Below, piece after piece: positions 1 through 60,645 of a stretch of 60,645 nucleotides of DNA; the first letter of the stretch is position 1; every line of letters starts with the position of its first letter. The DNA lies in contig CAMOGG010000002.1 in the NCBI GenBank assembly GCA_946614095.1, positions 1 to 60,645 of the forward strand, read 5' to 3'. The DNA comes from an uncultured Bacillales bacterium (GTDB taxonomy: Bacteria > Bacillota_I > Bacilli_A > RF39 > UBA660). Below the pieces are notes generated by a model. The model saw only the letters and a program-made list of their open reading frames with translations. It was not told where the DNA came from and did not search any database. Made by a program: the position numbers and the translations under genes.

Positions 1-16
1 GTTAGTATTAAAGTGT

Positions 17-40
17 AAAGAAAGAATTCTTTCTTTTTTT
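17..40 (+). terminator. Intrinsic-terminator-like palindrome, probably ending an off-window upstream gene
   Basis: Perfect palindrome aaagaaagaa/ttctttcttt (17-36) followed by a T-run. The stem is almost all A/T, so support is only moderate. Confidence 0.35.
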
Positions 41-74
41 CTTTTATTGATATATAATATGTGGGAGGTGTAAC

Positions 75-923
75 ATGAAACTATTAGTGGAAGTCAATCA
101 TAAGGAACATTTACCTATTCAAAATGTAGATGGAATTATTTTACCTTTAGAGGGATATGCAGTTGAGTCTATTACTTATTTTTCTATGGAAGAGATTCAG
201 AATATTATTCAGAATTCTTCTTCGGAAGTATTTGTTAAGATGAATCGTAATTTTTTTAATGATGATATCAAAAAGCTTACTACTATTTTAAAAGATTTAG
301 ATCAGATGAATATTGCAGGAATTCTTTTTTATGACTTGGCTCTTTTAGAATTAAAACAAGAATTAAAGTTATCAGTGGATTTGGTTTGGAATCAGACTCA
401 TATGGTTCATAATTATAGAACTTGTGATTATTATTATTCTCGAGGAGTAAAGTATGCAGTTTTAGGGAAAGAACTTACATTAGAAGAGATTAAAGAAATT
501 TTAAAGAAGAGTAAAATTACTAGCATGGTAGAGGTTGTTAGTAGACCAAGTATTGCTTTTTCTAGAAGAAAATTACTTACAAATTATGGAAAAGATTTGG
601 GAGTAGATGTTTCTTCTTCCATGGATATAGAAGAAAAGGTTAGTAAAGAAAAGATTCATGTTATTGAAGGTTCAGATGGTACGAGCTTTTTCTTAGATAC
701 CATTATGAATGGTACTAGTATAATTCATGATTTATATGTGGAAGATTGCCCCTATATTATTATAAAAGAATATGGAATAGAAGATTGTTTTATGGAACTT
801 GTTACAGATACTATGGATTATATTCATGGTGGCTGTTGTGATAATCAATATATAGAGAAATATCGGAAATTGGGGGATTATACGAATTTCTTTTTCAAAA
901 AAACAATTTATAAGGTGAAATAA
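75..923 (+). CDS. Peptidase U32-family protein, YrrN/TrhP1-like partner
   Basis: GGGAGGTG RBS at 63-70. U32-like N-terminal barrel pattern, but the Cys-rich U32 signature is absent. A 1-nt gap separates it from the next U32 gene. The pairing and the proximity to greA match B. subtilis yrrN-yrrO. Confidence 0.7.
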   Translation: MKLLVEVNHKEHLPIQNVDGIILPLEGYAVESITYFSMEEIQNIIQNSSSEVFVKMNRNFFNDDIKKLTTILKDLDQMNIAGILFYDLALLELKQELKLSVDLVWNQTHMVHNYRTCDYYYSRGVKYAVLGKELTLEEIKEILKKSKITSMVEVVSRPSIAFSRRKLLTNYGKDLGVDVSSSMDIEEKVSKEKIHVIEGSDGTSFFLDTIMNGTSIIHDLYVEDCPYIIIKEYGIEDCFMELVTDTMDYIHGGCCDNQYIEKYRKLGDYTNFFFKKTIYKVK

Positions 924-924
924 A

Positions 925-2112
925 ATGAAAAAAATAGAATTATTATCTCCCGCTGGAGATTTGGAACGTTTAAAAGTAACTCTTTTATATGGGGCAGATG
1001 CTGTATATATTGGAGGAGAAAAATATAATTTAAGAGCGAATGCTCATAATTTTACATTTGATGAGATTCGTGAGGGATGTTGTTTTGCACATAAATTAGG
1101 GAAAAAGGTTCATTTAACTTTGAATATTGTTTTTCATAATGAAGATATGGATGGAGTAGAAGAATATATTCATAAGGTAGTTGAATGTGGAATTGATGCT
1201 TTTATTGTTAGTGATCCTTTCTTAATATCTTATATAAAAACCAATTTTCCTCATGTAGAAGTTCATTTATCTACACAGAATTCTACGAGTAATTATAAAG
1301 CAATAGAGTTTTTTGAAAAAGAAGGAATTGATCGAGTTGTTTTAGCTAGAGAATTATCAAAAAATGAGATTGAAGATATTATTAAACGTGTTTCCTGTGA
1401 TATAGAAGTATTTATTCATGGAGCTATGTGTACGTGTTTTTCTGGGCGTTGTGCATTATCCAATTATATTACGAATCGTGATGCGAATCGTGGGGGATGT
1501 GCTCAAGTTTGTCGCTTTTCATTCTCTTGCCCACATGAGAAAGATTTTACGATGGCTTTAAAAGATATGAATATGGCTGAATATATTGGTGATTTAATTG
1601 AGATTGGTGTTAGAAGTCTAAAAGTAGAAGGAAGAATGAGATCTTTATATTATTTAGCAACAGTGATTGGTACTTATCGTGAGATTATTGATTTATATTA
1701 TGAAAATCTTCTTACTTCAAAGAGAATGGAAGTATTACAAGAGAGACTTGATCGAGTTGCAAATCGAGAGACTTCTACCCATTATTTTATGAAGGAAGCT
1801 GATGATACTGATCAATATTATACAGGGAGAGTAGAAGTATCTAATCAAGATTATTTGGGACAAGTTATTGATTATCATGATCAATTAATTCAGTTTTATG
1901 AAAGAAATTATTTTGAAGTAGGAGATTTGATTGAAGTCTTTACTCCTGATGGAGAACATATTTCTTTTGTAGTAGAAGAATTGTTTAATGATAAAATGGA
2001 ATCTGTTTCTGTAGCGAGACATCCTGATTCTATTTATTATGTGAAATTAGAGGGTAATTATGAAATACCAGAGTACTCCATGATGAAAATTGTTTCTAGA
2101 AGGGAGAAATAA
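925..2112 (+). CDS. Peptidase U32-family protein (YrrO/TrhP2-like, tRNA/rRNA hydroxylation family)
   Basis: Contains the U32 signature EVFIHGAMCTCFSGRCALSNY and the downstream GGCAQVCR. N-terminus is MKKIELLSPAGD. Confidence 0.9.
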   Translation: MKKIELLSPAGDLERLKVTLLYGADAVYIGGEKYNLRANAHNFTFDEIREGCCFAHKLGKKVHLTLNIVFHNEDMDGVEEYIHKVVECGIDAFIVSDPFLISYIKTNFPHVEVHLSTQNSTSNYKAIEFFEKEGIDRVVLARELSKNEIEDIIKRVSCDIEVFIHGAMCTCFSGRCALSNYITNRDANRGGCAQVCRFSFSCPHEKDFTMALKDMNMAEYIGDLIEIGVRSLKVEGRMRSLYYLATVIGTYREIIDLYYENLLTSKRMEVLQERLDRVANRETSTHYFMKEADDTDQYYTGRVEVSNQDYLGQVIDYHDQLIQFYERNYFEVGDLIEVFTPDGEHISFVVEELFNDKMESVSVARHPDSIYYVKLEGNYEIPEYSMMKIVSRREK

Positions 2113-2113
2113 T

Positions 2114-3232
2114 ATGGATGTAATGAAAGTTGCAAGAGAACATTTTTTAAATAATGAAAAGAACTTATCTAAATATGCATGTAGAGATTGTGATGCAATT
2201 CGCTTTCAAGAGGAAGAATTTGATATTCGACCTAATTATTTTCATGATATTGACAGGATTATTCATTCTTTGTCTTATACTAGATATTTAGATAAAACAC
2301 AAGTTTTTAGTAGAAGTGATAATGATCATATTAGTAAGCGAATTACTCATGTACAATTAGTTAGTAAGATTGCTCGTACGATTGGAAGAGCACTTTCTTT
2401 AAATGAAGATTTAATAGAAGCAATTGCTTTAGGTCATGATATTGGTCATACTCCATTAGGGCATGTTGGAGAGTCTATTTTAAACGAAATATCTTTACGA
2501 GAATTAGGGGAATATTTTGCTCATAATATTCAGAGTGTTCGACATTTGATGATAGTAGAAAATCATGGCAAGGGATTTAATCTTTGTATGCAGGTATATG
2601 ATGGTATTATGTGTCATAATGGAGAGATGTTATCTTCTAAATATACTCCTGTTGTAAAGGATGAAGAAGAATTTTTTAGAGAATTTGCAGAGTCTTATCA
2701 TGATATTAAAAAGTCTAATCGTAATCATCCTATGACTTTAGAAGGATGTGTGGTTCGTATTAGTGATATCATAGGATATATTGGTAGAGATATAGAAGAT
2801 GCTATTATGATTGGAAAAATCAAACGAGAAGATTTACCAAAAGAAATTGTAGAAGTCTTAGGGAATACCAATCGGGATATTGTAAATACTATTATTTTAG
2901 ATATTATTGAACATAGTATGAATAAGTCCTATATAAAAATGAGTGATGATGTATATCATGCTTTATTTGCTTTAAAGAAGTTTAATTATGAAAATATTTA
3001 TCAATATAGTGTCACTTCTTCTGAATTAGAATATTATAAAAAGGGAATGAATAAAATATTTGATAGATATTTAAAAGATATTCAAAATAAAAATAAAGAT
3101 AGTATTATCTATCGTATCTTTTTAGATAATCAGTGTGAAAAATATTTACATAATACAAGTGATAAACGAATGGTTATTGATTTTATTGCTGGTATGACGG
3201 ATGAATTATTTTATAAAGAAATAGAGCAATAA
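2114..3232 (+). CDS. HD-domain dGTPase-like triphosphohydrolase
   Basis: HD motif region ALGHDIGHTPLGH, and FIAGMTDE near the C-terminus. Start moved to ATG 2114, after the AGGGAG RBS; the track start at 2090 overlaps the upstream gene. Confidence 0.8.
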   Translation: MDVMKVAREHFLNNEKNLSKYACRDCDAIRFQEEEFDIRPNYFHDIDRIIHSLSYTRYLDKTQVFSRSDNDHISKRITHVQLVSKIARTIGRALSLNEDLIEAIALGHDIGHTPLGHVGESILNEISLRELGEYFAHNIQSVRHLMIVENHGKGFNLCMQVYDGIMCHNGEMLSSKYTPVVKDEEEFFREFAESYHDIKKSNRNHPMTLEGCVVRISDIIGYIGRDIEDAIMIGKIKREDLPKEIVEVLGNTNRDIVNTIILDIIEHSMNKSYIKMSDDVYHALFALKKFNYENIYQYSVTSSELEYYKKGMNKIFDRYLKDIQNKNKDSIIYRIFLDNQCEKYLHNTSDKRMVIDFIAGMTDELFYKEIEQ

Positions 3233-3261
3233 TTGATTTTTTTATCATATTGTGTTATAAT
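3233..3261 (+). promoter_or_regulatory. SigA-type promoter for 3296 gene
   Basis: TTGATT (3233-3238), 17-nt spacer, then TGtTATAAT (extended -10; TATAAT at 3256-3261). Confidence 0.55.
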
Positions 3262-3295
3262 ATGTCCACTTTTTTAGAAAGGAATTTTTATTATT

Positions 3296-3922
3296 ATGAA
3301 AGATTATTCTTTAAGTAAAGAAGCAGAAAAAGATTATATTGTACATGTTTATCAACATGATAATAATACCTATACTGTTGTGTTTGCGGATGGTAGAGTA
3401 TTTGAAAATGTTGATGTTTGTGATGAAAATTTTGACAAGCTAACTTCTATCTTGGAAGAACAAGCAAAACATGGTGTTCAAAATATTGATACTTTTCGAC
3501 GTAGAGCAACTAAGTCTGGAGTTATGACAGCATGTGTTGGAGCACTTCTGACAGCGGCTAGTGTTGGAATATCTTCTATGCCTACGTTGCAAGGACAAGA
3601 TCCTATTTTTGTAGCGAGTACTTTAGGAATGATTACAATTCTAGGAACGATTCCTGCTTTTGCAAAGTTAAAGATGGATTGTGATAAGGTTCATGAATTA
3701 GAGAAGTTACAGTTTAGAAATCGTCATCTTGATGTATTGTCTAGTTATAAAGATTATCCTAACTCTTTAGCAGGTTTAAGTCGTGATCAAAAGTCCATGA
3801 TGGGTTATTATGAAAATCCATTTCATATCATGAATATGGACTCCTTTACGGAAGAAGATCTTAGAACTATTGTAACAAATATTCGTCAAGAAAAGGCATT
3901 ACAGTTTGTTTATCGTAAGTAG
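3296..3922 (+). CDS. Hypothetical membrane protein (two central hydrophobic helices)
   Basis: 208-aa ORF with an AGGAA-type RBS. Hydrophobic segments are GVMTACVGALLTAASVGI and VASTLGMITILGTIPAF. No family recognised. Confidence 0.55.
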   Translation: MKDYSLSKEAEKDYIVHVYQHDNNTYTVVFADGRVFENVDVCDENFDKLTSILEEQAKHGVQNIDTFRRRATKSGVMTACVGALLTAASVGISSMPTLQGQDPIFVASTLGMITILGTIPAFAKLKMDCDKVHELEKLQFRNRHLDVLSSYKDYPNSLAGLSRDQKSMMGYYENPFHIMNMDSFTEEDLRTIVTNIRQEKALQFVYRK

Positions 3923-3943
3923 TTATTATTCTAAAAAAGGAAC

Positions 3944-3972
3944 TTGAAAAAGGAAAAATAATATGCTATACT
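3944..3972 (+). promoter_or_regulatory. SigA-type promoter for greA
   Basis: TTGAAA (3944-3949), 17-nt spacer, then TGcTATACT (3964-3972). Confidence 0.6.
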
Positions 3973-4035
3973 ATGGCAAGTTGGGTCTATAAACTCAGAG
4001 TATGAAAAAATGTAAAAAATTATGAGGTGATGAAA

Positions 4036-4506
4036 ATGGCAAATAAAAATACAGTTTATCTAACTCAAGAAGGATTAGATGATTTAAAGAAGGAGTTAGA
4101 GGATTTAATTAACGTGAGAAGGCCTGAAAATATACAAGCTATTAAAGAAGCTAGAAGTTTAGGAGATTTATCTGAAAATGCAGAATATGATGCAGCAAGA
4201 AATGAGCAAGCTCAAATAGAAGGAAGAATTAAACAACTTGAAAAAATGTTAGAGAATGTTTCTATTATTACTGAGGTTACTACAGATAAAGTAGGTATCG
4301 GTAATACTGTTTCTATTAAATATGTTGATGATGATGAAGAAGATGAGTATAAGATTGTTGGTAGTCAGGAAGCTGACCCATTTGAAAGTAAAATTTCTAA
4401 TGAAAGTCCGATTGCTCAAGCATTATTTGATCATAAAGTAGGAGATATTGTTACTGTTGATAGTCCTAATGGAAATTATGAAGTAGAAATTATTGAAATA
4501 AAGTAA
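4036..4506 (+). CDS. greA: Transcription elongation factor GreA
   Basis: Typical GreA sequence: LTQEGLDDLKKELEDL, GDLSENAEYDAARNEQAQIEGRI, and a C-terminal ISNESPIAQAL..G. GAGG RBS at 4024-4027; the ATG at 4036 is preferred over the GTG at 4027. Confidence 0.93.
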   Translation: MANKNTVYLTQEGLDDLKKELEDLINVRRPENIQAIKEARSLGDLSENAEYDAARNEQAQIEGRIKQLEKMLENVSIITEVTTDKVGIGNTVSIKYVDDDEEDEYKIVGSQEADPFESKISNESPIAQALFDHKVGDIVTVDSPNGNYEVEIIEIK

Positions 4507-4530
4507 GATAATTCGACAAATTATTCTTTG

Positions 4531-4567
4531 AAAAAAACTTATTCTAGAAATAGAATAAGTTTTTTTT
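4531..4567 (+). terminator. Rho-independent terminator after greA
   Basis: 10-bp stem acttattcta/tagaataagt with a GAAA loop, an A-run upstream and a T8 run downstream. Confidence 0.8.
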
Positions 4568-4576
4568 GGAGGAAAT

Positions 4577-5014
4577 ATGAAAAAAGGGATTATTTTAATA
4601 ATATGTTGTGTTTTATTGACAGGGTGTGTACCAAAAACTAAGGCTCAATTTGATGATATTATAGAAGAGGCAGATCCTATTCGAAAGGAAGATAAAATTG
4701 TTGGAATGAATTATAAGATTACCATTCCTAAAAATTATTCTTTTTATCGAGTACTTTCTACTCATATTGTTGATTCTATTGCTCATTATAAAGATTTGAA
4801 TGATATTCAATCGTTTGTTGTATCGGTTACTTTGAAAAATGAAACAGAGAAAGATATTCGTTTAAAAGAAGTATTGGTTAAAAATGATGATATAGTGACG
4901 AATCGCTTTTCTAATGATATTATTTTTTATAAAGGTGGAGTTAATTCATTTTCTATTGTTATTGGTCAACCATTATCTTTTCAATCATTTATTGAATTTG
5001 TTTTTGATAAATGA
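4577..5014 (+). CDS. Lipoprotein, function unknown
   Basis: Signal peptide with lipobox: MKKGIILIICCVLLTG|C. GGAGG RBS precedes the start. Confidence 0.7.
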   Translation: MKKGIILIICCVLLTGCVPKTKAQFDDIIEEADPIRKEDKIVGMNYKITIPKNYSFYRVLSTHIVDSIAHYKDLNDIQSFVVSVTLKNETEKDIRLKEVLVKNDDIVTNRFSNDIIFYKGGVNSFSIVIGQPLSFQSFIEFVFDK

Positions 5015-5095
5015 TTTTTTATTTTTTCCTTTTTTTTTTTGAAATATTAGGTTATACTTAAGTAGAGAATAAGGTTTACTTTAGGAGGATGAGTT

Positions 5096-6865
5096 ATGAA
5101 AAAGAGAATTAAAGTTATTTTGACTTTAGTGATTTTGGGTTGTATGGTTTGGTTTTTAATTGTTTCTCCATTGATACAGTTTCATCGTAATGAGAAGAGT
5201 GTTGAAAAAGCAGGGAAAAGATATTTTGACTTGAATCAAAATGAGCTTCCAACTGGAGAGAGGGTTAAAACGTTGAGTTTAAAAAAACTTTATTTTGAAA
5301 AACTTTTGGAAAATGATATTTTTGCTCCTTATACTCGAAAAACTTGTTCTTTAGAAAAAAGTTGGGTTAAAGTCAAAAGAGAAGAAAATGATTATCAATA
5401 TTATGTATATTTGGATTGTGGTATCTTAAAATCTTCTGTTGATGCGAAGGGACCTGTTATTCGGTTAAAAGGTAAGGAGAAAATAACTCTAGGGGTTGGT
5501 GATCAATATGAAGATCCTGGTATTTCTAGTGTGGTTGATGATGTGGATGGAAAACTAAATACTTCCGATGTAAATATTAAAGGAAAAGTAGATACATCAA
5601 AAGTTGGGGTTTATGAAATTACTTATTCTGCTTATGATAAACTTAGTAATGCTGGAGTAGCTACTCGTACTGTTTCTGTTGTTAAAAAGGCTTATAATAC
5701 TTTTAAAAAGGATTTAGGCAAAGAAACAAATTATAAAGGTATGCCTACGAATAATTATGTAAGACTTTCTAATATGGTTTTTGCGGTTTATGGTATTGAT
5801 GAAAACAAGAATATAGTTTTAGTGGCAGATAAAGATGTTGCGAATGTCAGCTATAATAAGATTAATGATTGGTTGAAATATTACTATCAGCATTTTACTA
5901 AGAAATCAAAATCTATGATTGTTCCAAGTAAGTATTGTAATATGAAAGTTGATGAGAGTAACCTTAATACAACAGAGTGTACTTCTTATACCAAAGAGAG
6001 AAATGTTTATATTCCTTCTATTGTTGAAGTAAATAAAGCAGCGGGTGATTATGATAGCTTCATGAAACCAGTTACTATGTCTTGGCTTTCTACGAGTCAA
6101 GATTCCAAAAAAGCATATTTAACCCGTAATGTTTTTTATGGAAGTGATTATGAAAAAAGTTTTGTGGCTTATGATATAACAGAAAACTATGGTGTTCGAC
6201 CAATGCTTACTATAAAAGGTAGTACTTTAATTACTGGTGGTGATGGTAGTTATGCAAATCCATATACTTTTGGAGATTCTGAGCCTGCTAAAGGATCATC
6301 CTTATTGAATACAAGAGATACAGGAGAATATATTTCAGATGGTTCTTTCTTATGGAGAATTGTTGATGTTATGAAAGATGGTACTACGAAAGCTATTAGT
6401 GAAGAAGTTATTACTCTTGCAGAGGCAAAACAAGATTCTCTTTCTGAAAGAATTACCTATAATCCAAAAGATAAGACTAGTGTTGGTTATTATATTAATA
6501 ATAAAGTTAGTGAGTTTGTTGATACTTCTAAACTTGTTAATCATCAAATAGAAGTTCCAATTTATCAAAATAAGATTATTTATGGTGAAGAGTCTACAAC
6601 AAAAAAATATAACGTTGTTTTGTCAGCACCAAATATGTTTGAAATGTTTAGCGCAGCACCTTCTTCTACAAGTAGTTCTTATTGGTTTTTAAATACTTCT
6701 TTAGAAAATGGAGTGGGGGCGGCTTTAACTGAAATAGGTGTTCCTTATAATGATAAGATAGGTCCTTATACTACTTTATCGGTGCGTGTTGTTGGGTATT
6801 TTAAAGATAGTACAATTATTAGTACTGGAAAAGGTACTGAGAATTCTCCTTATGTTGTTAAGTAG
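5096..6865 (+). CDS. Type-A surface protein 1: TM anchor, pilin-head-like domain, DUF5011-type Ig domain, two beta-rich LWRI/GVRP-type domains
   Basis: AGGAGG RBS at 5083-5088. N-terminal TM helix. Head segment ending YYVYLDCG. GPVIRLKG...YEDPG...GVYEITYSAYD matches the DUF5011 pattern. Domain ends are GGDGSYANPYTFG and GKGTENSPYVVK. Confidence 0.75.
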   Translation: MKKRIKVILTLVILGCMVWFLIVSPLIQFHRNEKSVEKAGKRYFDLNQNELPTGERVKTLSLKKLYFEKLLENDIFAPYTRKTCSLEKSWVKVKREENDYQYYVYLDCGILKSSVDAKGPVIRLKGKEKITLGVGDQYEDPGISSVVDDVDGKLNTSDVNIKGKVDTSKVGVYEITYSAYDKLSNAGVATRTVSVVKKAYNTFKKDLGKETNYKGMPTNNYVRLSNMVFAVYGIDENKNIVLVADKDVANVSYNKINDWLKYYYQHFTKKSKSMIVPSKYCNMKVDESNLNTTECTSYTKERNVYIPSIVEVNKAAGDYDSFMKPVTMSWLSTSQDSKKAYLTRNVFYGSDYEKSFVAYDITENYGVRPMLTIKGSTLITGGDGSYANPYTFGDSEPAKGSSLLNTRDTGEYISDGSFLWRIVDVMKDGTTKAISEEVITLAEAKQDSLSERITYNPKDKTSVGYYINNKVSEFVDTSKLVNHQIEVPIYQNKIIYGEESTTKKYNVVLSAPNMFEMFSAAPSSTSSSYWFLNTSLENGVGAALTEIGVPYNDKIGPYTTLSVRVVGYFKDSTIISTGKGTENSPYVVK

Positions 6866-6873
6866 GTGTTGGT

Positions 6874-7671
6874 ATGCTTGTGAATAAAAAACATAAAGAA
6901 TTATTCGGTATTATTCTACTTCTTTTTATTGCTATTATTGCTGTTCTTTATGAAATATGTCGTCCATATTATAATAGTGTTAATCGTGTTTCTAATATTT
7001 TAGAAGAAAAGAAAAAAGATACGAAAGATTATCATACGATTGGGTGGCTTAAAGTGCAGGGAACAACTTTAGATTTACCGATTTTGACTATTAATCATAA
7101 AGATCCGCCTGTTAATAGAGAACATTTTTCTTGGGTATTAAATGAAGATGATCAATATCATAATGTTATGAATATACTAGGTCATAATATATTTAATTTA
7201 TCATCTTCTCCTAAATTACATTTGGAGCATTATCAAAGATTTGAAGATTTGTTATCTTTTGTTTATTATGATTTTGCAAAGGAGAATAAATATATTCAAT
7301 TAACTATTGATAATAAAAATTATATTTATAAAATATTTTCTGTTGGTTTTATTCCATCTTATGAAGTATCTCTTTTTCCAACTGGCGAATATTCTAGGGA
7401 GCAATTATCTAAACAAATTTCATGGTTGAAGGATATTTCCGTTTATGACTATGATTTGGATGTTCAGAATGATGATCATATTATTTCACTGGTTACTTGT
7501 ACAAGGCTATTTGGTTATAATGATATGTCGAAAGACTTTATTGTTAGTGGTAGATTGGTTCATTCTGGTGAACTTATTTCAGATTATAAAGTTACTAAAA
7601 ATAATCAATATAAAGAAATAAATAAAATATTGAAAGGTGATGGTGAGAATGAAGATGCTTCTTCAACATAA
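6874..7671 (+). CDS. Class-B-sortase-like transpeptidase 1
   Basis: N-terminal TM helix. IGWLKVQGTTLDLPIL, ILGHN (His), ISLVTCT (Cys) and SGRLV (Arg) are collinear with the S. aureus SrtB motifs. Confidence 0.75.
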   Translation: MLVNKKHKELFGIILLLFIAIIAVLYEICRPYYNSVNRVSNILEEKKKDTKDYHTIGWLKVQGTTLDLPILTINHKDPPVNREHFSWVLNEDDQYHNVMNILGHNIFNLSSSPKLHLEHYQRFEDLLSFVYYDFAKENKYIQLTIDNKNYIYKIFSVGFIPSYEVSLFPTGEYSREQLSKQISWLKDISVYDYDLDVQNDDHIISLVTCTRLFGYNDMSKDFIVSGRLVHSGELISDYKVTKNNQYKEINKILKGDGENEDASST

Positions 7672-10600
7672 AATAAAGATTTTGTTGATTGTACTTTTTG
7701 TTTTTTCAGTTTTCTTTGTTGCATCTCTTTCTTTTGACGGTAATTCTATTACTAAGAAGAAGAGTGAAAAATTAGAAGGAGAAACTGTAACAACAAGTAA
7801 AAAGGTAAAATGTGAAAATTATACTGTTCAAGAAGCAGAAGATAAGAAGAAAAGTGGTTTTGATTTTTTTGGTCGTTATGGTACGGAAGGTGAATTTTCT
7901 AAAAATGGTGATTTTACCATTTCAATTTCCCCAAGTACTTCAAAATCAAACAATCCAGTTGGTTCTGATTTTGAATTGTATGTTGAAAAAATTTCCATTG
8001 TTAGTTTGTTAGAACAAAATGATGATTTAGTAGACTCAATGGAGAAGTATACTGTATATAATTCTAAAGATTATGGACCAGATGATTATCGATTGTCTAA
8101 AAAGAAAAGTATCACGATTAGTAGATCTGAAGTAGAATCACTTGCATCTTCAGTAACAAGTGCTGATGCTGATACTGTTTTAATTACTTTGAAAGCAGTT
8201 AAGGCTAATTCTGATCCAATGTGTGAAGGAACTGTTTTTTATAATGTAGAGGTTGGTCTTGATTCTTTTTCTAGTGCTGTTTCTGAACCGATTGAAGGGG
8301 TTGAAACAGTAGGAGATTATTATATTGCTCCTGTTTCTATTGATTGTAATAATCCGAAAGATGACTTTGAACAAAGTTATTGTGTAGGAGAGAAAGGTTA
8401 CTTTAATCCTGGAACAAAAAAAACTGTAACAGTTAAAGATAAGAGTAGCGATTTAAAAAGAAATGGTGGTACTTTTAAGAATATTCGTTATGCTTTAAAA
8501 TGTGATGCTCATTCGATTGTACCAAGTAATAGTTCTATTGCGAAAGATAGTGCTAGTGAAAGTAAATACTATGTTAATGATGAAATATTAAAGGCTTCTC
8601 ATACAACTAGTGAGTCTTTTGGTAACTATACGTATCATTATGCACCAGGTTTGCCTACAGAAACGGTTCCAATTAAGGTTGATACCACCTGTACTGAAAC
8701 ATTGCATGTTCAGTATGGACCACCTGTATCTGTAAAAGCTGGAATTTGTTTTGAATATAATGTTAAAGTTACTAGTACAGTAGTTTGTAAAGCTTCTAAG
8801 GTACCTGCACCTAAGGCTGCCACTTATTGTAATCCTATTCCAAAATGTTATCATAAAACCGGTAATTGGACAGGAGCCAATGCTGGACCTAATGATTCTT
8901 TTGATATGTGTATTCAGCAATGTGATGGTGGAAAGTATTCTGACTATTGTAGTCAAAAATGTTATAGTTCTATTTATACTGTTGGAGAAAAGAGAACTTC
9001 TAGTATTCTTGATGATTATAGTGTTCAACAGATAAAATCTTATCGTAAAGATAAAAATGGTCGTCAAAGAATTACTACTAGCTCTAATGTTGATAAAGCT
9101 AATGCTTTAATTGATAGTATTAATAAATGTTTATCGTTGGAAGAGAAAAGTACTTTAAAAAATTCACATTATACAATGACTAATTATCCGAATGTTGGAA
9201 CTTCTGGTGGAATAAATTTCTATGGATGTTATTATTGGGATGAGTCTGCTAAAGAAATTAAGTGGGCTTCTGGTATTGAAGGTAATATTTTAGAAAATTC
9301 TCATGGTAAAGTTGGTAATGCAAGATATGCTCCTGGAAGATGGTATGGTGTTCATCGTAAAACTTCTAATTACGCTGGATATTCTTCAAATGATGGTTTC
9401 ATGCGTAAAGCTTTTTCATCTGGTTTATGTACTGCTTCCTGTAGATGGGATGGATGTTCTCAGACAGAATATTGGAATCCTGCTCAGGCTAAAGCAGATT
9501 ATGATGAGAATATGAAAGTCTTTAATGATGCAAAAACAGCGGCTGAGAAGGCAAGCACTTGTTCAGAGAAAACAACAGAATTTACTATGAAAGTTACGGA
9601 GTATGGTACTTATATGAAATCTGCTGATACGTTAACCTCAAAGCCTTCTGGACAAAATATTGACGAAAAAGAAAAATTATTAGGGAAAAGATATGTTAGA
9701 GATTATTCTAAGTGTTATCAAACCTCTGATATTAATAAAAATGAGATGTATCAAACGGTTTGGGGATTCCCTGGTGTTTGGCAAGATGCAAAGAGTATGA
9801 AAATTTCATTTGTACAAGTTCCTGATTCTGTTTTCATTTCTAATAAATTTTGTCTTCCGTTAGATGCTAAAACAGTTAATGAGAAATGGTGGACTTATTA
9901 CTATACTGCTCAATATGAGCATAGTACAACGAGTTTAACGTCTCAAACTTATCAAGATAAATGTATGAAAACTACAACGTGTACTAATTGGGTACATGAA
10001 AATGATATCGATTGGGATAAAGATATTACATATAATATTACAGGTTCTACTGATAATTTTGGTCATTTTGGATGGAACTTGGATGTTAGTTGTTTCTATG
10101 CATATTCTACGAATCCAACAACCGGTAAGGACTGTAAACCTTCTATTGAGTGTGATTCTTCTAGTGGATATACAGTGCGAAGTGTTGATTTATCCGATAT
10201 GTTTCCTAGTCCAGATGGTGAAACTCATTCTGCTGATACAACCGGAAGGGATACTGGATTTAACTGGACAAAGTATGCAACAAATGTTAAAAAAGATCCT
10301 AATTATGTTAGTGATCCTATTGCCTATTTGAAAGAAACTCAAAAAAATGAAATTTTATTGCGTAAACGAGGAAAATCTACTTATACGAATGAAGCAGAAT
10401 TGGATTATCGTATTTATTTATCTCGTGAGGATTTACGTAATATTAAAAAATATGTTACTAGTGATTCATTCTCTTATACGGATTATGGCTCTCGTGGTAA
10501 ATTTATTCCAAATGGAAGCGTTTTAAGCTATCAAAGTAACGTATTACGTTCTACTACTTCGAATGGACTTTCAGTATTTAATTCTGATAATATATTAGTA

Positions 10601-10675
10601 GATGAAAGTCTGTTGAAATGTAATAATGTAGATAATGGTAAGTGTGCACAATTTGTTAGTGAGGTGAAAGAATAA
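7649..10675 (+). CDS. Giant cysteine-rich secreted protein C1 (unknown family)
   Basis: Signal/TM segment KILLIVLFVFSVFFVASLS. I count 29 Cys. Paralogous to 15524-18238. The start overlaps the end of the sortase gene; ATG 7649 was chosen after the AAAGG RBS. Confidence 0.8.
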   Translation: MKMLLQHKIKILLIVLFVFSVFFVASLSFDGNSITKKKSEKLEGETVTTSKKVKCENYTVQEAEDKKKSGFDFFGRYGTEGEFSKNGDFTISISPSTSKSNNPVGSDFELYVEKISIVSLLEQNDDLVDSMEKYTVYNSKDYGPDDYRLSKKKSITISRSEVESLASSVTSADADTVLITLKAVKANSDPMCEGTVFYNVEVGLDSFSSAVSEPIEGVETVGDYYIAPVSIDCNNPKDDFEQSYCVGEKGYFNPGTKKTVTVKDKSSDLKRNGGTFKNIRYALKCDAHSIVPSNSSIAKDSASESKYYVNDEILKASHTTSESFGNYTYHYAPGLPTETVPIKVDTTCTETLHVQYGPPVSVKAGICFEYNVKVTSTVVCKASKVPAPKAATYCNPIPKCYHKTGNWTGANAGPNDSFDMCIQQCDGGKYSDYCSQKCYSSIYTVGEKRTSSILDDYSVQQIKSYRKDKNGRQRITTSSNVDKANALIDSINKCLSLEEKSTLKNSHYTMTNYPNVGTSGGINFYGCYYWDESAKEIKWASGIEGNILENSHGKVGNARYAPGRWYGVHRKTSNYAGYSSNDGFMRKAFSSGLCTASCRWDGCSQTEYWNPAQAKADYDENMKVFNDAKTAAEKASTCSEKTTEFTMKVTEYGTYMKSADTLTSKPSGQNIDEKEKLLGKRYVRDYSKCYQTSDINKNEMYQTVWGFPGVWQDAKSMKISFVQVPDSVFISNKFCLPLDAKTVNEKWWTYYYTAQYEHSTTSLTSQTYQDKCMKTTTCTNWVHENDIDWDKDITYNITGSTDNFGHFGWNLDVSCFYAYSTNPTTGKDCKPSIECDSSSGYTVRSVDLSDMFPSPDGETHSADTTGRDTGFNWTKYATNVKKDPNYVSDPIAYLKETQKNEILLRKRGKSTYTNEAELDYRIYLSREDLRNIKKYVTSDSFSYTDYGSRGKFIPNGSVLSYQSNVLRSTTSNGLSVFNSDNILVDESLLKCNNVDNGKCAQFVSEVKE

Positions 10676-10678
10676 TCT

Positions 10679-11206
10679 ATGAATAAAGGTATGTTAACAA
10701 TTGGGATTATTTTACTTTCTATTATTTCTTTGCTATTACTTAATGTTTTAAATAACTATATGACTGGTGGAGAGTTAGATTATTATCTTGTCAAAGAAAC
10801 TGCTGATGCTGCTATGTTAGATGCAGTTGATAATACATATTCTGCTGTAACTTGTGGATTGCCTCGAATTGATAAAGAAAAATTTGTGGAAAGTTTCGTT
10901 TTACGTTTTGGTAGTAGTATTGATGGCAGTAGAGGTTATGAATTGAGCTTCTATGATATTAATGAAGTACCTCCTAAAGTAAGTGTTCGAGTAGATTCAT
11001 TGACTGTCTTGTCATTTAATGTAACCGGTGGAGAGGAAAAGGATACAAAACAAGCGGCTGATATCACAACAGAATATAGTGCTATTTTAGAGAGTAATTA
11101 TATTTCAGATATTACAGTAGAAGAAGGATTAAGAAGTTCAAATCCTACTGATAAATCTTATGATATGTGTCGTCCTCTTGATGAGATTTCAAAAGAAAGT
11201 AAGTGA
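10679..11206 (+). CDS. Small N-terminally anchored protein D1 (pseudopilin-like?)
   Basis: Starts MNKGMLTIGIILLSIISLLL, identical over 20 residues to D2. GAGGTGA RBS lies inside the end of C1. Two Cys. Confidence 0.75.
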   Translation: MNKGMLTIGIILLSIISLLLLNVLNNYMTGGELDYYLVKETADAAMLDAVDNTYSAVTCGLPRIDKEKFVESFVLRFGSSIDGSRGYELSFYDINEVPPKVSVRVDSLTVLSFNVTGGEEKDTKQAADITTEYSAILESNYISDITVEEGLRSSNPTDKSYDMCRPLDEISKESK

Positions 11207-11228
11207 TGTTACTTTCTTTTTTTTGTTT
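11192..11228 (+). terminator. Rho-independent terminator closing cassette 1
   Basis: Stem gaaagtaa/ttactttc (extendable by A/T pairs), 6-nt loop containing the TGA stop, followed by a long T-run. Confidence 0.7.
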
Positions 11229-11313
11229 TTTTAATTATTTTTTATTTTATCTTTTAAAAAAATTGAAATTGTTGTATACTTAATAATAGTAATAATAGGG
11301 GAGTGTGATTTAT

Positions 11314-12867
11314 ATGATTTTTCGTAAACCATATGCATTCTTAATTAAAAATTTTAGAAAAATACATATTGTTTTGTTATTAATTAGTTTATATTGTGCT
11401 TATCAATTATTTGATGTTAGTCGCTTTGTAAGTGATTTTATGCAATATGGTACTTATGATATTTTTCAAAATCCTATTAGTAAACATATTACTTGGTTAT
11501 TAAGACTTTCTACACTTTTGTTGGCTGCAGGTAGTGCTGCGTTATTAATTTTATTACGATATAAAAAGAAACCTTGGAAAGTATATCTCATTCCAATTAT
11601 TGAATATTTGGTTTTATTCTTTGTGTTGGGAATGGTTAGTAGTTTCTTTAATGCTTATTCTAATACGGTAGAGACAACAGATTTACGATTGTCTAGGGAT
11701 TTATTGATGATTTTCATTATTGCTCAATTGCCTGCTATTGGAATTTTCATCATGCGTATTCTAAATCTAGATATTAAAAAGTTTAATTTTAACTCTGATG
11801 AAGAATTTTTACAGTTATCAGAGCAAGACCGTGAAGAATTTGAAGTTAATTTTAATTTTGATATTAATTCGGTTAAACGATTTTCTAGACGTGCTTTTCG
11901 TAATATTCGCTATTTCTATATTGAGCATAAATTAATTTGTAATACTTTAGTAATACTTCTTGTCGTTTTTACTAGTTTCCAAATTTATCGCTCTATTTTT
12001 ATTACCCATAAGAGTTATTCTGAGGGTGATGATTATATGATTAATGGATATACCTTTCAAGTTCATAATAGCTACTATACTGATAAGGATTATAGTGGTA
12101 CTGTGATTTCTAAGAAAAGTAATTTTGTTGTTGTAGATTTGGATGTTGTTAATCATGCTGCACGAAGAAGTTTACGAATTGATAATTTCCATTTGAAAAA
12201 TGGAGTAGAGGATTATACCACTACTAGAAAAACTTATGCAACAGAGTTTCAAGATTTAGGAGAAACTTATGATAGTGTAAAAGAATTACAGCAAAATGAA
12301 AAATTTCATTTTATTATTGTTTTTAAAGTAGATAAAGATTTGAAATATAATCGGTTTCAATTATATTATCAAGAAAAAGATTATTTAAGAAAGATTAAGT
12401 TGAATGTAAAAGATGTTAGTGAGATTCAAGATGAAAAAGTGATAACGATAGGAGATAGTATGAATTTTTCTCTTCGAGGAAAGAAAGAATCTATTTCTAT
12501 TGATGATTATGAGTTTCTTGATTCTGTTGATTATTTAAGTCGTATTTGTGGAGTTGTTAATTGTTTTACGGAACCACAAGTGTTTACTGCCCCAAGTGAT
12601 CAAAAAGTCTTAAAAATTGAATTTTCTTCTATTCTTTTTGAGGGGAAAGACATGGTTGACTTTTCAAATGAATATGGTAAAATTATTTATATAGATAATA
12701 GTAATGAGGATAATGAAGAGGTTGAACTTAACTTTAAGTATCCATTTTCTAAAGTAGCTACTGGTAAATACCTTTATACTTTGGTTCCACGTGAACTAGA
12801 AGAGTCTTCTAGTTTGAAATTAGTGTATGTTGTGCGAAATAAAAAATATGTTTATCAGTTAGTATAG
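11314..12867 (+). CDS. Polytopic membrane protein with extracellular DUF4352-like beta domain
   Basis: About 4 N-terminal TM helices, a charged loop and a further TM helix. These are followed by NFVVVDLDVVNHAARR...FHLKNG...FHFIIVFKVDKD, a DUF4352-type pattern. AGGGGAG RBS, ATG at 11314. Confidence 0.6.
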   Translation: MIFRKPYAFLIKNFRKIHIVLLLISLYCAYQLFDVSRFVSDFMQYGTYDIFQNPISKHITWLLRLSTLLLAAGSAALLILLRYKKKPWKVYLIPIIEYLVLFFVLGMVSSFFNAYSNTVETTDLRLSRDLLMIFIIAQLPAIGIFIMRILNLDIKKFNFNSDEEFLQLSEQDREEFEVNFNFDINSVKRFSRRAFRNIRYFYIEHKLICNTLVILLVVFTSFQIYRSIFITHKSYSEGDDYMINGYTFQVHNSYYTDKDYSGTVISKKSNFVVVDLDVVNHAARRSLRIDNFHLKNGVEDYTTTRKTYATEFQDLGETYDSVKELQQNEKFHFIIVFKVDKDLKYNRFQLYYQEKDYLRKIKLNVKDVSEIQDEKVITIGDSMNFSLRGKKESISIDDYEFLDSVDYLSRICGVVNCFTEPQVFTAPSDQKVLKIEFSSILFEGKDMVDFSNEYGKIIYIDNSNEDNEEVELNFKYPFSKVATGKYLYTLVPRELEESSSLKLVYVVRNKKYVYQLV

Positions 12868-12877
12868 GGAGATTAAT

Positions 12878-14683
12878 ATGATGAAGAAAGATAATAAGTT
12901 GAAGTTTATTGTTACAGTTTTAATATGTTTTGCATTTGCATATTTTTTGATTATTTATCCAATTCAGGTTTTTCGTGGAAATGAGAATAAATTAAAGGAT
13001 GCTGCTGCTCGTTATTTTGAATTAAATCCAAGCCAGTTGCCTACTGGTGAGCGGATTAAAACTGTTGCTTTAAAAGAGCTTTATCATGAAAAGTTTTTAG
13101 AAACGGATATTTATGCTCCGTATAGTAAGAAGACATGTTCTGTCGAAAATAGTTGGGTAAAGGTTCGTAAAGAAAATGAAGCTTATCGTTATTATGTTTA
13201 CTTAGATTGTGGTGGTGCACTTCATTCTTTTGTGGATCATAAGGGACCAGAAATTACCTTGAATGGAAAAAAATATATTTCAATTGGTTTGGGAGAGGAT
13301 TTTACGGATCCTGGTGTTAATCGAGTAGTAGATGCAAAAGATGGAAAAATTGATTTATCAAATGTCATTGTTAAAGGAAAGGTTGATAATCAAAAAGTCG
13401 GTACTTATGAAATTACTTATACAGCTTTTGATCAATTGAGTAATAAAACAGTTGTGACAAGAAAGGTAGAAGTTGTTCAAAAATTATATGATACAATTGC
13501 TACTAAACTAAATGGTACCCGTAATTTTGTGGGAAATCCAGATAATCACTATGTTCAATTATCTAATATGTTATTTAGAGTATTTGGTGTTAATGAGGAT
13601 AATGATGTAATTCTTGTTGCAGATGAAGATGTTGCAAATGTTAATTATTCAAAATTAGATAAATGGTTAGATTATTATTATCAACATCTTAATTCCAATG
13701 CTCAAAAAATGATTGTGGACTCTCAATTTTGTAATGTAAGACTTTCTGAAAATAATTTAGATACTACTCAGTGCAATGCTTATACAAAGAAGAGAAAGAT
13801 TTATATTCCTTCTGTTGTTGAGGTTAATAAAGCAGCTGCAGGGGATGAGAATTTTATGAAGCCTGCTACAATGTCTTGGATTGCTAATTCTAAAACAGAT
13901 AATCAAGCTTATGTGACTCGTGATATTTTCTTTGATCAAGACTATGGAAAAAGTTTTCTACCATATAGTGTGTATGATAATTATGGGGTTCGTCCTATGT
14001 TAGTTATTAAAGGATCTTCCTTAATTACTGATGGTGATGGTACTCGTACAAATCCTTATCTTTTTGGAGATTCTAAGAAAGGGGCAAGTGGTTCATTATT
14101 AAGTAAGAGAAATACTGGTGAGTATGTTACTTCTGGAGGTATGTTATGGAGAATTATTGATACCTTTGAAGATGGAACTGTAAAAGTTGTAAGTGTTTCA
14201 ACTTTATCTAGCCCAAGTTCTGTAGCTAGTTGCTATCCTGATCCTGATAATTCAAAAATTCTTTATAATCCAGAAGATAAAATGAGTATTGGTTATTATA
14301 TTAATAACAAAAGTTCTGATTATATTGATTCTAAGGATTTTGTTAACCATGTTATTGAAGTTCCTATTTATAAGAATAAAATAATATTTGGAGAAGAGGT
14401 CAAAACAGTTAAATATAATGTGATGTTTTCGGCTCCTAATATGTATGAGATGTTTAGTGCCCAGGTTCGTAACCTAGTGGGATATTACCCTCATTCTTAT
14501 TGGCTAGTAAATAGTTCTAATGGAAATCGAATTGCTGGAGCTATTACAGATATTGGGGTTCCAATTAATGAGAAAATTGAAGAATACTATGCTTCTAATG
14601 TTAGAGTGGTTGGTTTTATGAAAAAAGGTCTTACAATCAGTAGTGGAGATGGTACTGAGATTCTGCCTTATAAGGTAAAGTAG
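12878..14683 (+). CDS. Type-A surface protein 2 (paralog of 5096-6865)
   Basis: Collinear with A1 throughout: LPTGERIKT, YYVYLDCG, a DUF5011-type segment (GTYEITYTAFD), DGDGTRTNPYLFG and the end GDGTEILPYKVK. Confidence 0.75.
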   Translation: MMKKDNKLKFIVTVLICFAFAYFLIIYPIQVFRGNENKLKDAAARYFELNPSQLPTGERIKTVALKELYHEKFLETDIYAPYSKKTCSVENSWVKVRKENEAYRYYVYLDCGGALHSFVDHKGPEITLNGKKYISIGLGEDFTDPGVNRVVDAKDGKIDLSNVIVKGKVDNQKVGTYEITYTAFDQLSNKTVVTRKVEVVQKLYDTIATKLNGTRNFVGNPDNHYVQLSNMLFRVFGVNEDNDVILVADEDVANVNYSKLDKWLDYYYQHLNSNAQKMIVDSQFCNVRLSENNLDTTQCNAYTKKRKIYIPSVVEVNKAAAGDENFMKPATMSWIANSKTDNQAYVTRDIFFDQDYGKSFLPYSVYDNYGVRPMLVIKGSSLITDGDGTRTNPYLFGDSKKGASGSLLSKRNTGEYVTSGGMLWRIIDTFEDGTVKVVSVSTLSSPSSVASCYPDPDNSKILYNPEDKMSIGYYINNKSSDYIDSKDFVNHVIEVPIYKNKIIFGEEVKTVKYNVMFSAPNMYEMFSAQVRNLVGYYPHSYWLVNSSNGNRIAGAITDIGVPINEKIEEYYASNVRVVGFMKKGLTISSGDGTEILPYKVK

Positions 14684-14700
14684 TAAAGGAGTGATATGAG

Positions 14701-15546
14701 GTGAATGTTAAGGAAAAAAAGAAATCAATGAAAAGGCAAAGAAAACGGGATAGGACTGTTCTGTTATTAACTATTTCTATATTATGTATTGTTTTTTTAG
14801 GATTAGCATTGTGTAGGAGTCTCATTGCTCCTAAAGAGTATTATCAACTAGAGTCTAGAGTTTCTAATGTTGCTCTTTCTCAAGATAGTAATACTTCTGA
14901 TTACCAAACTGTAGGTTGGTTGAAGGTACAGGGTACTAATCTTGATTTGCCAATTTTAGCTGGAATTAGTGATGATATTAATTTTCCTGTAAAGAAGGAA
15001 AAATATGTTTGGACAGTAAGTAATGATGATAAATTTCATAATAAGATGAATATTATGGGACATAACATTTATAACTTATCTTCTAGTCCAAAAATAGAAT
15101 CTGAAGATTTTCATCGTTTTGAGGAATTGATGTCTTTCGTCTATTATGATTTTGCGAAAGAGAATAAATATATTCAATTGACAATTGATGGAAAAGATTA
15201 TCTTTATAAAATATTCTCTGTAGACTTTATTAATGCAGTTGATATTGATATGATTACAGGAGATGATAGCCTTAATGAAGATATTGGTTATCAAATTGAT
15301 TTATTTAAAGATAATACATTGTATGATTATGATGTAGATGTTAATGAAAATGATAAAATAATATCTTTGATTACTTGTACTAGGTTTTTTGGTACTGATA
15401 AATTTGTTGATTTTTTAGTAAATGGACGTTTGGTTCGTGAAGGAGAAAAGATTGATGATTATTCAGTGAAGAAAAATGATAATTATACAAAAGTTGAAAA
15501 TGTTATAAAAGGAGATGATAGCAATGAATCAAATAGTTCGATGTAG
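14701..15546 (+). CDS. Class-B-sortase-like transpeptidase 2
   Basis: VGWLKVQGTNLDLPIL, IMGHN, ISLITCT and NGRLV. GTG start 8 nt after the AAAGGAG RBS. Confidence 0.75.
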   Translation: MNVKEKKKSMKRQRKRDRTVLLLTISILCIVFLGLALCRSLIAPKEYYQLESRVSNVALSQDSNTSDYQTVGWLKVQGTNLDLPILAGISDDINFPVKKEKYVWTVSNDDKFHNKMNIMGHNIYNLSSSPKIESEDFHRFEELMSFVYYDFAKENKYIQLTIDGKDYLYKIFSVDFINAVDIDMITGDDSLNEDIGYQIDLFKDNTLYDYDVDVNENDKIISLITCTRFFGTDKFVDFLVNGRLVREGEKIDDYSVKKNDNYTKVENVIKGDDSNESNSSM

Positions 15547-18238
15547 AAGAATAATTGGGGTTTTTATTCTAATATTTGCTGTTTCTATCTTTGTTTTCTT
15601 ACCTAGTGAAGTATTTGCAGCTACGAAGAAAGAATGTAAGAATTATCTGACAAATACAAAGTTTATTTCTAGATATAATGCTAATATTACTACCACTGGT
15701 TCAAAAAATAAATATAAGATTTCTATTGAGCCTACTTCTTCTGATAAAAAGTTAGAAAAAGCTCTTAGAAAAGTTATTTTTAAAGTAATTAAAATTAATG
15801 ATAAAAATCAAGATGGAAGTAAAACTGTTTCTTATGGTAAACCTCTAACAATCAATGGTCAATATTTTACCAATGATCTTGGTGAAAAAGAGATGAGTAT
15901 TGTTTTAGAGTCTACTGAAAAAAGTGTCGATCCTAAATGTACTGGTACTGTAACATTTACTCTTGGAGTTACCACAGGTGGAGATGAGATTGTTTTAGAA
16001 GAGGATATTCCTACTATTGAAGATCAGTTTGGTGATGTTCAAGGAAAATTAATTGATTGTACAAAAACTCAGACTGAGGCTTTTGAAAAAGCTTTTTGTG
16101 AAACTAAAAATGCTGCTTTGAAAGCTGATCCTGATGGTACAAAAGGTTTGAATTATTCTGGAAAGTTTAATGGTCATAAGAATTTTAAAGATGTAGTTAA
16201 GGGAGAGAATGGAGAACTTGGTTATAAAAAGCTACAATGTAGTGCAACTAAGTTTGAAATTACTAATGATTATTATGTAAATAAGACACATCTTTATGGT
16301 TATGGTGAATATACTGAAAATTTTGGTAATTATACATATCATTATTCTCCAGGAGTTGTAACACAAGGTGAAAATATTAACTGTAAGGTTAGATGTGAGG
16401 AAGCTGTTGTTGTGGAATATGGTCCTCCGGTTGCTTCTAAAGCTGGTTTGTGTTTTGAATATAAAGTTAAAGTTACAAGTAGAGTTAGTTGTAATATGAT
16501 TGAAAAACCAAAAACTCCTAAAACAACGAAGCATTATTGTACTCCAACGCCTATTTGTTTAACTAGTGCGGGTACTTATACCAATCAAGGTGGTCCTAGT
16601 GAAGAGTTTGATTCTTGCGTTAAAACATGTGATGGTGGTAAATATACTGATAAATGTACGAAGAAATGTTATCAAAAAGTTTATGGTGATTCTGCTACAA
16701 AAACAACTACACGTGGAAAAGAATACTTAACAGAACAAATTAAGTATGGAGCAGATGCTTTTAGCCTTCAAGCGTGTAAAAATGAGAGTGGATTCCATGG
16801 ATGTTATTATCGTGCGGGTAATTCTATTCTTTGGGAAGGTGTTTCAAGTTCAACTCCTGGTAGATGGTACTTAGTTTCTCCTCATAAAGATTTATCAGCT
16901 TATGGAGTATTTGGTAATGGTATTTATCGTCATATTTATGGTGAAGGTAACTATTGTCATGATAATTGTTGGTGGTCTGGATGTTCTGATTCAAATGTTT
17001 ATTTAAATCCTGGTATATCAAAAAAAGATTATGAGAATAATAAGGAATTGTATGACACTGCTGTTGCACAATGTAAAGTTGAAGCATCTTGTACAACAAC
17101 TACAGCTGATTTTACAATTTCAGTAAACTATAAAAATGGTAAAAATGAAGTTAAGACTTTAGACTTCCCTTATACAACTAAGAAAGATAAAATGACATCT
17201 AAAGGATCTGATGAGAAAATAGAAGATACTAACAAAAATAATGATACAACCATCCTATGTGCAGATAGAGATCCTTTAACTGGTAAATGTAATGATGATA
17301 AAGGAAGAGGATGTTACTCTACAAAAGATGCTAAGAGAATTTATATGACAGAGTGGAGCTTCCCAGGTTCTTGGATTAATAATAAATCTGGAGAAATATC
17401 TTATGTTCCTAAAGATGATAAGAGTTGGCAAACTATGAAAAATAAATTCTGTATTCCATTAGATGCACAAGATGTTAATGTTAAATGGTGGAATTATCGT
17501 CAATTAAAAAATCCAAATTATAGTCAATCCTCAGCTTCATCAAGTGCTTATGTTGAAAAATGTGTACAGAATGGCTATGGTATTCAGAATATTAGTACAT
17601 TTAGTAATAGTGATGTAGAGGATTGGAATATTAATGCGAAAACTTCGAATTTTGGTTATTTCGGATGGAATATTCATGTATCATGTTTCTATGCATTAAA
17701 TACAGGAAAACGTACAACTACATCTACTAATACGAATTCTTCTGTTCCTAAAGAATGTTTATCTGATGCTTCTTATCGAATTCGTTCTGTAGATTTAGCT
17801 AATTTATTCCCAGCTACTGATGGATCTGTATCTGAATCAAGAGCTCCTGGATTTAACTGGAGTGAATATGCAACTAAGACAAAAGCTAATAAAGATCCGG
17901 CTAATGATTATTACGAAATTAATCCTGCTAAGTATGCTACATTTGTTGCTTCAAAAGCACAAGCAATTTATTCTGATGAGTACTTAGATTATTCAATTGA
18001 TTTAACTCGTGATATGATTGCTAAATTAAGAAAAGATAGTAAATCTAATAATTACTCTACGTATGCTAATGATGATGAGTATTTTACAAAAAATTATGTT
18101 ATTAATTATCGTAGTCCATTATTTAAAAATGGTGGAGCACTAAGTAGTAGTTCTAAGTATCCTACACTTGAGTCATTGAAATGTAATAATATGAAAAATT
18201 ATAATAGTGGTTGTGAAGAATTTGGAGGTAATGATTAA
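15524..18238 (+). CDS. Giant cysteine-rich secreted protein C2 (paralog of C1)
   Basis: Signal peptide ending SEVFA|ATKK. I count 32 Cys. Blocks shared with C1 include GNYTYHY, YGPPV..KAG.CFEY.VKVTS, CDGGKY, PGRWY, KFC.PLDA, NFG.FGWN..VSCFYA, RSVDL, GFNW and LKCNN. Confidence 0.8.
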   Translation: MNQIVRCRRIIGVFILIFAVSIFVFLPSEVFAATKKECKNYLTNTKFISRYNANITTTGSKNKYKISIEPTSSDKKLEKALRKVIFKVIKINDKNQDGSKTVSYGKPLTINGQYFTNDLGEKEMSIVLESTEKSVDPKCTGTVTFTLGVTTGGDEIVLEEDIPTIEDQFGDVQGKLIDCTKTQTEAFEKAFCETKNAALKADPDGTKGLNYSGKFNGHKNFKDVVKGENGELGYKKLQCSATKFEITNDYYVNKTHLYGYGEYTENFGNYTYHYSPGVVTQGENINCKVRCEEAVVVEYGPPVASKAGLCFEYKVKVTSRVSCNMIEKPKTPKTTKHYCTPTPICLTSAGTYTNQGGPSEEFDSCVKTCDGGKYTDKCTKKCYQKVYGDSATKTTTRGKEYLTEQIKYGADAFSLQACKNESGFHGCYYRAGNSILWEGVSSSTPGRWYLVSPHKDLSAYGVFGNGIYRHIYGEGNYCHDNCWWSGCSDSNVYLNPGISKKDYENNKELYDTAVAQCKVEASCTTTTADFTISVNYKNGKNEVKTLDFPYTTKKDKMTSKGSDEKIEDTNKNNDTTILCADRDPLTGKCNDDKGRGCYSTKDAKRIYMTEWSFPGSWINNKSGEISYVPKDDKSWQTMKNKFCIPLDAQDVNVKWWNYRQLKNPNYSQSSASSSAYVEKCVQNGYGIQNISTFSNSDVEDWNINAKTSNFGYFGWNIHVSCFYALNTGKRTTTSTNTNSSVPKECLSDASYRIRSVDLANLFPATDGSVSESRAPGFNWSEYATKTKANKDPANDYYEINPAKYATFVASKAQAIYSDEYLDYSIDLTRDMIAKLRKDSKSNNYSTYANDDEYFTKNYVINYRSPLFKNGGALSSSSKYPTLESLKCNNMKNYNSGCEEFGGND

Positions 18239-18762
18239 TGAATAAAGGTATGTTAACAATTGGAATTATTTTACTTAGTATCATTTCTTTGTTACTAATC
18301 AATGTATTAACAAATTATTCTACAGGAAGTGAGTTAGATTATTATCTTGTAAAAGAAACTACTGACGCTGCTATGGAAGACTCTATTGATAAAGTTTTCT
18401 TAAGAGAATGTGGATTACATAGAATTGATAAAGAAAGATTCGTTGAGAACTTTCTTTATCGGTTCGCTAATAGTGTGGATTCTACTCGTGATTATCATAT
18501 TAAATTTTATGATATTAATGAAGTTCCACCTAAAGTTAGTGTTAAAATTGATTCTTTGACTGTTTTATCTTTTAATGTAACAGGTGGAGATGAAAAAAAT
18601 ACTAAACAAGCTGCTGATATTACGACAAGTTATGATGCTATATTGGAAACAAATTCTTTGTCTGATTTATCAGTAGAGGAAGGACTTAAAGAGTCAAGTA
18701 AAAATTCAGTAACTTATGATCAATGTCGATCATTATTAGAATTAAAAGGGAAAGGAGAATAA
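18238..18762 (+). CDS. Small N-terminally anchored protein D2
   Basis: The ATG overlaps the C2 stop (TAATG). Roughly two-thirds identical to D1 by eye. Confidence 0.75.
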   Translation: MNKGMLTIGIILLSIISLLLINVLTNYSTGSELDYYLVKETTDAAMEDSIDKVFLRECGLHRIDKERFVENFLYRFANSVDSTRDYHIKFYDINEVPPKVSVKIDSLTVLSFNVTGGDEKNTKQAADITTSYDAILETNSLSDLSVEEGLKESSKNSVTYDQCRSLLELKGKGE

Positions 18763-18764
18763 AA

Positions 18765-19574
18765 ATGGGAAATTTGACGACTGGTCTTAAGAAGTTTATG
18801 CAAAATAAAAATACAGTAACAGTAGTTGGTGTTATTGCTGCTATTATTGTTTTATATTTTGCTTATACTATGCGTATTAGTTCAGCTATTAGTCCTGTAG
18901 TTGTTCCTTATGCTAAAGAACAAATTCCTGCTGGAACATTAATTTCTGAAGCAATGATAGGTACAATGGAAGTTCCCCCTTCTATGTTAGAGGGAGATGT
19001 TATTCGTAATACAGGTGAAATTATTGATAAATATTCTTCTGCTGATACAGTTATTCCTCAAGGAAGTTTGTTTTATAAACGTTCTGTAGTTGAAAAAGAA
19101 CAGTTACCTGCTAATATTATTTTAGATTATCCAAAAGGATATGTTTTATATAATTTATCAGTTTCTACGAATACTACTTATGGTAATTCTGTTTATCCTG
19201 GAAACTATATTGATATTTGGCTTAAAGCTGTCAATAAACTTACAGATGAACAAGTTCAAGCTGGAGCAAGCGGAGCTAATCAGATTATGTATAGTAAATT
19301 AATTTCTAATGTCAAAGTTTTGGCTGTTAAGGATGCTAATGGTCAACCTGTATTCCAGAATTTGGATGAGAATAGAGTTCCTGCAATGATAGTATTTGCT
19401 TTACCTGAAGAATATTACACTTTATTACGTAAAGCAAGTTATATGAGAACTTATGATACTACTATTGAATTGGTTCCTACTAATGAAAGTCTAAAAGATG
19501 AACCTGGAAATCTTGAGATTTCTAGTGAAGACCTAAAAGAGTGGATCAATCAAAATACTTATTGGACAAATTAA
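18765..19574 (+). CDS. cpaB: CpaB/RcpC-like pilus assembly protein (TM + SAF domain)
   Basis: AAAGGAG RBS at 18751-18757. TM helix VTVVGVIAAIIVLYFAY, then the SAF-like segment VVVPYAKEQIPAGTLISEAMIG...IPQGSLFYKRSV. Confidence 0.65.
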   Translation: MGNLTTGLKKFMQNKNTVTVVGVIAAIIVLYFAYTMRISSAISPVVVPYAKEQIPAGTLISEAMIGTMEVPPSMLEGDVIRNTGEIIDKYSSADTVIPQGSLFYKRSVVEKEQLPANIILDYPKGYVLYNLSVSTNTTYGNSVYPGNYIDIWLKAVNKLTDEQVQAGASGANQIMYSKLISNVKVLAVKDANGQPVFQNLDENRVPAMIVFALPEEYYTLLRKASYMRTYDTTIELVPTNESLKDEPGNLEISSEDLKEWINQNTYWTN

Positions 19575-19592
19575 TAAAAGGATGTGAGTTGA

Positions 19593-21263
19593 ATGAATGA
19601 AAATATTTTTGATAAGTTGGATTTTGGACCTTTTCGTTCGTTACTAGATAATGATGATATAACAGATATTTCTTATGATAATAACGGTCAAATTTGGATT
19701 CGTTCTTTGACTCAAGGTTCTTTAAGGGTTGAAGTTGAAGGAGCAACTCCTGAATTTGTTGAAAAATTAGCTTTCCAATGTTCTAATGTTATGGGAACTA
19801 CGTTTAATAATGCAAAGCCTTTCTTGGATGCAGAGTCAGCAGAGCTTCGTATGAACTTTGTTCATCAAAGTATTGCTACAAATGGAATTGCTTTAGTTAT
19901 TCGTAAAACTCCTGCTAAGATTCGTTTGGAGAAAGAAAAGCTAATACAAGAAGATTATTTTACTCCGGCTATTCATGATTTTTTAATTAAATGTGTTGAA
20001 GGGCACTGTAATATTATGGTTGCTGGAGAGACTGGTTCTGGTAAAACAGAGTTTGTTAAATACTTGGCTAGTCACACAAAAACGAATGAAAAAATTATTA
20101 CGATTGAGGATACTTTGGAGTTACACTTAGATAAGATTTTCCCTCAACGTGATATTGTTGCTATGAAGACGAATAATGTAGCTAGTTATTCTGATGTTTT
20201 AGTTACATGTATGCGTCAGAATCCAAAATGGATTTTGCTTTCAGAGGTTCGTTCAGCAGAAGCTGTTTCTGCTGTTCGTAACTCTATTTCATCAGGACAT
20301 AATATTTTATCTACTATCCATGCTGATAAAGCTTCTGCTATTCCTTATCGTTTGTATTCCTTGATGGAGACTGATTTGGATGTTCGTCAATTCCTAACAA
20401 CGATTTATCGTTATATTCAATTAGGTGTTCATATTAAAGCATTTTATAGTAAAGAATATGGAAAATTCCATCGTGAATTAGATGAAGTTGCAGAGTTTTA
20501 TGTTGATGATGAAAATGTTCCTCGTTCTAGAATTATTTATCAAAAGATCTTTGGTAAGCCGATGATGTGTAAACCTAGTGCGCATTTGATTGAGTATTTG
20601 GAAAATCAAAATATTGAGGTTCAAGATATTATACGTGACTTACCTGATAATCTTCCTATTCATGAATTTCAAGAAGAATCAAAAAATAATGAAAATGATG
20701 ATTCTGTTAAAGCAGAAGAAACTGCTACTAATCCAGTTTCAGATGAAAAACAACCTTCAGCAGTGGTTACTACTCCTGAAGTTGATAATTCCTCATCTGA
20801 AGTTGTACCTTCAAATGTAGAGACTGCGGTAGTTTCAGAAAATCAGGATGTTACTAAAGAAGTTTCAAATGAGAATGTAGGTAGTGTTTCATCTACTGTT
20901 CCTGTAATTGAGACTCCTACGTTACCTGTAATAGATGCGGTTACTAATGCTGTACCTTCGATCCAAGAAAGTGTACCGGTAACTACTGCTACAGAAGATT
21001 CTATTTCTTCTAAGATTCAAACAGCTCCAGAGGTAGTTGCTCCTCCGCCAGTAGAGGGTATACCTGATGTTGGTGCTGTTGCAAATGTTGAAAATGTACA
21101 GGCTGTTGAGAGTACTCCAGTACCTACTGTTGCTGGAATTGCACCTGTTGTAAGTCCTGTTGCTACGCAACAACAAGTTGTTATTCAAGCTAATGTTCCG
21201 CCTGTTGTTCCTCCTGTTCCTGGAGTGGCACCAGTTACGGCAGTTGCTAAGCTTGGTGAATAA
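19593..21263 (+). CDS. tadA: TadA/CpaF-family secretion ATPase with long Pro/Val-rich C-terminal tail
   Basis: Walker A is AGETGSGKT, Asp box ITIEDTLEL, Walker B ILLSEVRSAEA and His box LSTIHA. The last roughly 200 aa are low-complexity P/V/A/T/E. Confidence 0.85.
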   Translation: MNENIFDKLDFGPFRSLLDNDDITDISYDNNGQIWIRSLTQGSLRVEVEGATPEFVEKLAFQCSNVMGTTFNNAKPFLDAESAELRMNFVHQSIATNGIALVIRKTPAKIRLEKEKLIQEDYFTPAIHDFLIKCVEGHCNIMVAGETGSGKTEFVKYLASHTKTNEKIITIEDTLELHLDKIFPQRDIVAMKTNNVASYSDVLVTCMRQNPKWILLSEVRSAEAVSAVRNSISSGHNILSTIHADKASAIPYRLYSLMETDLDVRQFLTTIYRYIQLGVHIKAFYSKEYGKFHRELDEVAEFYVDDENVPRSRIIYQKIFGKPMMCKPSAHLIEYLENQNIEVQDIIRDLPDNLPIHEFQEESKNNENDDSVKAEETATNPVSDEKQPSAVVTTPEVDNSSSEVVPSNVETAVVSENQDVTKEVSNENVGSVSSTVPVIETPTLPVIDAVTNAVPSIQESVPVTTATEDSISSKIQTAPEVVAPPPVEGIPDVGAVANVENVQAVESTPVPTVAGIAPVVSPVATQQQVVIQANVPPVVPPVPGVAPVTAVAKLGE

Positions 21264-21278
21264 AAAAGGGGTGATGTT

Positions 21279-22181
21279 ATGTATATTGAAGAGTTATTTA
21301 TTATTATTGTCTTTGTAGTTGCTATTTATTTATATAGAAACTATCAAGGAGAGAATGTAGGTAAATATGTATTAACACAAGTGCAAGGTGTCTATGATCG
21401 TTTTGCTCCATATTCCTTTAAAGTTGTTCGTGAAAAAACGAAACAATTAGGAGAGGAGTATACACCAAGACAATATGCTATTCAAGTTTCGTTATTTGCC
21501 TCTTTTGCAGCAGTAGTTACTTATTTATATTTTTATAATTTAATTATTAGTATTATTTATGCTTTAATTGCTGTATCGTTTGTACCATATTTAACCTATT
21601 TAAGGTGTAAAAAGACTTATTCGGAGTTCTTATTTGAACAAGTGCAAGTTTATACTTCTAATACGATTATGGAATTTGCTACGACACAATCGTTTGTTAA
21701 AGCTTTGGAGGGTGTAGCGAACTCTGGTATTTTAGAGGACCCTGTACTTAGTGATGTTAGACAAATGATTACAATGTCTTATGATAATGGTACCATTGAC
21801 GAGGCTTTAGAGTATATGAGTAAGTTATATCCATATTATATTGTAAAAAACATGCATCAATTGTTTTTACAAATTACTAAAGAAGGTGCTCAAAACTCTG
21901 CTGATTCTCTTGAAAACATGCAACTAGATATTGATATGCTTGTTGAGAGTGTTTATCGAGATCGTATTGAGCGTGCTACTTTCCATAAATCTTTTTTACA
22001 GTTTGGTATTATGCTTTATTTACTAGTTATGTTAGTTCAGTATTTGCTTGGTAGAGAAACTTATTTGGTTTTGCTCGAAAGATGGTATATTCAGTTTTTG
22101 ATGCATGGTGTCTTAATTGTTAATACTTATTTCCTTTTAAAAGGAGAAAAATACTATAATGAGAATGTAGGTGCTGAATAA
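21279..22181 (+). CDS. tadB: TadB-like platform protein (T2SS-F domain)
   Basis: N-terminal TM helix, a cytoplasmic helical domain and C-terminal TM helices. Sits directly after the ATPase, and its stop overlaps the next gene (ATGA-type junction at 22181). Confidence 0.65.
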   Translation: MYIEELFIIIVFVVAIYLYRNYQGENVGKYVLTQVQGVYDRFAPYSFKVVREKTKQLGEEYTPRQYAIQVSLFASFAAVVTYLYFYNLIISIIYALIAVSFVPYLTYLRCKKTYSEFLFEQVQVYTSNTIMEFATTQSFVKALEGVANSGILEDPVLSDVRQMITMSYDNGTIDEALEYMSKLYPYYIVKNMHQLFLQITKEGAQNSADSLENMQLDIDMLVESVYRDRIERATFHKSFLQFGIMLYLLVMLVQYLLGRETYLVLLERWYIQFLMHGVLIVNTYFLLKGEKYYNENVGAE

Positions 22182-22984
22182 TGGAGATACTTATTGTAGG
22201 AGCAATTATTATCTTTGTATTAATCTATAATAATACGATTGATAAAGATAAATTTTTTGCTGATAATCAAAAATATTTGGAAGCGTTAAAAGAAGATGAT
22301 TATCAATTCTTGGTTTATGCTCGTTATGGTGAAGACGTAGATGTTGACCAATTATTTTCTCAAAGAATTACATATGCTTTTGTTGCTTTTCTGGTTGTTC
22401 TTGTCTTAACTATTTCTGGCAATAATAGTGCTGAAATATTTAATTCTCAATTCTTTTTAAATATGGTTTTAGCTGCTGTCATAGCAGTGGTTATGTTTAA
22501 GGTTCCATATACTCAGTTAAAAAGTTATTATAAACAGCATCTACATGAGATAGACGTTATGTTACCTTATTATTTAAAGAGTTTGGAGATTTTAATTCAG
22601 CATTATACGGTTCCAGTAGCAATTGGTAAATCGATTGAAGATGCACCTGAAATCTTCAAGCCTGGACTTCGTAGAATGATTGATCGAATTAATTCTGGTG
22701 ATGCTACTGTTGATCCTTATATGGAATTTGCGAATACTTATCCGGTTCGGGATTCGATGAGAATGATGCGTTTGTTGTATCGTTTGGGAATTGGATCACA
22801 AGAGCGTAAACAAGAGCGATTGATGATGTTTTCAAAAACTGTTTCTTCTCTTCAAAATAAAGCAAGAGAGACAAAATATAAGGAACGTTTAAATCATATG
22901 GAAAGTCAAACAATGGTTATGTTAGTTGTTACTGGTATTGGTGTTATGCTTGTTATTTTGATTTCTATGATGATGATGTTCTAG
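22181..22984 (+). CDS. tadC: TadC-like platform protein (T2SS-F domain)
   Basis: Same architecture as TadB: LPYYLKSLEILIQHYTVPVAIGKSIEDAP...RMIDRINSGD, then a terminal TM helix VMLVVTGIGVMLVILISMM. Confidence 0.65.
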   Translation: MEILIVGAIIIFVLIYNNTIDKDKFFADNQKYLEALKEDDYQFLVYARYGEDVDVDQLFSQRITYAFVAFLVVLVLTISGNNSAEIFNSQFFLNMVLAAVIAVVMFKVPYTQLKSYYKQHLHEIDVMLPYYLKSLEILIQHYTVPVAIGKSIEDAPEIFKPGLRRMIDRINSGDATVDPYMEFANTYPVRDSMRMMRLLYRLGIGSQERKQERLMMFSKTVSSLQNKARETKYKERLNHMESQTMVMLVVTGIGVMLVILISMMMMF

Positions 22985-22991
22985 AAAATGA

Positions 22992-23020
22992 TTGATATTT
23001 TGTAATGTATTTGGTATAAT
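22992..23020 (+). promoter_or_regulatory. Near-consensus SigA promoter for the pilin gene
   Basis: TTGATA (22992-22997), 17-nt spacer, then TGgTATAAT (TATAAT at 23015-23020). Confidence 0.7.
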
Positions 23021-23055
23021 AATTTTGTATATATTAGAAAGGATGGGATGAATGA

Positions 23056-23217
23056 ATGAAAGCTGCTACAGGTGAATTAAACTTAACTGTTATTACTTTA
23101 ATTGCTATTGCTGCAGTTGTTGGTTTCTTTTTGTCAGTTATGTGGCCAAAGATTCAAGAAAGTATCAATACTCAATGGGATGATATTTCAACTCAAGATG
23201 GAAGACCTGGAAATTAA
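23056..23217 (+). CDS. 53-aa Flp/Tad-type major pilin candidate (absent from the ORF track, <60 aa)
   Basis: My translation is MKAATGELNLTVITLIAIAAVVGFFLSVMWPKIQESINTQWDDISTQDGRPGN. It has a short polar leader ending in Gly, a 22-aa hydrophobic helix and a short tail. GAAAGGATGGG RBS and its own strong promoter. Confidence 0.7.
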   Translation: MKAATGELNLTVITLIAIAAVVGFFLSVMWPKIQESINTQWDDISTQDGRPGN

Positions 23218-23268
23218 TAATTTTATTTTGAATTAAAAATTATTTTATAAAAGGTGGGAGGATTTGCT

Positions 23269-23721
23269 ATGCAAGATGCTTTAGGTGGTACTTTTAATCT
23301 TGTTTTAATTGCTGTTTTTTTAGTTATTATATCAGGAGTTTTAGGCTTTACAGTTAACTATACGAAAGCTTTTAAAATGAAAAACATTGTTATTTCTGCA
23401 ATGGAAGAATACGAAGCTGCTAGATGTGTTGGAGAGGGTAGTGAAGGTTCTGCTTGTAGAGAGAAGATTAAAGAAGAAGCAAGACGCATAGGGTATTCTC
23501 CTTCTGCTTTGTCGTGTTCTGATCAATATACTGCATATGATGGATTATTTTGTGCTACTGAGAATAAAATTAAATCTTCTAAAGATAGTAGTCGGTACGT
23601 TTCTTATCGTATTATTACACAAGTCGATGCTGATTTTCCGATTATACGCAACATTATGAGTTTTAGTTTTTTTCAAGTTTCTGGTGACACAAGAGTTATA
23701 CAAAAACCAAGTACAAGGTAA
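23269..23721 (+). CDS. Pseudopilin-like protein 1 (TadE/TadF analogue?)
   Basis: Starts MQDALGGTFNLVLIAVFLVIISGVLGF. Shares NYTKAF(K/R)MKN with the next gene. 4 Cys. GGTGGGAGG RBS; ATG 23269 preferred over GTG 23254. Confidence 0.65.
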   Translation: MQDALGGTFNLVLIAVFLVIISGVLGFTVNYTKAFKMKNIVISAMEEYEAARCVGEGSEGSACREKIKEEARRIGYSPSALSCSDQYTAYDGLFCATENKIKSSKDSSRYVSYRIITQVDADFPIIRNIMSFSFFQVSGDTRVIQKPSTR

Positions 23722-23731
23722 GGTGATTTAG

Positions 23732-24217
23732 ATGCGTGATGCGTTAGGTGGAACAGTAAATTTAGTTATTGTTATAGTTTTTATCGTTATTGTTTTTGGC
23801 TATCTTGCATTTAATGTAAACTATACGAAGGCTTTTCGTATGAAAAATAAAATTATTTCAACTTATGAAGATTATAATGGTGACTGTGATTCTGATTGTC
23901 AGAAAATTATCCAAGATTATGCAAAACAAGTTGGGTATCGTCCTGATATTCCAAGTTGTCCAGAAGGTATGCATGAAGCTAATAATGTTATTTTATCAGA
24001 AGGTTATAGTGGAAAATATTGTTTTAAGGAAATTAGTGTTAATTCTAGTGCTTCCACTAGTGGTAATGACTATATTCCGATGGATTCTTCAAGTAGAAAA
24101 TATTATCGAATAGCGACTAAAATTACTGTCGATATTCCTATTATTAAAAATGTTATTGGTGACTTACGCGTATTTTGGGTTTATGGTGATACAAAGGTAT
24201 TTAAAAAAGAAAACTAA
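23732..24217 (+). CDS. Pseudopilin-like protein 2
   Basis: Starts MRDALGGTVNLVIVIVFIVIVFGYLAF. Paralog of 23269-23721, including the shared C-terminal GDT(R/K)V. 4 Cys. Confidence 0.65.
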   Translation: MRDALGGTVNLVIVIVFIVIVFGYLAFNVNYTKAFRMKNKIISTYEDYNGDCDSDCQKIIQDYAKQVGYRPDIPSCPEGMHEANNVILSEGYSGKYCFKEISVNSSASTSGNDYIPMDSSSRKYYRIATKITVDIPIIKNVIGDLRVFWVYGDTKVFKKEN

Positions 24218-24237
24218 TAGAAAGGTGTTGAGATTCC

Positions 24238-25254
24238 GTGAATGTTATTGTTTCTAATGATCAACAGAATCAATTATCTAATTTAGATGTTGACATTATT
24301 AAAAGTTTAACTGGTGTTTATGATGCTTCTGAAATTGTTGAAATGTTCAAGAGCTTTTTTTATAGTAAAATGATATTGGATGTTTCTGCCCTTAAGAATT
24401 ATTCTGATTTAAAAACATATGAATTATTAGTATCAGGATTAGATGCTGATAAAATTATTTTTTTGTTGCCAGAAGGAAGTCAGTTATGTACACCTAATTT
24501 TTTATCTCAGTTAATTTCTATTGGAATTTATAATTTTACAACGAATTTAAATGGAGTTAAATATTTGTTGAAAAAACCTAATACTTTACAGGATGTGGAA
24601 CACATTCGTAAAATGGCTAATGTACAAAATTCTAATGAGACAGGTGCTGCTGTTGCGACGGTTGTTTCTACATCTAAAGTTCAAAATGGTTCGACAATTA
24701 TAGGAGTTAAAAATGTTACTGAACATGCCGGAGCAACTACCTTTATTTATTTATTAAAAAAAGAATTAGCTTTTACTTATGGTGCAGATAATGTTATAGC
24801 TATTGAAATTGATAAAAATGATTTTCAATTATTTCGCGATAAAAATATGGTTTCTGTTAAACAAGCTGAAATTAAGAATGCAATTCAAAAATATTCTTCT
24901 GCTACTTTTATTTTAGTAGATTTAAATACTTGTACAGATGATAGTTTTTGTGGGGATACTTTATTTTTAATGGAACCAAGTACTATTAAATTGAATCGTT
25001 TAGTTACTAGAAATAAATATGTTTTTAGTAAGCTTGTAAATAAAAAAGTTATTTTAAATCAAAGTTTATTAATGAATAATGATGTTTTTGATTTTGAAAG
25101 AGAAGCTGGTATTAAAGTATTTTATAATATGCCTCCATTGGATGAAAGAAAGAGAAATGGTGTTGTAAATGATTTCTTATCTAAGTTAGGTTTATTAAAT
25201 GAACAAGTAAGAAATACTGGTTCTGGTAAAATATTTGGATTATTTCGACGTTAA
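24238..25254 (+). CDS. tadZ: TadZ/CpaE-like protein (pseudo-receiver + ParA/MinD-like domain with degenerate P-loop)
   Basis: TIIGVKNVTEHAGATTFIYLL occupies the position of the deviant Walker A, and FILVDLN resembles a Walker B. Its position at the end of the tad module fits. GTG start. Confidence 0.45.
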   Translation: MNVIVSNDQQNQLSNLDVDIIKSLTGVYDASEIVEMFKSFFYSKMILDVSALKNYSDLKTYELLVSGLDADKIIFLLPEGSQLCTPNFLSQLISIGIYNFTTNLNGVKYLLKKPNTLQDVEHIRKMANVQNSNETGAAVATVVSTSKVQNGSTIIGVKNVTEHAGATTFIYLLKKELAFTYGADNVIAIEIDKNDFQLFRDKNMVSVKQAEIKNAIQKYSSATFILVDLNTCTDDSFCGDTLFLMEPSTIKLNRLVTRNKYVFSKLVNKKVILNQSLLMNNDVFDFEREAGIKVFYNMPPLDERKRNGVVNDFLSKLGLLNEQVRNTGSGKIFGLFRR

Positions 25255-25258
25255 TGAA

Positions 25259-25288
25259 TTGACAAATAATAATAATTAATATTATAAT
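25259..25288 (+). promoter_or_regulatory. Consensus SigA promoter at the head of the T4SS module
   Basis: TTGACA (25259-25264), 18-nt spacer, TATAAT (25283-25288). Confidence 0.7.
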
Positions 25289-25313
25289 GTATTTATGAAA
25301 GAGAGGTTGTATT

Positions 25314-25619
25314 ATGGATGAATGTGGAGGATTAAAACCAATTGTTAGACTTGTTAAAAGAGGACTTTTCCCAATTGTGCAATTAGGAATTCCTATTTTA
25401 TTAATTGTGTTTGGTACTATAGATTTAGGTAAGGCCGTTATTGCGAGTGACGAAAAGGAAGTTAAATCTGCGCAAAGTCGTTTGATTAAGAGATTTATTT
25501 ATGCTGCTCTTGTTTTCTTTGTTGTTGCTATGGTTAATGCACTTATGGGTATTGTTGCTACAGGACAAGCAGAAGATGCAAATACTGGTAGTTGGGCTGT
25601 ATGTTGGAAAAATGTTTAA
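25314..25619 (+). CDS. Small two-TM protein, VirB2/TrbC- or Maff2-like (candidate T4SS subunit)
   Basis: 101 aa. TM1 is FPIVQLGIPILLIVFGTIDLGKAV, followed by a charged loop and TM2 FIYAALVFFVVAMVNALMGIV. GAGAGG RBS. Confidence 0.5.
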   Translation: MDECGGLKPIVRLVKRGLFPIVQLGIPILLIVFGTIDLGKAVIASDEKEVKSAQSRLIKRFIYAALVFFVVAMVNALMGIVATGQAEDANTGSWAVCWKNV

Positions 25620-25631
25620 TAGAAAAATTAA

Positions 25632-25660
25632 AATAGTAATTTCATTGCTATTTTTTTTTT
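25632..25660 (+). terminator. Intrinsic terminator/attenuator after the first VirB2-like gene
   Basis: Stem aatagtaa/ttgctatt (one G-U pair), 5-nt loop, then a T-run at 25653-25660. Confidence 0.55.
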
Positions 25661-25704
25661 GTTCTGTTATACTTATTATGATAAAATATAATTGGAGTGG
25701 TTTT

Positions 25705-26217
25705 ATGAAAAAAGTGTTTATTATTTTATTATTATTGATTGGTATTTTTATTTATTTTACTCCAGTGGATAGTTATGCTATAAATATTCATTCTTTTGAA
25801 GATTATTTTTCAAATTCTTTTTCCATTTTGGATGAAAAAAAAGATAATGAAAAGACGAAAGAAAATAGTGGAATTGGATCTGTTGAAGATGCTGGAATAG
25901 ATATGGATCAATATAATCAAGATCAAAGCTGTGAGACTCTTTTAGGAGATCCAAATAAAGAAGACTCTGTTGCTTGGTTGTTACAAAAAGTTTTAGATAT
26001 TGTTAAAATTGTAGGGCCTTTATTGGTTGTTGTATTGAGTAGTGTTGATTTTGCTAAAGTAATTGTTAATAGTGATGATGATGCTATGGCAAAAGCAGCT
26101 AAAAAATTAGCTATTCGTTTAGTTTTAGCAGCTGCCTTATTTTTTATTCCTGTCTTGACAACTGCATTACTAGATGTTTTTGGAATCATGGGAGAACCTA
26201 CTTGTAATATACAATAA
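25705..26217 (+). CDS. Secreted paralog with C-terminal VirB2/Maff2-like two-TM module
   Basis: Signal peptide MKKVFIILLLLIGIFIYFTPVDSYA. The C-terminal half (IVKIVGPLLVVVLSSVDFAKVIV...AIRLVLAAALFFIPVL) aligns with 25314-25619. GGAGTGG RBS before ATG 25705. Confidence 0.55.
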   Translation: MKKVFIILLLLIGIFIYFTPVDSYAINIHSFEDYFSNSFSILDEKKDNEKTKENSGIGSVEDAGIDMDQYNQDQSCETLLGDPNKEDSVAWLLQKVLDIVKIVGPLLVVVLSSVDFAKVIVNSDDDAMAKAAKKLAIRLVLAAALFFIPVLTTALLDVFGIMGEPTCNIQ

Positions 26218-26241
26218 TTATTAATAGTTTAGAGGTGATAG

Positions 26242-28497
26242 ATGATGGGAGAGACTGATTTAACAGAAGCTAATGTAGTAACAAATGGTATCCGATATGC
26301 TTTATCGTTACTTGATTTACCTTTTTTTGGATTATTAGCGATACTTTATCAATTATTCTTTAATGTTGCATCTGTTGAACTATTTAGTAAATCCATTATG
26401 AAATTTTTTGAAAGAGTTCAAATTATTATTGGGATTTATATGATGTTTCAACTTGCAGTTACTATCTTAAGAGGAATTGTAGATCCGGATAGTTTTATGA
26501 AGAATCAAGGAGGGTCAAAAGGACTTGTTCCTAGAATTATTATTTCTCTTACTATGTTAGCTCTTATTGTACCGGTGAAAACTTCTGGTGGAGAATCTAG
26601 TGAGTTTGCTGCACAGATTAATAATCAGGGATTATTGTTCGGTACATTAAGTTCTTTACAATATCGAATTATTAATAATAATACGATTGGAAAATTAGTA
26701 TTAGGAGTAAATGATACAAGTTCTAATTTTATTAATTCTGAAGATGATGAAGATTCTGAACAGTTAGAAACATCCGCTCGTATTTTTGCTTCTACTGTTT
26801 TAAAGGGTTTTTATCGGATTAATTTAATTCCTGAGGCTGACCGTGATGAAAGTGATAATCCTGATGGTAAGGCGGATGATCAAGTAAATGCATATCGTAT
26901 GTGTAAATCTATTAGTACAGATATTATTAATGATGATCCTCCTGGAAAGTATAATCGAATTGATGCTGATCCAAGTGAAATTATTGGGATGATCAATGAA
27001 ACCTGTACTTCTACCTATGAGCCTTCTGATGCGTCGTCTGGTGGACTTCTTGAAACTGTTGGAGGAATGTTTTCTACTGGTACAAAGCGATATGTTTTTG
27101 TTCATATTCCTATTCTTTCAGCAATTGTTGCTGGAATTTTCTGTGTTATTTTATTAAGTTTTACGATTGATATTGCGGTACGTATGATTAAGCTTGCAAT
27201 GTTACGTTTAATTGCTCCAATTCCTATTATTAGTTATATGGATCCGAATGGAAGTAAAGATGGTGCTTTTAGTTCTTGGTGGAAGACATTACTGTCTACT
27301 TATTTAGATTTATTTGTTCGATTAGCATCTGTTTATTTTGTTATTTTCTTAATTCAAGATATGATTACCTATGGTATTATTGTTAATAAGATGGAAGGAC
27401 CACTTGGTGCTTTTACCACAATAGCAGTATTCATTGGATTATTTGCTTTTGCAAAACAAGCTCCTAAATTCTTTAGAGAAATCTTAGGATTAAAGGGAGA
27501 AGGAAGTGGCTTCTTCAGTGGATTTGGTGCTATTGGTGCTGCTGCTGGTTTGATTAGTGCTGGTGCCGGAGTTGCTGCTGCTATTCCTGGGGCTATTGGT
27601 TCTGGACTTGCTCATGCAAGGGCAAGTCGTATGGCAGATGAGACTAGGGCAAATCTTGGTGAAAAAACAGTTTTTGGAAATGATGTTGATCCTGATGGTA
27701 TCTTTAATCGAGGAAAACATGTCGTAGCTGGTATTGCTGGAGCACTTACTGGTGGAGTTGCAGGAGCACATGCTGCTGCAACAGCAAAAGATCATGCCTT
27801 TGATGCAAGTGTAAATGCAATGAGGCAGAGAAATGCTTCTGCTATTAGTAGAGGAAATGATGGCTCTACTTTATTAGGTACTTGGGGTTCTACTGCTAGT
27901 AACATATTTACCGGTGAGGGAAGAGCTGCTGCTGTAGATAGAGATATTAACTCTAATAAAAATCGCTTAGATGCCTTAAAAGCTATCAAATCTCGTGTTT
28001 CTGGTGAAATGGTTAAAGCTGATTGGACTTCTGGTAGTTTAGGCTTAAAGGATTCCTCTGGAAATGATATTGCTACAAATTATAAGAGATTTATGGCTAC
28101 GTATGAAGCTGCAAAATCTAGTGGTGCTACATCAATGGTTGTGCATAATGATATAACAGGTCGGGATGAAACAATCTCTATGGAAGCTGCAGAATATCAA
28201 AAAGGATATTTACTTAAAACAAATGAAAATGATTATGTTGTTAGAAATGTAAATGGAACGGCAACAAAAATTGATGATAGATTATTGACATTAGTTCATA
28301 ATGCTGAAGTATTAGGAGGTTCTGCTAATTTTGTTAGAAATGCTGATGGAACGATTGAAAAAGGTGATAATATTCATATTACGAATCGTGATGCAATTAC
28401 TAATGGTATTGATGGATTTGAGGATTATAATACTCAATTGGCAAGAGAAAATTCTATTAATAAGGCTAATGACCGACATAGTGGAGATAAGAAATAG
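26242..28497 (+). CDS. VirB6/TrbL-like polytopic T4SS channel protein with Gly/Ala-rich segment and soluble C-terminal domain
   Basis: Multiple TM helices. IDIAVRMIKLAMLRLIAPIPIISY is a TrbL/ICE-membrane-protein-type motif. It sits directly upstream of the VirB3/VirB4 genes. Confidence 0.6.
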   Translation: MMGETDLTEANVVTNGIRYALSLLDLPFFGLLAILYQLFFNVASVELFSKSIMKFFERVQIIIGIYMMFQLAVTILRGIVDPDSFMKNQGGSKGLVPRIIISLTMLALIVPVKTSGGESSEFAAQINNQGLLFGTLSSLQYRIINNNTIGKLVLGVNDTSSNFINSEDDEDSEQLETSARIFASTVLKGFYRINLIPEADRDESDNPDGKADDQVNAYRMCKSISTDIINDDPPGKYNRIDADPSEIIGMINETCTSTYEPSDASSGGLLETVGGMFSTGTKRYVFVHIPILSAIVAGIFCVILLSFTIDIAVRMIKLAMLRLIAPIPIISYMDPNGSKDGAFSSWWKTLLSTYLDLFVRLASVYFVIFLIQDMITYGIIVNKMEGPLGAFTTIAVFIGLFAFAKQAPKFFREILGLKGEGSGFFSGFGAIGAAAGLISAGAGVAAAIPGAIGSGLAHARASRMADETRANLGEKTVFGNDVDPDGIFNRGKHVVAGIAGALTGGVAGAHAAATAKDHAFDASVNAMRQRNASAISRGNDGSTLLGTWGSTASNIFTGEGRAAAVDRDINSNKNRLDALKAIKSRVSGEMVKADWTSGSLGLKDSSGNDIATNYKRFMATYEAAKSSGATSMVVHNDITGRDETISMEAAEYQKGYLLKTNENDYVVRNVNGTATKIDDRLLTLVHNAEVLGGSANFVRNADGTIEKGDNIHITNRDAITNGIDGFEDYNTQLARENSINKANDRHSGDKK

Positions 28498-28513
28498 AGG
28501 GAGTGTGATATAA

Positions 28514-28834
28514 GTGAATAATTATTTGATACCGGCTAATACGAAGAGGGGTAAATTAATTTTAGGATGGTTTCGGCCTTTTGATTTAGCTTTGTTTGGA
28601 ACCGGGGTTTTTCTTACGATTGTATTACTTGCATTTCTTCCTGTTGGAGAAATTTGGGTTACTTTATTAATCTTAAGTCCAGCTCTTATTACAGGATTCT
28701 TAGTTTTACCAGTTCCTTATTATCATAATATGATGAATATTATTGTGGAAGCATTTGAGTTTTATACTCATGATCAAACATATAAATGGAAAGGTTGGTG
28801 TTATAGAGATGGCAGCATCAAAGGAAAAAAGTAG
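28514..28834 (+). CDS. PrgI/VirB3-like small membrane protein
   Basis: 106 aa. Starts IPANTKRGKLILGWFRPFDLALFGTG, then two TM helices. Sits immediately before VirB4. GTG start after a GAGGGAG RBS. Confidence 0.6.
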   Translation: MNNYLIPANTKRGKLILGWFRPFDLALFGTGVFLTIVLLAFLPVGEIWVTLLILSPALITGFLVLPVPYYHNMMNIIVEAFEFYTHDQTYKWKGWCYRDGSIKGKK

Positions 28835-29411
28835 TAATGTAAAGACAAAGAGTAAAAGTAGTTCTACTAGTCGTACTAGTGGTCCTTTTACAGAAAACTG
28901 GTTACCAGTTCGTTCTATTCAAAATAATATGATTATTACTCGTAATAATTATAAAGTAGGTGGAGTTAAGATTGCTCCTCGTAATATCTTTATCTTAGAC
29001 ACAGATACTCAAAATAATATTTTACTTGGTCTTCGAAATTTCTATAATACTATTGATTATGAGTTTTGGTTAGTGGTTGCGGATCGTCCTGTTGATATTT
29101 CTGTTTATATGTCACAGATGCAATTATTACTTAATGAGACAAATTCTCCTGCTATTCGTAAATTGATTATGCAAGATATTGAAAAGGGAGAGACGTTTAT
29201 TCGTAATAATGTTGTTGATACGGAATATTATTTCTTATTTAAGACAAAAGATGTTGATTTGTTTCAGAAAAGAGTTCGTCAGATGATTAATGGACTTGCT
29301 ACTTGTGGTTTGAATGCATCTATGATTAGTAATTCTGATTTAAGATTAATTCTTGAAAACTTCCTTAATGGAGGAAATACGACAGAGTTTGGAACGGTGA
29401 TGCCTGTATGA
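28809..29411 (+). CDS. virB4: VirB4 N-terminal domain encoded as a separate ORF
   Basis: ENWLPVRSIQNNMIITRNNYKVGGVKIAPRNIFILDTDTQNNILLGLRNFYNTIDYEFWLVV matches the N-terminal segment of monoderm VirB4 (TcpF/Orf16-type). Its stop overlaps the next ATG (ATGA at 29408-29411). Confidence 0.6.
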   Translation: MAASKEKSSNVKTKSKSSSTSRTSGPFTENWLPVRSIQNNMIITRNNYKVGGVKIAPRNIFILDTDTQNNILLGLRNFYNTIDYEFWLVVADRPVDISVYMSQMQLLLNETNSPAIRKLIMQDIEKGETFIRNNVVDTEYYFLFKTKDVDLFQKRVRQMINGLATCGLNASMISNSDLRLILENFLNGGNTTEFGTVMPV

Positions 29412-31198
29412 GTACAAGTTTAAGAAGTCAAATTGCTCCTAAGGGGTTACATTTTAATCCGAGCGATTTTATGATTAGTGATAAGTATGCTACTATTTTA
29501 TCAGTTGTTTCTTATCCAAAATATATTTCTCCTGGTTATTTATCTTCTCTTACGAATATGAGTGGAATTAAGGTTGTTGTAAAACATATACCTGTTCCTT
29601 GGGCTGAAATGAGTAAGATGTTAAATAAGCAGGTTGCTGATTTGAAACAAAGATATCAAGATGAGAGAGACCAAACTTTAAGAGAAAGAATTAGACAAGA
29701 TGCTGAAAGTTTGGAATACTTTACTTCTATGCTTGCCGGTAGTCAAGCTCGTATCTTTGATTTTCAAATGCATATTATGATTACTGCTGATACAAAGGAA
29801 CAATTGGAATTAAAAAAATTAAATGTAAAGAATTATTTGGATGCTATGGAGTTAAAGGCAATTTCTTTGCGTTTTGAGCAAGAAAAAGTATTGAAATCTA
29901 TTATTCCAGTTTTTCCTAAACAAGATGTTGAAGATAGAATTGGTACACCAATTCCATCTGTTACTATTTCTGCTATGTATCCATTTATTTTTGATAGTTT
30001 AAAAGATCCAGGACTTGCTACTTTGCTTGGAGTAGATTTCTCTGGAGGAGTTATTTTATTTAATCAGTTTTTATATAAAATACGTAAAGAAAATAATAGA
30101 AATAATGCTAATATGATTATTCTTGGTACTTCTGGTTCTGGTAAGAGTACAGCTGCAAAGTTACTTTTAAGAACTCATATACGTAATGGATGTCAAATTG
30201 TTATTATTGATCCTGAAGATGAATTTCGTGAAATTACTCAGGCTTTTGGAGGAGATACTGTTGATATTGGTAAAGGTGGAGAGTTTGGACTTATTAATCC
30301 ACTTGAAATTGTAATTGATGCAGATGAAGAAGAGATTCGTCAGGGTCTTGGTTATACAGTACTTACTCGTACTTTGCAATTTTTAAAGGCCTTTATGAAG
30401 TATTATGATCCATCTATTCCAGAAGATGTTTTGACGATGTTTTCTGAGGTTGTTCAAGATACTTATAAACGTTTTGGTATTGATTTTAATACGGATTTTT
30501 CAAGATATACTTCAGCTGATTATCCTACTTTTAGTGATGTTTATGCAACTATTAAAGGTAGATTGATGTCTATGACAGATCAGACTCAAGAGAGAGATAT
30601 CATGGAACGATTAGAATTAAAGATTCGACCAATTGTTAAAGAATTAAAGTTTTATTTTGATGGTCATACTACTATTCGTAAAGGTAGTGACTTTATGGTC
30701 TTTAATATTAAAGAATTAATGAATAGTGATTCTACTGTTAAAAATGCTTTATTCTTTAATGTATTAAAGTATGCTTGGGGATTGTGTTTGGACTTTAATG
30801 TTGATACTATACTAATGGTAGATGAAGCACATGTATTGTTAGGTGATAATAATGCACTTGGAGCTGACTTCTTAGCTCAAGTTCAAAGACGTGCTCGTAA
30901 GTATAATACTGGAACGATTATTATTACTCAACAACCTAGTGATTTTTCTGATCCTTCTGTTATTACGCAAGGTAAAGCTATTTTTGATAACTCTTCTTAT
31001 TATTTAGTTATGGGGCTTCGTAAACAAGCTGTTGAAGATTTATCATTATTAATTGATTTAAATGAAAGTGAAAAAGAAAGTATTAAACATTATTCTCAAG
31101 GTGAAGCGTTGTTTGTTTGTGGTAGCCGAAGAATGAGAATTAATGTTGCGGTTACACAAGAAGAACTGGATTCCTTTGGTACAGGAGGGGGATTCTAG
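29408..31198 (+). CDS. virB4: VirB4-like T4SS ATPase (central and ATPase domains)
   Basis: IAPKGLHFNPSDFMISDKYATILSVVSYPKYI, Walker A GTSGSGKST, Walker B ILMVDEAH and IIITQQPSDF. Confidence 0.85.
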   Translation: MSTSLRSQIAPKGLHFNPSDFMISDKYATILSVVSYPKYISPGYLSSLTNMSGIKVVVKHIPVPWAEMSKMLNKQVADLKQRYQDERDQTLRERIRQDAESLEYFTSMLAGSQARIFDFQMHIMITADTKEQLELKKLNVKNYLDAMELKAISLRFEQEKVLKSIIPVFPKQDVEDRIGTPIPSVTISAMYPFIFDSLKDPGLATLLGVDFSGGVILFNQFLYKIRKENNRNNANMIILGTSGSGKSTAAKLLLRTHIRNGCQIVIIDPEDEFREITQAFGGDTVDIGKGGEFGLINPLEIVIDADEEEIRQGLGYTVLTRTLQFLKAFMKYYDPSIPEDVLTMFSEVVQDTYKRFGIDFNTDFSRYTSADYPTFSDVYATIKGRLMSMTDQTQERDIMERLELKIRPIVKELKFYFDGHTTIRKGSDFMVFNIKELMNSDSTVKNALFFNVLKYAWGLCLDFNVDTILMVDEAHVLLGDNNALGADFLAQVQRRARKYNTGTIIITQQPSDFSDPSVITQGKAIFDNSSYYLVMGLRKQAVEDLSLLIDLNESEKESIKHYSQGEALFVCGSRRMRINVAVTQEELDSFGTGGGF

Positions 31199-31214
31199 AA
31201 TTTAATGAAGTTAG

Positions 31215-33590
31215 GTGGTGGTATCGGTGGCATATCAAGCGAATGGTTCTAGGAATCAAGATGCTGAAAAGGCAAGAAATGATGCGAATAATGCAAGAAA
31301 TGTGAGTAATGCTGCTGATGTTGCCATTGCATCTAAAAATCCATATGGTGTTGCGGCTGGTTTGGCTGTTAAAGGCGCTGATGCTGCTACTGGTGGTAAG
31401 GCTTCTGAAGCTTTAGGAAAAGGTTTAACTGCTGCTAATAAAGTTTCTCCTTTGGGGAATCATGCGCAAAATTTTTCCAATCGAGCTGCTGAAAGTGGAT
31501 TAAGTGACACTGTTGGAGCAGGTAGTAGATTAGTATCGAATATGCATAATGGAAGTATTCATGACAATACTGGTGCCGGTATCTCTCCTGATAAAATGCC
31601 AAATCAAGTCAAAAATAAACAATCAGGAGGAGAACAAGAGAATAGTTCTCTTCCTTCTTCTGATGGAAAAAATCAAGTTCCTCCTAGAACTGATTCTACG
31701 GAACCTCAAAAAAAGCGTGGTGTTTTAGGAGAAAACCATGAAAGTGAAGATTCTACTTATCAGGAGGAAGAGAAAGAAACAAAAAGTAAAGGGCTTTTTG
31801 GAATTTTTTCAATTCGTTCTTTTATTGTAATGGTTACTATCATATTTCTTCCTATTTTTTTATTCTTTTTTATCATATTGTTTGTTCTCGTAAGCTCTAG
31901 TACTGTTTTGTCTGGATTTGAGGATGCATTGGGAGCTAGTGAGGCTTCTGGAGAGGAACATGGAAATGTTAATTTTAATGTTGGTTCTGCAGAGCAAAGA
32001 GAGTTTTATAATCGTGTTAATTCTGTGAAATTAAGATTACAAGCACAGGGAAAATCAGTAGATGCTTATAAAGTAGCAGCTGTTTATTATGTTATTAATG
32101 ATAATAACTCTACTATTAGTTATAATAGTATGACGGAAGATGCAATTACGGATATTGCTAATGCGATGTTTTCTGGAAATACTTATGATGAGTCTACGTT
32201 TAAAAATAATTTAGTTTCTAATATCTTTCCAACCTATGTTTCTAATCCGTCTTCATCTTATCAAACTATGGCTGATGATGTGTTTGACTATATTGAAAAA
32301 TATGAGAGTATCATTGATAAAAAGGCTATCAATAGTTATCGTACTTCTTGTTCTTCTACGGGAAGTTGTACTTATGATATTAAGGGCTATTATATTCATG
32401 GAAAAGGTAATGTTTCCGAGGCTTTACAAGTTAAAGACTTATATGTTCGCTTAATGCAATGTGGGGTTGGAAATGGTCATGATTATGGTGGAACATTTGG
32501 AAAACCAATGGATGGAGAATCTTTAGTTCCTTTTGAAAAATATGTTTTAGGAGTTGCTTATCAAGAAATTGGTCCAGATGCTCCAGCGGAAGCTATAAAA
32601 GCTCAAATGATTGCGGCTAGAAGTTATATTTTAGCAAGACATGCTGATATGGGTGGTTGGAGAACGTTGAAAGAAGAATCTGGACGTTGGGTTATTCAAG
32701 TTGCTTCTTGCACGCAAGATCAGGTGTATTGTGATCCTGATCAAGGTTGTTCTTCTAATGATGGTCAGTGGGGACAGATTCATAGTGGACAAGCTCATAA
32801 TACAGGTTTTAGCCGGGCTGCAATGGCGGAAAATTCACCATTGCGTACCTATGCTAGCCAAACTTCTGGAGAAGTATTGATTAATCAATCAGGGTATATT
32901 GTTTATACTGGTTATTTGCAAAACGAGCAAAATCAATTTATTTCTTTAGCTAAAAAAGGATTTAATTATAAACAAATATTATTACAAGTTTATAATCAGG
33001 GTAATCGTAATTATGGCGCTAGTGATATTTTAAGAACAACTTGTAATAGTAGTGGTTCAGCTTCTTGTGGAGGTGCAGTTGGGGACTTTATCAACTGGAA
33101 ACAAAAGGGAGAAACTTGGTCTAATACTCCAATGGGTAATAGCGGTCGTACAATTGGAAATATTGGTTGTTTAGTAACATCTGTTGCTATTCAAATTGCT
33201 CGTAGTGGAGTTCCTGTTAATGTAAGTGATTTCAATCCAGGAACGTTTGTGGAACAGTTGAATGCAAATGGTGGATTTGATGGATATGGTAACTTTACTT
33301 GGGCTGCTGCATCTAGAGTTGCTCCTTCGTTCCAATACCAAGATAAAATTTATGTTGCTGGAATGAGTCGAGAACAAAAACTAGCCACTATAACTGATTT
33401 GGTTAATCAGCCAAATACCTATGTTGTTGCAGAAGTAAAAGGTAATACTGGTCAACATTGGGTTGCAATTAATTCCGTTAATGGAAATTCTGTTACTATG
33501 ATGGATCCTGGTTCATCAGCAACTGATTTATGGTCAGAATATAATTGGGCTAATACCTCGACTTTGGCATATTATAAAGTAAGTTCATAA
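31215..33590 (+). CDS. Membrane-anchored cell-wall hydrolase: SpoIID-type domain + papain-like (C39-like/CHAP-type) Cys peptidase (VirB1 analogue)
   Basis: TM helix FIVMVTIIFLPIFLFFFIILFVLV. SpoIID pattern EKYVLGVAYQEIGPDAPAEAIKAQMIAARSYILARH. C-terminal IGNIGCLVTSVAI ... GQHWVAINSV provides a Cys/His pair. GTG start is uncertain by a few codons. Confidence 0.7.
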   Translation: MVVSVAYQANGSRNQDAEKARNDANNARNVSNAADVAIASKNPYGVAAGLAVKGADAATGGKASEALGKGLTAANKVSPLGNHAQNFSNRAAESGLSDTVGAGSRLVSNMHNGSIHDNTGAGISPDKMPNQVKNKQSGGEQENSSLPSSDGKNQVPPRTDSTEPQKKRGVLGENHESEDSTYQEEEKETKSKGLFGIFSIRSFIVMVTIIFLPIFLFFFIILFVLVSSSTVLSGFEDALGASEASGEEHGNVNFNVGSAEQREFYNRVNSVKLRLQAQGKSVDAYKVAAVYYVINDNNSTISYNSMTEDAITDIANAMFSGNTYDESTFKNNLVSNIFPTYVSNPSSSYQTMADDVFDYIEKYESIIDKKAINSYRTSCSSTGSCTYDIKGYYIHGKGNVSEALQVKDLYVRLMQCGVGNGHDYGGTFGKPMDGESLVPFEKYVLGVAYQEIGPDAPAEAIKAQMIAARSYILARHADMGGWRTLKEESGRWVIQVASCTQDQVYCDPDQGCSSNDGQWGQIHSGQAHNTGFSRAAMAENSPLRTYASQTSGEVLINQSGYIVYTGYLQNEQNQFISLAKKGFNYKQILLQVYNQGNRNYGASDILRTTCNSSGSASCGGAVGDFINWKQKGETWSNTPMGNSGRTIGNIGCLVTSVAIQIARSGVPVNVSDFNPGTFVEQLNANGGFDGYGNFTWAAASRVAPSFQYQDKIYVAGMSREQKLATITDLVNQPNTYVVAEVKGNTGQHWVAINSVNGNSVTMMDPGSSATDLWSEYNWANTSTLAYYKVSS

Positions 33591-33603
33591 AAGGAGATTC
33601 TAT

Positions 33604-34383
33604 ATGGGAAATAAGAAAAAGTATATTATAGCGTTTATTATTCTTGTTCTTTTTGGTGTTATTATGTTTCTCCTTTTAGGAGTAAATAATATACGAGAAA
33701 ACCAAATGAGTACTACACTGATTGTTGGTGATAATACCATTTGGCATTATTCTGAAAAAAAATGGGTACATCTTACCTCAGCAAAATCTTTTCATAATTT
33801 AGAATGGAAGCAGTATCATATTTATTTGGATAATAAAAAATATGGTGATTATTATTTATGGCATGACGATAAGTGGTATGCTTTTGATTCTCGAAAAAAT
33901 GCTGTTCCGTTAAAGGGAGAATTATTGGCTATTAAATCAAACTATGATATTCCTGTTGAGAAAGGATTGGAAGAGAATGTAGATGATAGTGAATATATTA
34001 ATCAAGTGTTAAGTGATTATAATCTTTCCTTATCTAGTCATTTTACTTCTAAATATAAAGTTCTTTTTGATTTTGATTCTGATGGAGTAGAAGAAGAGTT
34101 TTATGTGATTAGTAATGTATTTGCTTTAGATTTTCAACCTGATACGCTTTTTTCTATTGTTTTTATGGTAAAAGACGATACAATATATCCCATTTATCAA
34201 GATATTAGCTCTAACCAGTCTATGAATGGATGTAAGCCATTTTTTAAATCTTTCTTAGATTTGAATGAAGATCAGAAGTATGAATTTATTTTAAGTTGTG
34301 GTTATTATGCTAATGAAAAGCAAATCGATATGTTATATCATTTTGATCAGGAAGAGTTTAAAATTATCATTTCTAGTTCATAA
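33604..34383 (+). CDS. N-terminally anchored protein of unknown function (positional candidate for VirB8/TcpC/PrgL role)
   Basis: AAGGAG RBS. A single TM helix (YIIAFIILVLFGVIMFLLLGV) is followed by a roughly 220-aa extracytoplasmic domain. The functional assignment rests on position only. Confidence 0.35.
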   Translation: MGNKKKYIIAFIILVLFGVIMFLLLGVNNIRENQMSTTLIVGDNTIWHYSEKKWVHLTSAKSFHNLEWKQYHIYLDNKKYGDYYLWHDDKWYAFDSRKNAVPLKGELLAIKSNYDIPVEKGLEENVDDSEYINQVLSDYNLSLSSHFTSKYKVLFDFDSDGVEEEFYVISNVFALDFQPDTLFSIVFMVKDDTIYPIYQDISSNQSMNGCKPFFKSFLDLNEDQKYEFILSCGYYANEKQIDMLYHFDQEEFKIIISSS

Positions 34384-34388
34384 AAGTA

Positions 34389-34417
34389 ATGACAGTTTTT
34401 AAAAGATAAGTTATAAT
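34389..34417 (+). promoter_or_regulatory. SigA-type promoter upstream of virD4
   Basis: aTGACA (34389-34394), 17-nt spacer, TATAAT (34412-34417). Confidence 0.55.
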
Positions 34418-34440
34418 AAAGAGAGAGAGAAGGGAATCCT

Positions 34441-36756
34441 ATGAAGTTTAAATTTCGAGCAGATGCAGAAGATTTATTAATTTTTATCATGTTTGCAATA
34501 TTTCTTTTATTTATTGTTGCATTAGCAATTGCTAATATTCATACTTTTGCTGTTACTGGGCATTTTTCTGGATTAAATTTTCTTCCTGCTTTTGCTCCTG
34601 ATTGTATTTTTTCAACTATAGTATTTTATTTTGTTTCTTTGTTGGGATTATTTGCTAGTGTTAGTTCTATGTTTTTTGAACGTGAAAAAGGGTTTGGAAT
34701 TACAACAGATAAAAACGATAAAGGTTATTCTAGATGGGCAAAGGATAAAGAGATTCAAGCAGAGTTGAGTCAGATTCCTATTACAGCTGTTAATGCGAAA
34801 GAGGCGGGTGTACCACTTCTTTTAAATGATAAAGAGATGTGGGTAGATAATGGGGAATATCATTCTTTGGTTATTGGTGCTACTGGTTCTGGAAAAACTC
34901 AAACGGTTATTTTTCCAATGGTTCATAGTTTAGCAAAAGCAAAAGAGTCTATGATTATTACAGACCCTAAAGGTGAAATTTATGAAGAGACTTCTAATAT
35001 GCTTCGTGCTCGTGGATATCAAATATTACTTCTTAATTTCCGTGATCCTCAAAATGGTAATGCATGGAATCCTATGTCTTTGCCTTATAAATTATATCAA
35101 GCAGGAAATCATGACAAAGCCATTGAGTTATTAGATGACTTGGCTCTTAATATCTTATATGATGATACTAATAAAAATAATGATCCATTCTGGGAAAAGA
35201 CTTCTGCAGATTATTTTTCAGGTGTTGCTTTAGGATTATTTGAAGATGCTAAAGAAGACGAAGTTAATATTAATAGTATCTCTTTAGCAACAACTGTTGG
35301 AGAAGAAAAGTTTGGTGGTTCTACTTATATTAAAGAATACTTTGCAGCGAAGGATCCTGCTAGTGCTGCTGCTATTAATGCTTCTAGTACTATTATGGCT
35401 CCTAATGAGACAAAGGGAAGTATTTTATCTGTTTTTAAACAAAAAGTTAAATTATTTGCGTCTCGTGATAATTTGTCTGAAATGCTATCTCATTCTGATA
35501 TTGATTTAGAGAGTATTGGTGAAAAACCTACTGCGGTATTTATCGTTATTCAAGATGAGAAGAAGACATATCATTCTTTAGTTACTATTTTATTGAAACA
35601 GATTTATGAAACATTAATTAGTGTTGCTCAAAAACATGGTGGAAAGTTACCTATTCGTACAAATTTCTTATTGGATGAGTTTGCGAATATGCCACCATTA
35701 AAAGATGTTACTACTATGATAACAGCTGCTCGTTCTCGTAAAATTCGTTTTACGATGATTATTCAAAACTTTGCCCAGTTAGATGATGTATATGGTAAAG
35801 AAGAAGCGGAAACAATTCGTGGTAACTGTGGAAATATTATTTATTTGATTACAACTGAGTTAAAAGCTCTAGAAGAAATTTCTAAGATGTGTGGGGAAGT
35901 TAAATCTAAAAAGGATGATAAAACGGCTTCTACTCCTCTTGTTACTGTATCTGATTTACAGCGTATGAAGCAGTTTGAAGTTATTATTCTTCGTATGAGA
36001 AAACAACCTTTTAAGACAAAATTTACTCCTAATTATAAATTGAATTGGGGGAAGAAATATCCTCCTGCTAAATATCCAACTCGTGAAAAACAACAAGTAC
36101 ATACTTTTGATATTAAGGAGTTTGTTAAGTCTCAGAAGAAGAAAAAATTATTAGAAATGATGAATGCGGCTGATGCAAGAGATAGTGAAAATATGAGTTT
36201 ACCAATGGGTGGAAGAGGTCGTCCTTCCAATCCTTTTGCAAGTCAATTACCTCCTGAATTGGATAGTGTACGTACAGGTCGTCCTTCTTCTGCTACTTCT
36301 GATATACCTGATTTTTTAAGAAGAAAGCCTGTACAAGAAGAGAAAGATATTATTCGTACGAAACCTAGAAGTTCTATACCTGATTTTGATACCTTTAAAC
36401 GTCAGATGGAAGATGATGATTTTTCTCCAGTTCCTTCTTCTCCTGTTAAAACTTCGCCATCTAATGTGGATGATGATTTAGGATTTGATGTTGATGAATT
36501 AGTGAAGAAGATTGATGCTAAAATTGCTGAATTAGAAGCAGAGGAAAAGAAAAATCAAGCTGAAATTGAATCTAAAAATAAAAAACAAGAAGAGAGAGCT
36601 CTTCCTACTACTCCAGTGCCTGTACATAGTATTCATGATGATGTTACATCATCTCACTCACAATCAACAACTCAAAAAACAGATGTTGATATTAATTTAG
36701 AAGATGATGGGGATGACGATGATGATGACTTCTTTGATGATTTTTTTGATAATTAG
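34441..36756 (+). CDS. virD4: VirD4/TraG-family type IV coupling protein with long disordered acidic tail
   Basis: Two N-terminal TM helices. Walker A GATGSGKT, Walker B FLLDEFANMP, and IIQNFAQL. The tail ends DDGDDDDDDFFDDFFDN. Confidence 0.85.
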   Translation: MKFKFRADAEDLLIFIMFAIFLLFIVALAIANIHTFAVTGHFSGLNFLPAFAPDCIFSTIVFYFVSLLGLFASVSSMFFEREKGFGITTDKNDKGYSRWAKDKEIQAELSQIPITAVNAKEAGVPLLLNDKEMWVDNGEYHSLVIGATGSGKTQTVIFPMVHSLAKAKESMIITDPKGEIYEETSNMLRARGYQILLLNFRDPQNGNAWNPMSLPYKLYQAGNHDKAIELLDDLALNILYDDTNKNNDPFWEKTSADYFSGVALGLFEDAKEDEVNINSISLATTVGEEKFGGSTYIKEYFAAKDPASAAAINASSTIMAPNETKGSILSVFKQKVKLFASRDNLSEMLSHSDIDLESIGEKPTAVFIVIQDEKKTYHSLVTILLKQIYETLISVAQKHGGKLPIRTNFLLDEFANMPPLKDVTTMITAARSRKIRFTMIIQNFAQLDDVYGKEEAETIRGNCGNIIYLITTELKALEEISKMCGEVKSKKDDKTASTPLVTVSDLQRMKQFEVIILRMRKQPFKTKFTPNYKLNWGKKYPPAKYPTREKQQVHTFDIKEFVKSQKKKKLLEMMNAADARDSENMSLPMGGRGRPSNPFASQLPPELDSVRTGRPSSATSDIPDFLRRKPVQEEKDIIRTKPRSSIPDFDTFKRQMEDDDFSPVPSSPVKTSPSNVDDDLGFDVDELVKKIDAKIAELEAEEKKNQAEIESKNKKQEERALPTTPVPVHSIHDDVTSSHSQSTTQKTDVDINLEDDGDDDDDDFFDDFFDN

Positions 36757-36771
36757 AAAGGATGTATAGTT

Positions 36772-37998
36772 ATGAGTACAAATTTTAATATAGTAAAAAA
36801 GAAGAAAGATGATGATGAAGAAGATTTCATGGATGAAGATGAAATAGAAGAAAGTGAAAGTAAAAGTAGTGGTACTTTTAATCAAGATGCAAAAAAAAGA
36901 ATGATTCTTTTTATGGGAATATTATTAGGTGGTTTACTTTTATTATTCTTAGTCCTTTATATTGTATCATTATTTTCTCATTCTACTTATCAGTATGAAG
37001 ATATCGAAAATGTTTTAAAGAATGCAGCAATTGCTTATTTTAAAGAAAACGATAGTTATCTACCTGTTAATGATGGAGATATTGTAGAAGTAGATTCTTC
37101 TAATTTAGTTGCAACTGGTAAAATGCGTGATTTATCCGAATATACTCCTGATGGTGTATTATGTTCTGCTACTGTTCAAGTAGAAAAATCTGGTACACAA
37201 TATTTATATACTCCATATTTAAATTGTGGTGATCAGTATACGACAATGGATTTTTCTAAAAAACTTACTCAGGATAGCAATAGTATCGTTACTGAAGGAT
37301 ATGGTCTTTATTCTATGAATGGTGAATATGTTTTTCGGGGAGAGAATGTTAATAATTATGTTCAATTAGGAGATCAATTGTGGCGTATTGTCAAAATTAG
37401 TTCTAATAATAATGTTGTTTTGATTCATAATACAGGAATAACATATGAAATACAGCCATGGGATGATCGTTGGAATGAAAGTACTAAGTATTCTAGTGGA
37501 TTTAATCAATATAAAAATAGTAGAATCTACGAGTATTTATTGAATGCTTATCAATCTCCATCTGAAAATGCATCAAAATTATTACTTTCAGATGAAGATA
37601 AGGCCAAAATTGTTTCTTATAATCTTTGCATTGGTAAACGTTCTGCAAATAGTGAAGGATTTCAAAATAAGGAAGAGTGTGCTGAAGTATTACCAGACCA
37701 AAAGTATGGATTATTGACATTATCTGACTATATGGCTGCTAGTGTTGATCCTAATTGTAAAAATGCAAATAGTCCATCTTGTCTAAACTATAACTATTTA
37801 GTTACAAAATTTGATTGGTGGTTAGCTACTGCTAGTAAAGATGATAATACGAAAGCTTTTTTGGTTGATTATGGAGGAAAGGTTTCTTTAACAGAGGCTA
37901 ATCATTTCTCTATTGTTCGTCCTGTTGTTTATTTAAATAGTAGAATATTGTATAAGAGTGGAAGTGGAACATTAGAAGATCCTTATATATTAAAATAG
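36772..37998 (+). CDS. Type-A surface protein 3 (short paralog: acidic N-tail, TM, pilin-head-like domain, one LWRI/VRP-type domain)
   Basis: Head segment ...YLYTPYLNCG, then NNYVQLGDQLWRIVK, FSIVRPVVYLN and the end GSGTLEDPYILK. These are the same modules as in A1/A2. Confidence 0.7.
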   Translation: MSTNFNIVKKKKDDDEEDFMDEDEIEESESKSSGTFNQDAKKRMILFMGILLGGLLLLFLVLYIVSLFSHSTYQYEDIENVLKNAAIAYFKENDSYLPVNDGDIVEVDSSNLVATGKMRDLSEYTPDGVLCSATVQVEKSGTQYLYTPYLNCGDQYTTMDFSKKLTQDSNSIVTEGYGLYSMNGEYVFRGENVNNYVQLGDQLWRIVKISSNNNVVLIHNTGITYEIQPWDDRWNESTKYSSGFNQYKNSRIYEYLLNAYQSPSENASKLLLSDEDKAKIVSYNLCIGKRSANSEGFQNKEECAEVLPDQKYGLLTLSDYMAASVDPNCKNANSPSCLNYNYLVTKFDWWLATASKDDNTKAFLVDYGGKVSLTEANHFSIVRPVVYLNSRILYKSGSGTLEDPYILK

Positions 37999-38029
37999 GA
38001 ATCTATTATGATATAGATTCTTTTTTTTT
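37999..38029 (+). terminator. Rho-independent terminator closing the 33-kb locus
   Basis: Stem gaatctat/atagattc, 6-nt loop, T9 run. Confidence 0.75.
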
Positions 38030-38040
38030 CATTTAATATT

Positions 38041-38337
38041 ATGGGAGGTGTTTTTTTGAATTCTATTTCAATTTCTCAATTGTTAAAGAAAAAGAATGTT
38101 ACTATTATTGATATAAGGAGCCATAATCTTTACTTACAAGGACATATACCTGGAGCTATTTCTATTGAAGAGAAGGAATTATTATTTTATCCTAAAAAGT
38201 ATTTAAATCATCAAAATATTTATTATTTATATTGTAGTTCTGGAAATAGAAGTTTTCGTTTATCTACTATGTTAAATCGTATGGGGTATCATACCGTTAA
38301 TGTTGTTGGTGGATATCAGAATTACTTGTTAAACTAG
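38041..38337 (+). CDS. Single-domain rhodanese-like sulfurtransferase
   Basis: Active-site loop YCSSGNRS and a GHIPGAI motif. The start may instead be the TTG at 38056, after the GGGAGGTG RBS. Confidence 0.8.
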   Translation: MGGVFLNSISISQLLKKKNVTIIDIRSHNLYLQGHIPGAISIEEKELLFYPKKYLNHQNIYYLYCSSGNRSFRLSTMLNRMGYHTVNVVGGYQNYLLN

Positions 38338-38373
38338 TCGAAATATATTATAATGGATAGGAGGGTGGATACG

Positions 38374-38940
38374 ATGGAGACACTACAATCTTTTATTGAT
38401 TTTTGTATAGAATTATTAGTTCGTGGTGGTCTATTTTGGGGCTTTTTTCTTGTGTTTTTAGAAAGCTTTATTCCTATGTTACCTCTTAGTGTATTTGTTG
38501 CTTTTAATGTAGAAGCTTTTGGTTTTTCTATTGGAACTTTTATTTCTTGGATAGCAACTTGTATGGGAAGCTTTTTCTGTTATGTATTATTTTATTTTTT
38601 AGGAGAACGTGTCCGAGATTGGAGTTTATTTTCTAAGATATATCAGAAGGTACAGTTTTTTCAAAAGATTTCTTTTTCTCAGCTAGTATTAATTCTTACT
38701 TTACCTTTTACTCCTTCCTTTGCCATTAATATATTATCTGGTATTACTTATATTTCTAAAGAAAAGTTTATTTTATCTTTATTAATTGGAAAGATGTTTA
38801 CTATTATTTTTTGGGGATATATTGGTAAAAGTATATTAGATAGTTTGACTGATATAAAGACACTTCTTTATATCGGGTTTACGTTAATTATTGCTTATGT
38901 TATTTCAAAAATGATTGGAAAACGGATGAATATAGAATAG
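38374..38940 (+). CDS. TVP38/TMEM64 (DedA-related) family membrane protein
   Basis: FLESFIPMLPLSVF and the multi-TM pattern are typical of the family. AGGAGGGTGG RBS before ATG 38374. Confidence 0.7.
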   Translation: METLQSFIDFCIELLVRGGLFWGFFLVFLESFIPMLPLSVFVAFNVEAFGFSIGTFISWIATCMGSFFCYVLFYFLGERVRDWSLFSKIYQKVQFFQKISFSQLVLILTLPFTPSFAINILSGITYISKEKFILSLLIGKMFTIIFWGYIGKSILDSLTDIKTLLYIGFTLIIAYVISKMIGKRMNIE

Positions 38941-38952
38941 AAGGTGTTTTTT

Positions 38953-40038
38953 ATGAATATTGTTATTATTGTATTATTAGTTATTTTGATTATATTAACG
39001 ACGATTTCTTTGTTTAAAAATATTAATGAATCAAATATTACAGAACGATTAGGAAAACTAGAAGTTAGTATGATGAAGGAAATGGGAGATTTTAAAACTG
39101 ATTTGAATCGTAATATGAATGAAGATTTTACGAAGTTAAATGAGCAAGTTGAGAAAAGGTTAATGATGATTAATGAAAAAGTTAATGAACGATTAGATCA
39201 GAATTTTGAAAAGACCAATAAGACATTTATGAATGTAATTGAACGGTTATCTAAGATTGATGAGGCTCAGAAGAAAATTGAAACTTTATCTACTGATATT
39301 GTTAGTTTGCAAAGTATTCTAACGGATAAAAAGACGAGAGGAATTTTTGGAGAAGTTAATTTAAAACATATTTTAACTAGTGTTTTTGGAGAGAAAAATG
39401 ATTCTATTTTTCAACTTCAATATACTTTGTCTACCGGAGTAATTGCTGATTCTGTTTTATTTGCTCCAGAACCTTTGGGAACAATTTGTATAGATTCTAA
39501 GTTTCCTTTGGAACACTATCAGATGATGGTAGATCGAAAAATTTCACCTGAGGCGAGAAGTAATTATGAGAAAATGTTTAAGCAAGATATGAAAAAACAT
39601 ATTGATGCTATTAGTAATAAATATATTATTCCAGGTGAAACCACTGATCAAGCTATTTTATTTTTACCTGCAGAAGCAATATTTGCTGAGGTAAATGCAT
39701 ATCATCCAGATTTGATAGATTATGCATATAAAAAAAGAGTTTGGATAACTAGTCCAACTACATTAATATCAACTTTAACAGTAATTGAAATGATTATAAA
39801 GAACATGGAAAGAGATCAATATACTTCTATCATTCATGATGAATTAAATAAGTTAGGATTAGAATTTGCTAGATATCGTGAAAGATGGAATAAACTAGCA
39901 CGAAGTATTCAAACTGTTAATAAAGATGTAGAAAGTGTCTCTATCACAACAGAGAAAATTACAAAAAAATTTGAAACGATTAATCAAGTAGATGTTGTTG
40001 CGTTAGAAAAAGATCAAAATATGAAAGAACTTCCATAG
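38953..40038 (+). CDS. rmuC: DNA recombination protein RmuC
   Basis: N-terminal TM helix, a coiled coil, then KKTRGIFGEVNLKHIL ... ICIDSKFPLEHY ... ILFLPAEAIF, which are typical RmuC blocks. Confidence 0.85.
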   Translation: MNIVIIVLLVILIILTTISLFKNINESNITERLGKLEVSMMKEMGDFKTDLNRNMNEDFTKLNEQVEKRLMMINEKVNERLDQNFEKTNKTFMNVIERLSKIDEAQKKIETLSTDIVSLQSILTDKKTRGIFGEVNLKHILTSVFGEKNDSIFQLQYTLSTGVIADSVLFAPEPLGTICIDSKFPLEHYQMMVDRKISPEARSNYEKMFKQDMKKHIDAISNKYIIPGETTDQAILFLPAEAIFAEVNAYHPDLIDYAYKKRVWITSPTTLISTLTVIEMIIKNMERDQYTSIIHDELNKLGLEFARYRERWNKLARSIQTVNKDVESVSITTEKITKKFETINQVDVVALEKDQNMKELP

Positions 40039-40071
40039 TTCTTTTTTTCTTGTTTATACATATTTTTTATT

Positions 40072-40269
40072 ATGAAAAGAAGCATTTTATTATTGATTAG
40101 TTATGGGTTTATGGTATTTGGACTTAGTTTTATTGTTATGTACATAAATTTATTTTCTTTTGGATATACTATTTTTGAGTATTTAGAATATGTTTTAAAG
40201 AGTTTTGAATGTGATCTTTTTTTGATTGGTTTTTTATTATTTTTGATTTATCTTTGGAGGAGAAATTGA
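40072..40269 (+). CDS. Small two-TM membrane protein, unknown
   Basis: 65-aa hydrophobic ORF separated by 1 nt from the next gene. Weak support. Confidence 0.4.
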   Translation: MKRSILLLISYGFMVFGLSFIVMYINLFSFGYTIFEYLEYVLKSFECDLFLIGFLLFLIYLWRRN

Positions 40270-40270
40270 T

Positions 40271-40930
40271 ATGAGTTATATTTATGATTTACTATGTAAT
40301 TTTTCTAAAGTGGGAGAGTTTAGGGATTCTTATGAGTGGGAAAAAAATGATTCTATTATTATGATTTCTAAGATACTAATTTATTTTGTAGATGAAAAGG
40401 GAATGATAGATATTATGAAGAATCAAATTCAAGTATCAAATAGTTTTCTCAACCAAATAAAGGATTCTACAGAAACAGATTTTGGTGTGATTTCTTATGC
40501 TTGTTTGGTTACTGATTTTTCTAGAGTTATTGCTTTGAAATTTTCTTCTGATGGTTTATTGATCGAAAGAAGTAGTTTATTATTGGATGAAGAAGATGCT
40601 GTAATTGAGGAGATTAAAGATTTTTCTTTACCATCTTTTTCTTTTCAAAAGACAAAAGAAGATTATTATATCTCTTTTTTAACAAGAAGAGAAAAGAAAA
40701 TTCAAAATTATTTATTAACTGAAATACAAAAAATATATGATTTTGGTCTTTATGATGAGCTTGATTATTTATATCATGAATTTTTTTCAGAGAAAAAGAC
40801 AAATCAAGAAATGTATTTTACCTTAATGGATCAAATAGAAAACCATTATAAAAATTATTTTCAAGACTTATATGATATTATTCAAATGATATCTTTTCCT
40901 GAATCATTTTCTTTATCAATCCCATTTTAG
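40271..40930 (+). CDS. Hypothetical cytoplasmic protein
   Basis: 219-aa ORF with a GGAGGAG RBS inside the end of the upstream ORF. No family recognised. Confidence 0.55.
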   Translation: MSYIYDLLCNFSKVGEFRDSYEWEKNDSIIMISKILIYFVDEKGMIDIMKNQIQVSNSFLNQIKDSTETDFGVISYACLVTDFSRVIALKFSSDGLLIERSSLLLDEEDAVIEEIKDFSLPSFSFQKTKEDYYISFLTRREKKIQNYLLTEIQKIYDFGLYDELDYLYHEFFSEKKTNQEMYFTLMDQIENHYKNYFQDLYDIIQMISFPESFSLSIPF

Positions 40931-40941
40931 GGATTTTTTTT
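40919..40941 (+). terminator. Weak intrinsic terminator
   Basis: 5-bp stem atccc/gggat, 6-nt loop, T-run at 40935-40941. Confidence 0.4.
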
Positions 40942-40942
40942 G

Positions 40943-40971
40943 TTGAAATTTTTTTCTTTTTGTGTTATAAT
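40943..40971 (+). promoter_or_regulatory. Consensus-like extended -10 promoter for the sigma factor gene
   Basis: TTGAAA (40943-40948), 17-nt spacer, TGtTATAAT (TATAAT at 40966-40971). Confidence 0.65.
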
Positions 40972-41009
40972 ACAGTGGCAAAAACGGGGGATAGTGTGGT
41001 GAATGAATT

Positions 41010-43670
41010 ATGTCAAGAGCTAAAACATTATTTGATCGATTAAGGATTGATGATAGAGCACTTGTATTATATAGTTTTTCACATTTAAAATTGAAACATC
41101 GTCAAGTTTTAAAAAGAGCGTATGGTGAAGATTTAATGGGAGAGTTTCAATCTCAGTATCTAAGTGAAGAAGAAAAGAAGAATGTTGTTTTTTCTGCTAT
41201 ACGTTCTTTAAAAAATATTATTGATAATACAGAAATACTTACTGTTACTATTTATCCTGATCAGGTTGGTGAAGATTCTAAAGTTTTTTATGAGCGATTT
41301 GGAGAATATAATCCTTGTGATGTTTTAACTATATTTGATACTTTAGGTGATGAATATAAAGAAGTATTTCATAAAGTGTATGGTTCCCATTTATTGCATG
41401 AAGGTGATATTTATTCACTTACTGATTCGGAAAAAATACTTTTTTTTGAAGGAATTTCTATTCTTAAAAAAACTTTAAGTTCTTTTCACAAAGTATCTCA
41501 TTCTCAACCTGATACTTATGTTTTAGGTTATCAATATATTGCTAAGAAAAGAGGAACTAAATCAAAAAATATCTTTGAATTAAATCCAAATTATTCTTCA
41601 AAAGAAGTTTTGAGTGCTATTGAGAAGCTTGAAGATGAAGAAAGAAAAGATTTAATTTGTGGTTATGGCAATTCATTTGATAATTTAATAGGATATAATC
41701 AAATGAATGAGAAACAGAAAAAACACTTAATGTGGATTATTCGTGGCCCTTTAAAATACTTTTTAGAACATCCTGAAGAAAAGATTATTAAAAAGAATCC
41801 TGTTGAATCATTGATTCATCCATATGATTTTTTTTCTGATTATTCTTCGGAAGAGATAGATGAGGCAATTATGAGGTTACCAGAATCTGATAGAAAAATT
41901 GTTATGAAAGTATTTGATAGTGCTCAATTCATTACTAATCGTAAAATGTCTCATAATGATTATTTGAAATTAAAGAATATTTTTGAATTTCAACTTCCAA
42001 AATTATTGCTTTATGTAAGGAAAACTCAGACAATAATAGGGTATTTTCAAGAGTATTCTATTGAAGAAATTCTTAATGATATTTCACAAATGTCAAATAA
42101 TCATATCCATTTTTTGAGGAATCTTTATGGAACTAATTTTGATGAGAAAAGAAAGTATTTATCTACAATGGAAGAAATTTGTAAATTAGATTTTTTATTA
42201 AAAACATTAAAAATGCATATTCAAAATGAGGAGGTTTATCGTATGAATATAGGGGAAAGAAAAATAAGAAAAAGAAAGCAAAATACTGTTACAAGTGATT
42301 TTGTTCATGATCGATTGTCTGATCTTCCATATCAGAAACTTAGTCGACAAGAAGAAGTTGATTTTATTAAAAAGACTAGACTATCTTATTATCATTCTGT
42401 GGATGATGAAACAAAACAATTATATCTTGATTATTATATGGAGATGTTTCCTAGATTTCGTAAGTCATGGGAGGAAGCTGATGAGAAGAAAAAAGAGCGC
42501 TTGTTAGAGAAAGCCATTCAAAATTCGCTTTATTATCGTAATAAATTTATTGAAAATAATCTTCGCTTAGTTTTATCTGTTGCGAAGCATTATGTAGGTG
42601 CTGATGAAATAGAACCTCTTTATCAAGAAGGAGTTCTAGGAATGATGAGAGCTTTAGAAAAATTTGATCTTACGAAAGGATTTCGTTTTTCTACTTATGC
42701 TACTTTATGGATAAGGCAAGCAATTACAAGATATATTTCTGATTATTCTTCTACGATTCGTGTACCTGTTCATCGTAGGGATCAAATTTCTCGTATGGAG
42801 AGATTTGAAAATATTTTAACTACTAAATTTGGAAGAGCGCCTACGAAAGAAGAATTAGCAGAAGTATTAGAGATTGATTCTGATCAATTATATGAAATTC
42901 AAAAATCTCAATCTTTTTTACGTCCTACTAGTTTAAGTAGTCCTATCGGGGAGGATGAAGATACTACTTTAGAAGACTTTGTACCAAACGGAGAGGAAGA
43001 AATTGCCTTAAATGTGGAAAGTAATATGATGAGAAAAGCTTTTCGTGATGTCATTGAAAATGATTTAAAACTTAGTGAAAGAGAAAAGAAAGTTCTTTTT
43101 ATGCGATTTGGTTTTTATGACGGACATCCTTATACATTAGATGAAATTGGAAAATGTTTTATGGTTACTAGAGAGCGTATTCGTCAAATTGAAGCGAAAT
43201 GTTTAAAGACTTTGAGAATGCATTTAAAGGAGAGTTCTTTTAGAGATACTGATTTTTCATTGGGATCTGCTTCTGAAGATGATTTTATACCATTAGATTA
43301 TACTTTTCCAAGAAAACGAATTGCTCAACCAGATGTCGTTCAATCTACTAGCAGAGATTTCAATGGAAATGTTCATACTCATAAACGATTAGCTTTCAAT
43401 TTAGATTCTAATCAAATTAATGATATTCTTTTAGAAGTTCTATCTAGAACAGATATGAATCAATTTGATCAAGATACAAGGGATATTCTTAATTTGAGAT
43501 ATGGTTTATGTGGGGTTAAAGTATCAGTGACAGATACTGCTAGGATTTTAAATTTAAGTGATTTAGTTGTTCAAGAGAAAGAAGATACTGCTTTAAAAAT
43601 TATTTTTAGTCAGCTTACTGATTTGGAACCTGAGATAGAACAAGTAAAAAGAATGATTATGAAAAAATAA
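41010..43670 (+). CDS. Sigma-70 family (group 1/2, RpoD-like) factor with ~510-aa repeat-containing N-terminal extension and ~145-aa C-terminal extension
   Basis: Region 2 is LYQEGVLGMMRALEKFDLTKGFRFSTYATLWIRQAITRYI, the RpoD box is IRVPVH, and region 4.2 is TLDEIGKCFMVTRERIRQIEAKCLKTLR. Confidence 0.85.
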   Translation: MSRAKTLFDRLRIDDRALVLYSFSHLKLKHRQVLKRAYGEDLMGEFQSQYLSEEEKKNVVFSAIRSLKNIIDNTEILTVTIYPDQVGEDSKVFYERFGEYNPCDVLTIFDTLGDEYKEVFHKVYGSHLLHEGDIYSLTDSEKILFFEGISILKKTLSSFHKVSHSQPDTYVLGYQYIAKKRGTKSKNIFELNPNYSSKEVLSAIEKLEDEERKDLICGYGNSFDNLIGYNQMNEKQKKHLMWIIRGPLKYFLEHPEEKIIKKNPVESLIHPYDFFSDYSSEEIDEAIMRLPESDRKIVMKVFDSAQFITNRKMSHNDYLKLKNIFEFQLPKLLLYVRKTQTIIGYFQEYSIEEILNDISQMSNNHIHFLRNLYGTNFDEKRKYLSTMEEICKLDFLLKTLKMHIQNEEVYRMNIGERKIRKRKQNTVTSDFVHDRLSDLPYQKLSRQEEVDFIKKTRLSYYHSVDDETKQLYLDYYMEMFPRFRKSWEEADEKKKERLLEKAIQNSLYYRNKFIENNLRLVLSVAKHYVGADEIEPLYQEGVLGMMRALEKFDLTKGFRFSTYATLWIRQAITRYISDYSSTIRVPVHRRDQISRMERFENILTTKFGRAPTKEELAEVLEIDSDQLYEIQKSQSFLRPTSLSSPIGEDEDTTLEDFVPNGEEEIALNVESNMMRKAFRDVIENDLKLSEREKKVLFMRFGFYDGHPYTLDEIGKCFMVTRERIRQIEAKCLKTLRMHLKESSFRDTDFSLGSASEDDFIPLDYTFPRKRIAQPDVVQSTSRDFNGNVHTHKRLAFNLDSNQINDILLEVLSRTDMNQFDQDTRDILNLRYGLCGVKVSVTDTARILNLSDLVVQEKEDTALKIIFSQLTDLEPEIEQVKRMIMKK

Positions 43671-43690
43671 AAACAGGATTTCCTGTTTTT
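43670..43690. terminator. Bidirectional terminator between convergent sigma and rhomboid genes
   Basis: 8-bp stem aaaacagg/cctgtttt with a 4-nt loop (attt). An A-run lies on one side and a T-run on the other. Confidence 0.7.
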
Positions 43691-44294
43691 ATTTTGGTAT
43701 GAAGGTAATAATTCCATGTGGATATTTTAATAATAAGAATCCAAATAATAGTCCACATAAAGCTCCTATTAAGTGACCATCATGATATACTTTTTTATTT
43801 CCTTCTAAAAATGTATCTTTTATTTCTGTTGTTATGTAAAATAAGAATATTAAAACTAAGGTGATTGGTATTTTTCCTTCTGATAGATTTGAGAAAGAAC
43901 TTAAAACAATTAGCATATAGACATTACCACTTGCTCCTGTAATGCAATAATTATGAAAGATTAGGTTTATTATTGAAATGATTAATGATGTTAAAAGTAA
44001 TATACAAAGTAAGTTGATGCTACCATATTTTTCTTCAATCATAGGACCAATTAATAATATGTAGAGAAAATTGCTTACTAGATGATCCCAATCTTTATGA
44101 CCGATACTATGAGTAAATAGGCGGATATATGTAAACGGATTAAAAGGGGAGCTTCGATAATTTGTGAATAACAATCTATTACTTTTTCCATGAGTTATGG
44201 TGTTTAATAACCAAGCAATTAAAGATAGTCCTAAATAACTAATAATAACTGGTGAATTATAGTCGAATTTTAAATTTACATTCATGATATGCAT
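43689..44294 (-). CDS. Rhomboid-family intramembrane serine protease
   Basis: GASGNVYMLIV (GxSG catalytic Ser) and HLIGALCGLLFG (catalytic His) within a 6-TM pattern. This is the only minus-strand gene I call. Confidence 0.85.
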   Translation of the reverse strand: MHIMNVNLKFDYNSPVIISYLGLSLIAWLLNTITHGKSNRLLFTNYRSSPFNPFTYIRLFTHSIGHKDWDHLVSNFLYILLIGPMIEEKYGSINLLCILLLTSLIISIINLIFHNYCITGASGNVYMLIVLSSFSNLSEGKIPITLVLIFLFYITTEIKDTFLEGNKKVYHDGHLIGALCGLLFGFLLLKYPHGIITFIPK

Positions 44295-44387
44295 GTGAAA
44301 CCTTCTTTCTATGATACTTATTATAACATTTTTTTCTTTTTTCTTCTATCTTATGATATACTTAGATTAATAATAGGTGGTAGTGAT

Positions 44388-45293
44388 ATGACGTTAGAAG
44401 AGTATTTAGAAGCAATGTCTTTTCAAAATGATATTATGAATTCTAATGAAAAGAAAAATCGAATAAAGGATTCCTTTTACCAATTAGAAAAAATTGGATT
44501 TTTAGAAAGGAAAGATCATCACGACATTGTGGTAGAAGAGATGAGGGATGGTAGTAAGAGAAAAATTACTAATCCTTTAGAAGTATCTTTAGCTATGAGA
44601 GAGATTGGACAACGAAGTAGTTATTATCAGAATGCAAATCGCTTTTTGTATGCTATTTTAAATACACAAGGAAGATTTGATGAATTTCAAGAATTATTAC
44701 CACATACAGTAGATATGTTGTATTCTTTGTGTCATCTTCGTTTTCAATTTTTTCCATTCTTTGAGTTACCAAAGGGAAATAAAGATGTTCGGGAATTAGC
44801 TTCTTATGTATTACCATATGAAATTGCGATGAGACATGTTTCTTCTAAGGATTTTTATACTAGACTAAGAGCAAGAATTGAAGGATATGCTATACTGAAT
44901 CACTATTATTCAGCAGGTAAGTTACTATCTCAAGAGAAGCATTTTTCTCCTAAGAAGGCAGAAGATTATTTAATACCTTTATTGGTTGGTGGAGATTTAG
45001 AAAAACCAATGATGGAGTCTATTATAGAACAAGTTTATCAGAATGCTGAGGACATTATTCATTGTGATGATGATCAGTTTATTTCAGCTATTTATCCTCT
45101 TTCCTTGTCATATGTAATGGATGAGAATGAAAAGAATCATTATATGATTTTTCCGGAAGTATCTATGATTTATGCGTGTGCGATGATGGGAGAAGAGGAT
45201 ATTGTTCCTTTATTTGATTTAGATTTAAGTTTTCTAAAAAAATATACATTAAAAGTGTATCATGATTATCATCAGTTAATGAAAAATAAATAG
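44388..45293 (+). CDS. Hypothetical protein
   Basis: ORF with an AGGTGG RBS before ATG 44388. The track start at 44289 runs through the divergent promoter region. No family recognised. Confidence 0.55.
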   Translation: MTLEEYLEAMSFQNDIMNSNEKKNRIKDSFYQLEKIGFLERKDHHDIVVEEMRDGSKRKITNPLEVSLAMREIGQRSSYYQNANRFLYAILNTQGRFDEFQELLPHTVDMLYSLCHLRFQFFPFFELPKGNKDVRELASYVLPYEIAMRHVSSKDFYTRLRARIEGYAILNHYYSAGKLLSQEKHFSPKKAEDYLIPLLVGGDLEKPMMESIIEQVYQNAEDIIHCDDDQFISAIYPLSLSYVMDENEKNHYMIFPEVSMIYACAMMGEEDIVPLFDLDLSFLKKYTLKVYHDYHQLMKNK

Positions 45294-45400
45294 TAATAAA
45301 GTCTTTTGTAAAAAACATGTAAAGTGCCAAGAATAGTTCTTCTTTTTTGTTTTGTTATGTATAATTTGTGTTAGAATATGGATTTCAAAGGAGTGATTAT

Positions 45401-46276
45401 ATGAAATTATTTGATTCTTTTTGTGAATATTTAAGTACTATTACATTAATTAATAAAAAAGTTATTTCTGTAACTTTATTGAGTATATTTTGTTTAGCAT
45501 TTTTTTCTTTACTTAAGAATATTGCTTCTTTCTTTATTAGTAGAAGAAATAAAAATGCTAGAGGAGAATACTTTTTTAATCAGTTTTTAAAAGTATTTTT
45601 GAATGTTATTGAAGTATTAACTTTACTAGTTATTTGGAATGATCATATTAAAAATTTTGTTACACTAATTTCTGTTATCTCTGCTGCGATGACGATTGCT
45701 TTGCGTGAAGTAATTTTGAATTTCTTTGCGGGATTGTATATTAAAGTAAAACGTCCATTTAAAGTAGAAGATAGAATCCAAATTGGAGATATCAAGGGAG
45801 ATGTTATGAACATATCGACATTTGGTTTTGATATTTTAGAAGTTTCTAATGAAATTAAAAATGGACAATCTACTGGAATTGTTGTATCATTTCCACATTC
45901 TGTTATCATGACTACTCCTGTTAAAAATATTAGTAAAGGATTTAAATATATTTGGAATGAATTGGTTGTGAAAATAGACTTTAACTGTAATCTTGTAAAA
46001 AATAAACAAGAAATATACAGAATCGTGAATAGTATTGAAACGATTAAGAGTATTCCTCGTAAGATGAAGGAACAGATTCGTGAAATAGGGGCTGATAGTA
46101 GAGTTTATTTTAATAAATATGATCCTATTATCTATACGAAGATTGTAGATGATCATATTGAACTTAGTATTCGTTATTTGATGCATCCTAAGAAAGCAAG
46201 ATATGTAGAAAGTGTTATTTGGAATAAAATTTATGAAGCTTATCAAGATAAAAAAATTCAATTATATACAAAATAG
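45401..46276 (+). CDS. MscS-family mechanosensitive channel
   Basis: TM3/beta-domain junction ALREVILNFFAGLYIKVKRPFKVEDRIQIGDIKGDVMNIS. AAAGGAG RBS before ATG 45401. Confidence 0.85.
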   Translation: MKLFDSFCEYLSTITLINKKVISVTLLSIFCLAFFSLLKNIASFFISRRNKNARGEYFFNQFLKVFLNVIEVLTLLVIWNDHIKNFVTLISVISAAMTIALREVILNFFAGLYIKVKRPFKVEDRIQIGDIKGDVMNISTFGFDILEVSNEIKNGQSTGIVVSFPHSVIMTTPVKNISKGFKYIWNELVVKIDFNCNLVKNKQEIYRIVNSIETIKSIPRKMKEQIREIGADSRVYFNKYDPIIYTKIVDDHIELSIRYLMHPKKARYVESVIWNKIYEAYQDKKIQLYTK

Positions 46277-46296
46277 ACTTTTGTCTATTTTTTTTT
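46271..46296 (+). terminator. Rho-independent terminator
   Basis: Stem aaatagac/gtctattt, tttt loop, T-run. Confidence 0.7.
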
Positions 46297-46351
46297 GACT
46301 TTTTCTTTGTTTTGTGGTATTTCATATATTATAAAAATAGGGGGTGTAGTG

Positions 46352-46759
46352 ATGGATAGTCAAATATATTTATCTTTACTACTTTATAAAGATATTGTCT
46401 CTGATGAGAATTCTTCTATTAGACAACTTCATTATCGGGTTTTAGGTCCAATGATGGGAACTTTAGATGGAAATGTTTTTTGGAATACTTCTGATAGGAA
46501 GTATCATAGTATTGAAAAAAGTACTACTAATATGAATGATAATCTACGTTATGCATATTATTCTCTTCTTTCTTTAAAAGATGCAAAGAGGAAGTATCAA
46601 ACAGATTCTATAGAAAAAATTGTTTCTTCTTTTTTTAAAGAACATGAGAGGGACACTTATTATGTAATTTCTAAAGAAGAGGGAGCTCCTATTATTATTA
46701 AATATGATGAGGAGAAAATGAAGAGGAAGATGGATACTAATCTTGTGAGGCCTTTGTAG
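46352..46759 (+). CDS. Hypothetical protein
   Basis: AGGGGGTG RBS before ATG 46352. 135 aa. No family recognised. Confidence 0.5.
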   Translation: MDSQIYLSLLLYKDIVSDENSSIRQLHYRVLGPMMGTLDGNVFWNTSDRKYHSIEKSTTNMNDNLRYAYYSLLSLKDAKRKYQTDSIEKIVSSFFKEHERDTYYVISKEEGAPIIIKYDEEKMKRKMDTNLVRPL

Positions 46760-46786
46760 AATAGAACTGGTGGTTCTATTCTTTTT
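46758..46786 (+). terminator. Rho-independent terminator
   Basis: 10-bp stem agaatagaac/gttctattct, 5-nt loop, T-run. Confidence 0.75.
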
Positions 46787-46820
46787 GATATTTTCATATG
46801 TTTTATAAAGGAGATTTATT

Positions 46821-47225
46821 ATGGATTATATTCTTTTTGATGATTTTAAAAATATGGATATTTACGAGGACTTTAAGAAAAAAAATCCACTTTTGGGGAT
46901 GATTAAAGTACAAGTGACTACGGCCTCTAGTTCTCTTCCTTTAGAAGATGTTTCTATCGAAATCTATAAAGATATTGGGGAATATGATGTTTTGTTTTTC
47001 CAAGGAAAAACTAATTCTAGTGGAATTATTGACTCAATTTTATTACCAGCACCTGGAAAAGTACCAATTGGTTCTTTAGAAATACCAGAATATGCAGTAT
47101 ATACTATGAATGTTTTCAAAGAAGGTTTTGATTCTTTGAAAAAATACTCTTTTGCGGTATATGGTGGAGTAGAGGTATTACAAAATATTGTGATGAATGC
47201 TGATGTGAATATTGAAAAAAATTGA
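46821..47225 (+). CDS. Small protein with carboxypeptidase-regulatory-like beta-sandwich pattern
   Basis: IKVQVTTASSSLPLEDVSIEIYK...GKTNSSGIIDSILLP...YTMNVFKEGF resembles the CarboxypepD_reg fold pattern. Weak assignment. Confidence 0.4.
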   Translation: MDYILFDDFKNMDIYEDFKKKNPLLGMIKVQVTTASSSLPLEDVSIEIYKDIGEYDVLFFQGKTNSSGIIDSILLPAPGKVPIGSLEIPEYAVYTMNVFKEGFDSLKKYSFAVYGGVEVLQNIVMNADVNIEKN

Positions 47226-47240
47226 TTTTTATGGTATAAT
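47212..47240 (+). promoter_or_regulatory. Consensus-like promoter for 47268 gene
   Basis: TTGAAA (47212-47217), 17-nt spacer, TGgTATAAT (TATAAT at 47235-47240). The -35 element lies in the end of the upstream CDS. Confidence 0.6.
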
Positions 47241-47267
47241 TTACACACATTTGAGGGGGTGTAGGAA

Positions 47268-48047
47268 ATGGAATTGTTAAAGGATTACTTGGCTTCTAGA
47301 GTTATAGCAGATGGGAAAAGATTAGATGACTATACAAGAATCTATTTTAAGACAAATGAAGACTTAGTAACGAGTTATCAAGATTTTGATTTTAAGGATA
47401 AAGAAGTACTTAGTGTACTTGCTAGTTCTGATCAAGTATTTACGGCAAGACTTTTAGGAGCAAAAAAGGTGGATAGTTTTGATAAAAATTCATTAGCACT
47501 TTATTATTACTATTTAAGAAGTTGGACGATTACCTATATGCATCAGATGTATCCAATTCCAGTTTTGGATAATAATTATCGTTTTCTATTTGAATTATTA
47601 GAGAAAGTTGAACCAAGTAGTGAAGAAGAAATTCAAGCTCTTCTTTTTTGGAAGGAACATTTGAAACATCATACTGATTTATCAAAATTATTCTTTGAAG
47701 ATACTAGAGAAGGAAAAACTTCTTTTTCTGATATTAGAGATTTAGAAAATGTTGCTGATGGGGATATGAACTTTTATCATCTAAACTTCTTTCAAGATTT
47801 TCATTTAGATTCTTCTTATGATATTATTTTACTATCTAATATTATAGAATGGGCTAGAGGAAGTGATACTAAAATAACTTGTATTCGTGATAATCTAAAT
47901 CAATTATTACATTCTAATGGAATTGTTTTATGTACAGGATTAATCAACCGATATCCGGAAAAAATACAAAGAGAAAGAGAAATCTTTGATTCTAATTTTG
48001 AATTTATTGATTATGGAAGGGAAGGATATGCTTATCAAAAAAGGTAG
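47268..48047 (+). CDS. Hypothetical protein, possibly degenerate class-I methyltransferase/DUF3419-like
   Basis: VLSVLASSDQVF sits at the motif-I position, and YDIILLSNIIEW resembles the DUF3419/BtaA-like LSNI.DW motif. Low certainty. Confidence 0.35.
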   Translation: MELLKDYLASRVIADGKRLDDYTRIYFKTNEDLVTSYQDFDFKDKEVLSVLASSDQVFTARLLGAKKVDSFDKNSLALYYYYLRSWTITYMHQMYPIPVLDNNYRFLFELLEKVEPSSEEEIQALLFWKEHLKHHTDLSKLFFEDTREGKTSFSDIRDLENVADGDMNFYHLNFFQDFHLDSSYDIILLSNIIEWARGSDTKITCIRDNLNQLLHSNGIVLCTGLINRYPEKIQREREIFDSNFEFIDYGREGYAYQKR

Positions 48048-48053
48048 TTAAAG

Positions 48054-48077
48054 CTAGTTTATTGAACTAGTTTTTTT
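48054..48077 (+). terminator. Rho-independent terminator
   Basis: Stem ctagtt/aactag, 5-nt loop, T7 run. Confidence 0.55.
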
Positions 48078-48080
48078 GTA

Positions 48081-48108
48081 TTGATTTAAAGATGAAAAAT
48101 GTTATAAT
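48081..48108 (+). promoter_or_regulatory. Extended -10 promoter for the giant pilin gene
   Basis: TTGATT (48081-48086), 16-nt spacer, TGtTATAAT (TATAAT at 48103-48108). Confidence 0.6.
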
Positions 48109-48140
48109 TTTAACATATAGTAATAATAGGATGTGTTGTT

Positions 48141-51100
48141 ATGAAAAGGATAAGAAACTCTAAGGGATTTACTTTAGTAGAATTATTGGTTGCGGTTGCG
48201 ATACTAGGAATCATTACAGGAATGAGTATTCCTTTGATTCGTAATATTCAGCTTCGTAATAATAATAAGAAATTTGAGCAATATGGAAAAGCAATGCTTT
48301 CTAGTGCTAAATTATATCGAGATAGTTATGATGAAGATTTATTTGGTAGAAAATCATCTGGATGTGCCTTAGTTTCTTTATCTCAATTGATTGAGAAAGG
48401 TTTAATCAAAGATTATCCAGATGAAAATATTACTTGTGATTATTCGGGGACTATGGTTCGTATTGTAAAAATTAATAAGCAATATGGATATAGTTATCAG
48501 TTATTTTGTGGTACTGATTTAGAACATCCTAGTTTTACTTATTCTACTTTTTCTAAGAGAGAAGGTCTTTTTCAAAAAAATGATACAACACCTACCGAGG
48601 GAATAGATGGAGAATTGGAAGAAGGAGATGATACACCTGATTATGGTTCTTTTGGAGGTTTTGACTTATCTTCTTGTAATATGAAAAATAGTATGAAAAT
48701 AGAAGCAAATCCAGATAGTGGAATTGATAAAGCAGAATCCTATTCTGTAAAAGTATCTTTATCAAGTACTACAGGGATTAGTACTAGTAGTCCTGTTCAT
48801 ATTCAGTATGCTTGGGTAGAAGTTCCAGAATTAGAAGAAACGGTAGATGATACTCCTATTGATACTAGTGAAGAAGATGATGATCCAGATGCAGAAGCTA
48901 GTGATGAGATTGAAACAGTTGATGTAGAGGATGTTGAAATAGATTATTCCTCTATTACAGATTGGAAATCATTACAATTTTCTAAAATAGAAAGTGAAGA
49001 TTCTCAACAAAGTAAAATTGTATCATCTGCAGTGGATTATATTACAGCAGATTCTCATAAAATTTCTCCACCTACGGATACTGCTAATCAATGGTATCTT
49101 GTGTTAAAGATTAATAATTTTAAAGACTTAACAGGAGAAGAATATCCAAATGAATACGAAACTTTTGGAATTTATAACATTGCGAAGAAATATACTTTAA
49201 CTTATGATGATAACGGGGGAAATGGATGCAGTTCTAATAAAAAAGAATTCTTGCTTGGAAGAGGAGAAAGTGAAGACTGGGGTGAATTATGTACACCAGA
49301 GAGAGAAAATTATGTTTTTGCTGGATGGAATACAAAATCTGATGGAACTGGAACAACTATTACAGAGAATACCCCAGTAACCTCTAATTTAAAAATATAT
49401 GCAAAATGGTCAACGGCTAGAGTTATTATTCGGTATAAATTGATGAGTAATGAGACGATAGCAGCTAATACTTCATCTACTGCAACTCCACCTGTTAATT
49501 ATAAATGGAGACGTGGAAGTGGAGATTTGGTAGAGAGAAGTACAAATGGAGGAAGTTCGTACTCAGTGCTTGCTTCTACATTAGCATCTGGGAAAAATCG
49601 TGAACTTGATTTAGCTAACTATAACAATTCTCATTTTTTAAAAATTACGAGTAAGGCTGGTTATACAAATGCAAGGAGTGGAGCTGAGTGGATTTGTGAA
49701 AGTGGATGTAAAAAAGCTAATCAAACGTTCTCTCATAGTAAAATAACGATTTCTGATACAGATAATCTTTGTGATACATCTCATGGAGATTGTACAATAA
49801 ACATAAAGGTAAATTGGGATTCATCAAGTATTACTGCTATTCCAGTTTCTTTAGATCAACAAGGAGGTAGTGGGGGTACTGCAGCCATTTATTCTAAGAA
49901 TAGTAAATGGTACAATACGGGTAATCCAACTACTAGTACATCAAACATTACTACGATAACGAAACCAAGTAAAACAGGAAATACTTTTGGAGGCTATTAT
50001 TCGGATAAGAATGGTAAAGGTACTCAAAAAATAAAGGCAGATGGAAAAATTTATGCAGCTGCGAGTGGTGTTACTTCTTCTAGTACTTGGTTTGCAAAAT
50101 GGACATTAAATACTTGTACGATTAAATTTTCACCAAATGGAGGAACATTTAATAATAATGCAAACAAAACAACACAGATATTACAGTATGGAAAAAGTGT
50201 TAGTGATTTTTGGAATGCAAATGGAGGAACTTATAAGGCTACAAGAACTGGTTATACGATTACTAGTAGTAAAGCATGGTTATTATCAGGAACTACTAAA
50301 ACTTTTGATGAAACAAAAGGATATAAAGCAACCCAAATATGTACTTCTTTAGCAAGTAAAAATCAAACAGTAATATTAAAGGTTAATTGGCAAGCTAAGA
50401 AAGTAGCAGTAACCTTAGATCAACAAGGAGGAAGTGATGGAACGTCACGGATATATGAATATTATGGTATTGGATGGTATAAATCTTCTTCTGCAACATC
50501 ATCAATTTCCAAAGTAACAATTCCAACAAGGACTGGATATACATTTGAAGGGTACTATACCAAAAAAAATGGAGCTGGAATACAAGTAGTGTCTGCTAAC
50601 GGAACAATTTTGTCTGGGAAGACAACACAATTTAGTTCCGCAGGTACATTATATGCAAAATGGAGAATAAATGTTTTAACAATAAGATATAAGATTAAAT
50701 CCGGTGAAACAATTAGAACTGATACTGGAGTGAATTTTAAAAAAGGAACAGACAATTATGTGTATAAAGATAACAAACTATATACTGTAACACTAAGCTA
50801 TAATGAAAAATTAGGAAAAACAGGGCTTACAAACTGGCATAATGATAAATATTTGTACATTAATAAGGTAGATTATAATGCAGTAGATAATAATGAATGG
50901 ACTGACGGAACAAATTTTTTTGATCAAGATAAATCATATAAATCTCAAGAGCTTTGTTCTAATTTATCAAAAGGAGATTGTACAGTAACATTATTTGTAA
51001 ACTGGAGAATTGCTTATGCTAAAGTTTCATATCATGCGAATGGAGGAACAGTTTATAAAAAATATAGTCAACCATATATTTCAATTGTTGATGGATATAT

Positions 51101-51377
51101 TGCAGCATATGGAAAAAAGAGAGTAGATAAAATAGGATCAAAAGCAACATTGAGTAATGCAGGTTGGGGATTAATTGATGTTTGGAATACTAACTATGCT
51201 TATATAGTAAAAGATGGTAAAAGAATTGATCATACTGGAGGAAATACATGGAATACCAAAGCAGATGGTACAGGAAAAACATATAATCAATATAAAACAG
51301 ATTACTTTGGTGGAGATTTTTGTGATACTTCCCATGGTGATTGTGAAGTCATATTATATATTAGATGGCTAAGTTAA
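48141..51377 (+). CDS. 1078-aa modular type IV pilin: prepilin leader/methylation motif, pilin head, acidic linker, Listeria-Bacteroides (flg_new) repeats alternating with a Cys-pair domain
   Basis: MKRIRNSKG|FTLVELLVAVAILGI is the canonical class III signal (G-1, F+1, E+5). flg_new-type units are present (YTLTYDDNGG...FAGWNTKSDGTGTTI...IYAKW; TGNTFGGYYSDKNGKG; TGYTFEGYYTKKNGAG). Four domains end ..GDC.....(N/R)W. Confidence 0.85.
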   Translation: MKRIRNSKGFTLVELLVAVAILGIITGMSIPLIRNIQLRNNNKKFEQYGKAMLSSAKLYRDSYDEDLFGRKSSGCALVSLSQLIEKGLIKDYPDENITCDYSGTMVRIVKINKQYGYSYQLFCGTDLEHPSFTYSTFSKREGLFQKNDTTPTEGIDGELEEGDDTPDYGSFGGFDLSSCNMKNSMKIEANPDSGIDKAESYSVKVSLSSTTGISTSSPVHIQYAWVEVPELEETVDDTPIDTSEEDDDPDAEASDEIETVDVEDVEIDYSSITDWKSLQFSKIESEDSQQSKIVSSAVDYITADSHKISPPTDTANQWYLVLKINNFKDLTGEEYPNEYETFGIYNIAKKYTLTYDDNGGNGCSSNKKEFLLGRGESEDWGELCTPERENYVFAGWNTKSDGTGTTITENTPVTSNLKIYAKWSTARVIIRYKLMSNETIAANTSSTATPPVNYKWRRGSGDLVERSTNGGSSYSVLASTLASGKNRELDLANYNNSHFLKITSKAGYTNARSGAEWICESGCKKANQTFSHSKITISDTDNLCDTSHGDCTINIKVNWDSSSITAIPVSLDQQGGSGGTAAIYSKNSKWYNTGNPTTSTSNITTITKPSKTGNTFGGYYSDKNGKGTQKIKADGKIYAAASGVTSSSTWFAKWTLNTCTIKFSPNGGTFNNNANKTTQILQYGKSVSDFWNANGGTYKATRTGYTITSSKAWLLSGTTKTFDETKGYKATQICTSLASKNQTVILKVNWQAKKVAVTLDQQGGSDGTSRIYEYYGIGWYKSSSATSSISKVTIPTRTGYTFEGYYTKKNGAGIQVVSANGTILSGKTTQFSSAGTLYAKWRINVLTIRYKIKSGETIRTDTGVNFKKGTDNYVYKDNKLYTVTLSYNEKLGKTGLTNWHNDKYLYINKVDYNAVDNNEWTDGTNFFDQDKSYKSQELCSNLSKGDCTVTLFVNWRIAYAKVSYHANGGTVYKKYSQPYISIVDGYIAAYGKKRVDKIGSKATLSNAGWGLIDVWNTNYAYIVKDGKRIDHTGGNTWNTKADGTGKTYNQYKTDYFGGDFCDTSHGDCEVILYIRWLS

Positions 51378-51442
51378 AAAAGATAAGACTGTTTTGATAA
51401 TGAAGTGATCAAAGTATTTCCTTTTAGATAAAAGAAAAAACG

Positions 51443-51469
51443 TTAGCACTCTCCCTTGACAACTGCTAA
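51443..51469 (+). promoter_or_regulatory. CIRCE-like HrcA operator
   Basis: TTAGCACTC-N9-aAcTGCTAA compared with the consensus TTAGCACTC-N9-GAGTGCTAA. The left arm is perfect and the right arm matches 7/9. Confidence 0.55.
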
Positions 51470-51484
51470 GAAAGGTGCTATATA
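51456..51484 (+). promoter_or_regulatory. SigA promoter of htpG overlapping the CIRCE-like element
   Basis: TTGACA (51456-51461), 17-nt spacer, TGcTATATA (-10 at 51479-51484). Confidence 0.6.
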
Positions 51485-51505
51485 TAGTTATGGGAGATGA
51501 TTATT

Positions 51506-53389
51506 ATGGCAAAAAAGAAATTTAAATCAGAATCTAAAAGATTATTAGACTTAATGATTAATTCTATTTATACAAATAAAGATATATTTTTAAGAGAATT
51601 AATTAGTAATGCTAGTGATGCTTTAGATAAATTATATTATAGAAGTTTAACGGATAAGAAAGTAAAAGTAGATCGAGATGATTTAAAAATTGAAATTGCT
51701 TTTGATAAGGAAGCTCGTACTTTAACGATTACAGATAATGGTTGTGGTATGACAAAAGAAGAATTAGAAGAGAATCTTGGTACTATTGCGAAGAGTGGAT
51801 CTTTAGCTTTTAAAGAGAATATGACTAAAGAAGAGAAAATTGATATTATAGGTCAATTTGGTGTTGGTTTTTATTCTGCTTTTATGGTTAGTGATAAGAT
51901 TACCGTTACTTCTTTAAGTGTTGATAGTAAGGATGCTTATCAATGGACTAGTGAAGGGGCAGATGGTTATACGATAGAAGAAGCTTCTAAAAAGGATATT
52001 GGTACAGAGATTGTTTTAAGTATTAAAGAAGATAGCGATGAATTTGAATATAGTAAGTATTTAGATGAGTATGAACTAAAAACATTAATTAAAAAGTATT
52101 CTGATTATATTGCTTATCCTATTCGTATGGAAGTTACGCATCATGAATTAGTAGATGAAGAAAAGAAAAAATATGAAGACCATAAAGAAGTAGAAACAAT
52201 GAACAGTATGGTTCCTATTTGGAAGAAAGCTAAAAGTGAAGTAACTGACGAAGATTATGACAATTTCTATATGGATAAGTTTAGTGATTATGATAAACCA
52301 TTAAAAGTAATATCTTCTTCAGTAGAGGGAATGACTTCTTATAAATCATTATTATTTATACCAAGTCATGCTCCATATGATTATTATACTCAAGAGTATG
52401 AAAAGGGACTTGCTTTGTATTCTAATGGAGTATTAATCATGGAAAAATGTGCAGATTTATTACCAGACTATTTTAGTTTTGTAAAAGGTGTAGTTGACTC
52501 AGAAGATTTGAGTTTAAATATTTCACGTGAATTATTACAAGAATCTCAAAGTTTAAAATTAATTGCGAAAAATATTGAAAGCAAAATTCGTAAAGAATTA
52601 GAAAACTTAATGAAAGATGATCGTGATACTTATATTTCTTTCTTTAAAACTTTTGGTGTTCAATTAAAATATGGTGTTTATAATAATTTTGGACAAGATA
52701 AAGATAAATTAAAAGACTTAGTAATGTTTTATTCTTCTAAACATGAAAGACTTATTACTTTATCAGAATATGTAGCTGAAATGAAAGAAGGACAAGATGC
52801 AATTTACTATGCAAGTGGATCTTCTATTGAGAAAATTAATTCATTACCACAAGTGGAACAAGTAAAAGATAAAGAGTATGATATTTTATACTTAACTGAT
52901 TATGTAGATGAATTCTGTATTACAGCAATTCAAGAGTATGATAGTAAGAAGTTTGTTAATGTAAGTGATGGAAGTTTAGATTTAGAGAGTGAAGAAGAGA
53001 AAAAAGAAGTTGAAAAAGTTAATAAGAAAAATTCAGATTTATTAAAAGATATGGCTGAAGAGATTAAAGAAGTTAGTGAAGTACGTTTCAGTAATAAACT
53101 TAAAAGTCATCCTGTATGTTTAACTACAAAAGGTGATGTTTCTATTGAAATGCAGAAGGTGTTTGATGCAATGCCAAATGAAATGGGTATTAAAGCAGAG
53201 ACTGTACTTGAAATTAATGAGAAACATCCAATTAGTGATAAATTAAAAGAATTATATAAGAAGAAAGATAAAGAAGAATTCTTAAATTATACAAAGATTT
53301 TATATAGTGAAGCTAAAATGATTGCTGGTCTTCCTATTGATAATCCTACTGAGATTAGTAAATTAATTTGTGATGTAATTTCTAAATAA
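51506..53389 (+). CDS. htpG: Molecular chaperone HtpG (Hsp90)
   Basis: FKSESKRLLDLMINSIYTNKDIFLRELISNASDALDKLYY, ITDNGCGMTKEEL and GQFGVGFYSAFMV. GGGAG RBS; ATG 51506 preferred. Confidence 0.95.
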   Translation: MAKKKFKSESKRLLDLMINSIYTNKDIFLRELISNASDALDKLYYRSLTDKKVKVDRDDLKIEIAFDKEARTLTITDNGCGMTKEELEENLGTIAKSGSLAFKENMTKEEKIDIIGQFGVGFYSAFMVSDKITVTSLSVDSKDAYQWTSEGADGYTIEEASKKDIGTEIVLSIKEDSDEFEYSKYLDEYELKTLIKKYSDYIAYPIRMEVTHHELVDEEKKKYEDHKEVETMNSMVPIWKKAKSEVTDEDYDNFYMDKFSDYDKPLKVISSSVEGMTSYKSLLFIPSHAPYDYYTQEYEKGLALYSNGVLIMEKCADLLPDYFSFVKGVVDSEDLSLNISRELLQESQSLKLIAKNIESKIRKELENLMKDDRDTYISFFKTFGVQLKYGVYNNFGQDKDKLKDLVMFYSSKHERLITLSEYVAEMKEGQDAIYYASGSSIEKINSLPQVEQVKDKEYDILYLTDYVDEFCITAIQEYDSKKFVNVSDGSLDLESEEEKKEVEKVNKKNSDLLKDMAEEIKEVSEVRFSNKLKSHPVCLTTKGDVSIEMQKVFDAMPNEMGIKAETVLEINEKHPISDKLKELYKKKDKEEFLNYTKILYSEAKMIAGLPIDNPTEISKLICDVISK

Positions 53390-53408
53390 GGACTTTGGTC
53401 CTTTTTTA
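53388..53408 (+). terminator. Rho-independent terminator after htpG
   Basis: Stem aaggac/gtcctt, tttg loop, T-run. Confidence 0.6.
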
Positions 53409-53602
53409 TCAAACTATTTGATTTTATAACAGGATACTTATTGAATGATACTATTTTAAATATATAGGTATATAGGAAATAAGAATGATATTATGATTAA
53501 AAGATTGAAAACCTTAATTTTCAGTCTTTTTTTTTGTTTTTTTCTATTGTATAATTATAATAGGAAGGTTTATTCAGATTAGAAAAGAATGGGGAGGGTA
53601 TT

Positions 53603-55951
53603 ATGGCAGTTTTATCAAGGAATGAATTAAAATTAATGGATGAATACTTTCGAGTATTAAATTATTTAAGTGTTGCTCAATTATATTTATTGGATAATCC
53701 ATTACTTCGAAGAAAATTAACTATTGATGATATCAAACCTAATGTAGTTGGTCATTGGGGAACTGCTCCAGGACAAAATTTTATTTATATGCATTTAAAT
53801 CGTATCATTAGAAAAAATAATTTAAAGATGATTTATATTTCTGGTCCTGGACATGGTGGGCAAGCTATGATTGCAAATCATTATGTTGAAGGAGTTTATA
53901 CAAAATTTTATCCTGAAATTACTGAGGATGAAGAGGGATTAAAAAAACTTTGCAAGCAGTTTAGTTTTCCAGGTGGAGTATCTTCTCATGTTGCACCTGA
54001 AACTCCAGGTTCTATTCATGAAGGTGGAGAGCTTGGTTATAGTTTGGCTCATGCAGCAGGTGCAGTTCTAGATAATAAGGATTTAATTGCTGCTTGTGTT
54101 GTTGGAGATGGAGAAGCAGAAACTGGTCCACTCGCAACTTCTTGGCATATAAACAAATTTTTAAATAAGAAAACAGATGGAGTTGTTTTACCAATTCTAC
54201 ATCGTAATGGATATAAAATTTCAAATCCAACCATTTTTGGTAGAATGAGTAATGAAGAGTTGCGTTCTTTCTTTGAAGGATATGGATGGAAACCATTCTT
54301 TGTTACTGGTAGTAATTCTATTCGTCTTCATGAAGAAATGGCAAAAACATTAGATAGGATTGTTAAAGAAATTAAAAGAGTAAGAGAACGTGGAGAAGGA
54401 GCTTATCCAGTACTAATTCTTACTACTCCAAAGGGATGGACAGGACCTAAAGAAGTAGATCATAAAAGAATAGAAGGTTCTTTTCGAGCACATCAAGTAC
54501 CTATTCCAATTTCTCATGAACATCCAGAAAATCTAGAATTGTTAGAGAAATGGTTAAAAAGTTATCATGTGGAGCAATTATTTGATGAGAAAGGACATTT
54601 AAGTAAAGAATTGAAATCTTTATGTCCTCCTTTATCTAAGTGTATGGGTTGTAGTAGTTTTGCGAATGGTGGATTATTACTTCGGGAAATTCGGACACCA
54701 AACTGGGAAGATTATTGTTTAGATATTAAGAGACCAGGAGCTATTATTGCACAAGATACAGAAGAATTAGGAAGATTCATTCGTGATATTTTTGCATTAA
54801 ATCAAGAAAATAAAAATTTCCGCATCTTTGGTCCGGATGAGGCATTGTCTAATCGACTTCATCATGTCTTTGAAGTCACAAATCGTACTTGGAATACGAA
54901 GCTATTAAAAACAGATGAATATTTGAGTGGTGTAGGAAGAGTTATGGATTCTTATCTTTCGGAACATTTATGTGAAGGAATGTTAGAAGGATATTTGTTA
55001 ACTGGTAGACATGGATTTATCCATAGTTATGAAGCATTCATTCGAATTATAGATTCTATGGCTAGTCAACACGCAAAATGGTTGAAAGTATGTCATGATA
55101 TTCCTTGGAGACAGTCCATTGCTTCTTTAAACTTCTTACTTGTTAGTCATGTTTTTCAACAAGATCATAACGGGTATACTCATCAAGATCCAGGATTCTT
55201 AAACCATTTGGTTACGAAAAAAGCTGATGTTGTTAGAATGTATTTGCCACCGGATACCAACTGTTTATTGTCTTGTTTTGATCATTGTATTAAAACAAAG
55301 GATTATATTAATGTCATTATTGCTTCTAAGCATCCTCGTCCACAATGGCTTACGAAAGCACAGGCTAGAGCTCATTGTCGAAAAGGACTAGGTGTTTGGG
55401 AATTTGCGAGTAATGATGATGGTAATCCAGATGTTGTTTTAGCTTGTTGTGGGGAAACTCCTACATTAGAAGTACTTGCTGCTGTTGATATATTAAGACA
55501 AAGTGTTCAAGGAATACGTATTCGTGTAGTTAATGTAGTGGATTTAATGAAATTACAATCTCCAGATACTCATCCACATGGAATGAGTGATGAAGAGTAT
55601 GATGAGATATTTACTCGTAATAAACCAATTATCTTTAATTTCCATGGTTATCCATCTTTGATTCATCAATTAACTTATAAACGATTTAATCGTAATTTGC
55701 ATGTGCATGGGTATAAAGAAGAAGGGACTATTACTACTACCTTTGATATACGTGTACAAAATGAAATTGATCGTTTCCATATTGTACAGGCCGTACTACG
55801 AGAAATTCCACGCTATAAGAATTCTAGCTCTGTATTATTGAATTGGTGTGATGATATGTTAAATCGTCATAAAAACTATATTTGTGAATATGGAGAAGAT
55901 ATGCCATTTGTTAAAGATTGGGAATGGAATGGATTTTCAAAAGAGAAGTAG
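53603..55951 (+). CDS. xfp: Xylulose-5-P/fructose-6-P phosphoketolase
   Basis: VVGHWGTAPGQNFIYMHLNR, ISGPGHGG, GGELGYSL, GDGEAETGPLATSWH and QDHNGYTHQDPGF are hallmark phosphoketolase blocks. Confidence 0.95.
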   Translation: MAVLSRNELKLMDEYFRVLNYLSVAQLYLLDNPLLRRKLTIDDIKPNVVGHWGTAPGQNFIYMHLNRIIRKNNLKMIYISGPGHGGQAMIANHYVEGVYTKFYPEITEDEEGLKKLCKQFSFPGGVSSHVAPETPGSIHEGGELGYSLAHAAGAVLDNKDLIAACVVGDGEAETGPLATSWHINKFLNKKTDGVVLPILHRNGYKISNPTIFGRMSNEELRSFFEGYGWKPFFVTGSNSIRLHEEMAKTLDRIVKEIKRVRERGEGAYPVLILTTPKGWTGPKEVDHKRIEGSFRAHQVPIPISHEHPENLELLEKWLKSYHVEQLFDEKGHLSKELKSLCPPLSKCMGCSSFANGGLLLREIRTPNWEDYCLDIKRPGAIIAQDTEELGRFIRDIFALNQENKNFRIFGPDEALSNRLHHVFEVTNRTWNTKLLKTDEYLSGVGRVMDSYLSEHLCEGMLEGYLLTGRHGFIHSYEAFIRIIDSMASQHAKWLKVCHDIPWRQSIASLNFLLVSHVFQQDHNGYTHQDPGFLNHLVTKKADVVRMYLPPDTNCLLSCFDHCIKTKDYINVIIASKHPRPQWLTKAQARAHCRKGLGVWEFASNDDGNPDVVLACCGETPTLEVLAAVDILRQSVQGIRIRVVNVVDLMKLQSPDTHPHGMSDEEYDEIFTRNKPIIFNFHGYPSLIHQLTYKRFNRNLHVHGYKEEGTITTTFDIRVQNEIDRFHIVQAVLREIPRYKNSSSVLLNWCDDMLNRHKNYICEYGEDMPFVKDWEWNGFSKEK

Positions 55952-56002
55952 TATATCTATTTCTCTTTTTATGTTATAATAGAAAATGAAGAGGTGAAGA
56001 AT

Positions 56003-56524
56003 ATGTCTACTCGTAAAAGTATGAAATTACCGATTGTTTTGGCTTTTTTATTTATCATTATTATTGTCTATTTGTTTGCAACGATTAAACAAAGTCATGT
56101 TACTTGTGATAAGACAAATACATTTGATTCCAATATTCGATTGCAAGAACATATTGATACTACATTTGATGGAAAGAAAATTACTAGTATGGATGTTACT
56201 AAGACAATTATTTTACCAGAGAAGTATACGAGAGATAATAGTCGATTAAATAGTATTCAGTTTGCTTTAGAAAAAACATTAAATTATTTAGGAAAACATG
56301 TTACTTATTCTGTAAGAGATGATCGAATTATTACTCGAATACAGGTTGATAAGAATCAATTGATTTTATTAGATAATATTGAATTTATTGTAAATGATGA
56401 TATAGAGATTAAAATTAATTCTAATACAAAAAGTAGTGATGTTATCTTATTAAAAGTTGGAGATAATTATACGGATGGAGAATTCATGAAACGATTAAAA
56501 AATAATGGATATACTTGTAAGTAG
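56003..56524 (+). CDS. N-terminally anchored hypothetical protein
   Basis: TM helix LPIVLAFLFIIIIVYLFATI. The ATG at 56003 follows a GAAGAGGTGA RBS. No family recognised. Confidence 0.5.
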   Translation: MSTRKSMKLPIVLAFLFIIIIVYLFATIKQSHVTCDKTNTFDSNIRLQEHIDTTFDGKKITSMDVTKTIILPEKYTRDNSRLNSIQFALEKTLNYLGKHVTYSVRDDRIITRIQVDKNQLILLDNIEFIVNDDIEIKINSNTKSSDVILLKVGDNYTDGEFMKRLKNNGYTCK

Positions 56525-56532
56525 GGGATAAC

Positions 56533-56796
56533 ATGGAAGAGTATCCAGTAAATCAAATCATAGACGAGATGAATTTTTCTGATTATCAATATCAAACTCT
56601 AAAAAGTGGAGTTATGCTTACTAATTGGGAGATATCTGTATTAGAACAGTATCATGTTCCTTATCAAAAATGTCTTTCTTTAAAAGAGATTCTTTATGAA
56701 ATAGAAGAAGTATTATCACAAGAAGATTTAGAAGAACTTGAGAAAGTATCTTCTAGTATATCTGAGAGAGATTATTATCAAAATACTCCTTTTTAA
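56533..56796 (+). CDS. Small acidic hypothetical protein
   Basis: 87-aa ORF, with a terminator directly downstream. Confidence 0.45.
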   Translation: MEEYPVNQIIDEMNFSDYQYQTLKSGVMLTNWEISVLEQYHVPYQKCLSLKEILYEIEEVLSQEDLEELEKVSSSISERDYYQNTPF

Positions 56797-56809
56797 GATA
56801 GGTAAACTT

Positions 56810-56836
56810 GAAGTTGAGTGATTCAACTTCTTTTTT
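56810..56836 (+). terminator. Rho-independent terminator
   Basis: Stem gaagttga/tcaacttc, 5-nt loop, T6 run. Confidence 0.75.
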
Positions 56837-56837
56837 A

Positions 56838-56866
56838 TTGTTCTTTTTTGTTAATTTATTTATAAT
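56838..56866 (+). promoter_or_regulatory. SigA-type promoter for cysteine desulfurase operon
   Basis: TTGTTC (56838-56843), 17-nt spacer, TATAAT (56861-56866). Confidence 0.5.
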
Positions 56867-56887
56867 GAATATGAAAGAAGTGATTAG

Positions 56888-58015
56888 ATGATTTATTTGG
56901 ATTATAGTGCAACTACTCCTGTAAATGAAGAAGTAATTGATACCTATAGTAAAGTATGTAGAGAGTTTATTGGAAATCCGAATTCTTTGCATTCTTTAGG
57001 AGTAAAAGCAAAGAAATTAATTGATGCGAGTACAGAACAAATTGCAGAAATTTTAGGTGTTAAAACTAGTGAGATAATTTATACTAGTGGATCTAGTGAG
57101 TCTAATAATATGGCTATTAAAGGAGTTTGTTTCAAATATCAAAATCGTGGAAAACATATTATTACTACAGAACTTGAACATTCTTCTGTAATTGCTCCGA
57201 TTCAGTATTTACAAAAACAAGGTTTTGAAGTTGACTTTGTGAAATTAGATGAAAATGGATTAGTAGATTTAGAGGATTTAGGTTCTTTGTTACGAGATGA
57301 TACAATTCTTGTTAGTATTGCTGCTGTAAATAGTGAGGTTGGTGTTAAACAAGATTTGAAAGCTATTTCAGAAGTTATTCGAAAATATCCTAAAGTTATT
57401 TTTCATAGTGATGTGACACAAAGTATTGGAAAAGACAGAATTGATTTTTCTTTATTAGATTTAGCTAGTATTTCCTGTCAGAAGTTTTATGGAATGAAAG
57501 GAATTGGAGCTTTAATTAAACGAGATAAATTAATTATCGAACCATTAATTCATGGTGGAAAATCAACTACTGTATTTCGTAGTGGTACACCTGCTACTCC
57601 ATTGATAGCATCTTTTGCTAAAGCATTACGTTTGGCATATGAAAATTTTGATTTGAAATATCAACATGTTGTTGAAATTAGAGATTATTTACTATCTAAA
57701 TTAGAAGAATTACCAGTTTCTATTAATAGTAATTCCTATTGTTTACCTCATATGGTTAATATTAGTTTGAATCATATTAAGAGTGAAGTTATGCTACATG
57801 CATTAGAGGAAGAAGATATTTTTATTTCAACACAGACGGCTTGCTCTACGGGGGATTATTCTAAAGCAGTATATGCTATTACTCATGATAAGGAACGTTC
57901 TACTAGCAGTTTGAGAATTAGTTTATCTTATTTAACGACAAAAGATGAAATTGATACGTTTATTTCTGTTTTTGAAAAAAAGTTAAAGGCATTAGATTTT
58001 AGGAGAGATGTATGA
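56888..58015 (+). CDS. Cysteine desulfurase (NifS/IscS-type class V aminotransferase)
   Basis: MIYLDYSATTPV, GNPNSLHSLG, IIYTSGSSESNN, and SCQKFYGMKGIGAL carrying the PLP Lys. A C-terminal Cys region is present. Confidence 0.88.
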   Translation: MIYLDYSATTPVNEEVIDTYSKVCREFIGNPNSLHSLGVKAKKLIDASTEQIAEILGVKTSEIIYTSGSSESNNMAIKGVCFKYQNRGKHIITTELEHSSVIAPIQYLQKQGFEVDFVKLDENGLVDLEDLGSLLRDDTILVSIAAVNSEVGVKQDLKAISEVIRKYPKVIFHSDVTQSIGKDRIDFSLLDLASISCQKFYGMKGIGALIKRDKLIIEPLIHGGKSTTVFRSGTPATPLIASFAKALRLAYENFDLKYQHVVEIRDYLLSKLEELPVSINSNSYCLPHMVNISLNHIKSEVMLHALEEEDIFISTQTACSTGDYSKAVYAITHDKERSTSSLRISLSYLTTKDEIDTFISVFEKKLKALDFRRDV

Positions 58016-58272
58016 AAATTATTAAAATAGGAGCTATTTGGTGTGGGGGCTGTTTGGTTATGAATAAAGTTTGGAATCAGTTAAAAAAGAATTATGAATT
58101 TGAAGCTGTAGAATTAGATTATGATATGGATGAAGATGAAGTGAAAAAATATTCTCCTGGAGATGTATTACCTGTTTTTATCTTTTATGATGATGATAGT
58201 CAAGAAATACTACGAGTAGTAGGAGAACATTCTTATCAAGAGATGGAAGAGAAAATAAAAGAGGTGTTATAG
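58012..58272 (+). CDS. Small thioredoxin-like protein (WCGGC motif)
   Basis: GAIWCGGCLVMNKVW. The 86-aa size fits a thioredoxin fold. ATGA overlap with the upstream gene. Confidence 0.7.
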   Translation: MKIIKIGAIWCGGCLVMNKVWNQLKKNYEFEAVELDYDMDEDEVKKYSPGDVLPVFIFYDDDSQEILRVVGEHSYQEMEEKIKEVL

Positions 58273-58273
58273 A

Positions 58274-59491
58274 ATGAAAAGATGGTCTAAAATTGTTTTT
58301 CTTTTCCTTCTTTTTTTCATGCCTTTATGGGTATGGGGAAAAGAAGATAAAGAAATTACTTTGTATTTATTTCATGGAGATGGATGCCCTCATTGTGCAG
58401 AAGAATTAAACTATTTGGATTCTATTCAAGACAAGTATCCATCTTTAAACATACAAAAATATGAAGTTTGGTATGATGAAGAAAATGCAGAATTGTTAAG
58501 TAAAGTAGAAGATGCATTTTCTATTACTCGTTCAGGGGTTCCTACTACTGTTATTGGAGATACTACTATTACTGGTTTTGGTAGTAATACAGGTGCGAAG
58601 ATAGAAAGAGCGATTGAACATTATTTGGAAGAAGATTATGTTGATCAAGTTGCAAAGATACAAGATGGTACTTTTCAAAAAGAAGAACTTCATCAAGAAG
58701 AATTTGAAAAAGAAGAAAAAAAGAGTGATGAAGAAATGTCCTTGGAAGTACCAGTGATTGGAAAGATTAATTTAAAAAATGTTTCTTTGATGAGTGCAGC
58801 TGTTATTATAGGGTTAATTGATGGATTTAATCCTTGTGCTATGTGGATATTATTATTTTTAATTAGTGTGTTAATTGGAATGAAAGATAAAAAAAGAATG
58901 TTGCTTATTGGGTTTACTTTTTTATTTACCTCAGCTCTTGTTTATCTATTAATTATGTTATCTTGGATACAAATAGCTATTAAAATTACAGCTATTATTT
59001 GGATTCGGAATTTAATTGCTATTGTCGCTCTTATCGGAGGTTTTATTAATTTAAGAAGTTTTGTTCGTAGTAGGGATAATGGTGGATGTGAAGTAGTAGA
59101 TGATAAGAAGAGGAAAACAATTTTTAAGAAAATTCGTCGTTTTACACATGAAAAAAGTCTTTTTTTAGCCTTGATTGGAGCAATTATTTTAGCTGTTTCT
59201 GTTAATATTGTAGAGCTTGCTTGTTCTGCTGGATTACCACTTGTTTTTACTGAATTATTGGTCTTAAATCATACTAGTTCTATTATGAAATTTTTGTATA
59301 CTTTAGTTTATATCTTATTTTTCTTATTAGATGATTTAGTTGTATTTTTAATTGCTGTTTTTACTATGCAAGTGACTGGTATTTCTACTAAGTATAATAA
59401 GTATTCTCATTTGTTAGGAGGAATTATTATGCTACTTGTAGGAATCTTATTATTAGTTAAGCCAGAATGGTTAATGTTTCAATTTAAGTAG
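58274..59491 (+). CDS. Fusion of an exported thioredoxin/glutaredoxin-like domain (CPHC) with a DsbD/CcdA-like polytopic membrane domain
   Basis: Signal peptide, GDGCPHCAEEL, then TM helices with membrane-embedded Cys residues (GFNPCAMW and VELACSAGLP). Confidence 0.65.
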   Translation: MKRWSKIVFLFLLFFMPLWVWGKEDKEITLYLFHGDGCPHCAEELNYLDSIQDKYPSLNIQKYEVWYDEENAELLSKVEDAFSITRSGVPTTVIGDTTITGFGSNTGAKIERAIEHYLEEDYVDQVAKIQDGTFQKEELHQEEFEKEEKKSDEEMSLEVPVIGKINLKNVSLMSAAVIIGLIDGFNPCAMWILLFLISVLIGMKDKKRMLLIGFTFLFTSALVYLLIMLSWIQIAIKITAIIWIRNLIAIVALIGGFINLRSFVRSRDNGGCEVVDDKKRKTIFKKIRRFTHEKSLFLALIGAIILAVSVNIVELACSAGLPLVFTELLVLNHTSSIMKFLYTLVYILFFLLDDLVVFLIAVFTMQVTGISTKYNKYSHLLGGIIMLLVGILLLVKPEWLMFQFK

Positions 59492-59549
59492 TTTACTTAT
59501 TCTAAAAAATTTTGTATAATGTATTTTAGAGTAGAAGGAGTTTTACTAT

Positions 59550-59813
59550 ATGGAAGATAAAAAAATGGTTGTTATACAAGAATTAGATGGAACTACAAGT
59601 AATGTAGAACTTATTACTTATTTAATCCGTGAAGATCATATGGGTTCCTATTTGGTTTACTCAAAAGGAGAAAAAACGGGTGAAGAAGAGGATGAAGTTA
59701 TTTATATTTCTAAAATAGTATCAAATGGTCCTATTCTTCAATTAAGTGAAATTACAGATGACGGTGAATGGTCTGAGGTTCAGGCTTTATTAAAGAAAAT
59801 AGCGAATGCATAA
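59550..59813 (+). CDS. DUF1292-family small acidic protein
   Basis: The pattern ...ELDGTTSNVELITYL...YLVY...EEEDEVIYISKIV...EWSEVQALL is typical of DUF1292/UPF0473. Confidence 0.6.
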   Translation: MEDKKMVVIQELDGTTSNVELITYLIREDHMGSYLVYSKGEKTGEEEDEVIYISKIVSNGPILQLSEITDDGEWSEVQALLKKIANA

Positions 59814-59827
59814 TAGGTGGTGATTTA

Positions 59828-60645
59828 ATGTTTACGGAGTATATTTTTAATAATAAAAAATATGAATTTGTAGTACGTGACTTAAAAGCCACTTTATTTG
59901 ATATTGTAGTTAGTGAAGAAGAAAAAATCAGTGAAGTAGAAAATAGGGCTGATTCAGAGAGTAATACTGATCGAAAGAGTGAGTTACGTAATTTATGCTC
60001 TAAAGAGAGTCTTTGTTTAAAAAGGGTTGTAGAGATGGCAAATGAGTTATCAGAAACTTTGAAAATATTAGATTCTTATTCTCGTGATTTGGAGAATTTA
60101 AATAATCAAATTATTTCTGAACTTCTTTCTAATGCTAGTAAACAACCTGTTTCAGAAGAAGTTAATTTTGAGACTCCTGTTCAAGATTTTGTTAGTGAAA
60201 AAGTTGTAGATTCTCCTGTAGAAGAGATTTCTTCTGAAAATGTTACGAATCGTGAATCTGGTATACCAAATGGTTTGGTTGAAGTTCCTGATTTTGGTGC
60301 AGACGAAGAAGTAACAACATACTCTTCTGATGATGTGGTTGAAGAACAAGTTGAAAGGGGAGCAAACTTTTCTCCTGTAGAGAATGTCTCAATAGAGACA
60401 GAAGGCGAATCAGAACCAGTAACAGTAGATGAGGAATCAGTCGAAGAAAGTATTCCAGAAGATATGGAAATTGAAAAAAATGATGTAGAAGAAAGTCAGA
60501 CTACTCCTAATCCAGATATACCTACAGATGTAGAAGAAACTGTAGATGAAAGTAAAGAAGAGAGTTCTGATATTGCAGAAGGAGACACTTTGGTAGATAC
60601 TGGAATTGAATCAAGTGTTGAAGATAATTCGGTAGAAGAACCTGT
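59828..60645 (+). CDS. Partial ORF (3' end beyond window): N-terminal globular part then highly acidic Glu/Asp/Val/Ser-rich region
   Basis: Not in the ORF track because it has no stop in the window. AGGTGG RBS at 59814-59819 and ATG at 59828. I read the frame as open through 60645. Confidence 0.6.
   Translation, partial: MFTEYIFNNKKYEFVVRDLKATLFDIVVSEEEKISEVENRADSESNTDRKSELRNLCSKESLCLKRVVEMANELSETLKILDSYSRDLENLNNQIISELLSNASKQPVSEEVNFETPVQDFVSEKVVDSPVEEISSENVTNRESGIPNGLVEVPDFGADEEVTTYSSDDVVEEQVERGANFSPVENVSIETEGESEPVTVDEESVEESIPEDMEIEKNDVEESQTTPNPDIPTDVEETVDESKEESSDIAEGDTLVDTGIESSVEDNSVEEP

Follow-up and report, generated by a model that had tools for sequence, protein, structure and literature searches.

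Sortases are defined by C-terminal sorting signals. Among the class B enzymes, some anchor proteins to the cell wall, such as S. aureus SrtB with IsdC and its NPQTN signal, or the SrtB enzymes of C. difficile and C. perfringens, while others assemble pili: S. pyogenes Spy0129/SrtC2 and S. pneumoniae PI-2 SrtG1 join pilins into polymers, and these pilins have an EVPTG, QVPTG or VTPTG signal together with a membrane helix. In PilY1/PilC-type systems the adhesin is attached non-covalently and no sortase is known to be encoded. Gram-positive type IV secretion systems (T4SSs) are described as pilus-less and reliant on LPxTG adhesins (PMC12857230), and SrtD is, according to a passage of PMC8225981 that cites this result, required for efficient pCW3 transfer.

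The window analysed here, the whole stretch of 60,645 nucleotides, carries two cassettes with the genes A, S, C and D, in which S is a sortase-like gene. As in pCF10 (PrgA/B/C with SrtA) and pCW3 (SrtD with an adhesin), a sortase is tied to a Gram-positive T4SS and to large surface proteins. Unlike in these systems, the adhesin-like proteins have no LPXTG signal, the locus occupies a fixed chromosomal site behind greA, and a Tad-like pilus module is present. The arrangement also resembles PilY1/PilC with PilVWX and the modular Gram-positive type IV pilins, in that a non-pilin protein of ~1000 aa lies beside small pilin-like proteins and upstream of a type IV motor; sequence similarity between C and PilY1 was not found. 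The features are:

5096–6865, plus strand: A1, bitopic and pilin-like in its long N-terminal helix plus small sheet, with one Ig-like and two DUF6273-like domains
6874–7671, plus strand: S1, divergent class-B-fold sortase of cassette 1, 265 aa, with GHN, TCT and GRLV
7633–7647: AAAGGTGATGGTGAG, the cassette 1 equivalent of the C2 Shine-Dalgarno motif
7637–10675, plus strand: C1, a giant secreted Cys-rich protein of ~1008–1012 aa that begins with a signal peptide or anchor and lacks an anchor at its C-terminus
10679–11206, plus strand: D1, a DUF5411 protein with the pilin-like N-terminal hydrophobic segment MNKGMLTIGIILL...
11305–12867, plus strand: poly, a polytopic membrane protein with 5–6 TM helices and an extracellular DUF4352-like domain
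12878–14683, plus strand: A2, paralogue of A1, for which an AF2 model was available
14701–15546, plus strand: S2, divergent class-B-fold sortase of cassette 2, 281 aa, catalytic candidates H121, C226 and R243
15508–15514, plus strand: AAAGGAG, Shine-Dalgarno motif for C2, within the codons for K-G-D in the conserved tail of S2
15515–18238, plus strand: C2, a giant secreted Cys-rich paralogue of C1 with 32 Cys
18238–18762, plus strand: D2, DUF5411 paralogue; D is always the next gene after C
18723–22984, plus strand: Tad-like core directly downstream (CpaB, CpaF, TadB, TadC)
23056–24217, plus strand: an Flp-like mini-pilin of 53 aa with two pseudopilin-like proteins, all without sorting motif

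Results and Discussion

S1 and S2 share 50% identity and are relatives of the sortase superfamily (MEROPS C60), with a homology that is weak yet well above chance. The Pfam Sortase model (PF04203, gathering threshold 26.6) scored them at 25.3 and 30.6 bits, respectively, and the SrtB model TIGR03064 gave E values of 9e-11 and 4e-13 (41.5 and 49.2 bits), both far under its equivalog cut-off of 153.75 bits. In a phmmer search the SrtB proteins of C. perfringens and C. difficile were the top PDB sequence matches (E ~1e-10). The AF2 model of S2 (pLDDT 83.8, pTM 0.79) furnished 122 PDB matches at E<=1e-3 with Foldseek; the best 50 of these 122 are all sortases and class B sortases fill the top 19 places. 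Wall-anchoring class B sortases are the best matches by both sequence and fold, and the pilus-assembly enzymes (3psq, 4y4q) reach a TM-score to the target of 0.69–0.75.

The SrtB-type landmarks listed in the preliminary description are all present and in order: TIGWLKVQGTTLDLPIL, GHN, VTCT and GRLV in S1, and TVGWLKVQGTNLDLPIL, GHN, ITCT and GRLV in S2. Across the homologue alignment His121 and Cys226 are kept in 85/85 sequences, and the position of Arg243 is occupied by R in 80 and by K in the other 5. Since the members of this family are only ~45–50% identical to one another, such invariance argues for retained chemistry and makes a purely inert tether unlikely. Together with the class B fold match, this bears out the sortase identity that had been proposed from the letters. 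In both proteins a K/R-rich N-terminal stretch precedes a TM helix (residues 10–28 in S1, 20–38 in S2), so that the catalytic domain is predicted by the positive-inside rule to be extracellular. This N-terminal membrane anchor and the His, Cys, Arg order are shared with the wall-anchoring enzymes, and the GR-hydrophobic strand of S corresponds to GRKVVHAKL in the SrtB enzymes that this genome encodes. S differs from SrtB in its low profile scores (41–49 bits against 153.75), in a conserved C-terminal extension and in the Cys-to-Arg loop, which spans 16–17 residues in S, 7 in the two canonical SrtB of the genome and 8 in C. difficile SrtB. Identity to the canonical SrtB of the same genome is 22–30%. 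Judged by their sequences, S1 and S2 belong to a distinct and fast-evolving subfamily of class-B-fold sortases. One other enzymatic role was considered and rejected, namely that S stands in for the prepilin peptidase: the predicted extracellular position of its catalytic domain is opposed to the cytoplasmic-face active site of the aspartic protease A24, and the genome has a true A24 peptidase, on contig C38.

For the substrate, the preliminary description had offered two possibilities, proteins encoded elsewhere or a non-canonical signal. A scan of the whole genome, which it had suggested, indeed found ordinary substrates with NPKTG, NPKTS, VPDTA and TPETG motifs on contigs C41, C12 and C5; the six-frame search with the sorting-signal model TIGR03063 was too insensitive. 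S1 and S2, which are closest to class B sortases, might thus sort the canonical SrtB-type substrates outside the window (NPKTG on C41, NPKTS on C12), their place in the cassettes being mere co-regulation. We regard this as very unlikely. Two SrtB enzymes encoded in this genome exceed the TIGR03064 cut-off (180 and 156 bits) and can serve such substrates. It also carries two more SrtB-like genes; genes classed simply as sortase-like number five beyond the two enzymes. Canonical SrtB occurs beside the S type in 22 of 24 same-genus genomes, the two exceptions being only 69% complete. Each duplicated or satellite cassette retains its own diverged S, which generic sorting would not need, the Cys–Arg spacing sets S apart from the SrtB enzymes, and S is strictly co-inherited with C while missing from ~80% of the order's genomes. 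The first branch of the earlier alternative stands insofar as such substrates exist; the comparative data favour the second, a non-canonical and dedicated relation between S and C.

The gene order ties S to C. Across 79 loci of species-representative genomes the order poly-A-S-C-D-CpaB-CpaF-TadB-TadC is kept, every S is followed by C, and S–C forms the invariant core. Neither A nor poly occurs in L047, in L067 or in the first cassette of L087, all of which retain S-C-D; poly is present once per locus and confined to S–C-type loci, and the A protein is dispensable in some lineages. Satellite cassettes of the type A-S-C and poly-A-S-C-D sit away from the Tad genes. Of 151 genomes of the order, 122 have D, 30 have S and 27 have C, and 26 of the 27 C-positive genomes are also S-positive, the exception being interrupted by a contig end. 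Sortases fused to another protein were seen neither in the 79 loci nor in the 30 S-positive genomes, where the open frames measure 255–286 aa. S and C hence occur in ~20% of these genomes, versus ~80% for the DUF5411/Tad genes. In our reading the S–C pair, usually with A and poly, is an accessory "head" module on a more widespread backbone, which consists of the DUF5411 pilin-like D, the Tad-like motor and the Gram-positive T4SS and lies on the chromosome of RF39-like, uncultured gut Bacilli. A search of 72,556 plasmids, including those of the pLS20 type, gave no homologue of S or C, and no relaxase or integrase domain was seen among the proteins scanned.

The overlap of each S gene with its C gene, noted earlier for the two copies, proved to be conserved: the C frame opens 5' of the S stop in 89/90 junctions. 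A Shine-Dalgarno-like motif precedes the in-frame C start in 84 of 85 distinct junctions, and in 83 of those 84 this start lies 4–38 nt ahead of the S stop. C2 likely starts at ATG 15524, 9 nt past AAAGGAG, and would thereby overlap the final 23 nt of S2, while C1 probably starts at ATG 7649 or 7655, within the 3' end of S1. With the ribosome-binding site of C placed in the last codons of S, both proteins are expected to be produced jointly and to emerge at one and the same spot of the membrane, which favours the coupled expression that had been suggested.

In S-less relatives the same slot encodes an unrelated, membrane-anchored protein X of ~250 aa, whose gene overlaps that of a different giant protein Y. 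X does not resemble a sortase; it is a plain type I membrane protein. The X–Y pair in the S slot, with the same gene overlap, implies that the product of this slot is a membrane-bound handler dedicated to its giant partner. Because X is not an enzyme, the role of the slot may be tethering or chaperoning instead of catalysis. S could then be active only as a maturation or release protease, or it could tether C to the membrane, covalently or not, or chaperone it, in parallel to the non-enzymatic anchor X, with no attachment to wall or pilin. Sortases hydrolyse their substrates when a nucleophile is absent, and this, as well as the lack of a sorting signal in C, speaks for such a role. The conserved His and Cys (85/85) and the R/K in all 85 sequences argue that the chemistry is retained, yet they are neutral on hydrolysis versus transfer. 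Overall we judge such a role rather unlikely.

No Pfam or NCBIfam relative of the C family was found, and a profile from C2 and its orthologues found no relative in the PDB. In line with what had been stated for the locus proteins, no ORF of the window carries a cell-wall sorting signal (motif, hydrophobic helix and basic tail), and a loose scan for sorting motifs in the window matched only short antisense ORFs. None of 150 diverse C-family members has a sorting motif, a C-terminal helix or a basic tail, which counts against C as a substrate of S. This also removes the basis of the analogy with pCF10, where LPXTG adhesins are served by a housekeeping sortase. The ends that had been described for A (G.GT...PY..K), for C (soluble, Cys-containing) and for D (charged) are correct, and NPTTG in C1 was found at exactly nt 10112–10126, internal and missing from C2. 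Unlike for SrtB, no substrate with NPxT[NG], helix and basic tail occurs near S or in the C family. Like Spy0129 and SrtG1, S is encoded within a surface-fibre operon beside its presumed clients; in contrast to them, the fibre machinery here is of the Tad/type IV kind and its Flp-like pilin has 53 aa, and there is no signal-bearing client, as sorting signals are lacking in A, C, D, the mini-pilin and the pseudopilins. The two latter were dismissed as clients of S, their tails being variable and without motif. VPTNES of CpaB was likewise dismissed as an EVPTG-like signal, as CpaB is also present in S-less genomes.

The substrate might also be A, D or poly instead of C; in A, for example, S might use the LPTG or the terminal G.GT...PY.VK. 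LPTGxR is almost invariant among the A proteins, the invariant VPPK segment of D might provide a lysine acceptor, and the distances of S correlate slightly better with those of poly and A than with those of C (mirror-tree partial r of 0.56, 0.51 and 0.49, respectively). As a partner test the mirror-tree analysis did not discriminate, and C was not singled out. Regarding the LPTG, the A2 model places the conserved LPTGER in a confidently modelled loop of the pilin-like domain, just past the long N-terminal helix. Only ~25 residues separate it from the N-terminal anchor, so cleavage there would leave only a stub on the enzyme. Moreover, an A-like paralogue (36772–37998) has LPVN at this position, and A as well as poly are missing from loci that retain S-C-D. 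We consequently rejected the LPTG as an EVPTG-like signal. The end of A, flagged earlier, turned out to be structural and not a signal: the terminal PYKVK of A2 is a beta strand of the last domain (pLDDT ~90), and both the internal DUF6273-like domain and the A-like paralogue end in this motif as well. D, finally, occurs in ~92 genomes without S. A substrate among A, D and poly thus appears highly improbable.

The conserved overlap, the co-inheritance and the handler slot in S-less relatives favour a dedicated relation between S and C. With a probability of about 0.5, we propose that S is a dedicated, catalytically active partner sortase, which acts on C, by processing or attachment, via a non-canonical signal that is probably unlike the known ones. 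S would capture C during secretion, cut it close to the C-terminal end at a signal other than LPXTG and pass it to an amine acceptor, which could be the wall peptide or a lysine on D, the pilin-like carrier; C would accordingly be a substrate for transpeptidation rather than hydrolysis. As a result the otherwise anchorless, adhesin-like C would be retained on the apparatus. The sole candidate cleavage motif that we can name is [L/P]-x-[C/V]-N-N, the last conserved motif of C, 1–30 residues before the end. Its [C/V]NN part is missing from ~15% of the members and could be a mere structural disulfide loop.

Two co-variation signals were followed and discarded. S residue 242 (G/A), which adjoins the active site, varies with the type of the C motif at a raw odds ratio of ~8.6; this vanished under phylogeny control and phylogenetically independent pairs gave no support. 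Co-varying tail cysteines had pointed to an intermolecular disulfide between C and D, but D has 0 or 2 Cys, as for an intramolecular bond, and the pattern tracks clades. The evolutionary rates show S to be fast-evolving, akin to the surface proteins, with mean distances of 1.38 for C, 1.04 for S, 0.91 for poly and 0.82 for A, compared to 0.25–0.30 for the motor.

As to the acceptor, D is modular in relatives, where it is fused to large C-terminal modules including Ig, fn3 and peptidase M15 domains, and we count this in favour of D as the carrier. These fusions resemble the modular Gram-positive type IV pilins. PDB profile searches of A, C and D matched the Ig-like domain of A alone. The specific proposal that S covalently couples C to the DUF5411 carrier D, with neither an LPXTG-type motif nor a membrane helix in the signal, is one that we consider quite unlikely. 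If true, it would be sortase chemistry that loads an adhesin onto the Tad-like filament of a Gram-positive type IV secretion machine. To our knowledge, there is no case of a sortase signal that lacks both the helix and LPXTG, nor of a sortase-loaded type IV filament.

Conclusion

In summary, the two cassettes encode an evidently active sortase subfamily, to judge from its conserved residues, whose sole consistent partner carries no signal, and this would widen what sortases recognise. S may offer a new ligation specificity that is useful as a tool. The S-C-D cassettes, the X-Y-D cassettes and the D fusions, all on one backbone, form a natural comparison by which the question becomes testable. 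It bears on how the small-genome, uncultured RF39-like gut Bacilli keep giant, fast-evolving surface proteins on their Tad-like and type IV secretion apparatus.

Results and Discussion

The window has a low GC content of about 29-30% and is coding almost wholly on the plus strand. Housekeeping genes (U32 peptidases, an HD-domain protein and greA) are followed by a long operon-like block that begins with two cassettes.

Genes of the two cassettes (positions in the window, strand, product)
5096-6865, +, A1, bitopic protein with a pilin-like head, cassette 1
6874-7671, +, S1, divergent sortase, cassette 1
7637-10675, +, C1, giant secreted Cys-rich protein, cassette 1
10679-11206, +, D1, DUF5411 pilin-like protein, cassette 1
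11305-12867, +, poly, polytopic membrane protein between the cassettes
12878-14683, +, A2, cassette 2
14701-15546, +, S2, cassette 2
15515-18238, +, C2, cassette 2
18238-18762, +, D2, cassette 2

After cassette 2 comes a Tad-like module that encodes CpaB, a CpaF-type ATPase, proteins resembling TadB, TadC and TadZ, a 53-aa Flp-like pilin and a pair of pseudopilin-like proteins. The block also holds Gram-positive T4SS genes: TrbL/VirB6-like, a split VirB4, a VirD4 coupling protein and a SpoIID-domain protein, which is probably a wall hydrolase. Just past its end stand rmuC and rpoD. Where flanks were read, the Tad-plus-T4SS block (window 3296-38337; loci L007-L089 of related genomes) occupies a fixed chromosomal site after greA, and the window proteins scanned showed neither a relaxase nor an integrase domain. 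A predicted lipoprotein of 145 aa (MKKGIILIICCVLLTGC...) encoded between greA and cassette 1 (4577-5014) may belong to the locus; a similar gene lies at the same place in L026 (200-637). The CpaF-type ATPase (19593-21263) carries a Pro-, Val-, Ala- and Thr-rich C-terminal tail of ~200 aa; CpaF measures 418 to 598 aa among relatives and 363-375 aa in relatives without S. The sigma-70 family protein at 41010-43670 (886 aa) has a very long N-terminal extension, its regions 2-4 starting only at about residue 514.

The preliminary description took S1 and S2 for sortases without canonical substrates in the locus, and motifs, fold, conservation and scans all agree with this. The two enzymes are 50% identical, and both indeed contain the SrtB-type landmark motifs quoted for them. 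They match sortase profiles significantly, though with low scores (Pfam Sortase, 25.3 bits for S1 and 30.6 for S2 at a cut-off of 26.6; TIGR03064 SrtB, 41.5 and 49.2 bits at a cut-off of 153.75). The top PDB sequence matches are SrtB of C. perfringens and C. difficile (E about 1e-10), and the best Foldseek matches of an AF2 model of S2 (20 homologues used; pLDDT 83.8) are all class B sortases, among them the pilus-associated Spy0129 and the S. pneumoniae PI-2 enzyme. Across 85 family members, whose mutual identity is only about 45-50%, His121 and Cys226 are unchanged, while residue 243 is Arg in 80 and Lys in 5. Arg243 sits within a G/A-R-hydrophobic strand, like GRKVVHAKL of the genome's own canonical SrtB; the Cys-to-Arg distance is 16-17 residues in S versus 7 in the genome's canonical SrtB enzymes. 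From a K/R-rich N-terminus and the single TM helix behind it, the catalytic domain is predicted to lie outside the cell. S1 and S2 are real sortases, and the strict conservation of their catalytic residues makes them very probably active. Although the fold is class-B-like, S fails the SrtB equivalog test and has no class B client. We found no literature on this subfamily.

Strict and loose scans of the window for a motif, hydrophobic helix and basic tail gave nothing credible, bearing out the reported absence of sorting signals; NPTTG in C1 (10112-10126) is internal and not conserved, as described. The preliminary description had therefore allowed for substrates encoded elsewhere, and the proteome scan it proposed did find ordinary substrates on other contigs of the assembly (1.38 Mb, 76% complete). 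Textbook types are NPKTG followed by a helix and RKKRVS (contig C41:4534-5970) and NPKTS (contig C12:15088-16029); VPDTA (contig C12) and TPETG (contig C5) proteins directly adjoin their own sortases. The genome also encodes two SrtB enzymes over the equivalog cut-off (contigs C10, C22), two further SrtB-like proteins (contigs C64, C21) and three other sortases (contigs C12, C5, C13). A canonical SrtB accompanies the S type in 22 of 24 same-genus genomes, and the two genomes lacking it are only 69% complete. S is thus not needed to explain canonical substrates, and we consider it quite improbable that its own are encoded elsewhere in the genome. The adhesin and sortase pairs on contigs C12 (23561-25769) and C5 (21665-23510) are ordinary: both adhesins have TQTA(V/I)W-type motifs, by eye typical of thioester domains, and a helix and basic tail follow the terminal VPDTA or TPETG.

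A sortase-profile scan gave 79 loci in species-representative genomes of uncultured Bacilli (labelled Erysipelotrichaceae, Tenericutes, 'Mycoplasma sp. CAG:877' and Candidatus Faecimonas). All share the order poly-A-S-C-D-CpaB-CpaF-TadB-TadC-pilins-TadZ, preceded by greA where flanks were read. Within it, L047 and L067 read greA-S-C-D-CpaB, lacking A and poly, one cassette of L087 is S-C-D, and satellite cassettes A-S-C and poly-A-S-C-D lie apart from Tad genes (L037, L060). C directly follows every S, and S-C is the invariant core of the cassette. Among 151 genomes drawn evenly from 86 genera of the order, D occurs in 122, S in 30 (13 genera) and C in 27; S is present in 26 of the 27 C-positive genomes, the exception having a C gene cut by the contig end. 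These counts show that S and C are inherited together, as an accessory pair on a D/Tad backbone that is itself widespread.

The S and C genes also overlap. At 89 of 90 junctions the C frame is already open ahead of the S stop. In 84 of 85 distinct junctions a C start stands in frame behind an SD-like motif, and in 83 of these 84 it lies 4-38 nt before the S stop. The codons for K-G-D near the sortase end read AAAGGWGAT and double as the SD of C (window 7633-7647 and 15508-15514; for C2, AAAGGAG at 15508-15514). Part of what is conserved in the S tail is thus probably there as an RNA signal for C translation, and the K-G-D conservation may operate on RNA and protein alike.

S evolves fast like C and unlike the motor (mean distance 1.04, 1.38 and 0.25-0.30, respectively). 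With motor proteins controlled, the distance-matrix partial r of S is similar for poly (0.56), A (0.51) and C (0.49), and lower for D (0.25) and CpaB (0.28). An apparent association between S residue 242 and C motif type failed independent-pair analysis. D has 0 or 2 Cys, which explains the co-variation of C and D tail cysteines.

The correlations with poly and A would allow another cassette protein as client. The A C-terminus is G.GT...PY.(I/V)K in all 80 orthologues; we rejected it as a signal because the same motif closes an internal DUF6273-like domain and the A-like paralogue 36772-37998, and because the last residues form a strand (pLDDT about 90; A2 AF2 model, pLDDT 88.6). The nearly invariant LPTGxR of A, which lies in a confidently modelled loop after the 47-residue N-terminal helix of the pilin-like head, was discarded since the paralogue has LPVN there and A is dispensable in some loci. 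D and mini-pilin tails are variable. A client other than C within the cassette is highly unlikely. The T4SS block ends with the paralogue, a third and shorter A-like protein of 408 aa. Besides an N-terminus that is acidic and cytoplasmic, it has a TM helix, a head resembling the pilin-like one of A in sequence, a DUF6273-like domain and a G.GT...PY.LK end.

A C-family profile search of 1.84 billion representatives returned 713 relatives. In the best 150 of these (mutual identity ≤50%, all full length) we found neither a sorting-signal-like tail nor a hydrophobic 15-mer in the last 40 residues. Conservation in C stops at l-g-[C/V]-N-N, which lies 1-30 residues before the C-terminus and is followed by a G/E/S/N-rich tail; this motif is missing in ~15% of members and may be a disulfide loop. 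As Val and Cys are near Thr in size, x-[P/L/I]-x-[C/V]-N loosely recalls the N-P-x-T-N of SrtB, a lead only.

Eight loci of relatives without S were read. In four, the slot upstream of D is filled by X and Y. X (240-256 aa) combines a signal peptide and a Cys-containing ectodomain with a TM helix and basic KRKR-type tail at the C-terminus, and shows no sortase similarity (hhalign probability 0.3%). Its gene overlaps the one for Y (689-1160 aa), which is again giant and Cys-rich but distinct from C, sharing with it only a C-terminal module of ~100 aa, weakly (hhalign probability 45%). Y ends IGGP(S/A)(Y/W)K in three of these four loci. No Pfam family matched X or Y. D carries large fused extensions at its C-terminus in five of the eight loci.

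X genes (each with giant gene Y downstream) and D fusions in relatives without S
L101:13503-14264, X gene
L102:13592-14356, X gene
L103:12138-12860, X gene
L105:13861-14631, X gene
L101:8548-10275, -, D fusion with fn3 and peptidase M15/VanY domain, relative G154; locus also has an X-Y pair
L098:8309-11401, D fusion
L099:4295-7816, D fusion
L100:7639-9990, D fusion
L104:9934-11667, D fusion

VanY is a D-Ala-D-Ala carboxypeptidase, and the L101 fusion would put an enzyme active on the wall onto a pilin-like carrier. The fusions suggest that D carries large modules. Comparison of the X-Y and S-C slots likewise suggests that the ~250-aa membrane protein before a giant gene specifically handles the product of that gene. 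S could accordingly be a protease or tether-type handler; we regard this as rather unlikely.

Conclusion

Genetically, S1 and S2 are partnered with the giant protein C. Either their substrate signal is non-canonical, or the enzyme has a role other than classical sorting. We favor a dedicated sortase acting on C via a non-canonical signal, at even odds (about 0.5). This differs from the pCF10 and pCW3 systems, whose adhesins are sorted LPXTG proteins (PMC12857230, PMC8225981), and no S or C homologue was found among 72,556 plasmids. A CpaF/PilC/DUF5411 operon has been predicted computationally in Clostridia, with no mention of a sortase (PMC9523054). The apparatus headed by S-C cassettes is uncharacterised, and the main interest of the S system is that it can be put to a direct test in vitro.

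Follow-up and report, generated by a model that had tools for sequence, protein, structure and literature searches.

A pilin-like 53-residue protein in a divergent Tad-type module adjoining the Gram-positive-type T4SS of uncultured gut Bacilli

What does a reading frame of only 53 codons encode when it lies between the genes of a divergent secretion platform and two larger pilin-like genes, and if its product is the subunit of a filament, how might that subunit be matured and assembled? The question is raised by a stretch of 60,645 nucleotides from an uncultured Bacillales bacterium (contig CAMOGG010000002.1 of assembly GCA_946614095.1), the whole of which is referred to here as the window. 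An original prediction, made from the DNA letters and a list of their open reading frames, proposed that the small frame is a pilin with a consensus promoter of its own, that the next two genes are pseudopilins sharing its non-canonical leader motif, and that no prepilin peptidase is encoded nearby. In Table 1, we have listed the features of the window that bear on this proposal. The small frame belongs to a divergent Tad-type machine within a Gram-positive T4SS cluster, of a kind that uncultured gut Bacilli commonly carry. The translated product of the small frame begins MKAATGELNLTV..., and a TGA codon immediately 5' of the ATG means that its N-terminus cannot be extended upstream.

Table 1. 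Features of the window discussed in the text, with their coordinates and the evidence for each
Feature	Position	Strand	Evidence
Second DUF5411 copy	10679-11206		
DUF5411 protein (MNKG/MLTIG...), possible further pilin-like component	18238-18762	+	DUF5411 1.6e-42
CpaB/RcpC-like protein	18765-19574	+	RcpC 4.7e-6, TIGR03177 2.9e-8, both below curated cut-offs
Secretion ATPase, CpaF/TadA/FlaI/VirB11 family, with low-complexity C-terminal tail of ~200 aa	19593-21263	+	Pfam T2SSE 95.9 bits (cut-off 24.9 bits)
TadB-like polytopic membrane protein, first platform protein, divergent T2SSF relative	21279-22181	+	Matches to Priestia and pXO1 proteins
TadC-like polytopic membrane protein, second platform protein	22181-22984	+	Profile matches to plasmid counterparts
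Sigma-A-type promoter of pilin gene, TTGATA, 17-nt spacer, TG-n-TATAAT	22992-23020	+	11/12 matches, extended -10
Shine-Dalgarno-like AAAGGA, 12 nt 5' of start codon	23038-23043	+	Read from sequence
Pilin-like gene, 53 aa (MKAATGELNLTVITLIAIAAVVGFF...), proposed major fibre subunit	23056-23217	+	Homologues, codon variation, N-terminal identity
Minor-pilin-like protein 1, 150 aa (MQDALGGTFNLV...)	23269-23721	+	Family, N-terminal logo, AlphaFold2 model
Minor-pilin-like protein 2, 161 aa (MRDALGGTVNLV...), paralogue of the 23269-23721 gene	23732-24217	+	
Conserved 338-aa protein, always after the minor pilins	24238-25254	+	Seen in 85 loci
Gram-positive-type T4SS genes next to the Tad-like module	26242-36756	+	
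TrbL/VirB6-like	26242-28497	+	
TraC-like	28743-29411	+	
VirB4-like	29408-31198	+	
SpoIID-domain hydrolase	31215-33590	+	
VirD4 coupling protein	34441-36756	+	
Canonical class III signal protein, 1078 aa (MKRIRNSKG/FTLVELL...)	48141-51377	+	PF07963 N_methyl 2e-8, above cut-off

The 53-aa gene is real and is under selection at the level of the protein. Its family consists of more than 1000 close homologues that fall into 593 clusters at 50% identity and occur in uncultured gut Bacilli of at least 147 GTDB species, and over the first 14 codons variation is concentrated at third positions (0.25, versus 0.025 at first and 0.009 at second positions). The original prediction was thus right to treat the frame as a gene; its description as unannotated is true only of the list of reading frames then at hand, and public gene callers do list the ORF, as a hypothetical protein. 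A frame of 53 codons in a region of 30% G+C, where promoter-like sites occur at chance frequency (49 found versus 45 expected), could in principle have arisen by chance in AT-rich sequence or have a regulatory or other non-coding role, but with synteny and promoter conserved and amino acids invariant across the homologues this reading is exceedingly improbable, and the third-position variation and the size of the family refute it.

The gene's promoter is conserved. The architecture predicted for it, including the extended -10 TG, recurs as TTGnnn-17-TGnTATAAT in 76 of 80 distinct homologous tadC-pilin intergenic regions, with a median of 35 nt between the end of the -10 element and the ATG. 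The good ribosome-binding site that had been reported ahead of the frame is the AAAGGA of Table 1, which is likewise found upstream of the L001 homologue. An A/T hairpin at the end of the gene (23216-23244) had also been pointed out; considered as an attenuator or terminator, it was rejected, since its fold does not differ from those of shuffled sequences (z = -0.36) and it is not conserved in relatives, in which the pilin stop codon and the gene that follows lie too close together (median 20 nt) to leave room for it.

The neighbours of the 53-aa gene are Tad-like and collinear with modules on the plasmids pLS20 and pXO1. Among solved structures the ATPase is best matched by FlaI (6e-19), CpaF (7e-18) and VirB11 (5e-14); its best NCBIfam match is VirB11, to which it is nearly as close as to CpaF, and its closest plasmid homologues are tadA of pLS20 and the CpaF/VirB11 protein of pXO1. 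The CpaB-like protein scores 26.9 bits with RcpC (cut-off 28.8) and 33 bits with TIGR03177 (cut-off 71), and finds the annotated CpaB of pXO1 by BLASTP at E = 4e-26. The TadB-like protein, one of a family of at least 7995 clusters at 90% identity, matches by tblastn (E = 6e-7) a Priestia plasmid "type II secretion system F family protein" that itself scores 3.4e-5 with Pfam T2SSF (24.2 bits, cut-off 25.2), and in pXO1 its profile picks out the first membrane ORF (E = 7.9e-6); the TadC-like profile finds the second of the membrane proteins that follow tadA in pLS20 (E = 2.5e-4), as well as its counterpart in pXO1 (E = 0.013). Pfam T2SSF matched none of 71 platform family members (33 TadB-like and 38 TadC-like), hhalign of the TadB-like with the TadC-like proteins was negative, as were PDB profile searches with both, and the AlphaFold2 model of the TadB-like protein is of low confidence (pLDDT 62), with Foldseek matches that carry no meaning. 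The order of ATPase, two platform genes, small gene and two pilin-like genes is kept in 88 loci.

Two further neighbours were considered for roles in the same machine. In pLS20, pXO1 and the Priestia plasmid, the gene just ahead of the Tad-like module belongs to the DUF5411 family, whose N-terminus (logo MNK[G/A/S][MIY]L) had been set beside that of the pilin; the resemblance is not above that of shuffled sequences, and the DUF5411 N-terminus looks like a separate K-[G/A/S] class. The likeness to archaeal-type K-G signals that had been suggested for the locus applies to the DUF5411 proteins and not to the pilin. The 338-aa protein has no Pfam or NCBIfam match, and as a candidate TadZ it was set aside for want of similarity to the TadZ-like AAA ATPase of pXO1. 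Neither a TadZ/CpaE ParA-like protein nor a TadV peptidase was recognised in the locus.

Beyond the 338-aa gene, the presence of VirB4, a VirD4 coupling protein, a VirB6/TrbL-like protein and a cell-wall hydrolase makes up the set of a Gram-positive-type conjugative T4SS, in which VirB4 and VirD4 match those of pLS20 at 2.4e-32 and 2.4e-56, respectively, and the synteny of these genes with the Tad-like module is kept in relatives. No relaxase or integrase domains were found among the cluster ORFs scanned, and housekeeping genes occupy the flanks of the cluster. The Tad-like modules of pLS20 (tadA region), pXO1 (cpaB, AAA ATPase, cpaF) and the Priestia koreensis plasmid NZ_CP061869.1 share with the window a collinear set of DUF5411, (CpaB), ATPase, two membrane proteins and a DUF4320-like pilin-like protein, with pairwise matches that are position-specific, and in pLS20 VirD4, VirB6 and VirB4 also lie downstream; no annotated A24 peptidase is found in the Tad-like loci of the three plasmids. 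Unlike these plasmid modules, the cluster described here lies on the chromosome and has been kept throughout a whole lineage, and no relaxase is in view. The small proteins of the plasmids (67 and 68 aa in pXO1, ...SSENG/MLIALAV; 47 aa in pLS20) are also without the MK.A.GELN motif of the 53-aa family, and the similarity of the family to the Flp-like proteins of pXO1, to the pLS20 protein and to Caulobacter PilA is not significant.

The pattern of conservation within the 53-aa family is pilin-like. Over 142 cluster representatives, identity amounted to 83% at positions 1-6, 81% at 7-14, 55% at 15-25 and 20% in the tail, with a near-invariant N-terminus (MK[E/A]A[T/S]GELN[M/L]TV[I/V]T), lengths of 35 to 107 aa (median 60 aa) and a hypervariable tail that carries at least two Cys in 48 of the 142 representatives. 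In these respects the family resembles the Flp/TadE/TadF proteins of Tad (type IVc) pili, such as Aggregatibacter Flp1, Caulobacter PilA and Bifidobacterium breve tad2003, in which a similarly tiny subunit of ~50 aa combines a conserved hydrophobic N-terminal helix with a variable C-terminus; the locus here likewise has a CpaF-like ATPase gene and one for a CpaB-like protein. Its small size and its position between a TadC-like gene and two pilin-like genes, seen in 88 loci, also agree with what is looked for in an Flp pilin. The B. breve tad2003 locus has the same order as is found here, namely ATPase, two platform genes, pilin and two pseudopilins, and there too the peptidase is unlinked.

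The family departs from the Flp pilins in other respects. The G/xxxxEY signature is absent, although a Gly and the hydrophobic stretch are kept; what would be the leader is only six residues long and itself invariant; and Glu stands right after the Gly, with Asn at +3, Thr at +5 and Val at +6, so that cleavage after Gly6 would put Glu at +1 and leave neither Glu at +5 nor Tyr at +6. The locus differs from those of Tad pili also in that no Flp or TadE HMM is matched, no T2SSF domain is detectable in the platform proteins, no TadZ or TadV is recognised and the module is joined to a T4SS. With the type IVa pilin and ComGC signals (G/FTLxE) the family shares a short leader of 6-7 residues, a Gly at its end and ~20 hydrophobic residues, but not the Phe at +1, the Glu at +5 or a match to N_methyl. 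The original prediction had placed the motif outside both the Flp (G/xxxxEY) and the type IVa (G/FxxxE) rules, and this is borne out by the profile searches: with a threshold as loose as E <= 10, Flp_Fap, Flp1_like, N_methyl and other pilin HMMs match 0 of 56 members of the family, and the window's own protein matches neither Flp/Fap (PF04964) nor Flp1_like (PF16982). A search of solved pilins with the family profile found none; the top-scoring hit, to ATP synthase subunit b (E = 0.04), is a chance transmembrane-like match. One relative, P0307, joins a canonical KG/QTLVEY leader to the C-terminal half of the 53-aa family; it comes from a 729-bp contig of 0.59x coverage, is possibly an assembly chimera and was for that reason left out of the analysis. 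No description of the family was found in the literature on RF39, pLS20 pili or DUF4320.

The two genes that follow encode larger proteins with a related N-terminus. The AlphaFold2 model of minor-pilin-like protein 1 (pLDDT 85) has helices at residues 2-47 and 62-74 and a five-stranded beta-sheet, and an N-terminal helix of 46 residues followed by a beta-sheet is a pilin-like topology, although a Foldseek search of this model against the PDB returned nothing at E <= 0.001 and EpsI only at E = 5. Among 69 pseudopilin family members, weak matches were obtained to PF13400 (Tad) in 11 (best 0.038) and to DUF4320 in 7 (best 0.008); N_methyl (PF07963) has no match in the pilin or pseudopilin families, and minor-pilin-like protein 2 weakly matches a 120-aa protein of pLS20 that is itself DUF4320-like.

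The motif common to the pilin and both pseudopilins is M-[KRQ]-[DE/A]-A-x-G, which in the pseudopilins takes the form M[KRQ][DE]A[FY]GG..N. Applied to the 6537 ORFs of 89 loci, the expression ^M[KRQ][DEA]A.G picks out 159, each of them a pilin or pseudopilin gene. The pilin is invariant at Gly6, and in the pseudopilins conservation reaches 98% at Gly6 and 95% at Gly7; hhalign of the pilin with the pseudopilins pairs M1 with M1. The A-x-x-G-x-x-N-L alignment of the original prediction is upheld as far as a shared motif is concerned, but needs a one-residue indel before N-[LIM]. It had also been asked whether the likeness might be compositional only, and in Smith-Waterman comparisons of the first 30 residues 24 and 165 of 5000 shuffles reached the observed score. 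As had been proposed, the small gene behaves like that of a major pilin and the next two like those of minor pilins, with a short motif ending in an invariant Gly common to all three.

A different reading of the same locus would dispense with a filament and make the 53-aa protein a small single-pass membrane part of a T4SS/VirB11-like ATPase complex, as in pLS20-type machines, its conserved N-terminus docking on the ATPase or on membrane proteins and the two larger proteins being similarly anchored extracellular accessories. It can draw on the VirB11 match of the ATPase, on the fact that the nearest plasmid relatives of this ATPase belong to conjugation operons, those of pLS20 and pXO1, on a module that is always contiguous with VirB6, VirB4 and VirD4, on platform proteins that show no detectable T2SSF domain, and on a 2025 review according to which Gram-positive T4SSs do not encode conjugative pili (PMC12857230). 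A strong conserved promoter and a hypervariable, Cys-rich tail, however, better fit an abundant surface polymer, the CpaB/RcpC-like protein is specific to Tad systems, the TadB-like protein is linked to an annotated T2SSF protein, and the pseudopilin model is of pilin-like topology, all of which leads us to regard a purely membrane-bound part as improbable.

If the 53-aa protein is a fibre subunit, its N-terminus may be either cleaved or kept. No A24 peptidase is encoded in the window, as had been predicted for the TadV/PilD-like enzymes: there is no Pfam match, and the GxGD[..]K signature occurs in no frame. None was found within 10 kb in the 88 related loci. The weight that had been attached to this absence was too great, since it is ordinary for type IV filament systems to have no peptidase gene in the locus, and prepilin peptidases are often common to several systems (Denise 2019). 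Moreover, the window holds a canonical G/FTLVE prepilin with an N_methyl domain, which implies an A24 peptidase, probably encoded elsewhere in the genome.

Cleavage after Gly6 by such an enzyme is the course that we favour, only narrowly ahead of no cleavage. An invariant Gly that keeps the same spacing from Met1 in all three gene families is what marks an A24 site, and type IVa leaders are of the same six-residue length. Residues 1-6 are nevertheless as conserved as residues 7-14, which is odd for a leader that is discarded and makes an uncleaved N-terminus possible. The "distinct leader class" of the original prediction is apt in that the motif fits neither the Flp nor the type IVa rule, but the label presumes cleavage, which this near-equality calls into question. 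The subunit might instead be leaderless, with MK[E/A]A[T/S]G never removed, no prepilin peptidase needed, and Lys2, Glu/Asp3 and Glu7 supplying the inter-subunit charge pairing that is classically performed by the N-terminal amine and Glu5. The even conservation persists over the 142 representatives while their tails have fully diverged; the selection on residues 1-14 acts on protein and not on DNA; [KRQ]2, [DE]3 and A4 are conserved in the pseudopilins too; and, besides the missing local peptidase, there is no acidic residue at +5 from Gly6, and the would-be leader is usually net-neutral (MKEATG), whereas class III leaders are basic. Against this, we know of no leaderless type IV pilin, the canonical prepilin makes it probable that a peptidase is available, and conservation of the leader could reflect strict recognition by that peptidase instead. 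We consider a leaderless subunit a possibility of some substance, though an unlikely one.

With moderate confidence, we propose that the product of the 53-aa gene is the major subunit of a type IV filament that is short and Flp-sized and takes the form of a pilus or of a pseudopilus spanning the cell wall. Transcription of the gene would begin at the strong, conserved promoter that it has to itself within the operon, and the subunit would thereby be made in excess. Once inserted in the membrane, the protein would have a cytoplasmic N-terminus and an external C-terminus, the invariant segment MK[E/A]A[T/S]G-ELN[M/L]TV[I/V]T serving as the element for recognition and assembly and the hypervariable, often Cys-rich tail forming the exposed surface. 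The two minor-pilin-like proteins, with the same N-terminal element, may prime or cap the fibre, and the CpaF/FlaI-like ATPase, acting on the divergent TadB/TadC-like platform together with the CpaB-like protein, would drive polymerisation. The fibre may serve the adjoining VirB4/VirB6/VirD4 T4SS, for instance by bringing cells into contact or by providing a way through the wall. Polymerisation and cleavage, like the link to T4SS function, are what we infer from this arrangement of genes.

Comparable combinations have been described elsewhere. "Flp-like" pilins have been noted in Gram-positive bacteria, together with tad-like loci in which no prepilin is recognisable (Imam et al. 2011, PMC3244431), and for Clostridia there is a prediction of a CpaF/PilC/DUF5411 system (Miller et al. 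2022, PMC9523054); these are likewise Tad-like loci of Firmicutes, with pilins outside the G/xxxxE[Y] rule and DUF5411 as a recurrent partner. Neither study describes the 53-aa family or its motif, whereas here a candidate pilin is named and a motif is defined. In the R64 thin pilus and PAPI-1 systems, the genes of a type IV filament accompany those for VirB4 and VirD4, and the filament is believed to bring about contact between mating cells (PMC12857230), but those filaments are type IVb and belong to two-membrane hosts, as compared to a Tad-like module in a host with one membrane and with no relaxase visible.

A very widespread and unnamed Tad-like module has now been assigned a candidate pilin and two minor pilins, and it is physically joined to a VirB4/VirB6/VirD4 system, while reviews deny pili to Gram-positive T4SSs. 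A pilin N-terminus without Glu5, in which the "leader" is constrained like a mature helix, challenges the rules of pilin-finding software, and the motif could explain "pilin-less" Tad loci in Firmicutes. More speculatively, and as a suggestion that we rate as rather unlikely in its full extent, the Gram-positive-type T4SSs of this lineage, and by collinearity those of pLS20 and pXO1 too, may build a Tad-derived fibre from an unrecognised pilin that is leaderless or non-canonically processed. The collinear module of pLS20, a tractable plasmid of Bacillus subtilis, makes the question of a pilus directly testable; if the suggestion is true, such a pilin would be the "missing" pilus of single-membrane conjugation-type machines.

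The 53-codon ORF is a real gene. Its homologues number more than 1000 in a collection of 5.8 billion proteins; the best share 70-86% identity, and those that have a name are hypothetical proteins from MAGs assigned to "Bacilli" or "Mycoplasmatota". Scored against 1.84 billion cluster representatives (50% identity), the family profile matches 593 clusters with E <= 1e-3, of which 170 reach E <= 1e-10. Among GTDB species representatives the gene occurs in at least 147 species, every one an uncultured gut MAG with the label Bacilli, Tenericutes, Mycoplasma sp. CAG:877 or Erysipelotrichaceae. When 82 different DNA versions of codons 1-14 are compared, variation is concentrated at third positions, with a mean minor-allele fraction of 0.25 against 0.025 at first and 0.009 at second positions (for instance, Ala4 is GCA, GCT or GCG and Gly6 is GGT or GGA), which is purifying selection on the translated protein. 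The G+C content of the window is 30%. A TGA immediately precedes the ATG at 23056, and the N-terminus in this genome is therefore no longer than MKAATG.

Features in and around the pilin cluster
Feature	Coordinates	Strand	Content
greA	4027		housekeeping flank
Cluster (33 kb)	5096-37998		Tad-like module and T4SS
Cassette, first copy	5096-11206		four genes
DUF5411, first copy	10679-11206		
Cassette, second copy	12878-18762		four genes
DUF5411, second copy	18238-18762		
ATPase C-terminal tail	20640-21263		~200 residues
Promoter-like sequence	22992-23020	+	TTGATA-17 nt-TATAAT, extended -10 TG
AAAGGA box	23038-23043	+	
Pilin ORF, 53 codons	23056-23217	+	MKAATGELNLTVITLIAIAAVVGFFLSVMWPKIQESINTQWDDISTQDGRPGN
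First pseudopilin ORF	23269-23721	+	begins MQDALGGTFNLV
Second pseudopilin ORF	23732-24217	+	begins MRDALGGTVNLV
Two-helix protein	25314-25619		
Two-helix protein, paralogue	about 25702-26217		
rmuC	38944		housekeeping flank
N_methyl protein	48141-51377		1078 aa

A lone promoter match near the pilin gene proves nothing, since the surrounding 8.5 kb hold 49 promoter-like sites and shuffling predicts 45.4. Of 80 distinct homologous tadC-pilin intergenic regions, however, 76 keep TTGnnn, a 17-nt spacer and TG-n-TATAAT, with a median of 35 nt separating the end of the -10 from the ATG, so the pilin gene has a conserved promoter of its own within the operon. In the related locus L001 a terminator-like hairpin lies upstream of that promoter. 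The A/T hairpin originally proposed to follow the pilin gene was discarded: it folds like its shuffles (z = -0.36), and in relatives the gap between the pilin stop and the next gene has a median of 20 nt and is often just 3 nt.

Type IV major pilins evolve with an invariant N-terminal helix and a hypervariable, exposed C-terminus. Among 142 cluster representatives, 35 to 107 aa long, mean pairwise identity is 83% at positions 1-6, 81% at 7-14, 55% at 15-25, 21% at 26-32 and 20% in the tail, where 48 of the 142 have at least two Cys; the logo reads M-K-[E/A]-A-[T/S]-G-E-L-N-[M/L]-T-V-[I/V]-T. Unusually, the would-be leader (residues 1-6) is under the same constraint as the residues that follow. 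We take the 53-aa protein to be a pilin-like subunit whose N-terminal signature is genuinely non-canonical and specific to its family.

The two ORFs downstream belong to a family (134 matches, no Pfam domain) that starts M-[R/K/Q]-[D/E]-A-[F/Y]-G-G-[I/V]-x-N-[I/L/M]-V and runs on into YTKAF[K/R]MKN. The idea that they share an N-terminal motif with the pilin held up well: hhalign sets Met1 on Met1 and needs an indel of one residue (40% identity over 25 columns, pairwise E = 0.025), the common element being M-[KRQ]-[DE/A]-A-x-G then x(2,3)-N-[LIM], and the expression ^M[KRQ][DEA]A.G finds 159 of the 6537 ORFs of 89 loci, all of them pilin or pseudopilin genes. We regard this exclusivity as more telling than Smith-Waterman scores of single sequences over the first 30 residues, which were reached in 24 of 5000 and 165 of 5000 shuffles. 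An AlphaFold2 model of the pseudopilin (69-sequence alignment, pLDDT 85) has an N-terminal helix of 46 residues, followed by a short one and a sheet of five strands, and contains conserved Cys pairs; this predicted topology is like the pilin "lollipop". Foldseek matched the model to no solved structure. The commonest weak Pfam matches of individual pseudopilins are PF13400 "Tad" (TadE/G-like; 11/69) and DUF4320 (7/69). A similar link proposed between the pilin and the DUF5411 N-terminus (MNK[G/A/S][M/I/Y]L[T/L/A]VGII in both copies and relatives) did not rise above shuffles; with a basic residue, next a small one and then a hydrophobic stretch, that N-terminus may resemble archaeal-type class III signals.

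To call residues 1-6 a leader is an assumption. PilD-type cleavage depends mainly on Gly at -1, and if the protein is a fibre subunit we lean towards its being cleaved after Gly6, the Gly being invariant at the same position in pilin and pseudopilins and the six-residue length being that of type IVa leaders. That such a subunit stays uncleaved, against which these same points tell, is nearly as probable: residues 1-6 equal the mature N-terminus in conservation, their net charge is usually zero (MKEATG), and a cut after Gly6 would leave Glu at +1 and no acidic residue at +5.

As first reported, no prepilin peptidase lies nearby: the window, which is nearly all of the 60.9-kb contig and to which the search of this genome was confined, has neither a Peptidase_A24 match nor a GxGD[..]K signature, no ORF of 88 related loci with 10 kb on each side has either one, and A24 is missing from the Pfam lists precomputed for seven related contigs. 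This is ordinary rather than anomalous, because prepilin peptidases are often shared between systems and whole classes, e.g., MSH, have none in the locus (Denise 2019). What was first observed is largely right, except for the hairpin and the tie to DUF5411. The original prediction of a distinct leader class is retained as regards a pilin-like subunit with a non-canonical signature, and not as regards an established leader or a telling lack of a linked peptidase. The 1078-aa protein, which carries Listeria-Bacteroides repeats, has a textbook N_methyl signal, MKRIRNSKG/FTLVELL (2e-8), so the peptidase is probably encoded elsewhere in the genome; the protein itself is a giant adhesin of pilin-like type and is not linked to any pilus machinery in the window.

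All 88 related loci examined share one gene order: Ig-like, sortase-like, ~1000-aa Cys-rich, DUF5411, CpaB-like, ATPase, 300-aa and 267-aa membrane proteins and pilin, then one or two pseudopilins, a 338-aa protein, two small two-helix membrane proteins, TrbL/VirB6-like and a ~105-aa protein, then TraC-like, VirB4 and a SpoIID-domain hydrolase, with VirD4 further downstream. The ATPase matches Pfam T2SSE; its best solved relatives are FlaI (6e-19), CpaF (7e-18) and then VirB11 (5e-14), and NCBIfam ranks VirB11, "TadA family conjugal transfer-associated ATPase" and FlaI near each other. The CpaB-like protein scores below threshold with RcpC and TIGR03177 and matches the annotated CpaB of pXO1 at 4e-26. 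No T2SSF signal was found directly in either membrane protein, and the AlphaFold2 model of the first, TadB-like one is poor; this protein matches (tblastn 6e-7) a Priestia koreensis plasmid gene annotated "type II secretion system F family protein", which scores T2SSF at 3.4e-5, and in pXO1 and pLS20 the two membrane genes that follow the ATPase match the TadB-like and the TadC-like profile, in that order. Platform proteins and pseudopilins are tied to their families by weak or transitive links. Because of the ATPase, CpaB-like, membrane-protein and plasmid-module matches, we interpret the module as a divergent member of a Tad-like lineage in the Bacillota, here fused to a Gram-positive-type T4SS; the lineage had been noticed earlier with no pilin assigned (Imam 2011, PMC3244431; Miller 2022, PMC9523054).

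The T4SS part of the cluster comprises the TrbL/VirB6-like, TraC-like, VirB4, SpoIID-domain and VirD4 genes. No relaxase or integrase was detected in the cluster, housekeeping genes flank it, and the TadB-like protein alone forms at least 7995 clusters at 90% identity. The cluster resembles a lineage-wide chromosomal machine more than a mobile element. The ATPase, 430-556 aa among relatives, ends in a tail rich in Pro, Val, Ala and Ser, unusual for secretion ATPases. The two paralogous small proteins just 5' of the VirB6-like gene, with two predicted membrane helices each, resemble VirB2/TrbC-type T4SS pilins in topology and match no family except PF13400 at chance level. The duplicated cassette encodes an Ig-like surface protein (~590-600 aa), a sortase-like protein (ISLxTC motif, weak Pfam Sortase match), a Cys-rich secreted protein (~900-1000 aa) and DUF5411; the large Cys-rich proteins carry Sec signals but neither a C-terminal LPXTG nor a family match. 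In loci L086-L088, a divergent clade whose pilin tails are Cys-rich and which carries a second small pilin-like gene (82 aa), Rce1-like/CPBP intramembrane protease and thioredoxin genes (519-1676, minus strand) lie immediately upstream, on the strand opposite to the cluster. One relative protein, P0307 (locus L085, a 729-bp contig), joins a canonical Flp/ComGC-type leader, MRLKLNNKG/QTLVEYVLI..., to the C-terminal half of the pilin family; it may be an assembly chimera, because contig coverage is just 0.59x, and if real would link the family directly to classical prepilins.

The closest known counterpart in function and organisation is the Flp pilin with TadE/TadF pseudopilins of a Gram-positive tad locus, although the pilin here, lacking the defining motif and an HMM match, is not formally a Flp member. 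The partnership with a T4SS resembles that of the Gram-negative R64 and PAPI-1 systems. Gram-positive T4SSs encode no pili according to a 2025 review (PMC12857230), and the literature searched contained no description of the pilin family. The Priestia, pXO1 and pLS20 modules also have DUF5411-like and DUF4320-like proteins. pXO1 (65494-84261) and the Priestia plasmid (NZ_CP061869.1) carry CpaB, an AAA ATPase, CpaF, two membrane proteins, DUF5411 and DUF4320, and pXO1 besides has two tandem Flp-like genes (67/68 aa, ...SSENG/MLIALAV). In pLS20, a model conjugative plasmid, a collinear module (NC_015148.1, 9446-13334) of DUF5411-like, tadA, two membrane proteins, a DUF4320-like 120-aa protein and a 47-aa single-helix membrane protein sits upstream of VirD4, VirB6 and VirB4. 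The size of the pilin family, the fusion of the module with a T4SS and the experimentally tractable counterpart in pLS20 raise the significance of the finding.

Follow-up and report, generated by a model that had tools for sequence, protein, structure and literature searches.

The window analysed here, a stretch of 60,645 nucleotides from an uncultured Bacillales bacterium, contains at 25314-36756 an intact Gram-positive-type secretion machine (T4SS), which has a coupling protein and no relaxase in cis. The machine belongs to a locus that is not a mobile element; this locus is vertically inherited, single-copy and near-universal in a family of 110 or more genera. MOBV relaxases are found in trans, on elements that spread horizontally within the same clade. 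We consider it probable that the T4SS is a domesticated "MOBless" conjugation-type machine that is kept for the host, and that MOBV elements can use its coupling protein in trans.

Architecture of the locus

The features of the locus are summarized in Table 1. ORF calls and translations place the ORFs of the T4SS module where the initial annotation had them. That annotation treated the module in isolation, which requires correction, as the module is half of a ~33-kb one-strand locus of Tad-like pilus, T4SS and sortase/adhesin genes, inherited by vertical descent.

Table 1. Features of the Tad-like pilus, T4SS and adhesin locus (positions in the window)
Feature	Position	Strand	Basis
Two diverged four-gene cassettes, head of locus	5096-18762	+	Pfam
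Tad-like pilus module	18723-25254	+	Pfam T2SSE 96 bits, RcpC/SAF; synteny in 80 loci; pBMB67 homologues
Promoter-like site TTGACA-18-TATAAT before T4SS genes	25259-25288	+	12/12 consensus match alone
101-aa protein, two TM helices	25314-25619	+	Translation; no Pfam or NCBIfam family
170-aa secreted/membrane protein, paralogue of the preceding gene	25705-26217	+	Translation; no family
VirB6/TrbL-like polytopic channel protein, long C-terminal extension	26242-28497	+	PF19597 TrbL_4, 36 bits
106-aa small two-TM protein, PrgI/VirB3 position	28514-28834	+	Directly 5' of VirB4
VirB4 N-terminal domain as separate gene	28809-29411	+	Aligns with positions 92-276 of NF045975 VirB4_plasma
VirB4 ATPase domain gene	29408-31198	+	NF045975 351 bits; conju_CD1110 178 bits
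Membrane-anchored cell-wall hydrolase, VirB1 role, SpoIID-like domain	31215-33590	+	PF08486, 43 bits
259-aa bitopic TM protein, beta-rich ectodomain, no Pfam family	33604-34383	+	AlphaFold2 pLDDT 92.4
Promoter-like site ATGACA-17-TATAAT before virD4	34389-34417	+	11/12 consensus match
VirD4 coupling protein	34441-36756	+	T4SS-DNA_transf PF02534 192 bits, PF10412 88 bits, PF12696 89 bits
Third adhesin-like membrane protein, closes locus	36772-37998	+	Weak DUF6273 match (Pfam)
Right flank: rhodanese, DedA, RmuC housekeeping genes, end of locus	38041-40038	+	Pfam

The cassettes at the head of the locus comprise an Ig-like/DUF6273 adhesin, a sortase-like enzyme, a giant Cys-rich secreted protein and a DUF5411 membrane protein; relatives have a single adhesin/sortase cassette at the corresponding place. 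The Tad-like module encodes a CpaB/SAF protein, a CpaF-type ATPase, TadB- and TadC-like proteins, a 53-aa pilin and two pseudopilin-like proteins. Also encoded there is a 338-aa protein of the cytoplasm, which matches nothing in Pfam and may be read as TadZ-like.

Within the T4SS module the intergenic gaps are 12-85 nt. The topology of the 101-aa protein makes it a VirB2-like candidate, and its 170-aa paralogue has a signal-peptide-like N-terminus and a TM hairpin at the C-terminus; orthologues of the two are found in 68 and 69, respectively, of the best 80 loci among 521 species genomes with a relative (hereafter the best 80 loci). In the same set, orthologues of the VirB6-like protein show a median identity of 36.5%, and the 106-aa gene is kept in 78 of 80. 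The latter protein gives no direct sequence match to PrgI, and its counterpart position in the plasmid pBMB67 is occupied by a "PrgI family" gene. VirB4 is naturally split into two genes joined by an ATGA overlap; all 78 of 78 loci show this split, as does pBMB67. The ATPase domain, with Walker A GTSGSGKS and Walker B VDEAH, matches the VirB4 of PDB 4AG5 at E 3e-55 and is 78-94% identical across the best 80 species loci.

The hydrolase has no PDB relative found by sequence, and its C-terminal ~170 aa are given no family. The hydrolase module is replaceable: in a closed relative its place is taken by M23 and NlpC/P60 proteins. For the 259-aa protein, tblastn finds a match in 35 of the best 80 loci, and Foldseek against PDB gave none for the predicted fold at E ≤ 0.001. 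The VirB8/TcpC/PrgL role proposed for it from position is not supported by the AlphaFold2 model, a confident one, for which Foldseek placed TcpC (3ub1) at rank 42 with E 0.36.

VirD4 has TM helices at its N-terminus, an ATPase core that includes the all-alpha domain, and a variable acidic tail of ~200 aa. It scores 305 bits against conju_CD1115 (NF045973; cut-off 250) and matches TrwB (1E9R). Orthologues of 75-82% identity are present in 30 of 36 same-genus genomes, with fragments on short contigs in 3 more. VirB4 and VirD4 are each the sole copy in the metagenome-assembled genome (MAG). The third adhesin-like protein follows VirD4 in 56 of the best 80 loci.

At the site proposed as a promoter of virD4, both hexamers are retained in the same place in each of the 8 same-genus species that align; the total number of such consensus sites is at chance level (79 versus 79.4 in shuffles). 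Metatranscriptome contigs with zero differences map to CpaF, VirB4, the hydrolase and VirD4, and transcripts of relatives cover the conserved genes of the locus, although in such assembled contigs DNA carry-over is possible.

Search for a relaxase in cis and in the genome

The initial annotation reported a T4SS with a coupling protein and with neither relaxase nor oriT, and Pfam and inverted-repeat scans of the contig agree. No ORF of at least 90 aa on the 60.6-kb contig matches a relaxase or recombinase family, and no integrase is present anywhere on it. Repeats of the oriT kind are absent from the contig as well, where the largest inverted repeats are palindromes of ~14 nt or have arms that are 75% complementary. 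The genome-wide scan for MOB families that had been recommended covered seven known families, MOBC without a positive control, and found none of them in the MAG (1.38 Mb, 78 contigs, 76% complete). Neither PF03432, PF02486, PF03389, PF01076, PF13814 and PF08751 nor purpose-built MobL and MOBV HMMs gave a match in the whole MAG.

Six relaxase families are all absent from three near-complete relatives (G001, G004 and G014), each of which nevertheless possesses a full-length, stop-free VirD4 orthologue; G004 also has the whole gene order. The initial annotation named a relaxase adjacent to the locus in a complete assembly as evidence against its reading. In the closed relative none was found: a scan of all ORFs of at least 80 aa over ~5 kb past virD4 turned up no relaxase, and the vicinity of the locus is free of matches to relaxase families and HMMs (8 kb of the genome masked).

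Conservation and inheritance

Housekeeping genes stand on both sides of the locus within one contig. Four same-genus genomes carry the same flanking genes (left U32-U32-HD-GreA, right rhodanese-DedA-RmuC); the right flank is also found in one genome of another order, and the closed relative no longer has the RmuC neighbourhood. Gene order is unchanged across the best 80 loci, and among 251 genomes sampled from the order, 238 carry a VirB4 orthologue, as do 105 of 110 genera. Purifying selection on the T4SS genes is as strong as on housekeeping genes: pairs of the same genomes have a mean identity of 85% for VirB4C versus 79% for RmuC, and the pairwise identities of T4SS genes and RmuC co-vary (r 0.63-0.65). 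The surface parts of the locus are just 36-44% identical.

These data bear on the reading of the T4SS as a self-transmissible ICE, or a recent remnant of one, whose own relaxase, oriT and integrase lie outside the contig or escaped recognition. Such genes could lie in the part of the genome missing from a MAG that is 76% complete, and relaxases are diverse, with some families (MOBH) outside the search. The reading is nevertheless close to refuted by the housekeeping flanks, by the identical position and order in 80 species loci, by the breadth of VirB4 across genera and by the closed genome. Moreover, the true ICE-type VirB4 paralogues seen in a few relatives are only 25-35% identical to the VirB4 of the locus, and the MOBP relaxases of the same-genus set are found at a distance of 2-3 kb from VirD4 paralogues whose identity is 26-29%.

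MOBV elements in trans

The suggestion of a relaxase encoded in trans is plausible. None was found in the MAG; MOBV relaxases occur on separate integrated elements in 18 of 30 locus-bearing relatives and, within the genus, in 13 of 24 genomes. One of the locus-bearing relatives, the closed genome G061, encodes a single VirB4, the one of this locus, and three MOBV relaxases whose genes lie 0.23-0.59 Mb from it, two of them adjoining large serine recombinases. MOBP, MOBT, MOBC, MOBF and MobL are absent from it (8 kb masked; MOBC without positive control). MOBV relaxases together with a single VirB4 were observed in 15 genomes, and the neighbouring genes scanned include no VirB4 or coupling protein belonging to the elements themselves.

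MOBV elements have moved horizontally between species within the clade. In G083 and G069 the relaxases share 92% amino acid identity and the elements 88.6% nucleotide identity over 3.3 kb, compared with 80% for VirB4C and 65% for TadB of the locus; the relaxases of the elements are at most 41% identical to any PLSDB plasmid. Like known MOBV integrative mobilisable elements, which hijack a resident T4SS, they carry the relaxase (Mob_Pre) beside a large serine recombinase. They differ in that the only helper available would be a core machine of the host rather than a co-resident ICE or plasmid, and their channel use is putative. Mobilisation in trans by the chromosomal T4SS is plausible, and we infer that the elements use its channel; co-occurrence with a universal T4SS is uninformative as a correlation, and donors outside the clade are a possible source.

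A reading without DNA as substrate, in which the T4SS was co-opted for protein secretion or for exchange or extraction of molecules with a partner cell and the MOBV elements are passengers that never use it, is the less likely one. In its favour, housekeeping-level conservation holds in G001, G004 and G014 and in the 9 of 30 relatives of a second set that have no detectable relaxase. The locus is universal in the family, the genomes of the lineage are small (0.6-1.6 Mb), RF39 is reported to be without de novo nucleotide synthesis (PMC13155120), and Saccharibacteria provide a precedent (PMC12857230). On the other hand, Pfam and NCBIfam reveal no effector, immunity or chaperone gene in the locus. 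The MOBV elements, moreover, are specific to the clade, intact and abundant, and they have been exchanged between species in which the VirB4 of the locus is the only one; something in these cells or their relatives conjugates them.

Comparison with related systems

The closest mobile relatives are the transfer regions of three-ATPase conjugative Bacillota plasmids, compared here on pBMB67 (NC_009841.1). Both have a CD1115-type VirD4, a TrbL/VirB6 protein, a small TM protein in the PrgI position and a split VirB4, and on the fibre side SAF/CpaB, a CpaF-type ATPase, TadB/C-like proteins and small pilins. Identity to pBMB67 is 30% for VirD4, 26% and 28% for the N-terminal and ATPase domains of VirB4, 26% for SAF/CpaB, 27% for CpaF, and 20% for TadB and TadC. 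Since this homology is distant (20-30%), capture of the chromosomal machine by plasmids can be read from it equally well as a plasmid origin. In the pBMB67, Exiguobacterium and Sulfobacillus plasmids a MobP3/MobL relaxase lies directly 5' of virD4 (Pfam MobL 80 bits), whereas the locus has none; in an Oscillospiraceae plasmid the stretch examined breaks off within the relaxase gene and covers no virD4. The module order is also inverted relative to pBMB67, with the Tad module first and virD4 last, and the locus, unlike these plasmids, is chromosomal, fixed, lineage-wide and equipped with sortase/adhesin cassettes.

Relaxase-free T4SSs in Gram-positives can no longer be called essentially uncharacterised, as the initial annotation had it, in view of Patescibacteria (PMC12857230, PMC12102498), S. 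suis 89K and Mycoplasma ICEs. The relaxase-less chromosomal T4SS of Patescibacteria is the nearest analogue. It shares the monoderm-type VirB1/B3/B4/B6/D4 set of MPF_FATA ancestry, a chromosomal and lineage-wide distribution with the relaxase absent in most clusters, small-genome auxotrophic hosts and associated filament genes (PMC12102498; PMC12857230); it belongs to another phylum, and the Tad-like filament module and sortase/adhesin cassettes distinguish the locus described here. "MOBless" T4SSs were described by Guglielmini et al. 2011 (PMC3158045), and the locus resembles them in having VirB4 and a coupling protein with no relaxase at the locus and no neighbouring integrase. That category, however, is operational, consists mostly of proteobacterial effector systems and is silent on the substrate of the locus.

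Mycoplasma ICEs (ICEA; PMC6030558) are likewise minimal T4SSs with no identified relaxase, and they give the best curated profile matches for VirB4 (ICE ATPase NF045975, 351 bits versus 178 for the clostridial family) and VirB6 (a weak match to Mbov_0396, its sole NCBIfam match). With a host lineage that is apparently Mollicutes-related and a conserved neighbour, RmuC, that is a recombination protein, this could point to relaxase-independent exchange of chromosomal DNA within the lineage, like the Mycoplasma transfer driven by ICE-encoded T4SSs. We regard this as improbable: the locus scores below the equivalog cut-offs, for VirB4 far under 590, no DDE transposase or other ICE gene was found on the contig by Pfam, and the RmuC neighbourhood is not kept in the closed relative. 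Mycoplasma ICEs themselves are mobile, insert randomly by a DDE transposase and are without hydrolase and Tad module (PMC6030558).

Still less probable is a role in competence, with the machine taking up DNA as Helicobacter ComB and the archaeal Ced system do. A pilus module without relaxase would suit it, but the weak matches to CedD and CedB are confined to the P-loop, and a highly conserved VirD4 is kept. ComB-type uptake systems are not known to have a VirD4 coupling protein. The reported lack of nucleotide synthesis in the lineage (PMC13155120) would also favour uptake; in Saccharibacteria, however, ComEC uptake is separable from the T4SS requirement (PMC12857230).

Proposed mechanism and implications

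The domesticated machine would descend from the same stock as the three-ATPase Bacillota plasmid transfer regions, with their Tad-like fibre motor, split VirB4 and CD1115-type VirD4. The MobL/MobP3 relaxase that precedes virD4 in those plasmids would have been lost, and the machine then fixed at one chromosomal site across a large family of gut Bacilli, which are uncultured and have reduced genomes. We propose that it works as follows. Adhesins and the Tad-like fibre may establish contact with another cell, the hydrolase may open the wall, and the channel would be built and energised by the two-part VirB4 together with the VirB6-like and small TM proteins. VirD4, for which a conserved promoter of its own is proposed, would recruit cytoplasmic substrates. 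The host might benefit from a contact-dependent export or exchange device, and resident integrative mobilisable elements of the MOBV type may use VirD4 in trans through their relaxase-DNA complexes.

A secretion machine without a DNA-nicking enzyme of its own is a fixed, strongly conserved chromosomal feature of a family of small-genome gut bacteria, and the nicking enzymes found in genomes of this family are located on small mobile elements apart from the locus, which could make use of the machine.

Organization of the locus

The locus is an intact conjugation-type machine, homologous to plasmid transfer regions and devoid of a cognate relaxase, that has become part of the core chromosome and is subject to strong purifying selection. 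The MAG that carries it comprises 1.38 Mb in 78 contigs with ~29% G+C and an estimated completeness of 76%, and one entire contig of 60,645 bases constitutes the window, whose sequence is present in public gut metagenome runs from sheep, bovine and goat. The ORFs named in the initial annotation were all recovered at the same coordinates. Family and PDB searches identify both a VirB4 ATPase and a type IV coupling protein in the T4SS module, with Thermoanaerobacter VirB4 (4AG5, E 3e-55) and TrwB as the nearest solved structures, and the MAG holds exactly one copy each of VirB4 and VirD4. Four ORFs, starting at 25314, 25705, 28514 and 33604 (the last, of 259 aa, is referred to as tm259), encode membrane proteins that matched no family in Pfam or NCBIfam. 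All products of the module are membrane or secreted proteins or ATPases, and no spare cytoplasmic ORF is left that could conceal a relaxase.

Features of the locus and of compared stretches in relatives (G061, closed chromosome OZ006970.1; G014, a same-genus genome), and each protein's median identity to the window in the best 80 loci
Feature	Position	Strand	Remarks	Median identity
Left flank			U32 peptidases, HD hydrolase, GreA (housekeeping)	
Whole locus	5096-37998 (~33 kb)	one strand	T4SS genes form the second half	
Locus head			two adhesin/sortase/giant-protein/DUF5411 cassettes	
Tad-like module			before the T4SS genes; CpaB/SAF, CpaF, TadB/C, 53-aa pilin, pseudopilins, 338-aa cytoplasmic protein read as TadZ-like	CpaF 77%, TadB 74%
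T4SS module	25314-36756			
VirB6/TrbL-like protein	26242-28497	+	TrbL_4, 36 bits	36.5%
VirB4 as N-domain gene (VirB4N) and ATPase-domain gene (VirB4C)	28809-29411 + 29408-31198	+	ATGA overlap joins the two	VirB4C 84%
Membrane-anchored hydrolase	31215-33590	+	SpoIID domain, 43 bits	43%
tm259	33604-34383			42%
Candidate virD4 promoter	34389-34417			
VirD4	34441-36756	+	PF02534, 192 bits; NCBIfam conju_CD1115 (NF045973), 305 bits, cut-off 250	70%
VirD4 C-terminus	36121-36756			
Locus end			third adhesin-like gene, after the T4SS genes	42%
Right flank			rhodanese, DedA, RmuC, RpoD and others (housekeeping)	RmuC 82%
G061, between VirB4 and VirD4	L076:11769-16714			
G061, NAD-salvage genes	L113:16072-18292 (about 95.6-97.8 kb)			
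G061, Tad4 and RhuM genes	L110:7871-11364 (1.436-1.439 Mb)			
G061, masked stretch	672001-680000		8 kb of N	
Orphan VirD4-like gene, G014	L028:14254-15648 (G014:C1:20254-21648)			
Orphan VirD4-like gene, G061	269130-270158			

The division of VirB4 into two genes does not reflect a frameshifted pseudogene, since the split is present in 78/78 loci, 69 of them retain the 4-nt overlap, and the same split occurs in pBMB67, a conjugative plasmid of B. thuringiensis. The initial annotation had also assigned virD4 its own promoter. The proposed site shows an 11/12 match. Although such sites are no more numerous than expected by chance, both hexamers are preserved at this position in each of the eight same-genus species that could be aligned. 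In seven same-genus relatives the VirD4 core is 75-82% identical, whereas the C-terminal ~90-135 residues (from about residue 635-680 onwards) can be aligned only as an additional fragment of weaker similarity; this tail terminates in an Asp/Phe run.

Absence of a relaxase and oriT in cis

Pfam searches of the contig ORFs of at least 90 aa gave no match to relaxase, Rep or recombinase families. The scan for MOB families that the initial annotation had proposed was negative in six-frame searches of the MAG for PF03432 (Relaxase/MOBP), PF02486 (Rep_trans/MOBT), PF03389 (MobA_MobL/MOBQ), PF01076 (Mob_Pre/MOBV), PF08751 (TrwC/MOBF) and, in a search run without a positive control, PF13814 (Replic_Relax/MOBC). 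The pBMB67 relaxase is a member of Pfam MobL at 80 bits and reaches only 23 bits with PF03432; scans with PF03432 could therefore miss such a protein, and a MobL HMM was built from four plasmid relaxases. Purpose-built MOBV and MobL HMMs both returned zero matches in the MAG, the MobL HMM found none in G061 (chromosome minus the masked 8 kb), and phmmer with the pBMB67 relaxase gave no MAG match. The earlier observation that the module lacks a relaxase is thus borne out on the contig and, for the seven families searched, in the 76% complete MAG. The reported absence of large oriT-like inverted repeats likewise stands, as only short palindromes are present in 22900-38400; the intergenic gaps of the module measure 12-85 nt. 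No integrase or recombinase was found at the locus borders among the housekeeping flanks of the window. The finding that the initial annotation named as contrary to its reading, a relaxase beside the locus in a complete assembly, was not encountered next to the locus in G061.

Conservation across relatives

A species-level scan with one genome each yielded at least 521 confirmed VirB4C relatives among 599 candidate stretches. The common gene order in the best 80 of these loci is CpaB-CpaF-TadB-TadC-pilin-pseudopilin-TadZ-like protein-small TM proteins-VirB6-small TM protein-VirB4N-VirB4C-hydrolase-(tm259)-VirD4-adhesin, usually followed by rhodanese-DedA-RmuC. Flanks and gene order are identical in four same-genus genomes, and a genome of another order retains VirD4-rhodanese-DedA-RmuC. 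Across an evenly drawn sample of the order, a VirB4 orthologue (E<=1e-100) is present in 238 of 251 genomes and in 105 of 110 genera, nearly all of one family; identity to the query VirB4 is 71-92% among the 150 matches listed, and a second match was obtained in a few genomes. The motor proteins are conserved to the same degree as their housekeeping neighbours, and the pairwise identities of T4SS genes and RmuC co-vary (r about 0.63-0.65), as co-divergence predicts.

These data bear on the possibility that the locus is a hidden ICE. An ICE interrupted by the contig end is ruled out by synteny, because flanks and order are shared among relatives. The lack of a relaxase or oriT with the T4SS and of a border recombinase, the constancy of site and gene order over 80 species loci, and the near-universal VirB4 in the sampled genomes leave a hidden ICE scarcely credible, and we conclude that the locus is very probably a domesticated chromosomal T4SS of the MOBless type. 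In G061, NAD-salvage genes (isochorismatase, NAPRTase, NAD synthase) follow VirD4 and replace rhodanese-DedA-RmuC, and two tandem tyrosine recombinases about 4-6 kb downstream probably belong to an unrelated neighbouring element. A location near the replication origin, as in some Patescibacteria, does not apply, the locus lying ~320 kb from the GC-skew minimum in G061.

Hydrolase segment and tm259

The initial annotation had proposed by position that tm259 fills the VirB8/TcpC/PrgL role. The AlphaFold2 model, built with 35 orthologues (pLDDT 92.4), has a single N-terminal helix and a beta-rich ectodomain. The membrane anchor is present, but the NTF2-like fold is unsupported: Foldseek against the PDB gave no match at E<=0.001, structure matches are at chance level, and TcpC (3ub1) appears at rank 42 with E 0.36 and TM 0.16. 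Because no significant PDB match was found, the role remains positional only. As tblastn detects tm259 in 35 of 80 loci, the gene is dispensable or replaceable. In G061 the interval from VirB4 to VirD4 instead contains three ORFs without assignment, a peptidase of the M23 family and a protein weakly matching NlpC/P60, and the wall-hydrolase segment between these genes (31215-34383 in the window, with the SpoIID-type hydrolase and tm259) is a replaceable cassette.

Relation to plasmid and other known systems

A tblastn search of 72,556 plasmids with VirB4C returned 1,378 records, none of which reached 60% identity; the top matches (~28-29%) are the pBMB67 family of B. thuringiensis and one plasmid each from Exiguobacterium and a Mycoplasmatota bacterium. 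The pBMB67 region is ordered MobP3 relaxase-VirD4 (CD1115 family)-hypothetical-TrbL-PrgI family-227-aa protein-DUF87 VirB4, with SAF-AAA ATPase-T2SS/T4P ATPase-two hypothetical proteins-small proteins further on. Seven of its proteins match the window VirD4, VirB4N, VirB4C, CpaB, CpaF, TadB and TadC at 20-30% identity (BLASTP). With this pBMB67/pXO2-like three-ATPase region the window shares the CD1115-type VirD4, the split VirB4, a TrbL-like protein, and SAF, CpaF and TadB/C. The two differ directly before virD4, where the pBMB67, Exiguobacterium and Sulfobacillus plasmids have a MobL/MobP3 relaxase, whereas the window has the 259-aa membrane protein; for an Oscillospiraceae plasmid, the sequence examined stops inside the relaxase gene. 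The best VirB4C plasmid match (29%) is the 97.9-kb plasmid of the cold-seep Mycoplasmatota bacterium zrk4 (CP074574.1; stretch L136), in which SAF/AAA/CpaF/T2SS-F genes are joined to VirB4; it is classed as 'non-mobilizable' by MOB-suite, meaning that no relaxase was recognised. Among curated profiles, VirB4 and VirB6 match Mycoplasma ICE proteins best, both below the equivalog cut-offs (VirB4_plasma, 351 bits for VirB4C vs 590; Mbov_0396, 22 bits for VirB6 vs 70).

The ComB-type DNA-uptake T4SSs are not known to have a VirD4 coupling protein. This is in contrast to the window, where VirD4 is present, intact and conserved, and it makes DNA uptake a highly improbable function of the machine. 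The general class has been described as 'MOBless T4SS' (PMC3158045). Patescibacteria have a relaxase-less chromosomal T4SS, without which a Saccharibacterium cannot grow as an epibiont (PMC12102498; PMC12857230). The window locus is likewise chromosomal, lineage-wide and without a relaxase, and the Patescibacteria system appears to be the nearest described case in function and evolution.

Relaxases elsewhere in the lineage

Relaxases do occur in these genomes, where they belong to accessory elements. Of 24 same-genus genomes, 8 carry MOBP relaxases, and several of these are encoded 2-3 kb away from VirD4 paralogues with 26-29% identity. MOBV relaxases score above the family cut-off in 13, with an additional weak match, and neither MOBT nor MOBQ occurs in the 24. 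A second group comprised 30 genomes that all hold the locus, of which 26 have a single VirB4; MOBV is present in 18 (15 with a single VirB4), MOBP in 10 and MOBT in one, and 9 lack any relaxase family searched. MOBV matches are abundant in some genomes (11 in G003, 8 in G080, 7 in G088), which points either to bursts of mobilisable elements or to MAGs that mix several strains.

The closed chromosome of G061 (1,517,539 bp) was analysed whole except for the masked 8 kb, which lies ~12 kb from the third MOBV gene. It encodes one VirB4, the conserved VirD4 and one short orphan VirD4 paralogue, and gave no match for MOBP, MOBT, MOBF, MobL or, in a search without a positive control, MOBC (chromosome minus 8 kb). 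Its three MOBV genes are at 0.35, 0.69 and 1.44 Mb and the locus at 0.10-0.14 Mb; two of the three adjoin large serine recombinases, and no scanned MOBV neighbour matches VirB4 or the coupling-protein family. These MOBV loci are integrative mobilisable elements. The Tad4 (Thoeris inhibitor) domain protein and RhuM-family protein beside one MOBV relaxase of G061 constitute anti-defence-type cargo.

The MOBV relaxases of the clade are 38-99% identical among themselves and at most 41% identical to any PLSDB plasmid relaxase. In divergent species pairs they are closer than the core genome: G083 and G069 share 92% (aa) in the relaxase and 88.6% (nt) over 3.3 kb vs 80% in VirB4C, 70% in VirD4 and 65% in TadB, and G061 and G086 share 85% in the relaxase vs 77% in the core. 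This indicates that the elements moved between species of the clade, in which the locus is usually the sole conjugation-type channel. That MOBV elements really use the locus machine is possible, at a little under even chances. The main rival, that the machine has wholly ceased moving DNA, has to be weighed against this movement and is on balance unlikely, if a serious contender.

In three near-complete genomes (G001, G004 and G014) the searches detected no relaxase, although each encodes a full-length VirD4 orthologue free of internal stops, and G004 retains the entire gene order. Selection on the locus is therefore independent of a resident relaxase. We regard chromosomal transfer independent of a relaxase as improbable.

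A second, orphan VirD4-like gene (~460 aa, ~37-41% identical to the locus VirD4) is common in the genus. Its neighbours are the housekeeping genes for an AraC regulator, AdhE and a P-type ATPase; no VirB4 lies nearby, several copies contain an internal stop, and the product may be either an alternative coupling protein or one in decay. Second VirD4 copies were considered as ICE markers and rejected, because the G014 paralogue (~40%, ~460 aa) sits among AdhE and P-type ATPase genes away from any VirB4.

Transcription

A gut metatranscriptome of 2017 (X20) contains contigs that are identical to the window over CpaF, VirB4C, the beginning of the hydrolase gene and VirD4. Contigs from three bovine metatranscriptomes also fall on the conserved genes but are diverged, differing by about 10-16%. 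These are consistent with transcription of the locus in vivo, although assembled contigs may include carried-over DNA.

Proposed function and significance

The reading that we favour, with moderate confidence, combines a domesticated MOBless T4SS with its use in trans by MOBV elements. The machine would be maintained for a host function that needs the coupling protein, which would recruit a cytoplasmic substrate for contact-dependent export, and MOBV elements would take advantage, in trans, of that VirD4 and the channel. A bolder version, which we hold to be rather unlikely, is that this abundant, uncultured and genome-reduced gut lineage depends on the core Tad-fibre/T4SS machine for an obligate contact-dependent life, docking on other cells and exchanging or extracting macromolecules, possibly including relaxase-independent DNA; the machine would also be the sole conjugation channel, parasitised by clade-specific MOBV elements, and a Bacillota counterpart of the Saccharibacteria T4SS.

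A lineage-wide monoderm MOBless T4SS (Patescibacteria) and a Tad-like/T4SS mosaic (Bacillota plasmids) are already known. The combination is new: a family-wide, chromosome-fixed form in abundant gut Bacilli, together with sortase/adhesin cassettes and clade-specific MOBV elements as candidate users. No publication describing a T4SS of RF39 was found in the literature. The known Gram-positive T4SS functions are nearly all plasmid or ICE conjugation. Patescibacteria are the one known lineage-wide chromosomal exception, which is considered an important unsolved question (PMC12857230). The present locus would be a second, independent lineage-wide chromosomal case, in very common gut bacteria of humans and livestock and with a clear plasmid-type ancestor or relative on hand for comparison. 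Resident MOBV relaxases can be tested against the locus VirD4, which makes the cargo of a relaxase-less monoderm T4SS experimentally approachable, and the locus could help to account for the resistance of these bacteria to cultivation.
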